From Spirochaeta sp. (lineage in GTDB: Bacteria > Spirochaetota > Spirochaetia > UBA9216), in assembly GCA_003454605.1 (NCBI GenBank), contig DMKD01000004.1, forward strand, positions 1-31,863: a stretch of DNA of 31,863 bases. The letters are read 5' to 3'. Shown one piece after another: positions 1 through 31,863 of the stretch. A program made the position numbers and the translations under genes. The stretch's first letter is position 1. Each line of letters begins with the position of its first letter. The notes below the pieces were generated by a model, which saw nothing but the letters and a program-made list of their open reading frames with translations, was not told the DNA's origin and did no database searches.

Positions 1-1
1 A

Positions 2-172
2 AAAGCAGTCGATACAACGGCCGCCGGCGATACCTTTATCGGTTACCTGCTTGCAGGTCTTGCCGCAGGTGACCTGGCCGAGCCTGTACTGAAACGTGCA
101 ACTCACGCATCGGCAATCACCTGTACCCGTTTAGGGGCTGCTGATTCGATACCTAAGAAGAGCGAGCTTTGA
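2..172 (+). CDS. 3' end of a ribokinase/PfkB-family sugar kinase (gene starts before the window)
   Basis: Manual translation of frame 2: KAVDTTAAGDTFIGYLLAGL...ASAITCTRLGAADSIPKKSEL*. It contains the PfkB C-terminal signature DTTxAGDxF. Not in the ORF track. Confidence 0.85.
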   Translation, partial: KAVDTTAAGDTFIGYLLAGLAAGDLAEPVLKRATHASAITCTRLGAADSIPKKSEL

Positions 173-202
173 TGACAATTTATAGTTAGATAGGATAAAA
201 AC

Positions 203-1180
203 ATGGACAATGTAATTTGGGGCATGATCGGTTGCGGAGATGTCACTGAGATCAAAAGCGGCCCGGGACTGTATAAGTCAGAGTCATCCGAACTTAAAGG
301 TGTCTTTAACCGCACTCTGGCGAAAGCGGAGTCCTATGCTGAACGCCATAATCTTAAAAAAGTATATCACTCAGCAGAAGAGATGCTTAAAGACGATGAG
401 ATAAATGCCGTATACATTGCCACCCCCCCAAACTCGCACAAAGATTACGCTATAGCCTGTCTGAACGCAGGCAAAATTCCTTATATTGAAAAACCATTGG
501 CAATGTCCTACAAAGAATGTATTGAAATAGAAAGCTGTGCGAAAAAGAAAAAACTGCCGGTATTTACTGCTTATTACCGTCGTGGAATAGAGAAGTTTAT
601 AAAAATAAAAGAATTGATCGATTCCGGAGCTATAGGCAATATTCGATATGTCACAGTGAGCCAGGTAATGTCTGTAGAAAAGAGTGAACTATATAAAAAG
701 GATCTTCCCTGGCGAGTCATTCCTGAAATATCCGGAGGCGGAAAATTTCTTGATATGGGAACTCATGTACTGGACTGTCTAATCTGGTATTTCGGCCAAA
801 TGGTATCTCTTGATGGTGTCGTCCTGAATCAGGGAGGATATTATGAGGCTGAAGATACAGTTGCAGCCAGTTTTCAATTTAAAAACGGTGTTTGCGGAAG
901 CGGAACCTGGTGCTATGTCGGGGATAAAAATAAAAATGAGGTACAAATTGCAGGCGATGCAGGACGCATAATATACGACGGACTGTCTGTTAAATCATTC
1001 AAGTTAATTCAAAACGACGAAGTGAAGGTTTTCAACTTCAAAGAACCGGAACATGTTGCAATGCCTTTTGAACAGGCGGTTGTGTACGAACTGACCGGAA
1101 GGAAAAAGAGTTTTGCTAATTTCAATGATGCGGTTAATCTGACAAAAAAAACAATGGAACTGCTCGCCGGCTATTACTGA
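203..1180 (+). CDS. Gfo/Idh/MocA family NAD(P)-dependent oxidoreductase
   Basis: N-terminal WGMIGCGDV Rossmann motif, VYIATPPNSH, EKP motif (YIEKPLA) and GGGKFLDMGTH, all typical of the family. Confidence 0.9.
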   Translation: MDNVIWGMIGCGDVTEIKSGPGLYKSESSELKGVFNRTLAKAESYAERHNLKKVYHSAEEMLKDDEINAVYIATPPNSHKDYAIACLNAGKIPYIEKPLAMSYKECIEIESCAKKKKLPVFTAYYRRGIEKFIKIKELIDSGAIGNIRYVTVSQVMSVEKSELYKKDLPWRVIPEISGGGKFLDMGTHVLDCLIWYFGQMVSLDGVVLNQGGYYEAEDTVAASFQFKNGVCGSGTWCYVGDKNKNEVQIAGDAGRIIYDGLSVKSFKLIQNDEVKVFNFKEPEHVAMPFEQAVVYELTGRKKSFANFNDAVNLTKKTMELLAGYY

Positions 1181-1681
1181 GCACTCCAGTTCAATTCATT
1201 AAGTCTGAATATATTTTCATGAAAGCCCCGGACGGTCAGCTCATGAAACGGAGGATAAAGGTATTTGTCTCTGAATTCGTATCCGCTTTTGTAATAGGAT
1301 AAATGACTAATCTTTGTAACGGGAGCTCCCTTCGAATCCCAACCCGATTTGAGAAAAATTTGCTGCATTGTAAACCACTGAATCTCCGGGATTGAAAACT
1401 ATCCCGAAATCAATTATTCGGCTATCAAAAGCAAGAACAGGGTCAACCCGCATATAATACTGCCACACGGCTTCAATGCTTTCATAGACATTATATGACT
1501 GCTCATCGAATTCGAATTCGGCGCCCAGATCACTGATCTCATAATTATTAAAGTCTGTCCCGTTTTTCTGCAGAAATTCGTCTACTGATGGAGGAATTAC
1601 ATCAGTGGAGGATTTTATTGTAGAACAGGAACTGAAAACAATGACAGCCGCTGCCAAAAGAATAATCAATTGCTTTTTCAT
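1174..1681 (-). pseudogene. Lipoprotein gene apparently split by a frameshift (ORFs 1307..1681 and 1174..1368)
   Basis: The N-terminal ORF has a basic/hydrophobic signal peptide ending in a lipobox (VFSSC). A second same-strand ORF in another frame overlaps its end and fills the gap up to the convergent oxidoreductase. Confidence 0.5.
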
Positions 1682-1819
1682 ATGATTACATTTTGCATTA
1701 GGCCCTAAGAAAAATCAATAAAAAACTGATTAAGGCAGCTTAAGGGCAGATGAATCATCGTAATTTGACTTTGTATTTTTCAGATACTATATTGAGAACA
1801 TCGACAGAAAGGAAAAATT

Positions 1820-2113
1820 ATGTATACGGCAACAATGGAATATGAGTTCAAGGAAGACCACTTTGATGAGGCAAGCTTATTGTGGAGAGATGAAGTTCTA
1901 TATCTCGCGAAAAAGCAGGCGGGTTTTGTAAGAATGCAGTTTCTCGTTTCATCACCCAAGGCTATGGCTATCGGCACCTGGAAGAGTGATGAAGATGCAA
2001 AAAACTTCATGCAGACAGGCGTTTTTAAAGATCTCATGGAGAAGCTGAAAGATATGATTTCATCTGAACCAAAACCTCAGATCTGGGATTTATTGTATTT
2101 TGCCGAGAAATAA
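1820..2113 (+). CDS. Small antibiotic biosynthesis monooxygenase (ABM)-like dimeric alpha/beta-barrel protein
   Basis: 97 aa. The pattern AKKQAGFVRMQFL...IGTWKSDEDA matches the ABM-type 'xxPGF...xWxS.e.a' pattern. SD-like AAGGA lies upstream. Confidence 0.65.
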   Translation: MYTATMEYEFKEDHFDEASLLWRDEVLYLAKKQAGFVRMQFLVSSPKAMAIGTWKSDEDAKNFMQTGVFKDLMEKLKDMISSEPKPQIWDLLYFAEK

Positions 2114-2802
2114 TCTTTGGGCAAGAATCTGAATAAAGCAAAGCCTTTTCTTAAAAAGTGCTTCAGTATCCCGGTCAATTCCGGACTGCGGAGATAGCCG
2201 TATGATTTGTGAGGGTTCCTCTCTCCCTCATATTCATAATTATTCCAAACCAGCATATCCTGCGGCTGCACAGAGCGGCTGTTGGGAAGAAACTCATTCT
2301 GCAAATCATAATTTATTGCCACCATGTCCTTATAATCTGCCAGGTTATACCAATGCTTATAAATATTCTCCGGAGTTTTCAGCAAGCAGGCATCACTTTC
2401 AGCATGCTGCAGCTCTGAGAGGATCCTGCTGCGGACAACGGGATTACCCAGAGGCGAACCTATGGTCACGAGGGTATGAATTTTTACTTCAGGAACCCAC
2501 TTTGTTAAAACATCCCAGGCAATTATTGACCCCATTGAATGTGCAATAAGGAGTATTTTCTTCCGCCTGTTCCTGAACAGATAGTCTGCCAGCTTCGCAC
2601 AGATTAGATCACTGATTTGTCCTCCGGTAACCCTGTAATAGGCATCCAGATCCTTAATAAAATGCCGCAGGATAAAATCTGTAAGCCGTGAAAAATTAAG
2701 TGAACCGTCATCTTCAAGAATGGCCGCCTTCCACCAATCCTGCAGCTGATCTTCAGCCGGTTTATTTCCCATACCGTGGATTCCGATGGTAATTTTCGAC
2801 AT
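2077..2802 (-). CDS. Alpha/beta-hydrolase fold protein (putative lipase/esterase)
   Basis: IHG oxyanion-type motif near the N-terminus, nucleophile elbow AHSMG, TIGSPL, candidate catalytic Asp (KDMVA) and His (NPHKSYGYL). Confidence 0.7.
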   Translation of the reverse strand: MSKITIGIHGMGNKPAEDQLQDWWKAAILEDDGSLNFSRLTDFILRHFIKDLDAYYRVTGGQISDLICAKLADYLFRNRRKKILLIAHSMGSIIAWDVLTKWVPEVKIHTLVTIGSPLGNPVVRSRILSELQHAESDACLLKTPENIYKHWYNLADYKDMVAINYDLQNEFLPNSRSVQPQDMLVWNNYEYEGERNPHKSYGYLRSPELTGILKHFLRKGFALFRFLPKDYFSAKYNKSQI

Positions 2803-2915
2803 ATTTAATCATTTAACAATACAGTTGTGGTTTTGACAATGAAATTTTAAAAAAATAATAGCCGACATAATTCCGCCACATTTACGCTCTACATTATTAC
2901 TCAGAGGAGTAATAT

Positions 2916-3407
2916 ATGAAGACAATGAAAACCAGTATCATCAGAATTGCAGTTATCACAATGCTGTTAATACTTGTGCCAATGTTAGCATCGGCACTGG
3001 GAAACAATGAGAACGCTTATCCGAAAGCGCTGAGTGACGAGTTCACGGGGATTGCCACAGCACTCCAAGACGGCGAATTGACCAGAGAACAGGCGCTTAA
3101 GCGGCTTCACGAGTTCCGTACCGAGAACAAGAAAGATTACAATGAAGATTATCAGAAAATGGAACGACTCTTAAATGGAGTTCTATCAGGAGAAATGACT
3201 GCGAACCAGGCTCAGGAGCAGGCCCGTCTGCTTAAAGAATGTACTGATCCGCAAACCGAAGCGAAACTGCAGGCTCAAACTCAAAACCGGGAACAAGTCA
3301 AGGTTCAGACCACAACCCAGCAGCAGATAGAGACCGGAACCAGCAATGAGAACAAACCCGAAGCTTCCGGAAGCGGAAGTGCCGACAAGGCAAAAAGTAA
3401 AAAGTAA
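2916..3407 (+). CDS. Exported hypothetical protein with a Q/T/S-rich low-complexity tail
   Basis: SD GAGGAG upstream, signal peptide ending ASA-LGNNEN, helical body and low-complexity C-terminus. Confidence 0.75.
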   Translation: MKTMKTSIIRIAVITMLLILVPMLASALGNNENAYPKALSDEFTGIATALQDGELTREQALKRLHEFRTENKKDYNEDYQKMERLLNGVLSGEMTANQAQEQARLLKECTDPQTEAKLQAQTQNREQVKVQTTTQQQIETGTSNENKPEASGSGSADKAKSKK

Positions 3408-3431
3408 AAAGTAATTTGCCATTGATTTTAA

Positions 3432-3461
3432 CGGGGTGTATACTTGTTCATGTACACCCCG
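3432..3461 (+). terminator. Intergenic hairpin between the two exported-protein genes (terminator/attenuator or mRNA stabiliser)
   Basis: 9 bp stem CGGGGTGTA / TACACCCCG with a 12 nt loop. The T-tract after it is weak. Confidence 0.4.
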
Positions 3462-3485
3462 CTATTTAAAAACGAGGTGATAGAA

Positions 3486-4289
3486 TTGAAAATGAAAGCA
3501 TCGATTTTGACTATTGTATTAGCTGTTTTTCTCATACTCAGCTTTCCCGCGGATTCATCAGCTATGGGGAACCGCGAAAACAGGAACGCGTATAAAATAG
3601 AGCTCCAGACACTATTTGATGAATCGATTGATGGAATTTTTATGAATAAGACCGATGCTCCGGCCGTAAAAAATAAGATTGAAGCTCTACGTAACGTGTA
3701 TGATATATCCTACACTGATGAAGCGGGAATCCTCGATGCTATCATCGATCGGACTGCTGAAAAAACATTCACAAAGGATGAGTCTCATTTCTACTTCGGC
3801 CTGCTGAACGACGGAAAGCTGATGGAGTACCGAAAAGAGAATGCCAGAAAACAATCTGAACAGCATCAGATTGAGGTGCTTTCGTTGCTGCTGCAGAATA
3901 TGAAACCGGAGACTCCCAACGATCCCTATGCAGAAGAACTGCTGGACATCCTTAATAATTATTATGATTTTCTAGGCCTCGAATACGATGAAGGGTATTT
4001 AAAACTAAGTGACCTGATTTATTCGCTTAAAGAACAAAGCATGGATGCAGATGAAATTACTGCAGCTCTTGAATCGACGAATAAAAAACTAGTCCGGCAG
4101 ATCACTGAACAGCAAACTCAAAAAGTCAACCGGATTTCAACCCAAGACCAGAGCAGCAGTCAATCATCACTTCAAAATAGCGACGCGCCCGAAGCGGGCG
4201 GCAATACACCCAATTCACCCTCCAGTCCGGGCGATTCCGGAACAGCAGCACAGAAACCTTCGGGCAGCAGCTCGGGGCCCAGGAACTAA
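3486..4289 (+). CDS. Exported hypothetical protein related to 2916..3407 (probable start TTG 3486 or ATG 3492, not 3444)
   Basis: SD GAGGTG lies just upstream of TTG 3486. Signal peptide ends SSA-MGNRENR. The C-terminus is S/Q/G/P-rich and low-complexity. Confidence 0.75.
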   Translation: MKMKASILTIVLAVFLILSFPADSSAMGNRENRNAYKIELQTLFDESIDGIFMNKTDAPAVKNKIEALRNVYDISYTDEAGILDAIIDRTAEKTFTKDESHFYFGLLNDGKLMEYRKENARKQSEQHQIEVLSLLLQNMKPETPNDPYAEELLDILNNYYDFLGLEYDEGYLKLSDLIYSLKEQSMDADEITAALESTNKKLVRQITEQQTQKVNRISTQDQSSSQSSLQNSDAPEAGGNTPNSPSSPGDSGTAAQKPSGSSSGPRN

Positions 4290-4298
4290 GGGGCGGCC

Positions 4299-4976
4299 TT
4301 GGAAGTAAGCATCCTGATTGTAGAAGACGAGAGCAGAAGCGCTCACTGGATGAAAACATACCTCGAACGTGCGGGATTTAACGCGGCAATTGCCGGCGAC
4401 GGACAAAGCGGGCTGAATATGGCCAGAAAACTCCGCCCGGATTTAATCCTCCTTGACCTTATGCTTCCAGTGATCAGCGGCAACGAACTATGCGGGATAC
4501 TCCGAAGAGAATCTGATGTACCTATTATCATGCTGACCGCCAAAGGCAGCACCGAGGATCGAATACAGGGCATTAACGGGGGTGCCGACGACTACATAGT
4601 TAAACCCTTCGAACCTGAGGAGGTCATTGTCCGAATAAAAGCTGTCTTGAGACGAACTATGGGACTGATGAAGAAAGAGCTTACCTGCGGACCAATCCGG
4701 GTTGATGAAGAGAGAGAATCTGTTCATATAAACGATTCGCAGATCCAGATGAGTCACGCCCAATTCATGATTTTTTCAGTTTTTATGAATAACCCGGGCG
4801 TTGTACTGAGCCGAGGACAGATAATTGAACAAGCCTTTGATGGAAATTTTGATGCCTACGAACGTGCGATTGATACTCATATCCGCCGTTTGCGAAAGCT
4901 TCTCCACACCGACAACTTCGAACCAATCCGGACAGTCTACGGAGGCGGCTATAAACTTGTATGCGCATCTCATTGA
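4299..4976 (+). CDS. OmpR/PhoB-family response regulator (BaeR/CpxR-like)
   Basis: Receiver domain (LIVEDE, LLDLMLP with phospho-Asp, IIMLTA, GADDYIVKPF) and winged-helix domain (RAIDTHIRRLR, IRTVYGGGYK). TTG start. Confidence 0.93.
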   Translation: MEVSILIVEDESRSAHWMKTYLERAGFNAAIAGDGQSGLNMARKLRPDLILLDLMLPVISGNELCGILRRESDVPIIMLTAKGSTEDRIQGINGGADDYIVKPFEPEEVIVRIKAVLRRTMGLMKKELTCGPIRVDEERESVHINDSQIQMSHAQFMIFSVFMNNPGVVLSRGQIIEQAFDGNFDAYERAIDTHIRRLRKLLHTDNFEPIRTVYGGGYKLVCASH

Positions 4977-6337
4977 AATCTATCTACTTCCAGGTTCTCA
5001 TTTCTTTCCTGCTTATTATCATGTCCAACCTCATTATAAGCACCGTAATTGAATATTATACATACACAGCCCAGCTTCCAAGGCTGATCACCGAGATTCG
5101 GATCAAATCTATTGCACAGCACCTCAGCTCTACATACACGCGAGATCAGAACTGGAATAATCTGGACATTGAAATACAACGTATAAACAACCTTGAAAGT
5201 CTGAATACCCTCGAAGACGCAAACCTGAGGATTATAATCAGAGACCGAAAAGGCCAAACTATCTACAACAGCTTTTTGAATATCACCCGGCTTGGAAACA
5301 GTGAATTGATAGAAGGAGAATCACAGACTATCATCGATTATAAAACAGAAGAGCCTGTCGGAGTAGTGACAATATATATCAGCCGCGACTATGTTCTAAA
5401 GCATGCTCAATCCTATATCTCCGAGCTTATTGAATCCGGGATCTTCAAAGGCCTCATCACTGCCGCGATAGCCTTTATTATCAGCCTCCTGCTCTCACGG
5501 CGGATTACCCGGCCGGTTATTCAGCTGACCGATGCAGCACAGAGAATTGCTGAAAATAAGGAAAGCAGCCCTATTGCCTCTTCATCAACCAACGAGCTGG
5601 ACAGGCTGAGCGACACTTTCAACAGCATGCTCTCATCGCTGCAAAACCAGAGAGAATTAAGAAAACAGCTGATATCAGAGATCTCGCATGAAATCAACAC
5701 CCCCTTGAACACAATCCGCCTGGAGGCGCGGGCATTGTCGGACGGACTCGTCAATCCCGGCGAAGCAAGTAATATCATTATCAATGAGATAGATTCATTG
5801 AAAAACCTCATCTACGATCTGGATTGGCTGGCTGAAACGGATTCAGGCGCCTATATTCTGAAAAAAGAAAAATGCTCAATATATAAACTACTGGCAGAAG
5901 TAGTAAAACGCCGACAGCCCAGGGCTGAGACGCGCAACTTGAAACTTATTCTCGGCGAATATACAGGCTTCCTGCCGGTTGTTATGATTGATGCGGTCAG
6001 AATCAGCACAGCTCTCAGCAATTTAATTGACAACGCAATAAAATACTCTCCCGAGCAGGGACAGATTAATATAGGATGTGAACTTACCAACAAAACCATA
6101 GTAATTTCGGTATGCGATGACGGCAAACCTATTGCGCCGGAACATCGACAGCACATCTTCGAACGTTTTTACCGAGAGAACCGGAGAGCAACAGCCGGGG
6201 TTGGCGGCAGAGGCCTAGGCTTGTTTATTGTAAAGCAGATAGTTGAGTTGCATCAGGGTAAAATATTGCTTGAATGCGGAGAAGAGAAAGGCAACTGTTT
6301 CCTGTTTTCTTTGCCGGAATCTTTGTTCACAGAATGA
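4961..6337 (+). CDS. Membrane sensor histidine kinase (2 TM, HAMP, HisKA, HATPase; BaeS-like)
   Basis: Two hydrophobic segments, HAMP (ITRPVIQL...ELDRLSDTFNSM), H-box SHEINTPL, N-box NLIDNAIKYS, G boxes DDG and GRGLGL. Overlaps the regulator gene by 16 nt. Confidence 0.93.
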   Translation: MRISLKSIYFQVLISFLLIIMSNLIISTVIEYYTYTAQLPRLITEIRIKSIAQHLSSTYTRDQNWNNLDIEIQRINNLESLNTLEDANLRIIIRDRKGQTIYNSFLNITRLGNSELIEGESQTIIDYKTEEPVGVVTIYISRDYVLKHAQSYISELIESGIFKGLITAAIAFIISLLLSRRITRPVIQLTDAAQRIAENKESSPIASSSTNELDRLSDTFNSMLSSLQNQRELRKQLISEISHEINTPLNTIRLEARALSDGLVNPGEASNIIINEIDSLKNLIYDLDWLAETDSGAYILKKEKCSIYKLLAEVVKRRQPRAETRNLKLILGEYTGFLPVVMIDAVRISTALSNLIDNAIKYSPEQGQINIGCELTNKTIVISVCDDGKPIAPEHRQHIFERFYRENRRATAGVGGRGLGLFIVKQIVELHQGKILLECGEEKGNCFLFSLPESLFTE

Positions 6338-6366
6338 CTCCCTCTTCACCTCTTAATTTCTATTAT

Positions 6367-6951
6367 CATAGCTGTCCAAAACAAGGTATAGTAAGAGCCT
6401 GGAATCCAGTTTATAATGAATTGAGCAGGCAATGAATAATAGGCATTGATGCAACAACGATAGATTTATATCTATCAGAATTCCCATGGGCAAAATTCAG
6501 AAAGACAAAAGGCGGAATTAAGATGAACGTGAAACTTGATCACCGTGGTTATATTCCAGTCTTTGTTTCTGTTACAACAGCTAATAAACATGAAGTGAGT
6601 TCAGTAAAGATAATGGAATTCCAGAAAGGAGACGTCATAACCTTCGATTGGGCTCCAACAACAATTGCCACTATTTATAAAGATAGATGGCAGATAGAAA
6701 TATTTTTTAAAACAATCAAACAGAACCTGAAAATCAAAAAGTTTTTCGGAACGATAAAAAATGCAGTGATGACTCAGATCTTGATAGCATTGATAGCCCA
6801 TTTAATGCTGCAATATCTGAAGATGTTATCTTCCGGAGGATGGACCCATTATTCACTCATGAAACTACTTCCATTGATTTTGACGACCAAAAAAAATCTC
6901 TGGAGTGTTCTGAATAAACTGGAGCTGTTATGATTGTTTTGGACAGCTATG
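6367..6951 (+). mobile_element. Internally deleted (non-autonomous) IS4-family element, 585 bp
   Basis: Perfect 18 bp terminal inverted repeats: CATAGCTGTCCAAAACAA (6367-6384) and TTGTTTTGGACAGCTATG (6934-6951). They enclose transposase fragments. No target-site duplication seen. Confidence 0.88.
6436..6933 (+). pseudogene. IS4-family DDE transposase remnant (N-terminus missing, central deletion)
   Basis: After an in-frame stop the frame reads IIGIDATTIDLYLSEFPWAKFRKTKGGIK...ITFD/WAPTTIATIYKDRWQIEIFFKTIKQNL. It has the first Asp motif (IDATT) and the YREK-type motif (YKDRWQIE). The segment expected after FD(RGY) is absent. Confidence 0.88.
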
Positions 6952-6981
6952 AAAAATGATAATGAATTATTAATTCTTATA

Positions 6982-7482
6982 TCAGTCATCCAGAGTAAAG
7001 TTCGCCCTCACCTCTCGAAATAAAGCCTCGAAAAATGGACTTTTCGCTGATTTTATTCCGTGCTCAGAGAGGATCTCATCGCGCTCATTAAGAAAAAACT
7101 CGTACAGGAATTTCAACGCTGCTGACTTCGTCTCGGGTCGATAACAGAGGGCTACGACCTTCTGAGTTTCAGGGATATCGAAAAAATGCTTTCGCCCGTT
7201 CACAATGAAATAGTAGGTTTTACCATTGTCAGATCTGCTTATCTCAATATCAAATTCACCGGTAACAGGTTTGGGGATTTCAGCATCTTCTTCACCCTTT
7301 TTCTGATTCAGCTCATTCATTTCCCTGTTAATCTTAACAGTCCGCTGATTGTGAATTATCGTATTTGCCTGCTTAATAAGAAAAAGAAGACCTTCCTCCA
7401 TTATTTCAGGAATCAGACCTGTAAGTTCTTTTTCAAGCCTCAATTTCTGGGATTCTGTCTGTGTTTTTGTCTTTTTAGCCAT
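6982..7482 (-). CDS. Hypothetical cytoplasmic protein
   Basis: 166 aa ORF with natural, charged composition filling the space. No family recognised. Confidence 0.7.
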   Translation of the reverse strand: MAKKTKTQTESQKLRLEKELTGLIPEIMEEGLLFLIKQANTIIHNQRTVKINREMNELNQKKGEEDAEIPKPVTGEFDIEISRSDNGKTYYFIVNGRKHFFDIPETQKVVALCYRPETKSAALKFLYEFFLNERDEILSEHGIKSAKSPFFEALFREVRANFTLDD

Positions 7483-7527
7483 ATCAATATGATTTTATCA
7501 CATAGATTGGGTTATACTTATTAAAGT

Positions 7528-8217
7528 ATGAAAAAAATTGTCCTGGTAATGTTTTTTATCCTTATGGCGACGACTATTCAAGCTTCCAATTGGCATACTG
7601 CTGTCGAAATATATGGAAACAGCGTCGACCTCAAGCCCTACAAATTGAGTATATTATCCCAAACCTTCGACCGAAAAGGCCAGCTCGAGAAGACCGAAGA
7701 GCTTACATTCCATCTTGACTACAGCCTCGATGAAGACAATCCCGAAAGAGAGCTTATTCTGGCATTAGAAGACGGCAAGGATGTTACCGAAGAGAAGAGG
7801 AAAGAACTTGCAAAAGGACGCGGTGATTCAAACGGACCTCCCGGAAACATGGAGGACATGCAGAAGATGCCTCTTGATCCGGCTGTACAGACGGACGTCA
7901 GCTCATTTTTTAGCGGCAGAACTGAAATTAGAAACGGTATAACCTGTGAAGTCTGGAATTTTGAAATCATCCTGAACGACAAATACACCGGTGTCGGAAC
8001 AGCCTGGCTCATTCCTTCTACAGGAGCAGCCGCGAGTCTCGAATACCGCATTGAGCCGCTTTTCCACTTCGTCGAAGAGATGAATATGGGCATGGAATTT
8101 GGTGATGACCTCTCCGACAGATGGGTTATGCACTCAATGAATATGGCAGGCAAAATAAATATGCTGGTAATGAAGAAAGGATTTAAATCAATAATCGAGT
8201 TCGATGATTACAGATAA
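7528..8217 (+). CDS. Exported hypothetical protein
   Basis: 229 aa with signal peptide MKKIVLVMFFILMATTIQA-S. No family recognised. Confidence 0.75.
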   Translation: MKKIVLVMFFILMATTIQASNWHTAVEIYGNSVDLKPYKLSILSQTFDRKGQLEKTEELTFHLDYSLDEDNPERELILALEDGKDVTEEKRKELAKGRGDSNGPPGNMEDMQKMPLDPAVQTDVSSFFSGRTEIRNGITCEVWNFEIILNDKYTGVGTAWLIPSTGAAASLEYRIEPLFHFVEEMNMGMEFGDDLSDRWVMHSMNMAGKINMLVMKKGFKSIIEFDDYR

Positions 8218-8227
8218 TCCTACAGCT

Positions 8228-8275
8228 GTTTAAAGGTTGTATTTTTCGTTACATCCAGCGCTTCAGCGGTTTTCG
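8228..8275 (-). repeat. Degenerate copy of the 3' end of the NtrC-family gene (direct repeat of 14932..15004)
   Basis: GTTTAAAGGTTGTATTT is identical at 8228-8244 and 14932-14948. GTTACATCCAGCGCTTCaGCgGTTTTCG at 8248-8275 matches 14977-15004 with 2 mismatches. Confidence 0.85.
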
Positions 8276-8288
8276 GGCGTGACGGCAA

Positions 8289-8317
8289 TTGCGGCTATCC
8301 CGTAATTTTTATATAAT
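8289..8317 (+). promoter_or_regulatory. Putative sigma70 promoter of the SNF2 operon (probably leaderless mRNA)
   Basis: TTGCGG (8289-8294), 17 nt spacer, TATAAT (8312-8317), then CCCCCC and ATG 8324. No SD. Confidence 0.6.
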
Positions 8318-8323
8318 CCCCCC

Positions 8324-11095
8324 ATGACTGATACGATTTTTGAGGCATTAAAAAGGCCGAATGCTTCTCCCCTCCAGAGAGGGGCCAGGATTAAGTTTTT
8401 CTTTCAGATAACTGAAGGAGAGAGGGGCGCCTATATCAATATTGTGGACTCAAAATTCCGGGAGGTTAACCCGAATCCACACCTGTACGCGGCCCGGGAG
8501 CGCCAGCTTCTTCAGCTGATTAACCAGTTAAAAGAGAAAAACAGCCTTACCATCGACTGGGAACGCAAAGAGGATCATATATATATCGATAAACATGATT
8601 ACCTTATCCCTCTTTTAAAAGAGCTGGAGAATGTTATCGATCATGCAGGGGCCCCCGTAACCGTCGAGGAGGTTGAGGGCGAATTAAGACTGCATCTCGA
8701 AGAGACTGACAAGACCTTCGATTCACGGACATTTTTCCATGCACAGGGAAATAGTTACCGTGAGTTTACCCTCCTGTCCCGGCAGTATGTTATGACGGAT
8801 AATACAATCTATCCGGTAGCGGACGGGGGAAACAGTTTCCGCCTGTTGGAGCTTTTTAATACGAAGCTCATGAAATCCCGGCTGGAGCCCTTCCTCTCCC
8901 TCTTCTATTCCAATTTTGACCAAATCGAAGTTTGTCTTCCGGAATACACAATAACAAGAGGAGAAGCGCTAAAGACCGATCCCACCCTGATCATTCGCGA
9001 TGTCGATGAGAACAAAACCCTCCAGCTGGAAATAAAAGCGATCCTTCCGAACTTTCCCGACAACTTCCTACTTGAGTATGATATTCATTCCGTTGCCTCG
9101 GCGGATTCCGTCGAAAAGAAGATTGTTCTCCATGAACTCCTCTACACGGACCTTTCCTCAAAGATAACAGAGATAGAGAAACTCCTTAAAAAACTGAAAT
9201 CCCAGGTTGACGGAAGCTCAGATTATTATATTTCCGATAATCTTTTTATCATTGATGAAGAAATTGCCCGGCTCCTTATTTACGAACATTTGACGGAACT
9301 TATGTCCGGTTTTACAATTCTCGGCGAAGAAAAATTGAAGGGCTTTAACGTCAGAACAGTGAAACCTGAACTTAATCTCTCATTAAACCACGGTATTGAT
9401 TTTCTTGAAGGGTCAATCAATCTCGACATCGAGGGATCCGTTTTTTCATTGTATGACCTTTTCAGGGAAATAAACAAACGGTCCTACATCCCCCTTAGCG
9501 ACGGAGCTCATGGAATCATCAACAAATCTTATCTGGATAAATTGCAGAGACTTTTCAAACCGGACAATAAAACCGTAAAAATATCATTCTTCGATCTTCC
9601 TCTGGTGGAAGAACTTATCGGAAAACGGATCGCCGAAACGGTTTTTCCCAAGGCCAGGGAAATATTCCGGGGCTTTAACAACCTGAAGGACGCAAACCCC
9701 GAATTCCCGGAACTGAATGGAAAGCTCCGGGACTATCAGAAGTACGGTTTCATCTGGATGAACTACCTGCACGGCAACAACCTGGGCGGATGTCTGGCCG
9801 ATGATATGGGGTTGGGAAAAACCATTCAGGCCATAGCCCTACTTAACAAAATATACCCGAAGGAAGGCCGGTCATCTCTTCTGATAATGCCCACTACCCT
9901 CCTGGATAACTGGAAAAGAGAGATTGAAAAATTCAGCCCCGGTCTTTCCTTCTGTGTGTATCACGGACTCAAACGGGATTTTTCCCGGGCCAGCCGCAGC
10001 TCCGTGATCCTGACAACCTACGGGACCGTCCGAAACGATATCCGAACTCTGGCGGATTATGATTTTCACGCCGTCATCCTCGATGAATCTCAAAAGATAA
10101 AAAATGTCGCTTCGGGAATATCGAAAGCTGTAATGCTGCTTAAATCCGATTACCGCCTGGCCCTGAGCGGAACGCCGATAGAAAACAATCTGTTTGAACT
10201 CTACGCCCTTTTCAGATTTTTGAATCCCTCGATGTTCGGCTCGCTCCAGGATTTTTCAAAAAAGTATGCGGGACCTATCCAGAAGGATAACAACAAAGAC
10301 GCGATGCGGGAACTGCGAAAAAAGATCTACCCCTTCATCCTGCGCAGAACAAAGCAGGCGGTCCTGAAAGAGCTTCCCGACAAGATTGAACAGGTACTCT
10401 ACACGGAGATGGACCGGGAATTGACCCTGTACTATGAGGATCGGCGGCGGATGTATTATGACGCAATCAGAAACAAGATAAGCTCCCAGGGACTGAATAA
10501 AAGTAAATTTTTTATACTTCAGGCCCTGTCGGAACTCAGGCAGATCGCCAGCATCCCTGAGCGTCAGACCGACGGCCGAATGACGTCCCCAAAACTGGAA
10601 CTGCTCATCGATCAACTTATAGACACCTCCGGAAGCGGTCATAAATCCCTTGTTTTCGTTAACTTTCTCGACACCATACCTCTCATCGGAAAAAGGCTCG
10701 AACAGGAGGGCATTGAGTTTCTGACCATGTCCGGGGTCACCCGGAACCGGGGAGAGTTGGTAAGTGAATTTCAGGATAACGACCACATCAAGGTTTTTAT
10801 CATGACGCTGAAAACAGGCGGAGTCGGACTCAACCTGACCGCGGCGGATTATGTGTTTATATTTGATCCATGGTGGAATAAATCCGCGGAAAACCAGGCC
10901 GTAGACAGAACTCACAGGATCGGTCAGAAAAATACGGTTTTCAGTTACAAGCTGATAACCAGCGGCACGATAGAAGAGAAGATCTTACAGCTCCAGGAAA
11001 AGAAGAAAGAACTCTTTGATGATCTGCTTTCCAGCGAGGGCGAGGCAATAAAAAAACTCGACGAGAGAGACATCGATTATATTTTTAAGGAATAA
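8324..11095 (+). CDS. SNF2/SWI2-family superfamily 2 ATPase (DNA translocase)
   Basis: Motif I LADDMGLGKT, Ia LLIMPTTLLDNW, II ILDESQ, III ALSGTPIEN, LRRTK, IV LVFVNF, V LKTGGVGLNLT, VI QAVDRTHRIGQ. The long N-terminal extension has no obvious SWIM Cys/His motif. Confidence 0.93.
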   Translation: MTDTIFEALKRPNASPLQRGARIKFFFQITEGERGAYINIVDSKFREVNPNPHLYAARERQLLQLINQLKEKNSLTIDWERKEDHIYIDKHDYLIPLLKELENVIDHAGAPVTVEEVEGELRLHLEETDKTFDSRTFFHAQGNSYREFTLLSRQYVMTDNTIYPVADGGNSFRLLELFNTKLMKSRLEPFLSLFYSNFDQIEVCLPEYTITRGEALKTDPTLIIRDVDENKTLQLEIKAILPNFPDNFLLEYDIHSVASADSVEKKIVLHELLYTDLSSKITEIEKLLKKLKSQVDGSSDYYISDNLFIIDEEIARLLIYEHLTELMSGFTILGEEKLKGFNVRTVKPELNLSLNHGIDFLEGSINLDIEGSVFSLYDLFREINKRSYIPLSDGAHGIINKSYLDKLQRLFKPDNKTVKISFFDLPLVEELIGKRIAETVFPKAREIFRGFNNLKDANPEFPELNGKLRDYQKYGFIWMNYLHGNNLGGCLADDMGLGKTIQAIALLNKIYPKEGRSSLLIMPTTLLDNWKREIEKFSPGLSFCVYHGLKRDFSRASRSSVILTTYGTVRNDIRTLADYDFHAVILDESQKIKNVASGISKAVMLLKSDYRLALSGTPIENNLFELYALFRFLNPSMFGSLQDFSKKYAGPIQKDNNKDAMRELRKKIYPFILRRTKQAVLKELPDKIEQVLYTEMDRELTLYYEDRRRMYYDAIRNKISSQGLNKSKFFILQALSELRQIASIPERQTDGRMTSPKLELLIDQLIDTSGSGHKSLVFVNFLDTIPLIGKRLEQEGIEFLTMSGVTRNRGELVSEFQDNDHIKVFIMTLKTGGVGLNLTAADYVFIFDPWWNKSAENQAVDRTHRIGQKNTVFSYKLITSGTIEEKILQLQEKKKELFDDLLSSEGEAIKKLDERDIDYIFKE

Positions 11096-11100
11096 CCGGC

Positions 11101-13620
11101 ATGAGACATCCGCTTTTGATAGAAATAGATAATACTGAACAATGGATAATACCGGGGGAAGATCCACTAGCCTGTACTCAATGTCAGGATTTCATGCAGA
11201 GTGATTATTTTCGCTTTTCTGACGGTCGTATTCTATGCATCTCCTGCGTCATACATGAACTTCAGGAAAAAGCTTCAGAGATACTTCTTCACTCAATGCA
11301 TACAAGGGATATAGAAAAAGAAATTGACACTCTGAAAAAACACAAGAACATATCCGCCCTGCTGCCTTCATTGATATCCCTGCCGCAAAGGATTGATGCC
11401 TATGATCCGGAGGACGGGAAAGCACCTCTCCTGCTGCAAAATATTGTATCCCTCATGGGGCATACGGAGCATCCCCTTTCACCCTTTATACGGCAAAACG
11501 CCTTCAATCTCAGCGAAACCATTGGGAAGGCGGTTCTTCCGTATTGCAGGACTCATTTTGGCACGCCCGTTTGGCAGTTTTACTGCAATACCCTTATGAC
11601 GGCGGGCATTATTGCTCCGGCTGATAAGGAAGTTCAGGAAGAACTGGAAAAGGCCTGGACTCACGAAAATGAGGAAATAAAAACTTTCATTCAAGGGGTC
11701 TTCAAAAAGGAGAGCTTCGGCATCTACCATAAATCAATCAATACAAAAACTTTGGAAACATTGAAGACCATCAATATGAAATTCAAAACCATACAGGAAA
11801 ACAGAACATATTTTCTTGACACTGCGGATTTACAGGAGCTGCAGGACATCATTCTGGAGAAATATGATCTGACGAGACTTAAATCGCTCTTTGACAATTA
11901 CCTTTCCCGACTTTTCAACACTTCCGACAGGGAAGCATCTTCCGGCAGGAAAAAAAAGATTACAAAAAGAGAAATGGCGGGAATGCTTACCGTCACCCTC
12001 AAGACAAAAGAACTCTTCGACTCTTTTTTCCTTCTCCTGCCCAAGGATGTGCGGGAGATTTTCAGGACTCTTGTATGGCGAAATCAAAAACTTGATTTGA
12101 ATGGATTGGAAAAGAAATATAAAAGAAAAATTCTGATAAAGGAGAAGGGAAACCGTTACGGAAGTCGGGAAAAAATAATTGATGATTATTCTGTTTTCCA
12201 ATACCACGAAGAGTGGGATTACAGAAACGGCGACTACAACTATTATATTTACATAGACGCGAGAATAAGAAGGACAGTGAAAGGATTTTTTCCTCCTCCG
12301 GAATGGAGCGTTCTGAATTTTTTGGAAACCTTCGAGAGTTCGAATATCTTTAAGGATGAAAGGGCTTTCCTGGAAGGTGTAGAACTCATGATCCAGTATA
12401 TAGGGCACAACCCCGTCTCCTGCACCGCCACGGGAAAGATATCCGCAAAATACATCAGAGATTTCAATAAGCGATGTGAAATTGAAGAGTTCTTTGTTTC
12501 TCCGACCCAAAAGACGCTTCAATTTATCCGAACGGAAATGCTTATCAGAATCCTGAACGATATCGATAATATTGAATTTACGGAGCCGCATGAAATTATT
12601 AAAGAGATATACGGAAAGACAATAAAATCCGATGATTTTAACATGTTCATAGTCGGCACTTTTCTGAGTTATCTTAAATTCGACCGTATGGACTACAAAT
12701 ATTACTACGAAAAGGAAAACAGGCGGTTCAGTAAAAATATCCGGAAAATAATGACGAATGTCCTAAAAAACCTGGAAGAAGATAAATGGCTTGCGTTAAC
12801 GAATATATTCCTCAGTATGGATTATCATGAACAGCTTTTTTATATTTTTCCGCTTCAGGAATATAAAAACATGTTTCACTTTAACGAAACATATACTGAT
12901 TATTACGAACAGCGCGAGAAAATATACATTTCAGAAGAAAACTATGTTGAAACGGTGTTTATTCCGTTCTTCAAAGCATTTTTTCATTTTCTCGCCGCCC
13001 TCGGAATTGTCGATATGGCAGGGACTGAACCGCACAACGACTCTTTTCATCAAAATAAGCTTGACTACCTGTCCCGCTATGACGGCCTGGAAGCGGTCAG
13101 GCTGACCCCGCTTGGCTCCTATGTCCTAGGGATGTCTCCAAAGGCGCCCGAAGCCCCGGCCGATGAGGATCCATTTCAAATTCGCCTTGATGATCAGTTT
13201 CTGCTGATTCAGACAAAAGGTTCCGACAGGGTGAAGGAGTTCATCATCAATGATATTGCCGAAAAAATAAAACCGGGGAACTACCTTGTTACTTTTGATT
13301 CCTTCTTAACAAACTGTAAAGGCCTGAGAGATGTGAAAGACAAAATCGCCGTCTTCAGGGAGAAGCTGGAGAAAAATCCTCCCGATAGATTTGAATTGTT
13401 TTTCCGGGAGATTCTCGCACGTTTCAATCCCATGGAAGAAAAAAACGGTTATGCTCTGTACAAGATAAAAAACGATCCCCTTCTTATTAAATTGATCACC
13501 GAAGACCCTTACCTGAAAAAGAGCATACTGAGGGCCGAAGATTTTCATATTCTGATAAAAGAGGATAAGCTGAAACAGGTAAAACAGAAACTTGTAAAGT
13601 CGGGGTTTTATATCAGTTAA
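11101..13620 (+). CDS. Large hypothetical protein: N-terminal CxxC..CxxC zinc finger, helical region, C-terminal XPB-N/Helicase_C_3-like domain
   Basis: CTQC...CISC near the N-terminus. The C-terminal RLTPLGSYVLG...IRLDDQFLLIQ...YLVTFDSFL...LVKSGFY pattern resembles Helicase_C_3 (PF13625)-type proteins (recognised by eye). It starts 5 nt after the SNF2 stop. Confidence 0.65.
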   Translation: MRHPLLIEIDNTEQWIIPGEDPLACTQCQDFMQSDYFRFSDGRILCISCVIHELQEKASEILLHSMHTRDIEKEIDTLKKHKNISALLPSLISLPQRIDAYDPEDGKAPLLLQNIVSLMGHTEHPLSPFIRQNAFNLSETIGKAVLPYCRTHFGTPVWQFYCNTLMTAGIIAPADKEVQEELEKAWTHENEEIKTFIQGVFKKESFGIYHKSINTKTLETLKTINMKFKTIQENRTYFLDTADLQELQDIILEKYDLTRLKSLFDNYLSRLFNTSDREASSGRKKKITKREMAGMLTVTLKTKELFDSFFLLLPKDVREIFRTLVWRNQKLDLNGLEKKYKRKILIKEKGNRYGSREKIIDDYSVFQYHEEWDYRNGDYNYYIYIDARIRRTVKGFFPPPEWSVLNFLETFESSNIFKDERAFLEGVELMIQYIGHNPVSCTATGKISAKYIRDFNKRCEIEEFFVSPTQKTLQFIRTEMLIRILNDIDNIEFTEPHEIIKEIYGKTIKSDDFNMFIVGTFLSYLKFDRMDYKYYYEKENRRFSKNIRKIMTNVLKNLEEDKWLALTNIFLSMDYHEQLFYIFPLQEYKNMFHFNETYTDYYEQREKIYISEENYVETVFIPFFKAFFHFLAALGIVDMAGTEPHNDSFHQNKLDYLSRYDGLEAVRLTPLGSYVLGMSPKAPEAPADEDPFQIRLDDQFLLIQTKGSDRVKEFIINDIAEKIKPGNYLVTFDSFLTNCKGLRDVKDKIAVFREKLEKNPPDRFELFFREILARFNPMEEKNGYALYKIKNDPLLIKLITEDPYLKKSILRAEDFHILIKEDKLKQVKQKLVKSGFYIS

Positions 13621-13774
13621 GGCGTTTTTGGTTTTACTGTACCCCAAGATATTTAAATGAACGATATTACACCCCGTGTGATTAGCGACAATTATTTTTC
13701 CCTGTTCAACGACAATTATAATTTCCGTTTTCAATTTGTCAATTAAATTATCCTAAGGCAGCTCCTCAGGATAA

Positions 13775-13960
13775 TATCCAGTTCTTCCATTCGTTAAGCA
13801 GAGAATCGAACTATTTTCAGAAAATCTTCCGGAGAAAAAAACTCTAATCTATGATAATGTTCCTCAATTTACTACTATTGATTATTGCTGGTACGGGATA
13901 AAGGGAGTCAATATCTGCACAGCTGCCCCAAACATGAATGCCTATGTGGAAAGATTATGA
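13775..13960 (+). pseudogene. Remnant of an rve (integrase core, DDE) IS transposase
   Basis: Manual translation between stops: YPVLPFVKQRIELFSENLPEKKTLIYDNVPQFTTIDYCWYGIKGVNICTAAPNMNAYVERL*. It contains the second Asp (LIYDN) and catalytic Glu (PNMNAYVER) motifs. No start codon context; not in the ORF track. Confidence 0.7.
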
Positions 13961-14065
13961 AAGACCCAATTTTATGCAGATTGCACCACAACTATTACAG
14001 AAGCAGTGCTTGAAAGTCTAAAAAGCTATAGCACGGGCATCGATAGTCGACAGGTTTTGTCATGA

Positions 14066-14380
14066 TCATGAAGCCGTTGGATGAATCTTCTCATATTCTT
14101 TATTATTTTTCTCTTTAGCAATATCCAAGTCATATAATGATTGAAGATTTATCCAATATTCAGCAGATGTCCCAAAATATTTTGACAATCTTATTGCTGT
14201 ATCTGCTGTAATTTTCCTTGTTCCTTTAATGATTCTTGAAATTCTCATGGGATCTACGCCTATGCTTTTTGCCAACTCATAAGCAGAGAGTCCCATCGCT
14301 TCAAGAAAATCTTCTTTGAGGACTTCTCCTGGTGTAGTCAGTTCTATCAATTCATCACTATATTCTACTTTTTCTTCCAT
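14066..14380 (-). CDS. higA: HigA-family antitoxin (XRE HTH addiction module antidote)
   Basis: TPGEVLKEDFL...SAYELAKSIGV...RISRIIKGTRKITADTAIRLSKYFGTSAEYWINLQSLYDL is the classic HigA pattern. It lies downstream of the toxin gene. Confidence 0.92.
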   Translation of the reverse strand: MEEKVEYSDELIELTTPGEVLKEDFLEAMGLSAYELAKSIGVDPMRISRIIKGTRKITADTAIRLSKYFGTSAEYWINLQSLYDLDIAKEKNNKEYEKIHPTAS

Positions 14381-14391
14381 ATCTAAACTCC

Positions 14392-14673
14392 CTAATGATA
14401 ATCACAAAATTCAACATTATATGCATTCCCATCATCCCAAAGAAAGCAGATGCGCCATTGATCATTCACACGAATAGAATGCTGCCCTTTCCTGTCGCCT
14501 TTTAATGCCTCCAATTTATTACCAGGAGGTATTTTTAAATCATCAAGGACAACCGAACTCTCAATAGATCTTAATCCTTTCAGAGCCTTCTTTGCTAATA
14601 CAGGATGCATTCCCTTTTTCATTTTCCTATTGTATATTGCTTCAGTGTTTGTATCAGCAAAGCTTTTAATCAT
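14392..14673 (-). CDS. higB: HigB/RelE-ParE family toxin
   Basis: MIKSFAD...DLKIPPGNKLEALKGDRKGQHSIRVNDQWRICFLW...VEFCDYH is the classic HigB pattern. Toxin-first gene order. Confidence 0.92.
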   Translation of the reverse strand: MIKSFADTNTEAIYNRKMKKGMHPVLAKKALKGLRSIESSVVLDDLKIPPGNKLEALKGDRKGQHSIRVNDQWRICFLWDDGNAYNVEFCDYH

Positions 14674-14678
14674 AGACT

Positions 14679-14707
14679 ATTATAGCCCACAAGGCTAATA
14701 GCGTAAA
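14679..14707 (-). promoter_or_regulatory. Putative sigma70 promoter and operator of higBA (probably leaderless)
   Basis: Minus strand: TTTACG (14707-14702), 17 nt spacer, TATAAT (14684-14679), 5 nt, ATG. The palindrome TAGCC-N5-GGCTA (14683-14697) overlaps the spacer and -10. Confidence 0.65.
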
Positions 14708-14933
14708 GAGCTAATACACAATCCCCGATGCTGAAATTTATTAAAATTCTAATGTTGTTAGAGAAAAAGAGTGAGAACGTAGGTTACTACGTTTTATTCT
14801 TCCGGCACTAAATTCAACTCTATTATCGTTCAAGTGCATAAGGATGTAAAAAACTAATCCACAGGTTCAGGAATTGTTTAGCCTCTTAGACAGATTTCGG
14901 TGCAAGGAAGTTTTTTAACGTCATCAATCCGGT

Positions 14934-16340
14934 TTAAAGGTTGTATTTCTCAATTTTACGGGCAAGTGTCTTCCGTGTTACATCCAGCGCTTCGGCAGTT
15001 TTCGTCCTGTTTTGATCATGCTCAGAGAGCGCATTAGAAATTATGCGCTTTTCATAAAAATCTACAATATCATCAACTGCATCTTTCAGTGTTTTTCCTT
15101 TCCCGCTAGTATCCAAATCTACCCCTGACTCCTGCAAAAGATTTCCCTGAAAATTTAGGGTTTCGATTTCGGTACCCTCACATAGAAGAACAGCCTGGTT
15201 TATCATATTCTGCAGCTCTCTGACGTTCCCCGGCCATCTATACTCATGCATTAATTTAAAAAGATTTTCTTTAATGGACAAAATCTTTTTATTGTAACGC
15301 TGATTGTAGATATTAAGAAAATATACTGCGAGAAGCGATATGTCCTCTGGACGCTTTCTCAGCGGCGGAAGATGACATGAGATTACATTAAGCCTGAAAT
15401 ATAAATCCTGCCGAAACTTATTTTCTTTTATCAGCTGTTTTAAATCCCTGTTCGTAGCAGCAATCAGCCTTACATCGACATCGATCTTCTTTGTTCCGCC
15501 AACCCGCTCAAAACTCCGCTCTTCAAGAACCCTGAGAAGTTTCGCCTGCACGTCCAGCGACATATCTCCGACTTCATCCATAAAAAGCGTACCATTGTCG
15601 GCAAGTTCAAATTTCCCCAATTTCTGCTCAATTGCACCGGTAAAAGCGCCCTTCTCATGACCGAAAAGTTCACTTAAAAGGAGGCTGTCCGAAAGAGCTG
15701 CACAATTTATACCTACGAAGTTTCCGTCTTTTCGATTACTTGTAAAGTGAATATATCTCGCGAGCACCTCTTTCCCCGTGCCGCTCTCACCTGTAATCAG
15801 AACTGTAGCAGGAGAGTTCTTAATCTTGTCGGCGACACCGAGCACCTCTTTCACAGCAGGGTTATCGGTTATAAAATCATGGCAGAATACAGAGGTGAGA
15901 AGAGCCTTTTTAAGATATGTATTTTCAGTCCTCAAACATCTGATTTCAAGATTCTTTTTAACAGTTATCAGCAGCTTATCTTTCTCAATCGGTTTAAGGA
16001 TATAATCAGCAGCACCCTGCTTCATGGCCTGAACACTGCTGTTAATACTTCCGTGACCGGTTATCATTAGAACAACCAACTCAGGATCCGCCGATTTCAG
16101 CTCACCAAGAAGTTCAATGCCGTCCCGCGTACCTTTCAAACTGATATCCAATACGGCGATATCAATTTTATTTTTATTTATTATTAATACAGCTTCTTCA
16201 TAGTTTTCAGAAGAAAAAACCCGGTATCCCTCTTTTTCAAAAAGCTTCCCGAGAGCGTACCTTATCCCTTCTTCATCATCTACTATGAGGATGCTTTGTT
16301 TTTCTTTCCTTGAAGTCTCCATATTACATTCCTTGCTCAC
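14934..16340 (-). CDS. NtrC/AtoC-family sigma54-dependent response regulator (REC, AAA+, Fis HTH)
   Basis: Receiver (LIVDDE, VLDISL), Walker A GESGTGKE, GAFTGA loop, Walker B FMDEV, RQDLYFRL, WPGNVREL and a C-terminal HTH (RTKTAEALDVTRKTL). Confidence 0.95.
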   Translation of the reverse strand: MSKECNMETSRKEKQSILIVDDEEGIRYALGKLFEKEGYRVFSSENYEEAVLIINKNKIDIAVLDISLKGTRDGIELLGELKSADPELVVLMITGHGSINSSVQAMKQGAADYILKPIEKDKLLITVKKNLEIRCLRTENTYLKKALLTSVFCHDFITDNPAVKEVLGVADKIKNSPATVLITGESGTGKEVLARYIHFTSNRKDGNFVGINCAALSDSLLLSELFGHEKGAFTGAIEQKLGKFELADNGTLFMDEVGDMSLDVQAKLLRVLEERSFERVGGTKKIDVDVRLIAATNRDLKQLIKENKFRQDLYFRLNVISCHLPPLRKRPEDISLLAVYFLNIYNQRYNKKILSIKENLFKLMHEYRWPGNVRELQNMINQAVLLCEGTEIETLNFQGNLLQESGVDLDTSGKGKTLKDAVDDIVDFYEKRIISNALSEHDQNRTKTAEALDVTRKTLARKIEKYNL

Positions 16341-18462
16341 TAATCTGCTGTTTATTTCTGACAGGAAGAGATAGAAGGATAGTCGTACCTGACCCGACTG
16401 TACTCTTTACATCAATTGTTCCTGAATATTTACTAATTATACCGTAGACAATCGATAGTCCCAGCCCGGTTCCTTTCCCGTTAGTTCTTGTCGTAAAAAA
16501 GGGATCAAATACATGCTGCATTGTTTCTTCATCCATCCCGACGCCGCTGTCAATTATCTGTACATGAATCATACTATAATCATCACTCAATCGTGTTGTT
16601 ACAAGTATTTTGCCCATGTCGGCAATCGCATAGATTGAATTTTGAACAAGATTTATTACAACCTGCTTCAACTCACTTCTGCTTATTACCACAAAGGGTA
16701 GATTCTCCTGAAAATCTGAAGACAGATCAATTCGCTTTTCCTTTACTAATCCATAATTTATAAGTTTCAGCACATCACTGATAACAGTATTAACCTCGCT
16801 GCCTTCACTTTCACCCTGTTCAGCGGCTGAAAAGTTCAGAAGGTCGCTTACAATCTTTGCAATCCTTCGGGTCTCCTGTTCAATCCAGCTTAATGCTGTT
16901 CGTGTTTCATCATCATTATCTTCATCAAGCAGATTCTGCACATTAGTCAGAATAGAACTTAAGGGATTATTGATCTCATGTGAAACTCCGGCTGAGAGCA
17001 TGCTCAATGAAGCAAGTTTCTCAGCCTGAAAAATCTTTTCTTCCAGTTCATATTTCTGACCGACATCATCTATTTCCAGAACACATTTCCGTTCTCCAAC
17101 CTGCGCATTTGTGAACAGCAGATAAAGCTTAATCTCAAAGACAAATCCCTCAGTCCGCTTAATTTTAGACCATGAATCTATCCTGCCTAAAATTACATCC
17201 TCAATTTTTCCTAAAACTGCTTTATCAATGACCTCGATAGATATGTTACTGATTTTCTCATTTAATAACAGAGCTGCATCACATTGAAATAACTCAAGGA
17301 AAAAGCTGTTTACTTTTTCGATTGAAAGGTCATTATCAACAACAAGAATTCCAGCTCGAAGAGAATAGATGATTTTTTCATTATAATCTTTCAGGAATGT
17401 AATCTCATGAATAAAATTCTCCATGGATTTTTTATTCTGATCAATCTGCCAGGCCATATCATTGAAACCTCGAAATAGTTCACCGACCTCACTCCCGGAC
17501 TTATAGTCAACCTTAACCTTGTAATCCCCACCACGAATACCTTCCATAGCATAAAGAAGGCTGCTGATAGGTTTTGTAATATTGCGAGAGAAGTAGAAAC
17601 TTAAAATGATTGCAAAAAAGCCAACAGTGAATAAAGCTATGAATAATGCGTTGTAAATCTGTCCTAAAATTGATAAAAACGGCTCATTTGACATCAGTAA
17701 TATAAGATAAAACTTATCTTCAGCATCTCCCCTTCTCAGCATTCCCAGTTCCTGAAACGACACATTATAATTGCCTGCATTTAAAGCTAGATCATATACT
17801 TCTTTATAGGGAACATCAGGGAGTTTAGACGTCTGAAGAATATTAAATATGCCGTCATTGAGCAGACGACCGGTACGCAGATCATTTTCAGAAACAAAAT
17901 AAACAGCTGTACGCTCAGGCAGCCCCGAACCCCGGTAAAATTTTTCATCGATCTTTTTTAAAATAAAAACATCCAGATACTCATTATGCCCGAGATTACC
18001 TGTCATATATACATTTTTGCCAATTTCGCGCAGTTCCAGATATGGATGATCTTTAACGGATTCAAGCCCTTCCATTTCGGCAGATGGAAATAATTCACTG
18101 CCTGATGAAAAATACTCGTTCTTCCCATCCTCTTTTATTCTCATTATGATAGAATCGATATCAGACAGCAATTGAATTTCTTTGAACCAGGCATCAAATT
18201 CTGTCTTTGAAAATTTCATTTGATGGTCTTCAATCAGTTTTATATATTGGTTATCGTTATTAATCCTGATTGTTGTCTTCCAAAGTGTACGAAGCCAGGA
18301 ATTATACTCTTCATATACAGCGCCTGACTCCATGCTGAGTTCCACTCTGACATCATTTTCGTTACTTCTGGTTATAATACCGGTAACAAGCATGATGGTC
18401 AGAGCGGACTGGAAAACAACAACTCCAATGAAAAAGAGCAGCGCTCTTATGGAAAGTTTCAT
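16324..18462 (-). CDS. Membrane sensor histidine kinase (2 TM, extracytoplasmic domain, HAMP, PAS, HisKA, HATPase)
   Basis: Two TM segments, HAMP (ITKPISSL...EVGELFRGFNDM), PAS-like (AGILVVDNDLSIEKVN), H-box SHEINNPL, NLVQNSIYA, DSGVGM, FDPFFTT and GTGLGL. Overlaps the regulator start. Confidence 0.93.
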   Translation of the reverse strand: MKLSIRALLFFIGVVVFQSALTIMLVTGIITRSNENDVRVELSMESGAVYEEYNSWLRTLWKTTIRINNDNQYIKLIEDHQMKFSKTEFDAWFKEIQLLSDIDSIIMRIKEDGKNEYFSSGSELFPSAEMEGLESVKDHPYLELREIGKNVYMTGNLGHNEYLDVFILKKIDEKFYRGSGLPERTAVYFVSENDLRTGRLLNDGIFNILQTSKLPDVPYKEVYDLALNAGNYNVSFQELGMLRRGDAEDKFYLILLMSNEPFLSILGQIYNALFIALFTVGFFAIILSFYFSRNITKPISSLLYAMEGIRGGDYKVKVDYKSGSEVGELFRGFNDMAWQIDQNKKSMENFIHEITFLKDYNEKIIYSLRAGILVVDNDLSIEKVNSFFLELFQCDAALLLNEKISNISIEVIDKAVLGKIEDVILGRIDSWSKIKRTEGFVFEIKLYLLFTNAQVGERKCVLEIDDVGQKYELEEKIFQAEKLASLSMLSAGVSHEINNPLSSILTNVQNLLDEDNDDETRTALSWIEQETRRIAKIVSDLLNFSAAEQGESEGSEVNTVISDVLKLINYGLVKEKRIDLSSDFQENLPFVVISRSELKQVVINLVQNSIYAIADMGKILVTTRLSDDYSMIHVQIIDSGVGMDEETMQHVFDPFFTTRTNGKGTGLGLSIVYGIISKYSGTIDVKSTVGSGTTILLSLPVRNKQQISEQGM

Positions 18463-18474
18463 TCCGGCATTATA

Positions 18475-19224
18475 CTAACTAACCGCCTCAGAACCAACGA
18501 TCAAACTAACCACTTCCTCGGTTGTAGTATCTTTTTTTACTAAATTTCCAACAAGTTCACCCCGGCGCATTACACAAATTCTGTCGGCAACCTCGAAAAC
18601 ATCATGCATCTGGTGACTTATCAGGATAATTGCTAATCCATGGTCTTTAAGTGAATTCACCAAATCAAGAACCTGCTTCTGCTGAGCAACTCCGAGGGCT
18701 GCAGTAGGTTCATCCATTATGAGGACCTTCGCGTTCCAATAGATTGAGCGAGAGATTGCAACAGCCTGTCGCTGCCCACCCGAAAGGGTTCTAACGTTGT
18801 TCCTCAGCGAAGGAATCTTAATATCCAGCTTCTTCAGGATACCAACCGCCTCATCATACATATAGCTGTGGTCAAGAACATGAAAGATCCCAAGTCTTTT
18901 CTTTGTTTTTTCTCTACCGAGAAAAATATTTGAATATACATTGAGATTCTCAGCTAAAGCCAAATCCTGATAAATTGTTTCGATTCCTGCTGCGAGTGCA
19001 TCTATTGGGGTATGAATTTTGACAACCTCTCCATTATATAGGATGTCACCGCCATCATTGGGATATACTCCGGAAATCATTTTTATAAGTGTTGATTTTC
19101 CAGCTCCATTGTCTCCAAGCAGTGCAACGACCTCTCCTGGACTCACACCGAAGTTCACTTTATTCACGGCGACTAAACCACCGAATCTCTTTGTTATATC
19201 TCTTGTTTCAATTAAGTAACTCAT
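18475..19224 (-). CDS. Sugar ABC transporter ATP-binding protein (single NBD)
   Basis: Walker A GDNGAGKS, signature LSGGQRQ, Walker B LIMDEPT, H-loop ISH. Confidence 0.93.
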   Translation of the reverse strand: MSYLIETRDITKRFGGLVAVNKVNFGVSPGEVVALLGDNGAGKSTLIKMISGVYPNDGGDILYNGEVVKIHTPIDALAAGIETIYQDLALAENLNVYSNIFLGREKTKKRLGIFHVLDHSYMYDEAVGILKKLDIKIPSLRNNVRTLSGGQRQAVAISRSIYWNAKVLIMDEPTAALGVAQQKQVLDLVNSLKDHGLAIILISHQMHDVFEVADRICVMRRGELVGNLVKKDTTTEEVVSLIVGSEAVS

Positions 19225-19228
19225 TTAT

Positions 19229-20293
19229 CTACTCCTTGTAAGTTGTTTCTGGAAAAACCCGATCAATTAATACTGCCAATATCAAAATTACTCCAACCAT
19301 AATATATTTGTCGAAGGTTGGAATTCCCAATATTCTCAAACCGGTTTCCAGAACCGCAATAATCACAGCACCCAGGATAGTTCTCCATACCGTTCCTTTT
19401 CCTCCTGTTAAACAAGCGCCGCCGATTACTACGGCTGCAATAGAATCAAGAAGAAGCGAAGCTCCTGCATCAGCCTTTCCGGTCACATATTTAAGCATGT
19501 AAATTACACCGGCTGAAGAGGCAAGTAATGAAGAAAGCATATATATTTTAGTTATATGATTTTTTACGTTTATTCCTGATCTTATAGCCGAGTCTTCATT
19601 ACCGCCTATAGCGTAGGTATGAATACCAAAAACAGTTTTACTCAAGACAAAGGCAAAGATAGCAACTATAATTAATGTGATTACAACAACGTTCGGAAAC
19701 AATTCGAAGACCTTTACACCCCTGGCGACTTCAGGGCGTGCAAAAAATGAGAATCCGCCGCCCTTAACAAAGTATAGAAAATGCCCATTTCCAATAACAT
19801 TTGCAAGATGAGGAAGATTCTTGGCTGCGCCTTCAGTGAGAAGTAGCTCTGATACACCATGACTGATACCGAGCATCGAGAATGTTGCGATAAACGGCGG
19901 TACATTCAAACGTGAAACAAGCAAACCGTTAATCAGTCCCGGAATAAGACCCAAAACAAGGGTGATGATAATCCCGAAGAAAATACCCCAGAATTCCGGC
20001 ATTCCTGATGCTGAGAAATATACAATGAGTTTGGTTGCGATGATTGTAGAAAGGCCCATCACATAGCCTACAGATAAATCAATCCCTCCGGTTATTATTA
20101 CAAATAACTCTGCAACTGCCATCAGCATAACTGCTGTCCCGAAGAAAAGAACTATCTGAAATACATTTACTGTGAAAAATCCCTTAGCTGTCAAGCCGAA
20201 GAATATAATCTCAGCAACGAAGAAAATTACAGCCCACTGCTTACCTATTTTCAACAGCAGATCCTTATTTTTTTGCGTCATAAGACTTTGCAT
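19229..20293 (-). CDS. Sugar ABC transporter permease (RbsC/AraH family)
   Basis: IITGGIDLSVG, VPPFIATFSM, YAIGGNEDSAIRSGINV and IAAVVIGG, with multiple TM helices. Confidence 0.92.
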   Translation of the reverse strand: MQSLMTQKNKDLLLKIGKQWAVIFFVAEIIFFGLTAKGFFTVNVFQIVLFFGTAVMLMAVAELFVIITGGIDLSVGYVMGLSTIIATKLIVYFSASGMPEFWGIFFGIIITLVLGLIPGLINGLLVSRLNVPPFIATFSMLGISHGVSELLLTEGAAKNLPHLANVIGNGHFLYFVKGGGFSFFARPEVARGVKVFELFPNVVVITLIIVAIFAFVLSKTVFGIHTYAIGGNEDSAIRSGINVKNHITKIYMLSSLLASSAGVIYMLKYVTGKADAGASLLLDSIAAVVIGGACLTGGKGTVWRTILGAVIIAVLETGLRILGIPTFDKYIMVGVILILAVLIDRVFPETTYKE

Positions 20294-20314
20294 TATCTAA
20301 ACTCCTTCGACTAT

Positions 20315-21391
20315 TTAAAAGAGATCAGGAAATAACTGATCAATCACTATTGCAAGAATAAGCAGAAACCCAACAGCAATGTATCGATAAAATGGTTCAA
20401 CACCGGATATAAGTAGTCCGTTTTCAAGAACAGCTATCAATAAAACTCCGATGATAGAAGCCAAAAGCCGTCCCTTACCGCCCATTAAGCTCGCTCCGCC
20501 AATAACAACTGCCGCAACACCAAATAACTCATACATGGCTCCAAATGTAGTAAAATTTCCTATTCCAGTCTGGAAAACATTGAAGACACCCGCCATACCG
20601 GCTATAAACGCAGACAGCATATATATTTTAATAATATGCTTCTGAACATTTATACCTGAACGAATAGCTGCATCTTCATTGCCGCCTATAGCATAGGTAT
20701 GCTGGCCGAAGGTTGTATTGTTTAGAATATGTCTTAATACGAATATAACAATAAAAATGATTATGAATGAGATTGGTATCAACCTCAGGTATTCTCTTAT
20801 TTGGTTGTTTGCTACCCCTTCAGGTAAACTGAAAAAATTTATCCCGGACCCTTTTTTAAAATAAATTGTGTAACCGTTTCCGATTTTAGTGAGAGCATCG
20901 GGAAGTGACGCAACAGGAAAGCCCTCGCATATCTTCAGAGCAATGCCGTTTGTAATACCCCACATTCCGAGAGTCGCAATAAACGGAGGGACCTTGAACT
21001 TAGCGATCATAATGCCGCTTATTAATCCTGGGATAAGAGATACAACAAGGGCAATTACAGAACCGATCAGTATACAAACACCAACACTGTAATTACCGCT
21101 ATTGAATAATGTCTGAATAATCTTGCCTGCCGTAACAGACGAAAGCCCCATCACAAAACCAACCGAGAGGTCGATTCCCCCGCTTATTATTACGAACGTT
21201 TCTGCTGCAGCCATGAACATGGCAATAACAGAAAGATGAACAATATTCTGGAAATTTACGATACTCAGGAACCCCTTTCCAGTGAAACTAAACAAAACTA
21301 CGAAGAAAATAAGAAAACAAAATGCCCAGTTTCTGGCAATAGCTTTCAAAAGTCTGGATTGTTCAATTATAAGATTTAAGTTACCTTTCAA
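20315..21391 (-). CDS. Sugar ABC transporter permease (RbsC/AraH family), paralog of 19229..20293
   Basis: IISGGIDLSVG, VPPFIATLGM, YAIGGNEDAAIRSGINV and AAVVIGGASLMGGKG. Confidence 0.92.
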   Translation of the reverse strand: MKGNLNLIIEQSRLLKAIARNWAFCFLIFFVVLFSFTGKGFLSIVNFQNIVHLSVIAMFMAAAETFVIISGGIDLSVGFVMGLSSVTAGKIIQTLFNSGNYSVGVCILIGSVIALVVSLIPGLISGIMIAKFKVPPFIATLGMWGITNGIALKICEGFPVASLPDALTKIGNGYTIYFKKGSGINFFSLPEGVANNQIREYLRLIPISFIIIFIVIFVLRHILNNTTFGQHTYAIGGNEDAAIRSGINVQKHIIKIYMLSAFIAGMAGVFNVFQTGIGNFTTFGAMYELFGVAAVVIGGASLMGGKGRLLASIIGVLLIAVLENGLLISGVEPFYRYIAVGFLLILAIVIDQLFPDLF

Positions 21392-21456
21392 AATAAATCT
21401 CCCTTTCTTTAATAATGCTTTATCAGCCTCTAGCTGATTTGAAAATAATCAAGATT

Positions 21457-21482
21457 AAAAAAGGGAGCCGTTATTAGCTCCC
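21457..21482 (-). terminator. Intrinsic terminator/attenuator between the binding-protein and permease genes
   Basis: Minus strand: GGGAGC stem, 8 nt loop, GCTCCC, then TTTTTT. Confidence 0.7.
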
Positions 21483-21505
21483 CATCCTAAACGGAATTGA
21501 ATCCC

Positions 21506-22498
21506 CTATTTGTAGATAAACTTATCCATCTCAGGATCGTTTACATTACCTTCATTGAAAAACTCAAAGCCAGGAATAACCTTAGCAGGAATCTTTGTGC
21601 CGGCAGAAAGGAATTTGTATCCCCATTCAACAGCAAGTGAACCAATTTCGTATGGTTTCTGTGCAAGACATAGATCAATCTGTCCCTTCTTAAGTGCATT
21701 GATGATATCTACTGAAGCATCCCATGTAGCAAGTTTCACAGCGCCTGAAAGACCTGCGTTAACTACAGCCTGGTATGCACCCTGTGAAGAATAAAGATTT
21801 GTTCCAAATATACCTACGATATCGGGATCTTTCTGAAGAGCACCAAGAGTCTGATCAGTAGCTTTCTGCTGAACATCCATGTTGTAGTCAATACCTACGA
21901 GTTCCATGTCGGGGAAAGCTTCGAGACCTTCTTTGAATCCTTTAACACGACCCATTACAGAAGATACATCGGGATTAGTAGAGTTAATATATACCTTTCC
22001 TTTTTCTCCAACCATTTCAGCGAGGTGTGCAGCCATCTCTCGTCCACCCTTTTCATTATCTGAACCAATATAGCTCAATGGGAAGGAATAGTCGCTGTCT
22101 ACTGAGTAATCGCCGTTGCCGAGGAAGGTGTCAACTGTAATAATCTCTATACCCTGATCATAAAGCTTCTTAAGCGGGCTAATCAGTGCATCAATAGCTG
22201 TCGGTGCAATAAGAATCATATCGATTCCACCCTGAGCTACAGTAGCTTCGAGAATCGGAACCTGTACTTCAGGACCCCAGGCTTTCGGAAATTCTGCAAC
22301 AATTATGTTAACACCAAGTTCCGCACCCTTTTCTCTGATACCTTTTTCCATCATGTAGTAGAATGGATCTGCTACACCAGGCATGAAGAGAATAGTTATC
22401 CCATCGTCTTCTGCTTCCTGCTGCCCACCGGCAAACAGCTGTGCGCTCATGCTGAATGTGATCAATAGAACCATTACAAGCAATAAACCTTTTTTCAT
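21506..22498 (-). CDS. Sugar ABC transporter substrate-binding protein (RbsB-like, Peripla_BP_4 type)
   Basis: Signal peptide then FAGGQQE. Motifs DPFYYMMEKG, ILIAP, ITVD, IGSDNEKGG, R.KGF, IFGTN, ATWD and AQKPYEIG. SD AGGAGA upstream. Confidence 0.9.
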   Translation of the reverse strand: MKKGLLLVMVLLITFSMSAQLFAGGQQEAEDDGITILFMPGVADPFYYMMEKGIREKGAELGVNIIVAEFPKAWGPEVQVPILEATVAQGGIDMILIAPTAIDALISPLKKLYDQGIEIITVDTFLGNGDYSVDSDYSFPLSYIGSDNEKGGREMAAHLAEMVGEKGKVYINSTNPDVSSVMGRVKGFKEGLEAFPDMELVGIDYNMDVQQKATDQTLGALQKDPDIVGIFGTNLYSSQGAYQAVVNAGLSGAVKLATWDASVDIINALKKGQIDLCLAQKPYEIGSLAVEWGYKFLSAGTKIPAKVIPGFEFFNEGNVNDPEMDKFIYK

Positions 22499-22536
22499 TT
22501 TTATCTCCTTTGATTATTTAATACTGTCCTTTATAT

Positions 22537-22553
22537 TGCAATCAATGTGCCAA
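22537..22553 (-). promoter_or_regulatory. Sigma54 (-24/-12) promoter of the ABC transporter / two-component operon
   Basis: Minus strand TTGGCAC-ATTGA-TTGCA is a consensus TGGCAC-N5-TTGCW with GG-N10-GC spacing, about 40 nt upstream of the ATG. A sigma54 activator is encoded in the same operon. Confidence 0.85.
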
Positions 22554-22597
22554 GTTTCAAAAAAAGTGATATATTTGTTAAATCAGTTAATAAATAA

Positions 22598-22635
22598 TAA
22601 AAACCTGTAAAACATAGCGGTTTTACAGGTTTTTA
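22598..22635 (-). terminator. Hairpin terminator after the ROK/PfkB/aldolase operon
   Basis: Perfect 16 bp arms TAAAAACCTGTAAAAC / GTTTTACAGGTTTTTA with a 6 nt loop, T-rich on the minus-strand exit. Confidence 0.65.
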
Positions 22636-22677
22636 TACGATAATCTTCATCTCAAACTTAAGACTTTCCGTAAAAGT

Positions 22678-22716
22678 GGTTACTCAGGTATCCGCCTACT
22701 GGATACTCAGGTACCC
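22678..22716. promoter_or_regulatory. Tandem pseudo-palindromes, candidate upstream activator sequences for the NtrC-family protein
   Basis: GGTTAC-TCAG-GTATCC (22678-22693) and GGATAC-TCAG-GTACCC (22701-22716) are 23 bp apart and about 125-165 bp upstream of the -24 box. Confidence 0.6.
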
Positions 22717-22719
22717 ATT

Positions 22720-23574
22720 TTATGCCTTACCATTGGCCATACATTTCCTTATCCAGCCTTTAACAACTTCTTTCACTTCATCCATTGCAGGTCTTGCAAT
22801 ATCGAGGGTAAACTGGTTGTCTCCAAGTTCCATGAGGTCCTTTCTGAAACTGTTCATCAGCGTACAATGAATTATAGTCCCTACATTAATCTTGTTTATT
22901 CCGCCCTTAATAGCCATTCTTATGTCGGCTTCAGGGATACCTGAACCACCGTGAAGGACAAGAGGGACATCTACTGCCTCATTTATTTCTTCAAGCCGGT
23001 CAAAATGAATTTCAGGCTTGCCTTCGTAAAAACCGTGCGCAGTACCTATTCCAACTGCAAGGTTATCCAATCCGGTTTCGTTAACAAACTTAACCGCATC
23101 ATCGACCTGTGCCAGAAAATCTTTGCCCTCGAAACCGCCCTCATATCCGTTTCCTTTAATCTTGCCAATTTCAGCCTCAACACACACATTCTTTGCTTTT
23201 GCATGCTCTACAACGGCCTTAACTGCCTTGATATTATCTTCGAGCGAAAGGGTTGAAGCGTCAATCATTACTGATGGATAGCCAAGATCTATCGCGGCAT
23301 TACAGATGGATACCTCGTTAGAATGATCAAGGTGATGGATGAGCGGGATACCGGCTCTTTTCATAGCAGCGGCACCCATTGCGGCATTAATTTCAGGGGT
23401 CATCATATTGAACACAAGGCTGTGAGATGCCACCATAATAGGTGCTTTTTCTTCCTCTGCTGCTTCAATTATTGCCAAAAAATCCCAGGCACAAGAGTAA
23501 TTGAAGGAGGGTACTGCATATCCTTCCTTATTCGCCTTTGCCAGCATATCCCGTAAAAAATCTCCGTTATTCAT
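22720..23574 (-). CDS. Class II fructose/tagatose-bisphosphate aldolase family protein
   Basis: HLDH zinc motif, SVMIDAS, VEAEIG, GTAHG, LVLHGGSG and KINVGT. Confidence 0.92.
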   Translation of the reverse strand: MNNGDFLRDMLAKANKEGYAVPSFNYSCAWDFLAIIEAAEEEKAPIMVASHSLVFNMMTPEINAAMGAAAMKRAGIPLIHHLDHSNEVSICNAAIDLGYPSVMIDASTLSLEDNIKAVKAVVEHAKAKNVCVEAEIGKIKGNGYEGGFEGKDFLAQVDDAVKFVNETGLDNLAVGIGTAHGFYEGKPEIHFDRLEEINEAVDVPLVLHGGSGIPEADIRMAIKGGINKINVGTIIHCTLMNSFRKDLMELGDNQFTLDIARPAMDEVKEVVKGWIRKCMANGKA

Positions 23575-24508
23575 TTCTTTTCTCCATTGTCTTAATTGAC
23601 AAAATAGTTTTATTAAAATCTACAACTCCTGTTGTAGAACCAATCGCCTGTACGCAATGCGCAGCCGCCGCCTGGCCAAGTTCAGCGCATTCATGAATAT
23701 CCATACTCTTATCAAGCCCTGTCAGGAAACCGGCCACAAAGGAATCACCTGCACCTGTAGTATCAACGACATCAACATTGAAAGAAGGTATCACAGCCTT
23801 AAGCTCTGAATTTCTGATAAATACCCCATCCACGCCCATTTTTATTACAACATTTCCGACACCCTTTTTTAAAAGGATCTGCGCCATGTCTTCAACCTTA
23901 TCCACACCGGTTATTTCTTTTGCTTCTCCAATACTTGGAATAAAATAATCGAGGTGCTGTAAACATGGTTCAATAATCGTCATCCATTGACCGGTTGTAT
24001 CATAGCTGACATCCATGGCTGTAGTTTTTCCGCGCCTCTGAGCTTCTTTAAAAAGAACTGCAGCACCTTTACCGTCAAAACCAGGAAGCATAAAAGTACC
24101 ACCTACAAAAACGATTTCGTAGGCATCAAGGATTGAAAGATTGATATCATCAATTGAAAATTCATTATTTGCTCCGCCTTCATATAAAAAGTTTCGGGAA
24201 CCATTCTCATGAATAAGAACAATAACAGATGAGCTTGAACCTTCATCATCAATTTTTAAACCGTCGACCCTTAAACCTGCCGATTGCATTTTATCCAGAA
24301 GGAATTTACCTTTATCGTCATTTCCAATCCTGCCGGAAAACCCGGTTGCAACACCGAGCTTGTTGCAAATCATTGCAACATTCAAAGAGTCTCCCCCGTT
24401 GCTGAATGAAATTGTATCTACTGCTGTCGTATCTACCTCAAGACTGTTATCCTTAACAGGCTTAACCAGAATATCAAATACAATTTGCCCTACACATAAA
24501 ATACTCAT
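23567..24508 (-). CDS. PfkB-family carbohydrate kinase
   Basis: GGDSLNVA N-terminal motif, GRIGNDDKG, IKMGVDG and VDTTGAGDSF. Overlaps the aldolase start. Confidence 0.92.
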   Translation of the reverse strand: MSILCVGQIVFDILVKPVKDNSLEVDTTAVDTISFSNGGDSLNVAMICNKLGVATGFSGRIGNDDKGKFLLDKMQSAGLRVDGLKIDDEGSSSSVIVLIHENGSRNFLYEGGANNEFSIDDINLSILDAYEIVFVGGTFMLPGFDGKGAAVLFKEAQRRGKTTAMDVSYDTTGQWMTIIEPCLQHLDYFIPSIGEAKEITGVDKVEDMAQILLKKGVGNVVIKMGVDGVFIRNSELKAVIPSFNVDVVDTTGAGDSFVAGFLTGLDKSMDIHECAELGQAAAAHCVQAIGSTTGVVDFNKTILSIKTMEKRNE

Positions 24509-24538
24509 TATTAAGCAAACTCCTCATCCACAGCTGGT

Positions 24539-25708
24539 TTAGAAGTCCATCAGCTCACCGGAAAAAAACTTTTCCAGTACAGTTGTAGCACTTGACACCG
24601 AATGCTGGTTGTAGTCCTTTTCTGAAACAAGGACATCGATGGTCTTGATCGTTCTTGTAATTGATCTCTGATTTATAAACTGACGCAATTCAGTGATTAA
24701 CAGATATGGTTCAAAAACAACCTCACCGCTTAGAATTACAGCTTCCAGCTCAAATAGATTCATCACATTCACAATTCCAACACCCAAATAACGGGCTTCC
24801 CGTCTGATTATGTCAACAAAGGCATCATCATCCTTTGATTTAATTACAATATCCTGCCAACTCTTTACTTCAGGGCAGGCATCCTCGAGGCTTTCCATGA
24901 TTGCTTCAATTGATGCAAAACTTTCTATACAGCCGACATTTCCACACCGGCACTGCTTGCCGTTAAGATCAATTGACATATGCCCGAACTCACCGCCGAA
25001 ACCATCTACCCCCCTGTAGATCTTGTTATCTATTACTATTCCGCATCCAATTCCGTTATTAGTAATCTCAATCTGAATAAAATTCTTATACTTACGGCCC
25101 TTTCCATAATTCTTCTCAACTAGTGTTGCCGCAACCGCATCACGATCAAGGAAAATCGGGAAGGCAAATTCCTGCTTAAGCTTCGCAACAACGGGCGCAC
25201 CCTGCCATAACTCAAGCCTGGGAGGATTAAGAATCACACCGCCATAGATATCAACCGGTCCCGGTGAGGAAATCCCGATACCAAGGACCTTTTGCTCACG
25301 AACATTCCCCGCAATAATTCTTTTAAGTGAAACAACGATCTTCTCTATGCCTTCATCAGAATTTTTCAGTTCAGAAAAATCCAGTCTTTCTTCTTCTATG
25401 ACAGTCCCATTAATATCTGAAAGACCTACAAGACAGTGGTCATATCGAATATTAACGCCAAGAGCATAAAGGTAGTCAATATTCATTCCCAGCTTAACAG
25501 GCTTTCTTCCACTGGCCGATTCTTTCACACCAGTTTCAATTACGATCCCCTGATTTATCAGATCATCAACAATGCCTGAGATTGAAGCTCGTGTAAGACC
25601 GGTCTTTCTTGCGAGATCAGCGCGTGAAATTTGCTTTCCGTGAATGATATTTAAGATGTTTTTTCGATTATCCTGCTTCATATAAACAGCATTTTTTGGT
25701 TTTTTCAT
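24539..25708 (-). CDS. ROK-family transcriptional repressor (NagC/XylR-like)
   Basis: N-terminal HTH (ISRADLARKTGLTRASISGIVDDL, GRKP), ROK domain with GEFGH and zinc motif CRCGNVGCIE. Confidence 0.92.
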   Translation of the reverse strand: MKKPKNAVYMKQDNRKNILNIIHGKQISRADLARKTGLTRASISGIVDDLINQGIVIETGVKESASGRKPVKLGMNIDYLYALGVNIRYDHCLVGLSDINGTVIEEERLDFSELKNSDEGIEKIVVSLKRIIAGNVREQKVLGIGISSPGPVDIYGGVILNPPRLELWQGAPVVAKLKQEFAFPIFLDRDAVAATLVEKNYGKGRKYKNFIQIEITNNGIGCGIVIDNKIYRGVDGFGGEFGHMSIDLNGKQCRCGNVGCIESFASIEAIMESLEDACPEVKSWQDIVIKSKDDDAFVDIIRREARYLGVGIVNVMNLFELEAVILSGEVVFEPYLLITELRQFINQRSITRTIKTIDVLVSEKDYNQHSVSSATTVLEKFFSGELMDF

Positions 25709-25802
25709 GTTAATTCATTTAACTATATAACTGAAGCACCATTAGATCAAGTAGAACTTCTGTTTTTAATCCACCTTCAAGTAACAAAAAATGTCGATTT
25801 TC

Positions 25803-25852
25803 GAATATTCTCTTGAGAATATTCATTATAGTTTGGTAATCTGTTTAATTAT
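25803..25852. promoter_or_regulatory. Candidate operator sites in the divergent promoter region
   Basis: Perfect inverted repeat GAATATTCTC-TT-GAGAATATTC (25803-25824). ATAGTT-N13-AATTAT (25828-25852) has the 25 bp geometry of XylR-type ROK operators. Confidence 0.45.
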
Positions 25853-25905
25853 ATATTTGACATAGGGCAGAATATCCCATAGAATCGACATAAAAGGGGT
25901 CCCCC

Positions 25906-27807
25906 ATGTATAAACTCAGTCAAATCATCCAAAAATATAGAAACGCACGTATAGCTGTCATTGGAGATCTATGTCTTGATATGTATTACTTTCTCTCTGA
26001 GGAAAAAAGTGAAATTTCAGTTGAAACCGGACATCGCACCCAATCCGTTTCAAAATTTGCCAGCGAAGCAGGAGGCGCAGGCAATGTAGCGATCAATTTA
26101 AAAGCCCTTGGTGCGCTGAGTGTTGATGCCTACGGGGTCATTGGTGCAGATCCTTTCGGATTAACCCTGGAGTCCATCCTTTCCAAAGAAGGAGTAAACT
26201 GTGACAATGTACTAATCCAGGAAAACAATTGGAATACACATGTCTACCACAAGTTCTTTAGAAACAGAATAGAAGAACCACGCTGCGATATAGGTAATTT
26301 CAATAAAGTATCAGATACTACCATTCTGAGTCTTCTAAATAATTTTGAATCAAAACTGTCGTCATATGATGCTATAATCATAAATGAGCAGATAGCCCAT
26401 GGTTATCATAATACAAATTTTCAGGTCAAACTCTCTGCTATAATTGAACAGAACAAAAGCAAATATTTATGGATAACCGACTGCCGCCATTTAAACAGCA
26501 GATATAACCATACGATACGAAAGCTTAATATTCATGAAGCAAGGGCTATATTCACAGAGGCAAACGTTAAGGGCCGCCCGCTATCCGGAAATATTGAATT
26601 ACTGAACTGGCTCTATGCATACTGGAAAAAGCCGTTGGTTATAACCTTGGGTGAAGACGGTGCAATTGCCATTGACGACAAGGGCAACGTTCATGAAATT
26701 AACGGTGTAAATATAATAGGACAAATGGATACAGTTGGAGCTGGAGATGCCTTTCTTTCAGCCTTTGCACTAAGCCTTGCAACCGGCGGCGAGATGAGTG
26801 ATGCCCTGAACACAGGCAACCTCGCAGCTGCCGTATCAGTCACAAAGCTGTTCCAAACCGGACACCCTTCAGTTGATGAGATTATAGAAATGGGAAAATC
26901 TACCGATTACCGGTACAATCCGGAAATAGCCGCTGACATAAGAAAAGCCGAGTTCCTTGATGGCACATCAATAGAGAAAGTTGGTATTAAGAAAACCGGC
27001 TATCCACGGGTAGCAATCTTCGATCATGACGGAACAATCTCAACCCTGCGGCATGGCTGGGAACCGATAATGAAAGAGGTCTGCATGAATGCAATCCTCG
27101 GCAGCTCGATAGATCTCGCAAGCATAAAAGAATTAGACAAGGTCAGCAATGCGGTTGATGATATGATAGAAAAAACGACCGGGGTTCAGACAATAATTCA
27201 AATGCACCATTTAAGTGAAATGGTGAGGTCCTTTGGCCTGGTACCTGAAAATGAAGTTCTAAGCCCTATTGAATATAAGAAAATATATAATGACAAGCTG
27301 CTTGATATGGTTTCAGGTCGTGTCGAATTATTTAAAAAAGGACTGCTCAGTGTCGATGACGTAACCATGAAAGGGGCCTTAACATTTCTTGAACACCTGA
27401 AAAAAAGAGGGGTTCTCATCTATCTTGCAAGCGGGACAGACATGTCAGATGTACAGAGGGAAGCTTCCATCTTAGGATATGATAGCTATTTCAATGGAGG
27501 GATCTTCGGCTCTGTCGGAAACACCTCAAGCGATCCGAAACGAGGAGTGATTGAGACCATCATTAAAAGCCTTCCCGATGATATCAATGCCGAAGACTGC
27601 TATGTTTTCGGTGACGGACCAGTAGAGATGAGAGAGGCTGCAAAGAGAGAGTTCACACGAATTGGAATGGTAAGCGATGAGAGACAAAGATGGGGAATTA
27701 ATAACGAAAAGCGATCAAGGTTGATTCTCGGCGGAGCTCAGGTCCTCATACCAGACTTTTCCTGGATTCCGAAACTCGCTGCTGACCTTGGATGGGAGGA
27801 TAAATAA
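25906..27807 (+). CDS. Fusion of an HldE/RfaE domain I-like PfkB kinase and a HAD-superfamily phosphatase
   Basis: N-domain: IAVIGDLCLD, GGAGNVAINL, ITLGEDG, DTVGAGDAF. C-domain: HAD motif I FDHDGT, motif II LASGT, motif III Lys (DPKRG), motif IV FGDGPVE. Confidence 0.8.
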   Translation: MYKLSQIIQKYRNARIAVIGDLCLDMYYFLSEEKSEISVETGHRTQSVSKFASEAGGAGNVAINLKALGALSVDAYGVIGADPFGLTLESILSKEGVNCDNVLIQENNWNTHVYHKFFRNRIEEPRCDIGNFNKVSDTTILSLLNNFESKLSSYDAIIINEQIAHGYHNTNFQVKLSAIIEQNKSKYLWITDCRHLNSRYNHTIRKLNIHEARAIFTEANVKGRPLSGNIELLNWLYAYWKKPLVITLGEDGAIAIDDKGNVHEINGVNIIGQMDTVGAGDAFLSAFALSLATGGEMSDALNTGNLAAAVSVTKLFQTGHPSVDEIIEMGKSTDYRYNPEIAADIRKAEFLDGTSIEKVGIKKTGYPRVAIFDHDGTISTLRHGWEPIMKEVCMNAILGSSIDLASIKELDKVSNAVDDMIEKTTGVQTIIQMHHLSEMVRSFGLVPENEVLSPIEYKKIYNDKLLDMVSGRVELFKKGLLSVDDVTMKGALTFLEHLKKRGVLIYLASGTDMSDVQREASILGYDSYFNGGIFGSVGNTSSDPKRGVIETIIKSLPDDINAEDCYVFGDGPVEMREAAKREFTRIGMVSDERQRWGINNEKRSRLILGGAQVLIPDFSWIPKLAADLGWEDK

Positions 27808-28898
27808 TGGATTATTTCGACAGATACAAAATGAACTTTTACCCACTCAAGTCCAGAATGAGCAAGGTTGACATCGTAACATCAAGCATTAACCCCGACA
27901 GTAAGCCCGAAACGATCTCCAAAGAGGTTGAGCAAAGAATTAAAACTATCGCAGGTGAAATTAAAGAAGCAAAAGCTAATAATAGATCGGTCATGCTAAC
28001 CTTTGGTGCACATACAATCAAAAACGGATTAGGCGAGGTCCTCTCAACAATGGCCGAAGAGGGCTGGATAACTCATCTGGCAACAAATGGGGCAGGTGTT
28101 ATCCATGACTGGGAATTTGCATATCAGGGCCTCAGCTCTGAAGACGTCAGAGACAATGCCCGGGAAGGCAAATTCGGGACCTGGGAAGAAACAGGCTTAT
28201 TTATCAACCTAGCCCTGATGGATGGAGCATACCGCGGATTAGGATATGGAGAATCCGTTGGAAGCCTGATATCAATGGAAGGAATCGAGGTCCCAACCGA
28301 AGAAGAGTTAATGTCTATTGAGACACCCCTTTGGAAGAGGGCTGCTGCTGCTGATTATCTTGAACTAATTCAGGCCGAAAGAATAAAACCGGGCCGGCTT
28401 GATGTTAAGCATCCCTTCTCAAAATACAGCATTCAGGCAAGGGCTTTTGAAAATAAAACCCCATTTACCAGTCATCCGATGTTCGGGCATGACATCATCT
28501 ATACACACAGAGCCAACAGAGGTGCTGCAGTCGGCCGATGCGCCGAGAGAGATTTCCTCTCTTTTGTAGACTCTGTATCCAGACTTGAAGGCGGGGTCTA
28601 CCTCTCAATTGGCTCTGCGGTGATGTCACCGATGATATTTGAGAAATCAATCTCGATGGCCCGCAATACCGCAGTTCAGGAAGACAGGGAAATACGCGAC
28701 TGTTCCATACATGTGGTTGATCTTCAGGAAGAGACCTGGGACTGGAACGAGGGAGAGCCGCCGATGGATAATCCAGCCTACTATCTTAGATTCATGAAGA
28801 CATTTAACAGAATGGGTTGTAGAATTGATTACACAGCCATAGACAACAGAGATTTTCTTCTACATCTATATCAGGAACTGAAAAAAGGGAAGAGTTAA
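27807..28898 (+). CDS. Hypothetical protein, probably deoxyhypusine-synthase-like (DHS-like) fold
   Basis: Motifs FGAHTIKNGL, THLATNGAGVIHDWE, SEDV, GKFGTWEETG and LSIGSAVMSPMIFEK resemble an uncharacterised DHS-like family as I recall it (unverified). Start and stop overlap both neighbours (TAATG). Confidence 0.55.
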   Translation: MDYFDRYKMNFYPLKSRMSKVDIVTSSINPDSKPETISKEVEQRIKTIAGEIKEAKANNRSVMLTFGAHTIKNGLGEVLSTMAEEGWITHLATNGAGVIHDWEFAYQGLSSEDVRDNAREGKFGTWEETGLFINLALMDGAYRGLGYGESVGSLISMEGIEVPTEEELMSIETPLWKRAAAADYLELIQAERIKPGRLDVKHPFSKYSIQARAFENKTPFTSHPMFGHDIIYTHRANRGAAVGRCAERDFLSFVDSVSRLEGGVYLSIGSAVMSPMIFEKSISMARNTAVQEDREIRDCSIHVVDLQEETWDWNEGEPPMDNPAYYLRFMKTFNRMGCRIDYTAIDNRDFLLHLYQELKKGKS

Positions 28899-29548
28899 TG
28901 AATAAACAGAACAAAACCAGATTCTATATAAATGAATTAGTAGGCCGGTATCCTTTACTTGAAGACTGCCGCGGCTCGATTGAACAGGCTGCAGAATTGC
29001 TAATCAAAACGTCAGAAAATGAAGGTAAATTCCTCATCTGTGGAAATGGCGGCAGTTCAGCTGATGCTGACCACATAGTCGGCGAATTAATGAAGGGCTT
29101 CATTCTCCCAAGACCTCTTACCGCCATGCAGAAGAAATCTCTAAAAGAAACCGATACCGAATTGGGCTCTCTGATGAGTGAACGGCTGCAGCGCGGGATA
29201 CCGGCAATATCACTGAGCTCCCAAACCGCATTAAACACCGCCTTTTTAAACGATGTAGATCCGGCCCTCCTTTTTGCCCAGCAGGTCATGGGTTTCGGCA
29301 AACGCGGTGATACATTATGGGGTTTATCTACATCGGGAAACTCAAAAAATATCGTGGCTGCTGCAGTCGCAGCAAAGTCCAGAGGCTTAAAAACCCTTGC
29401 AATGACCGGAAAGAGCAGCAGCCGGCTTTCTGAAATATGTGATGTATGCATACAGGTCAATGAAACTGAAACATACAAGGTTCAGGAACTCCACCTCCCC
29501 GTCTATCACAGCTTATGCCTGATTATCGAAGACTTCTTCTTTGCATGA
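28898..29548 (+). CDS. SIS-domain sugar-phosphate isomerase, GmhA (phosphoheptose isomerase)-like
   Basis: CGNGGSSADADHIVGEL, STSGNSKNI, MTG and VQELHLPVYHSLC. The His/Glu/Gln/His metal-site residues of GmhA appear to be present. Confidence 0.85.
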   Translation: MNKQNKTRFYINELVGRYPLLEDCRGSIEQAAELLIKTSENEGKFLICGNGGSSADADHIVGELMKGFILPRPLTAMQKKSLKETDTELGSLMSERLQRGIPAISLSSQTALNTAFLNDVDPALLFAQQVMGFGKRGDTLWGLSTSGNSKNIVAAAVAAKSRGLKTLAMTGKSSSRLSEICDVCIQVNETETYKVQELHLPVYHSLCLIIEDFFFA

Positions 29549-30469
29549 AAGGGCTATGCTGAGACTGGCAAAATCCCCAATCTGCTCCCCAAGGGCTGCC
29601 GGAATTACCGAACAGACCTTTCGTGCAGCTGAAAGAGTCTCCATCTCAATCACTGCCTGCGCAGCAGGCGAAAGATACTCTCCGCAACGTGTAAATATTG
29701 AACCGATAACAATGCGCTCAGGATTCAGCAGATCAATAAGGATGGATAGCCCCATCCCCAGATGACGGCCGCTGTTTTCAAGGATTTCCAGGGCAACAGC
29801 ATCACCTTTTGATGCAGCCGCACAAACATCGCGGGCTGTAATATCATTTCCCGGAGGGAGAATGGGCGAGGATTTATGCTTCAGCACCGCTTCGGCCTGC
29901 CTGGCAATACCGCCGCCGCTGCAGAAGCCCTCAAAAGAGCCGGCTTTCCCATAACCCATGGGACCGTCATTCTTCAGCCTGATGTGACCTGCCTCACCTG
30001 CCATATCATTTGTCCCCGAATAGAGCCTGCCGTCAAGAATGAGACCCGCACCCAGGCCGGTTCCAAAAGTCAGGAAAATCATATTTGAACAACCCTTTCC
30101 CGCACCCCATTTCCATTCTGCAAGAGCACAGGCATTGGCATCGTTCTGAATTGCAGCAGGAAGCCCGAATCTAGCCTGCAGCAGACTAACAATCTCAACG
30201 TTATCCCAGCCGGGAAGATTCGGCGGGGAAAGTATAACCCCGTCCTTACTGTTTAGGGGACCGCCACAGCTGATACCAATACATTTGACATTTTTTCCTT
30301 CCGGTCCGTCTATTATTTTCTGGACATTCGCTGATATCTCCATCAGAGTCTGCTCCGGACCTCCGGATGTGGGAAATTCAATTCTTTCCAGAACTTCAGG
30401 AGTTTCATTCCCCAGTACTACAGCACACTTCGTACCGCCGATATCAATTCCAATCAATAAGTCACGCAT
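29513..30469 (-). CDS. ROK-family sugar kinase (no HTH)
   Basis: IGIDIGGTK, IGISCGGPL, PPNLPGW, QNDANACALAE, TFGTGLGAG and GEAGH. The 3' end overlaps the convergent GmhA-like gene by 36 nt. Confidence 0.9.
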   Translation of the reverse strand: MRDLLIGIDIGGTKCAVVLGNETPEVLERIEFPTSGGPEQTLMEISANVQKIIDGPEGKNVKCIGISCGGPLNSKDGVILSPPNLPGWDNVEIVSLLQARFGLPAAIQNDANACALAEWKWGAGKGCSNMIFLTFGTGLGAGLILDGRLYSGTNDMAGEAGHIRLKNDGPMGYGKAGSFEGFCSGGGIARQAEAVLKHKSSPILPPGNDITARDVCAAASKGDAVALEILENSGRHLGMGLSILIDLLNPERIVIGSIFTRCGEYLSPAAQAVIEMETLSAARKVCSVIPAALGEQIGDFASLSIALSCKEEVFDNQA

Positions 30470-30488
30470 TCAAATCTCCAAAAAATAA

Positions 30489-30522
30489 GGTTGCTCTAAA
30501 CCCGAAAGAGTATAGAGCAACC
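30489..30522 (-). terminator. Intrinsic terminator after the 5'-nucleotidase gene
   Basis: 10 bp stem GGTTGCTCTA / TAGAGCAACC with a 14 nt loop, followed by TTATTTTT on the minus strand. Confidence 0.65.
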
Positions 30523-30556
30523 CCAAAAAAATCTATATAGACTTTGTGATAAGGAT

Positions 30557-31863
30557 CTATTTCACCGTCGTTATTCGTCCTTCAACCTCATAATCAATCG
30601 GGGAATGTTTTTTCATAAACCTTGTTACTACATCAAGATCAAGCGGTCCAGCATCATAGGGATCTATTGCCTTCTCCTTCAGAACCTGAAAATCATCACC
30701 TCCACCGCGAATATAGTTATTTGCAGCAACCTTGTAAATCCTGTTCGGATCAAGAGGCTCCCAACCGCCGCGGCCGTCTGCAATCATCACTTCTGTAACT
30801 CTTCCGCCTGTCTGTGCAGCATAATCGAAGGCGGGTTTAGACGGATCCCAGACCATTTTGGCACCGGCCATCTGCAGGAATCGTCCGGCTCCCTCTTCTA
30901 CCTGACTTAATCCGTGATCAAACACCTGCCATAGATCGGAACCCTTAATTTCAAAGGTCGCAACAAGGTTGCCGAAGGGAAGAACCTCCATCAGGCCCTG
31001 CATTGTAAGCTCTCCTGCTCCTACATCAGCCCTTATACCGCCGGCATTTGTTAACGCCACCTGTACACCGAAGGGACCGACCTCTTCAAGCATGGCATCG
31101 GCAATAAGATTCCCGATATTACTTTCTTCAGTTCTTGAGCGGATAAGCTCTGATTTTACGGTTCCGAGAACCTTTCCGGTGAAGGGAGCAAGCTCAACAT
31201 TCTTAGCATCAACATAGGATTGAATGACAGAGTCGGAAGGTACATCGGCTGTCATCTTAATCGGCGAGCCCCACCAGCTTGATGCAACACCCTCTTCATC
31301 GAAGACAACCGTCAGATTACCGAGATATTTGTTATATTCATTAGCCTGAACGATCAGTACTGGTTCTTCGCCTGCTGATTCAACAACTGCGGGGTAATCA
31401 TCTCCCGTTATAAAGGTGTGCGAATGGCCGCCGACAACGATATCAACACCGTCGAGGGATGCTGCTGCTTCCTTGTCATTCATAAAACCGTTATGACTGA
31501 GCATAATTATGACATCTACTCCCATCGCCTCCAGCTCATCTACTACAGGCTGAACCGAATCGACAACATCATTGAACACTACGCCCGGTGCAGGGCTTGA
31601 GATGGTCGGGGTAGAAGGAAGGGTTGAGCCCACGATTCCGACTCTTCTGCCGTCAACCCATTTTATCAGATAGGGCTGTATAAATCCGTCAATATCAGGA
31701 TATCTGCTGAAATCAATATTTGTATTAACTACAGGTGTATCAAGGCCTGTAAGGAATTTTTTCATTCCCTCATTGCCCTTATCAAACTCATGGTTCCCGA
31801 GGGTCATGGCATCATAATCTAGCAGATTCATAACATCGCGATCGGCAGTACCCTCGAATACAG
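30557..31863 (-). CDS. 5'-nucleotidase / UDP-sugar hydrolase (UshA-like), 5' end outside the window
   Basis: Metallophosphatase motifs GNHEFD, LSHNG and GGHSH; C-domain RTEESNIGNLIADAM, NAGGIRA and LPFGN. The frame stays open past ATG 31831 to the window edge (VFEGTADRDVMN). Confidence 0.92.
   Translation of the reverse strand, partial: VFEGTADRDVMNLLDYDAMTLGNHEFDKGNEGMKKFLTGLDTPVVNTNIDFSRYPDIDGFIQPYLIKWVDGRRVGIVGSTLPSTPTISSPAPGVVFNDVVDSVQPVVDELEAMGVDVIIMLSHNGFMNDKEAAASLDGVDIVVGGHSHTFITGDDYPAVVESAGEEPVLIVQANEYNKYLGNLTVVFDEEGVASSWWGSPIKMTADVPSDSVIQSYVDAKNVELAPFTGKVLGTVKSELIRSRTEESNIGNLIADAMLEEVGPFGVQVALTNAGGIRADVGAGELTMQGLMEVLPFGNLVATFEIKGSDLWQVFDHGLSQVEEGAGRFLQMAGAKMVWDPSKPAFDYAAQTGGRVTEVMIADGRGGWEPLDPNRIYKVAANNYIRGGGDDFQVLKEKAIDPYDAGPLDLDVVTRFMKKHSPIDYEVEGRITTVK

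Follow-up and report, generated by a model that had tools for sequence, protein, structure and literature searches.

What do an SNF2-family ATPase and the large protein encoded directly behind it do in a spirochaete, and do the two act together? In the present study, this question was addressed for a gene pair in a window of 31,863 nucleotides, the whole stretch of Spirochaeta sp. DNA analysed here (contig DMKD01000004.1). We see about an even chance that the pair makes up the two subunits of a regulated dsDNA translocase, with an SNF2 motor, a p52-like adaptor and a role in genome maintenance. The parts of the locus are as follows.

8248..8275, no strand: left copy of a 28-nt direct repeat that brackets a 6.7-kb segment
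8324..11095, + strand: SNF2-family ATPase gene (P0001), ORF of 923 aa, from Pfam domains and motifs
8324..9703, + strand: SNF2 N-terminal region, aa 1-460, subfamily-specific and ZorD-N-domain-like, without Pfam match (Foldseek)
9704..11095, + strand: SNF2 motor, aa 461-923, two RecA-like lobes (Pfam, PADLOC, NCBIfam, match to a solved structure)
11101..13620, + strand: partner gene (P0002), p52/Tfb2-like protein, ORF of 839 aa (AF2 model, Foldseek)
11101..11775, + strand: partner aa 1-225, zinc ribbon (C25, C28, C46, C49) and HEAT-like repeats
11833..13167, + strand: partner aa 245-689, conserved core, similar to the N-terminal half of p52 in TFIIH
13168..13620, + strand: partner aa 690-839 and stop codon, XPB N-terminal / Helicase_C_3 ('clutch') fold
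14066..14673, - strand: HigB toxin / HTH antitoxin module within the repeat-bracketed segment (Pfam scan)
14977..15004, no strand: right copy of the direct repeat, within the 3' end of an NtrC-family gene

Both open reading frames are real and are separated by 5 nt, the TAA at 11093-11095 being followed by ccggc and the ATG at 11101. The first-pass annotation had given this operon its own promoter, which was not confirmed: a sigma-70 scan found no site upstream of 8324, and over the region it returned 10 promoter-like sites where 9.9 are expected from shuffled sequence. Ahead of the SNF2 ATG lie a terminator-like hairpin (8287-8307) and a TATAAT (8312-8317, 6 nt before the ATG), and no Shine-Dalgarno sequence was seen in this upstream stretch. 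The same annotation had described a repeat-bounded segment with a toxin-antitoxin module and a transposase relic. The two repeat copies are 93% identical and do enclose the module, made up of HigB at 14392-14673 (- strand, HigB-like_toxin, E 2.4e-17) and an HTH antitoxin at 14066-14380 (- strand, HTH_3, E 4.3e-13) in Pfam; the relic lies outside, at 6523-6933, and covers only the last 55 of the 200 model positions of DDE_Tnp_1 (E 7.8e-10). The gene pair, beside HigBA, sits in a 14.8-kb stretch that is absent from the nearest relative, and HigBA is not conserved along with the pair. No RNA data set was listed for this stretch, and the one sequencing run that contains it is a marine metagenome, its probable source.

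The first gene encodes a canonical SNF2 family ATPase. Both lobes score above the Pfam gathering thresholds, SNF2-rel_dom (PF00176) at residues 471-742 with 218.5 bits against a cut-off of 24.9 (E 1.3e-64) and Helicase_C (PF00271) at residues 757-867 with 64.3 bits against 23.5. Motifs I, II, III and VI are all intact, as had been claimed (GLGKT 496, DESQ 587, SGTP 615, DRTHRIGQ 861). Among solved structures, the motor is nearest to the Sulfolobus SWI2/SNF2 core (1z63, E 1.3e-92), and the best PADLOC matches are DpdE (E 1e-120) and ZorD (E 1.3e-102). In PADLOC and NCBIfam, the matches to DpdE, ZorD and DrmD are restricted to the motor and stay far under the curated cut-offs (NCBIfam: ZorD 246 against 1500 bits, DpdE 56.5 against 500, DrmD 101 against 950).

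The N-terminal 460 residues or so have no SWIM finger, in agreement with the earlier reading, and no Pfam match at E<=1. A SWIM-type partner arrangement is known for Bacillus YwqA/YwqB; it was considered here and set aside, there being neither a SWIM motif nor a Pfam match. The region is conserved across a subfamily of about 925 aa in several phyla, and its AF2 model has a pLDDT of 85.4. A profile search of PDB sequences with this domain gave no match, and the sole significant Foldseek match in the PDB was apo ZorD (8qy7, E 3.4e-8, 436 columns). On the predicted model, these residues thus appear to resemble the autoinhibitory ZorD N-domain. Full-length ZorD is autoinhibited, its N-domain being packed against the Snf2 domain; released from this autoinhibition, the Snf2 domain alone degrades DNA (PMC11946911).

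The partner, as first described, has no match to a nuclease or ATPase family in Pfam, NCBIfam or PADLOC; the only matches there were LIM (E 0.035) and Tfb5 (E 0.11), below any threshold. The positions that do not vary in the family are taken by W, P, G and F and show no catalytic signature. A word-based homologue search gave one relative only, and the family was revealed by exhaustive search, with 1,154 representative clusters at 50% identity, of which 307 at E<=1e-30. This large family is labelled 'hypothetical protein' in RefSeq and has no Pfam, NCBIfam or PADLOC model. When its profile was compared with PDB sequences, only AlphaRep/HEAT and LIM-like zinc-finger matches were obtained, and a Pfam scan of 62 members placed HEAT matches in the N-terminus only. 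The zinc-ribbon/HEAT module is carried only by long forms and is absent from 100 of 150 family representatives.

The fold of the partner was more informative. Its AF2 model (pLDDT 89.1, pTM 0.77) has TFIIH chains as top Foldseek matches in the PDB (E 4.6e-5, prob 1.0); judging by chain length and by the entries concerned, we take these to be p52/Tfb2. Since the partner and these chains are both extended and multi-domain, TM-scores between them are low (0.15-0.27) and the rmsd is high. Residues 309-679 appear to correspond to the N-terminal half of p52, and for residues 690-839 the match is to the N-terminal domain of XPB. The suggestion of a Helicase_C_3 domain was thus right for the fold and did not hold for the Pfam family: PF13625 (cut-off 34.2 bits) did not match P0002 at E<=1, nor at E<=10 in a six-frame search of the genome, and gave 0 matches at E<=0.05 among the 62 members. 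One more distant relative (G024) scores 31.4-34.9 bits against the same cut-off. Likewise, Pfam Tfb2 (PF03849, cut-off 34.5 bits) has no match on the partner at E<=1 or E<=10. The relationship of the partner to p52 is one of fold and of one profile-profile comparison, not of family membership.

This comparison was made with a protein of about 680 aa whose gene adjoins that of bacterial XPB in the majority of related spirochaete genomes. The partner-family profile aligned to the profile of this XPB-neighbour protein with hhalign at E 2.3e-5 over 447 collinear columns (probability 75.9%), a comparison that is informative only profile against profile, the alignments of the family to single XPB or XPB-neighbour sequences being insignificant. 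The neighbour protein itself matches the XPB N-terminal domain (E 1.3e-10). Since the partner family is collinear with it, p52-like proteins seem to pair repeatedly with SF2 translocases. A Helicase_C_3 match was found in 52 of 61 related genomes, the XPB and neighbour operon being near-universal in the class, and a separate copy of this operon is present in the same genome as the SNF2-partner pair. No characterisation of the XPB-neighbour protein was found in the literature searched.

The two genes are conserved as a pair, which was one of three points on which the first-pass annotation could have failed; it failed on none of them. Of the 61 related genomes, 10 contain a member of the SNF2 N-domain family, and each of these 10 also encodes the partner, whose family is present in 12 genomes. 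On every contig that carries both genes (G000, G009, G039, G046, G022, G018, G054), the two are adjacent and co-directional; in G060 a C-terminal fragment of the SNF2 gene lies upstream of the partner. Two members of the partner family, P0005 and G024, have no SNF2 neighbour. Within Spirochaetota the distribution is sporadic (6 of 301 genomes in the phylum sample, 0 of 5 congeners). Besides Spirochaetota, the pair was found in Desulfobacterota, Bacteroidota and Fusobacterium: 902+871 aa in Desulfonema, 938+601+592 in Chitinophagales and 899+597 in Fusobacterium. It also occurs on an ENA metagenome contig (927+866) and on a Chondrinema plasmid (genes of 2,808 and 1,806 nt, with IS110/IS982 nearby). 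Across phyla, the spacing between the two genes runs from an overlap to about 70 nt. Genes that travel together across many phyla in this way look like an undescribed two-subunit DNA machine.

The neighbourhoods of the pair are of several kinds. In 8 species of the F. nucleatum group, the genes run MBL-hydrolase, SNF2, partner, dnaE as far as each contig extends, and the identities of the pair track those of dnaE. Metabolic neighbours were seen at six loci (L010, L011, L014, L051, L065, L066). At other loci the neighbours are of defence or mobile type, namely HepT/MNT with PIN, a Type III methyltransferase (MTase_III, E 3.8e-254), HEC-04 (E 4.7e-216) and IS elements, which fits the pattern of accessory or defence genes. 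A search of 50,697 phage records gave no homologue.

Taking these results together, we infer the following working model. The partner would act as an adaptor without enzymatic activity, constructed in the manner of TFIIH p52/Tfb2 from a row of small domains, the last of which has the clutch fold. In eukaryotic TFIIH, p52 holds the XPB motor and switches it on. [quoted passage not shown] The zinc-ribbon/HEAT module and the p52-like array could bring the motor to its substrate. The role would lie in repair, replication or the clearing of protein-DNA complexes, a dedicated phage defence being less likely. Structure prediction was applied to SNF2 residues 1-470 with partner residues 560-839, and the complex scored 0.33 where the best of three controls scored 0.00; in the calibration of this score, 58 of 80 solved complexes and 2 of 110 mismatched pairs came up to the mark, and at 0.60 or less only 7 of those 80 complexes did so, as did both mismatches. 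The runs agreed in at least 70% of contacts, and the partner pLDDT was at least 78. The prediction weakly supports binding of the partner to the SNF2 N-terminal region.

A different reading makes the pair a two-gene defence against phages or mobile elements, in which the SNF2 protein would be an effector like ZorD, DpdE or DrmD and the p52-like partner a sensor that sets it free when foreign DNA or a phage protein is encountered, possibly for ATP-dependent DNA degradation. We hold this to be unlikely. The DpdE and ZorD matches do point toward it, as do the N-domain fold common to SNF2 and ZorD and the DNA degradation by the freed ZorD Snf2 domain (PMC11946911); however, the matches are motor-only and under the NCBIfam cut-offs, the partner matches 0 of 5,027 PADLOC models, and the module has no ZorAB, methylase, PglZ, PLD or recognisable nuclease. 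The sporadic occurrence in Spirochaetota, the variable 14.8-kb region with HigBA and the transposase relic, and the defence-type neighbours elsewhere (HepT/MNT, PIN, MTase_III, HEC-04, and IS110/IS982 on the plasmid) are what a defence system would lead one to expect. Against these stand the stable dnaE synteny in 8 Fusobacterium species, the metabolic character of most other neighbourhoods and the lack of any homologue among the phage records searched. In view of the synteny with dnaE in the F. nucleatum group, defence is not favoured over housekeeping for the pair.

The complex might also remodel RNA polymerase in the manner of RapA or Mfd, the partner binding the polymerase or a stalled complex and the SNF2 motor pushing or recycling it. 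This we consider improbable. It is true that p52/XPB works within the transcription initiation complex and that HEAT and zinc-ribbon modules are typical protein-docking elements, but the zinc-ribbon/HEAT module is missing from two thirds of the family representatives sampled, and no neighbourhood examined shows a link to an RNA polymerase gene. In RapA, also a bacterial SNF2 ATPase, RNA polymerase is reported to open the autoinhibitory N-domain (PMC8501970); the SNF2 protein here scores 18.8 against a cut-off of 576 in the RapA NCBIfam model, and no RapA-like Tudor N-domain appeared in the fold searches. We give equally little credence to the view that there is no SNF2-partner complex at all, that the adjacency reflects co-regulation in one pathway and that the partner either serves a different helicase, such as XPB, or is a DNA-binding scaffold on its own. 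Stand-alone partners do exist, the complex score is weak, and in G039 an XPB gene without its usual neighbour gene lies convergent directly after the pair. Nevertheless, the co-occurrence across phyla, the gaps of no more than about 70 nt and the adjacency on every shared contig speak against this view, this genome keeps a separate XPB and XPB-neighbour operon, and the complex prediction gave 0.00 for each of its three controls.

The translocase reading remains the one that we prefer. If the partner is a p52-like regulator of SNF2, the pair would be an undescribed bacterial two-subunit DNA translocase, and together with the XPB and neighbour operon it would represent, in prokaryotes, a concrete counterpart to the XPB-p52 module of TFIIH, bearing on how that module arose and on what XPB does in bacteria. 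More tentatively, and with less than even confidence, we suggest that bacteria have a widespread superfamily, as yet without a name, of p52/Tfb2-like 'clutch' proteins acting as dedicated regulatory subunits of SF2 dsDNA translocases, one branch going with XPB and another with an SNF2 motor that bears a ZorD-like autoinhibitory N-domain, that the XPB-p52 module of TFIIH is descended from prokaryotic two-gene modules of this kind or has a common ancestry with them, and that the pair is a new class of DNA remodelling machine. As the pair occurs in Fusobacterium nucleatum, which is cultivable and medically studied, the hypothesis is directly testable. No published description of the pair was found in the literature on ywqA/SNF2, Helicase_C_3 with SNF2, bacterial p52/Tfb2 homologues, Rv0862c/TP_0021/PF13625 and XPB in anti-phage, WYL or SNF2 contexts. 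With no paper found and, as the first-pass annotation expected, no PADLOC model for the partner, the pair matches no characterised system.

Several known systems share the motor. DISARM DrmD, Dpd DpdE and BREX BrxH are alike in SNF2 or SF2 motor homology, whereas their companion genes are absent here and the partner is absent from the models of those systems. DISARM was rejected on its DrmD scores (101 bits against 950 and 41 against 610) and with no DUF1998, PLD or methylase near the pair, Dpd on the DpdE score, a motor-only PADLOC match and no dpd genes nearby, and BREX on scores far below the family cut-offs and absent companion genes; as had been noted before, the module scan found no methylase, PglZ or PLD nuclease. 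RapA (HepA) is likewise a bacterial SNF2 motor autoinhibited by its N-domain until a protein partner opens it, but it is a single polypeptide that works with RNA polymerase, no shared N-domain fold was found, and its NCBIfam score excluded it. In ZorD of type I Zorya, too, an N-domain of similar fold, about 450-500 aa long, lies ahead of the SNF2 motor, and the PADLOC ZorD models match the motor here. In contrast to Zorya, zorA, zorB and zorC are absent, the gene order differs and the partner is unrelated to ZorC (no PADLOC match); type I Zorya was rejected on the ZorD score and on Pfam scans of 203-22498, which gave no ZorA/B/C-like ORFs.

Resemblance to TFIIH lies in the partner. The arrangement recalls p52/Tfb2 with XPB/Ssl2, where likewise a non-enzymatic multi-domain subunit accompanies an SF2 dsDNA translocase; the 'clutch' of p52 and the N-terminal domain of XPB share one fold, which residues 690-839 have as well. 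The motor here is SNF2 rather than XPB, equivalents of p8/Tfb5, p44, p34, p62 and XPD are absent, and the partner differs from p52 in its extra zinc-ribbon/HEAT N-terminus and in having no match to the Tfb2 and Helicase_C_3 HMMs. The bacterial XPB and neighbour operon (G000:C99, L029) differs from the pair in its motor, XPB, and is near-universal (52 of 61 genomes) whereas the SNF2 pair is sporadic (12 of 61). Its neighbour protein ends in another C-terminal extension, of about 190 aa, and lacks the zinc-ribbon/HEAT module, but it is collinear with the partner core, carries a Helicase_C_3 domain at the equivalent position and, like the partner, is encoded immediately downstream of its SF2 motor gene.

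The SNF2 gene and its partner gene lie co-directionally with a gap of 5 nt, which is the two-gene arrangement described in the first-pass annotation. The features of the locus and its surroundings are as follows:

6523-6933, DDE transposase fragment
8248-8275 and 14977-15004, direct repeat of 28 nt, copies 93% identical
8287-8307, terminator-like hairpin upstream of the SNF2 ATG
8312-8317, TATAAT, 6 nt before the SNF2 ATG
8324-11095, plus strand, SNF2 gene (P0001), ORF of 923 aa
11101-13620, plus strand, partner gene (P0002), ORF of 839 aa
14066-14673, minus strand, HigB and HTH antitoxin

The pair had also been credited with its own promoter. This was not confirmed by the sigma-70 scan, in which the count of sigma-70-like sites equalled the shuffled expectation and none lay upstream of P0001. 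Before the SNF2 ATG, a C-rich stretch stands instead of a Shine-Dalgarno sequence, and the SNF2 mRNA may be leaderless. A perfect sigma-70 consensus (minus strand, 13715-13742; TTGACA, 16 nt, TATAAT; 12/12) was observed just past the partner stop codon, directed back into the partner 3' end. Directly downstream of it is a minus-strand ORF (13306-13734, 142 aa) with no family match; the two could represent an antisense transcript or a small gene.

The SNF2 protein combines a canonical SNF2 motor with an N-domain like that of ZorD. Its Pfam matches are SNF2-rel_dom (residues 471-742, E 1.3e-64) and Helicase_C (757-867). As had been read from the sequence, all motifs are intact (GLGKT 496, DESQ 587, SGTP 615, DRTHRIGQ 861) and the first ~460 residues contain no SWIM finger; they match no Pfam model. 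The closest structure to the motor is the Sulfolobus SWI2/SNF2 core 1z63 (E 1.3e-92). The PADLOC and NCBIfam matches to DpdE, ZorD, DrmD and RapA are confined to the motor, and assignment to any of the four was rejected, all scores being far under the curated cut-offs. A subfamily of ~925-aa proteins is marked out by these N-terminal 460 residues; its members occur in Spirochaetota, Desulfobacterota, Bacteroidota, Cyanobacteriota-related lineages, SAR324 and Kiritimatiellota. When the region was modelled (pLDDT 85.4), Foldseek gave the ZorD apo structure 8qy7 as its sole significant PDB match (E 3.4e-8, 436 columns), and VIA-align gave weak matches only. In the toroid formed by E. coli ZorD, the N-domain (1-502) is packed against the Snf2 domain. 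Full-length ZorD is autoinhibited, and the isolated Snf2 domain carries out ATP-dependent DNA degradation (PMC11946911).

The partner is a non-enzymatic, p52-like protein that ends in a domain of the XPB N-terminal fold. P0002 matches no Pfam, NCBIfam or PADLOC family, and its sub-threshold traces are LIM (E 0.035, covering a CxxC-x17-CxxC zinc ribbon) and Tfb5 (E 0.11). It is not assigned to Pfam Tfb2 or Helicase_C_3 because neither model matches even at E<=10; likewise, none of 62 aligned family members matches either, and 15 of them carry HEAT_2 in the N-terminal extension. A distant member in a related genome (G024) scores 31-35 bits on Helicase_C_3 at the equivalent C-terminal position. 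A Spirochaetales MAG supplied the one relative recovered by the word-based search (60% identity), and the exhaustive profile search of 1.84 billion representatives recovered 1,154 clusters at E<=1e-3 (307 at E<=1e-30). Among the 150 best representatives, 100 have a short form of ~600 aa and 43 a long form of ~840-870 aa, with an N-terminal CxxC...CxxC in 39 of the latter. The invariant positions (W563, P622, G635, G672, F767, G835) look structural rather than catalytic from the alignment. RefSeq labels the partner 'hypothetical'.

The AlphaFold2 model of P0002 (76-sequence alignment; pLDDT 89.1, pTM 0.77) was compared with the PDB by Foldseek, and the best matches were the TFIIH chains 7zs9_2, 7o4i_2, 8ebs_D and 6nmi_D (E 4.6e-5 to 1e-3, probability about 1.0, 560-600 columns), which we take, judging by chain length, to be p52/Tfb2. 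TM-scores to these chains are low (0.14-0.27), as expected because both proteins are extended multi-domain chains. Next came XPB/Ssl2 chains over about 170 columns. The ESM-Atlas neighbours are bacterial clusters with Helicase_C_3 and, in smaller shares, Tfb2, WYL and TP_0021_N. These matches to TFIIH, XPB and Helicase_C_3 uphold the earlier guess of an XPB-N/p52-clutch-like fold at residues ~680-839; in the model, the p52 resemblance spans the whole ~600-residue core.

A parallel operon contains XPB itself. Helicase_C_3 was matched in 52 of 61 related genomes, and in each of these the strong match falls on a protein of ~565 aa, which proved to be XPB wherever this was examined. In 19 of 20 loci fetched, an ORF of ~620-730 aa homologous to P0272, an XPB-neighbour protein, lies beside the XPB gene; the remaining locus (L050) has this ORF with no XPB match. 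In the source genome (G000, contig C99, L028) and in a congener (G004, L029:4459-8205), the gene immediately after XPB encodes a protein of ~680 aa that contains a weak Helicase_C_3 domain. Profile-profile comparison aligned the partner family with the XPB-neighbour family (probability 75.9%, E 2.3e-5); the 447 collinear columns match partner residues 262-836 to neighbour residues 19-482. Neighbour residues 334-483 match the XPB N-terminal domain at E 1.3e-10 (hhalign); the partner does so directly at E 6e-3 only. Judged by sequence, this conserved operon looks like a bacterial pair of XPB and a p52-like protein. In one genome (G039, contig C11, L010:5639-7306), a convergent XPB gene lies 14 nt past the end of the SNF2-partner pair without its usual downstream neighbour, and the sole other weak Helicase_C_3 ORF is on a different contig; a functional link between the two modules is possible from this single case.

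Pairing of the SNF2 and partner genes is tight and extends over several phyla. Of the 61 related genomes, 10 have the SNF2 N-domain family and 12 the partner family; the partner is present in all 10 of the SNF2 genomes. The genes are adjacent and co-directional on every contig holding both (G000, G009, G039, G046, G022, G018, G054); in G060 the partner is closely preceded by a C-terminal fragment of an SNF2 gene, and in G029, G012 and G027 a contig break falls between the two. A stand-alone member in G024 adjoins ribonucleotide reductase and YchF, and the long-form member P0005 has no SNF2 within its 12-kb contig. By HMM search, SNF2 followed by partner was found in Desulfonema ishimotonii (902+871 aa), a Chitinophagales genome (938 and 601 aa), an ENA metagenome contig (927+866) and an NCBI metagenome-assembled genome (925+598). 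The Chitinophagales locus (L065:12822-16427) has two tandem partner paralogues (601 and 592 aa, both E<1e-140 against the family HMM) after one SNF2 gene. The Chondrinema and Fusobacterium pairs were recognised by annotation, ORF calls or tblastn. On a Chondrinema litorale plasmid, genes of 2,808 and 1,806 nt, annotated 'DEAD/DEAH box helicase' and 'hypothetical protein', are flanked by IS110 and IS982. Eight species-level genomes of the Fusobacterium nucleatum group (L068-L076) share one gene order as far as contigs extend: an MBL-fold hydrolase, the SNF2 gene (899 aa), the partner gene (597 aa) and dnaE. The identity of the partner (81-99%) varies in step with that of dnaE (84-97%). In F. 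vincentii, dnaE is followed by a DpnII-type R-M system and an Mrr gene. On G022 contig C51, the gene immediately upstream of the pair encodes a Type III methyltransferase (L013:22-1728; PADLOC MTase_III, E 3.8e-254); the stretch examined showed no Res gene.

The evidence on a housekeeping or a defence role is split. Service in genome maintenance has about an even chance; a role in defence is rather unlikely. Distribution and some neighbours speak for an accessory or defence role. The pair was found in none of five congeners; among 301 genomes sampled from the phylum, 6 have it. At this site of the nearest relative (G003, L059), the NtrC-family orthologue (83% identical) is directly followed by the orthologue of the gene at 1-172, and thus ~14.8 kb (173-14933) with the pair is absent there. 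Besides the SNF2 pair, this variable region contains genes for an oxidoreductase and a hydrolase, a two-component pair, the transposase relic and HigBA; it is larger than the 6.7-kb repeat-bracketed segment. The first-pass annotation had placed the pair in a repeat-bounded segment with a transposase relic and a TA module; the repeat, HigB/HTH and the relic are all present, but the relic lies outside the bracket, and the right repeat copy is within the 3' end of the NtrC-family gene. Neighbours at other loci include HepT/MNT with PIN, a Type III methyltransferase with HEC-04, and the IS elements of the Chondrinema plasmid. For a housekeeping role stand the stable synteny with dnaE in the Fusobacterium nucleatum group, where partner and dnaE identities run parallel, and the other neighbourhoods, most of which are metabolic or regulatory. 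In addition, phage records contained no homologue, and no PADLOC model, candidate PDC/HEC sets included, covers the partner. The first-pass annotation had expected no PADLOC call; the SNF2 matches are confined to the motor and lie far below the curated cut-offs.

Binding of the two proteins was examined by complex prediction of SNF2 1-470 with partner 560-839 (separate alignment each; one prediction). The score was 0.33, the best of three controls gave 0.00, and the tool's verdict was 'weak support'; contact agreement between runs was at least 70% and partner pLDDT at least 78. When the tool was calibrated, 58 of 80 solved complexes reached the mark, as did 2 of 110 mismatched pairs; at scores of 0.60 or under, 7 of the 80 and both mismatches did so. 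The result is weak by that calibration and makes binding slightly more probable without establishing it. That the proteins form no physical complex is very improbable. The conserved C-terminal part of the partner would dock on the SNF2-specific N-region, and docking may relieve or tune SNF2 autoinhibition, for which p52-XPB and RNA polymerase-RapA are parallels: p52 acts in this way on XPB, and RNA polymerase on RapA. A role of the pair directed at RNA polymerase is very improbable. The p52-like array, with the Zn-ribbon/HEAT module in long forms, might target the motor to its substrate.

No account of the SNF2-partner pair, the XPB-neighbour protein or p52/Tfb2 homologues in bacteria was found in the searchable literature. 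Among known systems, ZorD of type I Zorya has an N-domain fold like that of P0001 1-460, and P0001 scores under the ZorD cut-off. Like TFIIH p52/XPB, the pair is best classed as an SF2 translocase that has a clutch subunit of the p52 type; unlike it, the pair has an SNF2 motor and is bacterial.

What the first reader, a model, noticed from the sequence alone, without database searches (positions are those of the whole stretch)
21506..30469. Candidate undescribed sugar catabolic pathway, possibly for a seven-carbon sugar (heptose)
Seen: one locus combines a sugar ABC importer, ROK kinase, GmhA-like isomerase, HldE-like kinase-HAD fusion, an unknown DHS-like protein, a PfkB kinase, a class II aldolase and a ROK repressor. 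No heptose nucleotidyltransferase (HldC), epimerase (HldD) or heptosyltransferase lies in the window. Established: GmhA reversibly interconverts sedoheptulose-7-P and D-glycero-D-manno-heptose-7-P; HldE-I and GmhB make and trim heptose-1,7-bisP; PFK-type kinases plus class II aldolases can split sedoheptulose-1,7-bisP into DHAP and erythrose-4-P. Inference: the heptose enzymes run catabolically. Import, then ROK kinase (heptose-7-P), GmhA-like (sedoheptulose-7-P), PfkB (bisphosphate) and aldolase would let the cell feed on heptose released from LPS. A rare hexose such as allose or altrose is the main alternative.
Basis: partly seen in the sequence, partly recalled or inferred. Interest (0 to 1): 0.75.

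Follow-up and report, generated by a model that had tools for sequence, protein, structure and literature searches.

The report
Heptose-pathway-derived sugar catabolic locus
A marine spirochaete has a sugar-uptake locus built from diverged relatives of the enzymes that normally make cell-wall heptose, plus an uncharacterised NAD-fold enzyme; it is probably an undescribed route for consuming a mannose-shaped sugar, most likely a seven-carbon heptose.

Summary
The genes are all there, and the locus is larger than stated: the importer runs down to 18475 and its sigma-54 two-component system to 14934. The conserved core is a cassette of four genes: an HldE-like kinase fused to a HAD domain, a GSU2086-family protein with a deoxyhypusine-synthase/ornithine-cyclodeaminase fold, a GmhA-type isomerase and a zinc-less ROK kinase. 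The cassette-type GSU2086 gene (usually with the kinase::HAD beside it) occurs in at least 593 species genomes of glycan-degrading phyla, with LacI regulators, importers, GH38 alpha-mannosidases and AGE 2-epimerases, never with heptosyltransferases. The window's genome (81% complete) shows no HldC, HldD or GT9, so a catabolic role is well supported. Elsewhere GSU2086 domains are fused to HldC, HldA-like kinases, HAD or GmhA, and in this phylum GSU2086 is enriched in heptosyltransferase-bearing genomes that lack HldD. I therefore propose it is a heptose-phosphate 6-epimerase, with the kinase and HAD domains adding and removing a phosphate handle. The PfkB/aldolase pair is not part of the conserved cassette; its nearest characterised relatives are E. 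coli YdjH/YdjI, which act on higher-carbon sugars. Heptose is the best reading (about 0.45); a mannose-type hexose is the main rival. The scan has met this cassette before on other DNA. I found no paper describing it.

The parts
14934..16340 (-). NtrC-type sigma-54 activator (response regulator)
   Evidence: Response_reg, Sigma54_activat and HTH_8 domains.
16324..18462 (-). Sensor histidine kinase
   Evidence: HAMP, HisKA and HATPase_c domains.
18475..19224 (-). ABC ATPase with a single nucleotide-binding domain, 249 aa
   Evidence: ABC_tran, E 4.3e-31.
19229..21391 (-). Two CUT2-type permeases (19229-20293 and 20315-21391)
   Evidence: BPD_transp_2 in both.
21506..22498 (-). Periplasmic monosaccharide-binding protein with a signal peptide and no lipobox Cys
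   Evidence: Peripla_BP_4, E 2.2e-45. Closest solved chain is 5dkv at 222 bits. Sequence read.
22597..22636 (-). 17-bp-stem terminator hairpin between the aldolase gene and the SBP gene
22720..23574 (-). Class II ketose-bisphosphate aldolase
   Evidence: PF01116. TIGR00167 subfamily at 231.5 bits against a cut-off of 215.6. 36% identity to E. coli YdjI.
23567..24508 (-). PfkB sugar kinase, YdjH-like
   Evidence: PF00294. Closest solved chain is YdjH (3h49) at 174.8 bits, 32% identity.
24539..25708 (-). ROK-family regulator (winged helix plus ROK domain)
   Evidence: ROK, MarR_2 and HTH_24 domains; NagC/Mlc-like.
25857..25885 (+). Near-consensus sigma-70 promoter in the divergent intergenic region; both hexamers are conserved in G003
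   Evidence: 11 of 12 consensus matches. Alignment with G003.
25906..27807 (+). HldE-domain-I-like kinase fused to a C1-capped HAD phosphatase or mutase domain
   Evidence: PfkB and Hydrolase domains. rfaE_dom_I at 124 bits. HAD-domain model and Foldseek search.
27807..28898 (+). GSU2086-family protein with a DHS/LOR-SDH fold; proposed NAD-dependent sugar-phosphate epimerase
   Evidence: NF052581 at 305.8 bits. Structure and fold searches.
28898..29548 (+). GmhA-family aldose/ketose phosphate isomerase with a ~25-aa insertion
   Evidence: Matches B. pseudomallei GmhA (2xbl) at E 6e-31. The H..E, Q..H and STSGxS motifs are kept.
29513..30469 (-). Zinc-less ROK sugar kinase, convergent with the isomerase gene and overlapping it by 36 nt
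   Evidence: ROK, E 1.8e-57. Sequence read.

Best explanation
The locus is a catabolic system for an imported manno-configured sugar, most likely a heptose: L-glycero-D-manno-heptose and/or D-glycero-D-manno-heptose released from other bacteria's LPS or glycans.

Proposed route (all steps are inferred, none is shown):
1. The CUT2 importer takes up the monosaccharide.
2. The HldE-like kinase domain puts a phosphate on the anomeric carbon, either of the free sugar or of its 7-phosphate.
3. The GSU2086 enzyme uses a tightly bound NAD to epimerise the phospho-sugar by transient oxidation (L-glycero to D-glycero at C6).
4. The fused HAD domain removes the anomeric phosphate handle.
5. The zinc-less ROK kinase supplies the terminal phosphate.
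6. The GmhA-type isomerase converts D-glycero-D-manno-heptose-7-P to sedoheptulose-7-P.
7. In this genus a YdjH-like kinase and a class II aldolase may then split it, via sedoheptulose-1,7-bisphosphate, into DHAP and erythrose-4-P. Alternatively it enters the pentose phosphate pathway directly.

The logic resembles the Leloir pathway without a nucleotide. A ROK-family repressor and a sigma-54 two-component system control expression.
For: Catabolic setting:
- The assembly has no GT9, HldC or HldD.
- The family is patchy: 9 of 61 relatives and 11 of 251 genomes in the phylum sample have it.
- The pattern scan matched at least 593 genome stretches encoding relatives across glycan-degrading phyla.
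- In 38 loci with full flanks, the neighbours are kinase::HAD 30 (always directly upstream), ROK 19, GmhA-like 18, LacI 17, AGE 16, ABC 10-13 and GH38 5.

Heptose link:
- The isomerase is a true GmhA-family member with catalytic and zinc residues kept.
- The kinase's best family match is HldE domain I.
- GSU2086 domains occur fused to HldC, ARMT1-HldC, kinase-HAD, HAD, SIS and PfkB.
- GSU2086 lies inside heptose biosynthesis clusters with GT9, GmhA, HldA and HldC.
- The HldC-fused domain is 49-51% identical to the window's protein and groups as sister to the cassette clade, with weak support.

Epimerase idea:
- The fold belongs to enzymes that hold NAD for transient oxidation.
- Among GT9-positive genomes of the phylum sample, GSU2086 is present in 5 of 15 that lack HldD and in 3 of 88 that have it. 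Fisher p is 0.0015 and is not corrected for relatedness.
- LarC, needed for the nickel-pincer cofactor, was not found in G000 or in the 100%-complete G003.

Kinase and aldolase:
- Among solved structures the PfkB kinase's closest relative is E. coli YdjH. The aldolase is 36% identical to YdjI, although class II FBA/TBP aldolases score higher. RefSeq names YdjH and YdjI as an octuluronate kinase and an octuluronate-1-phosphate aldolase.

I found no paper on heptose catabolism.
Against: - No substrate was tested.
- All three 'heptose' matches fall below their equivalog cut-offs.
- The commonest accessory genes (GH38 alpha-mannosidase, AGE-family 2-epimerase/isomerase, aldose 1-epimerase) are known from hexose (mannose) metabolism.
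- Cassette-type GSU2086 proteins form their own clade, so their reaction may differ from that of the biosynthetic ones.
- The HldD anticorrelation rests on few lineages. It mainly concerns non-cassette copies, and two genomes (G122, G189) have both genes.
- The role of AGE is unexplained in the heptose scheme.
- PfkB/aldolase and the CUT2 importer are absent from all 72 anchored loci of other genomes.
- The pair occurs without the cassette in hexitol and ketose clusters.
- The genome has transaldolase-family genes, so the bisphosphate split is not required.
Confidence: 0.45

Rival explanations
1. The cassette handles a hexose of the mannose series (mannose itself or a C2/C3/C4 epimer such as talose or altrose). 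ROK makes the 6-phosphate. The GmhA-like enzyme acts as a phosphomannose-type isomerase giving a ketohexose-6-P. Kinase::HAD plus GSU2086 perform an ATP-driven epimerisation through a hexose 1-phosphate or 1,6-bisphosphate. PfkB and the aldolase would cleave a ketohexose bisphosphate.
For: - GH38 alpha-mannosidases, AGE-family enzymes, aldose 1-epimerase and a lyxose/mannose-isomerase-type cupin recur beside the cassette.
- D-glycero-D-manno-heptose is mannose with one extra carbon, so the chemistry transfers directly.
- The isomerase and kinase score below the heptose equivalog cut-offs, and the isomerase has a ~25-aa insertion.
- The HAD domain resembles beta-phosphoglucomutase, a hexose enzyme.
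- The aldolase scores as well against tagatose- and fructose-bisphosphate aldolases as against anything else.
Against: - The genome already has a canonical class I mannose-6-P isomerase at 239 bits, so plain mannose needs none of this.
- Free talose and altrose are rare in nature, whereas the cassette is very widespread.
- GSU2086 fusions and clusters elsewhere are with heptose-specific partners such as HldC and GT9.
- The HldD anticorrelation points to C6 of heptose.
Confidence: 0.3
2. The finding joins two independent systems. The left part (ROK regulator, YdjH-like kinase, class II aldolase, CUT2 importer, two-component system) would be a ketose or hexitol-type utilisation unit. The right part (kinase::HAD, GSU2086, GmhA-like, ROK kinase) would be the widespread cassette. 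Their adjacency would be a feature of this genus only. This rival concerns the unity of the locus, not the substrate, so it overlaps the other readings.
For: - None of the 72 anchored loci from other genomes has the pair or a CUT2 importer of this type.
- Homologous PfkB-aldolase pairs (44-53% identity for the kinase) sit in clusters with Zn-dehydrogenases, mannitol dehydrogenase, lyxose isomerase or GH2, without the cassette.
- A strong terminator separates the aldolase gene from the importer genes. An unchecked first-reader note places a separate sigma-54 promoter there.
Against: - The regulator-kinase-aldolase operon is transcribed divergently from the cassette across a 197-bp shared region.
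- The whole arrangement is syntenic in G003 at 66-94% protein identity.
- The only other relative with the pair, G041 from a different family, also carries kinase::HAD-GSU2086.
- The cassette here has no importer of its own.
Confidence: 0.3
3. The plus-strand genes are anabolic. They would make or salvage a heptose (or mannose) 1-phosphate for a surface glycan, with the nucleotidyltransferase and glycosyltransferase encoded elsewhere or missing from the incomplete assembly.
For: - The gene order kinase, GSU2086, gmhA is the same as in the Geobacter hldE-GSU2086-gmhA LPS operon, whose three genes share a Tn-seq phenotype (PMC5585712).
- The assembly is only 81% complete.
Against: - No GT9, HldC or HldD was found in G000.
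- The cassette is consistently linked to LacI or ROK repressors, importers, glycosidases and sulfatases.
- The distribution is patchy and accessory, even within the genus.
- Instead of an adenylyltransferase domain the kinase carries a fused capped HAD, which is not of the GmhB type.
Confidence: 0.08

Closest known systems
ADP-L-glycero-beta-D-manno-heptose biosynthesis (GmhA, HldE/HldA, GmhB, HldC, HldD)
   Same: It has a GmhA-family isomerase with the active site kept and an HldE-domain-I-like kinase followed by a HAD phosphohydrolase. GSU2086 relatives sit inside such operons or are fused to their enzymes.
   Different: There is no nucleotidyltransferase, HldD or heptosyltransferase. The HAD domain is capped and beta-PGM-like, not GmhB-like. 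A ROK kinase, an importer and repressors are added. All matches fall below the equivalog cut-offs. The setting is catabolic.
Leloir pathway (GalK, GalT, GalE): logic only
   Same: The proposed scheme activates the sugar at the anomeric carbon, epimerises it with an enzyme-bound NAD, then returns it to a central sugar phosphate.
   Different: No nucleotide sugar is involved, the enzymes are unrelated to GalK/T/E, and the phosphate handle would be removed by a fused phosphatase. This comparison is an inference and was not tested.
Deoxyhypusine synthase and LOR/SDH-type ornithine cyclodeaminase (AgrE/ArgZ C-terminal domain)
   Same: They share the fold (Z 16-19, 217-264 residues aligned) and a glycine-rich dinucleotide-binding region.
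   Different: Sequence identity is 11-21%. The protein is below the Pfam DS threshold. The context is sugar phosphates rather than polyamines or ornithine. No nickel-pincer biosynthesis gene was found in this genus.
E. coli YdjH/YdjI (named in RefSeq as L-glycero-L-galacto-octuluronate kinase and octuluronate-1-phosphate aldolase)
   Same: It is an adjacent pair of a PfkB kinase and a class II aldolase. YdjH is by far the nearest solved relative of the window's kinase (174.8 bits against 97.7 for the next hit). From my own knowledge of the Raushel laboratory's 2019 papers, which I could not retrieve, both enzymes prefer 7- to 9-carbon ketoses with a charged terminus.
   Different: Identity is only 32% and 36%. 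The aldolase scores higher against fructose- and tagatose-bisphosphate aldolases. The other ydj genes (Zn-dehydrogenases, aldo-keto reductase, MFS carriers) are absent.
Beta-phosphoglucomutase and C1-capped HAD sugar-phosphate phosphatases
   Same: The HAD domain has a helical C1 cap and the DxDGT, SGT and GDG motifs. TM-scores to beta-PGM are 0.59 and 0.74.
   Different: It has no sequence-level match to any solved chain and is fused to a kinase. Whether it acts as a phosphatase or a mutase is unknown.

Membership tests
ADP-heptose biosynthesis pathway | GmhA equivalog (TIGR00441, cut-off 209.45 bits) | tested here: not met
   Scores 138.8 bits, in two stretches split by an insertion. The catalytic and zinc residues and the phosphate loop are nevertheless kept.
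ADP-heptose biosynthesis pathway | HldE kinase domain I equivalog (TIGR02198, cut-off 345 bits) | tested here: not met
   Scores 124 bits. It is the best-scoring family and covers the full domain.
ADP-heptose biosynthesis pathway | GmhB-type capless HAD-IIIA phosphatase | tested here: not met
   The HAD-domain model has a helical C1 cap. Its best structural matches are beta-PGM and mannitol-1-P phosphatase types.
ADP-heptose biosynthesis pathway | HldC adenylyltransferase, HldD epimerase and GT9 heptosyltransferase present in the genome | tested here: not met
   Best HldC-like match is 48 bits against 181.5. Best HldD-like match is 90 bits against 274.6. There is no GT9 match. The assembly is 81% complete.
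GSU2086 family (NCBIfam NF052581) | Score over the curated cut-off of 250 bits across the whole model | tested here: met
   Scores 305.8 bits over model positions 2-300 of 301.
Deoxyhypusine synthase (Pfam PF01916) | Score over the gathering threshold of 27 bits | tested here: not met
   Scores 20 bits, on residues 49-107 only. Only the fold is shared.
Nickel-pincer-dependent LOR/SDH ornithine cyclodeaminase (TIGR00300) | Family score over cut-off, and cofactor biosynthesis (LarC) in the genome | tested here: not met
   Scores 21.5 bits against 410.8. LarC was not found in G000, G003, G021 or G038.
Class II ketose-bisphosphate aldolase (TIGR00167 subfamily) | Score over 215.6 bits | tested here: met
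   Scores 231.5 bits. The fructose- and tagatose-specific equivalogs are not reached (250 against 343, and 245 against 383).
YdjH/YdjI higher-sugar kinase/aldolase system | Orthology-level similarity and the accompanying ydj genes | tested here: inconclusive
   Identity is 32% and 36%. The kinase's best solved relative is YdjH, but the aldolase's is not YdjI. No Zn-dehydrogenase or MFS genes are in the window.
ROK kinase | ROK domain with the CxCGxxGC zinc motif | tested here: not met
   The ROK domain matches at E 1.8e-57 and the DIGGT ATP motif is present, but the cysteine motif is replaced.

The most novel reading that the evidence does not exclude
The cassette is the first catabolic pathway for LPS-core heptose. 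The GSU2086 family would be a new, nucleotide-independent, NAD-dependent heptose-phosphate 6-epimerase. It would work between an anomeric kinase and a phosphatase in catabolism, and it would replace HldD in the LPS biosynthesis of Geobacter-type and some spirochaete and archaeal lineages.
Probability: 0.3. Interest if true: 0.85.

Novelty: new variant of a known kind. Interest (0 to 1): 0.7.

Why it matters
Heptose is in the LPS core of most Gram-negative bacteria, so it is a large pool of carbon in sediments and guts. Yet my full-text searches found no route for consuming it.

The cassette is present in hundreds of species of Spirochaetota, Bacteroidota, Planctomycetota, Verrucomicrobiota, Lentisphaerota and others. 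It contains an enzyme family (GSU2086) with thousands of members and no assigned reaction.

This window is a useful entry point for two reasons:
- The cassette is paired with a monosaccharide-type binding protein that can be screened for its ligand.
- It is paired with a kinase and aldolase that would complete a path to central metabolism.

If GSU2086 replaces HldD, annotation of LPS biosynthesis in many genomes would change.

Tried and rejected
- Locus retrieval with the broad family alignments A1 and A2 failed because no stretch was conserved enough. The narrower alignment A3 worked.
- A perfect 22-bp palindrome at 25803-25824 looked like an operator. It is unique in the window and is not conserved in the syntenic G003 locus, so I do not claim it.
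- Nickel-pincer cofactor use was suggested by a weak TIGR00300 match and by an earlier scan note. LarC was not found in G000, G003, G021 or G038, and in G031 and G040 it lies on other contigs.
- Plain mannose catabolism through the GmhA-like enzyme is weakened by a canonical ManA in the genome.
- The PfkB/aldolase step is not needed for lack of transaldolase, because two TAL_FSA genes are present.
- Literature searches for heptose catabolism, utilisation or salvage, heptosidase, DHS-like plus heptose, and 5DKV found nothing relevant.
- The YdjH and YdjI papers could not be retrieved by DOI.
- For expression evidence, only the source marine metagenome holds the DNA and there is no RNA run.
- The flanks of the G041 kinase-aldolase contig have no Pfam domain, and the contig could not be joined to the cassette contig.
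- No complex prediction was run, because I make no binding claim.

Full report
**Anatomy**

The window is contig C324 of a marine-metagenome assembly: 3.35 Mb, 449 contigs, 81% complete. Its best protein hits are spirochaetes.

On the minus strand there are two units.
- The first unit holds a ROK regulator with a winged helix (24539-25708), a PfkB kinase (23567-24508) and a class II aldolase (22720-23574). It ends in a 17-bp-stem terminator (22597-22636).
- The second unit holds a periplasmic binding protein (21506-22498), two CUT2 permeases, a single-domain ABC ATPase, a histidine kinase and an NtrC-type activator, running down to 14934.

A near-consensus promoter (25857-25885) drives three genes divergently on the plus strand. 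Their stop and start codons overlap by one base.
- A 633-aa PfkB::HAD fusion.
- A 363-aa protein.
- A 216-aa SIS protein.

A ROK kinase (29513-30469) converges on them and overlaps the SIS gene by 36 nt.

**What the proteins are**

- **SIS protein.** It is a GmhA-family isomerase. It aligns to B. pseudomallei GmhA at E 6e-31 and keeps the His/Glu and Gln/His active-site and zinc residues and the STSGxS phosphate loop. It has a ~25-aa insertion and scores below the equivalog cut-off.
- **Kinase domain.** Its best family is HldE domain I, at 124 bits against a cut-off of 345.
- **HAD domain.** It has intact DxDGT, SGT and GDG motifs but no sequence match to any solved chain. Its model (pLDDT 91.9) is a C1-capped HAD closest to beta-phosphoglucomutase and sugar-phosphate phosphatases. 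It is not the capless GmhB type.
- **363-aa protein.** It belongs to NCBIfam NF052581, the 'GSU2086 family' (305.8 bits against a cut-off of 250). Its model (pLDDT 96.6) matches the ornithine-cyclodeaminase domain of AgrE (Z 19.3), a LOR/SDH protein (Z 17.6) and deoxyhypusine synthases (Z 16-17), well above sirtuins (Z about 10). It fails the Pfam DS threshold. These relatives hold a dinucleotide cofactor for transient oxidation.
- **ROK kinase.** It lacks the usual cysteine zinc motif.

**Catabolic, not LPS-building**

- The assembly has no GT9 heptosyltransferase, no HldC and no HldD above cut-off. The window's GmhA-like gene is the only one.
- The GSU2086 gene is accessory. It is present in 9 of 61 relatives (1 of 5 other species of the genus) and in 11 of 251 genomes sampled across the phylum.
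- A pattern search found at least 593 genome stretches encoding close relatives. They come from Sphaerochaeta, Treponema, Prolixibacteraceae, Draconibacterium, Victivallales, Kiritimatiellae, Planctomycetota, Verrucomicrobiota, Hydrogenedentota and others.

I called ORFs in the best 80 loci and clustered them. In the 73 loci (72 retrieved loci plus the window) with a clean anchor gene, the kinase::HAD gene lies directly upstream on the same strand in 54. Among the 38 loci with at least 6 kb on both sides, the counts are:

| Neighbour | Loci (of 38) |
|---|---|
| kinase::HAD | 30 |
| ROK | 19 |
| GmhA-like | 18 |
| LacI | 17 |
| AGE-family 2-epimerase (directly downstream) | 16 |
| CUT1 ABC parts | 10-13 |
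| metallo-beta-lactamase-fold protein | 8 |
| GH38 alpha-mannosidase | 5 |
| 6-phosphogluconate dehydrogenase | 4 |

Individual loci add sulfatases, URO-D-like proteins and aldose 1-epimerase. This is the signature of a sugar-utilisation cassette fed by varying upstream glycan-processing genes.

**Link to heptose**

- In Geobacter sulfurreducens the family's founding gene lies between hldE and gmhA, and all three share a Tn-seq phenotype (PMC5585712).
- Among cluster representatives I found GSU2086 domains fused to kinase-HAD, HldC, an ARMT1 phosphatase plus HldC, HAD, SIS and PfkB.
- A Pacearchaeota contig carries GT9-NUDIX, GmhA, a PfkB kinase and an HldC::GSU2086 fusion in a row.
- A spirochaete-phylum genome has GT2, a GmhB-like HAD, GSU2086, HldC and GmhA together.
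- In a family tree the cassette-type proteins form one clade (support 100/98). The HldC fusions are its sister group, with weak support. A separate 'short' clade holds the other fusions.

Every known step of the heptose pathway thus appears as a partner. This suggests GSU2086 supplies a further step.

**A test of the epimerase idea**

If that step is the C6 epimerisation normally done by HldD, GSU2086 should be enriched where HldD is missing. In the same 251-genome phylum sample, 103 genomes have GT9 and 102 have HldD above cut-off.
- Of the 15 GT9-positive genomes without HldD, 5 have GSU2086.
- Of the 88 GT9-positive genomes with HldD, 3 have GSU2086, and 2 of those 3 are cassette-type copies.

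Fisher p is 0.0015. It is 0.0002 if only non-cassette copies are counted. These genomes are related, the events are few, and two genomes carry both genes, so this is suggestive only.

LarC was not found in G000 or in the complete, syntenic G003. A nickel-pincer cofactor is therefore unlikely here, and NAD(P) is the default.

**Proposed mechanism (inferred)**

The fused kinase and phosphatase make sense if they bracket the GSU2086 reaction.
1. An anomeric phosphate is added.
2. The phospho-sugar is epimerised by transient oxidation.
3. The handle is removed.
4. The ROK kinase and the GmhA-type isomerase take the D-glycero-D-manno product to sedoheptulose-7-P.

This gives every core gene a role, fits the recurrent gene order (kinase::HAD, GSU2086, then ROK and the isomerase), and explains why LPS-derived L-glycero-D-manno-heptose would need more than ROK plus GmhA. 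Which hydroxyls are phosphorylated, and in what order, is not known.

**The PfkB kinase, the aldolase and the importer**

These are not part of the conserved cassette.
- They are absent from all 72 anchored loci of other genomes.
- Among 61 relatives the pair occurs only in G003 (syntenic, 76% and 89% identity) and in G041. G041 also has kinase::HAD-GSU2086, but on another short contig.
- Homologous pairs elsewhere sit with Zn-dehydrogenases, mannitol dehydrogenase, lyxose isomerase or GH2.

The kinase's closest solved relative, by a wide margin, is E. coli YdjH (174.8 bits, 32% identity). The aldolase is 36% identical to YdjI. RefSeq names these two an octuluronate kinase and an octuluronate-1-phosphate aldolase. 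From memory, both prefer 7- to 9-carbon ketoses with a charged end.

Against this, the aldolase scores at least as well against fructose- and tagatose-bisphosphate aldolases, and the genome has transaldolase-family genes. The binding protein's nearest solved relative is 5dkv. I recall that entry as a tagatose complex but could not verify it.

**Rivals**

- A mannose-series hexose remains a serious alternative because of the GH38, AGE and mutarotase neighbours. The genome's canonical ManA argues against plain mannose.
- The two halves of the locus may be functionally separate.
- An anabolic role is unlikely.

**Standing**

The scan has reported this cassette several times on other DNA, with similar readings. 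I found no paper describing it.

This window adds four things:
- A monosaccharide importer and a possible downstream kinase/aldolase.
- The classification of the HAD domain.
- The negative result for the nickel-pincer cofactor in this genus.
- The anticorrelation with HldD.

Noticed in passing
window 18475-19224: The CUT2-type importer has a single-domain ABC ATPase of 249 aa. From my own knowledge, this transporter class usually has a fused two-domain ATPase of about 500 aa.
   Followed up: no
window 25803-25824: A perfect 22-bp palindrome (10-nt arms, 2-nt spacer) lies upstream of the cassette promoter. It is unique in the window but is deleted or not conserved in the syntenic G003 locus.
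   Followed up: yes
L002 (G000:C194:1490-1705) and about 20 relatives: A roughly 403-aa ORF matches only positions 42-113 of the GSU2086 model (about 36 bits) and recurs in many spirochaete genomes. It may be a LOR/SDH-type ornithine-cyclodeaminase-like protein.
   Followed up: no
L064:3815-8099 and 13838-14944; L042:8308-9570 and 17147-18142: Arrays of four to five URO-D-family paralogues flank the cassette in some genomes. They could be methyl-sugar demethylase or methyltransferase components.
   Followed up: no
L063:6530-8014 and 15868-20403: In a Sphaerochaetaceae genome the cassette sits with two sulfatases and two tandem ROK plus GmhA-like pairs. This suggests sulfated-sugar input and shows that the ROK-isomerase pair is a module of its own.
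   Followed up: no
L092, L093, L095, L122 (Treponema MAGs): 6-phosphogluconate dehydrogenase lies directly upstream of kinase::HAD-GSU2086. A conserved 341-aa protein with no Pfam domain follows.
   Followed up: partly
L057:1770-2870; L060:6226-7350 (family f54 genomes): GSU2086 genes lie outside any sugar cluster, next to ArgJ or a PLP enzyme. The host genomes have GT9 heptosyltransferases, and two of the three lack HldD.
   Followed up: partly
L051:5048-11405 (Pacearchaeota): An archaeal DPANN contig carries a GT9::NUDIX fusion, GmhA, a PfkB kinase, an HldC::GSU2086 fusion and a PMT_2 glycosyltransferase in one row. It looks like a compact heptose glycosylation system.
   Followed up: partly
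window 30557-31861: A 5'-nucleotidase/UshA-like gene (Metallophos plus 5_nucleotid_C) may run past the end of the window: besides the ATG at 31831, its frame stays open to the window's last bases. I saw no evident link to the sugar locus.
   Followed up: no
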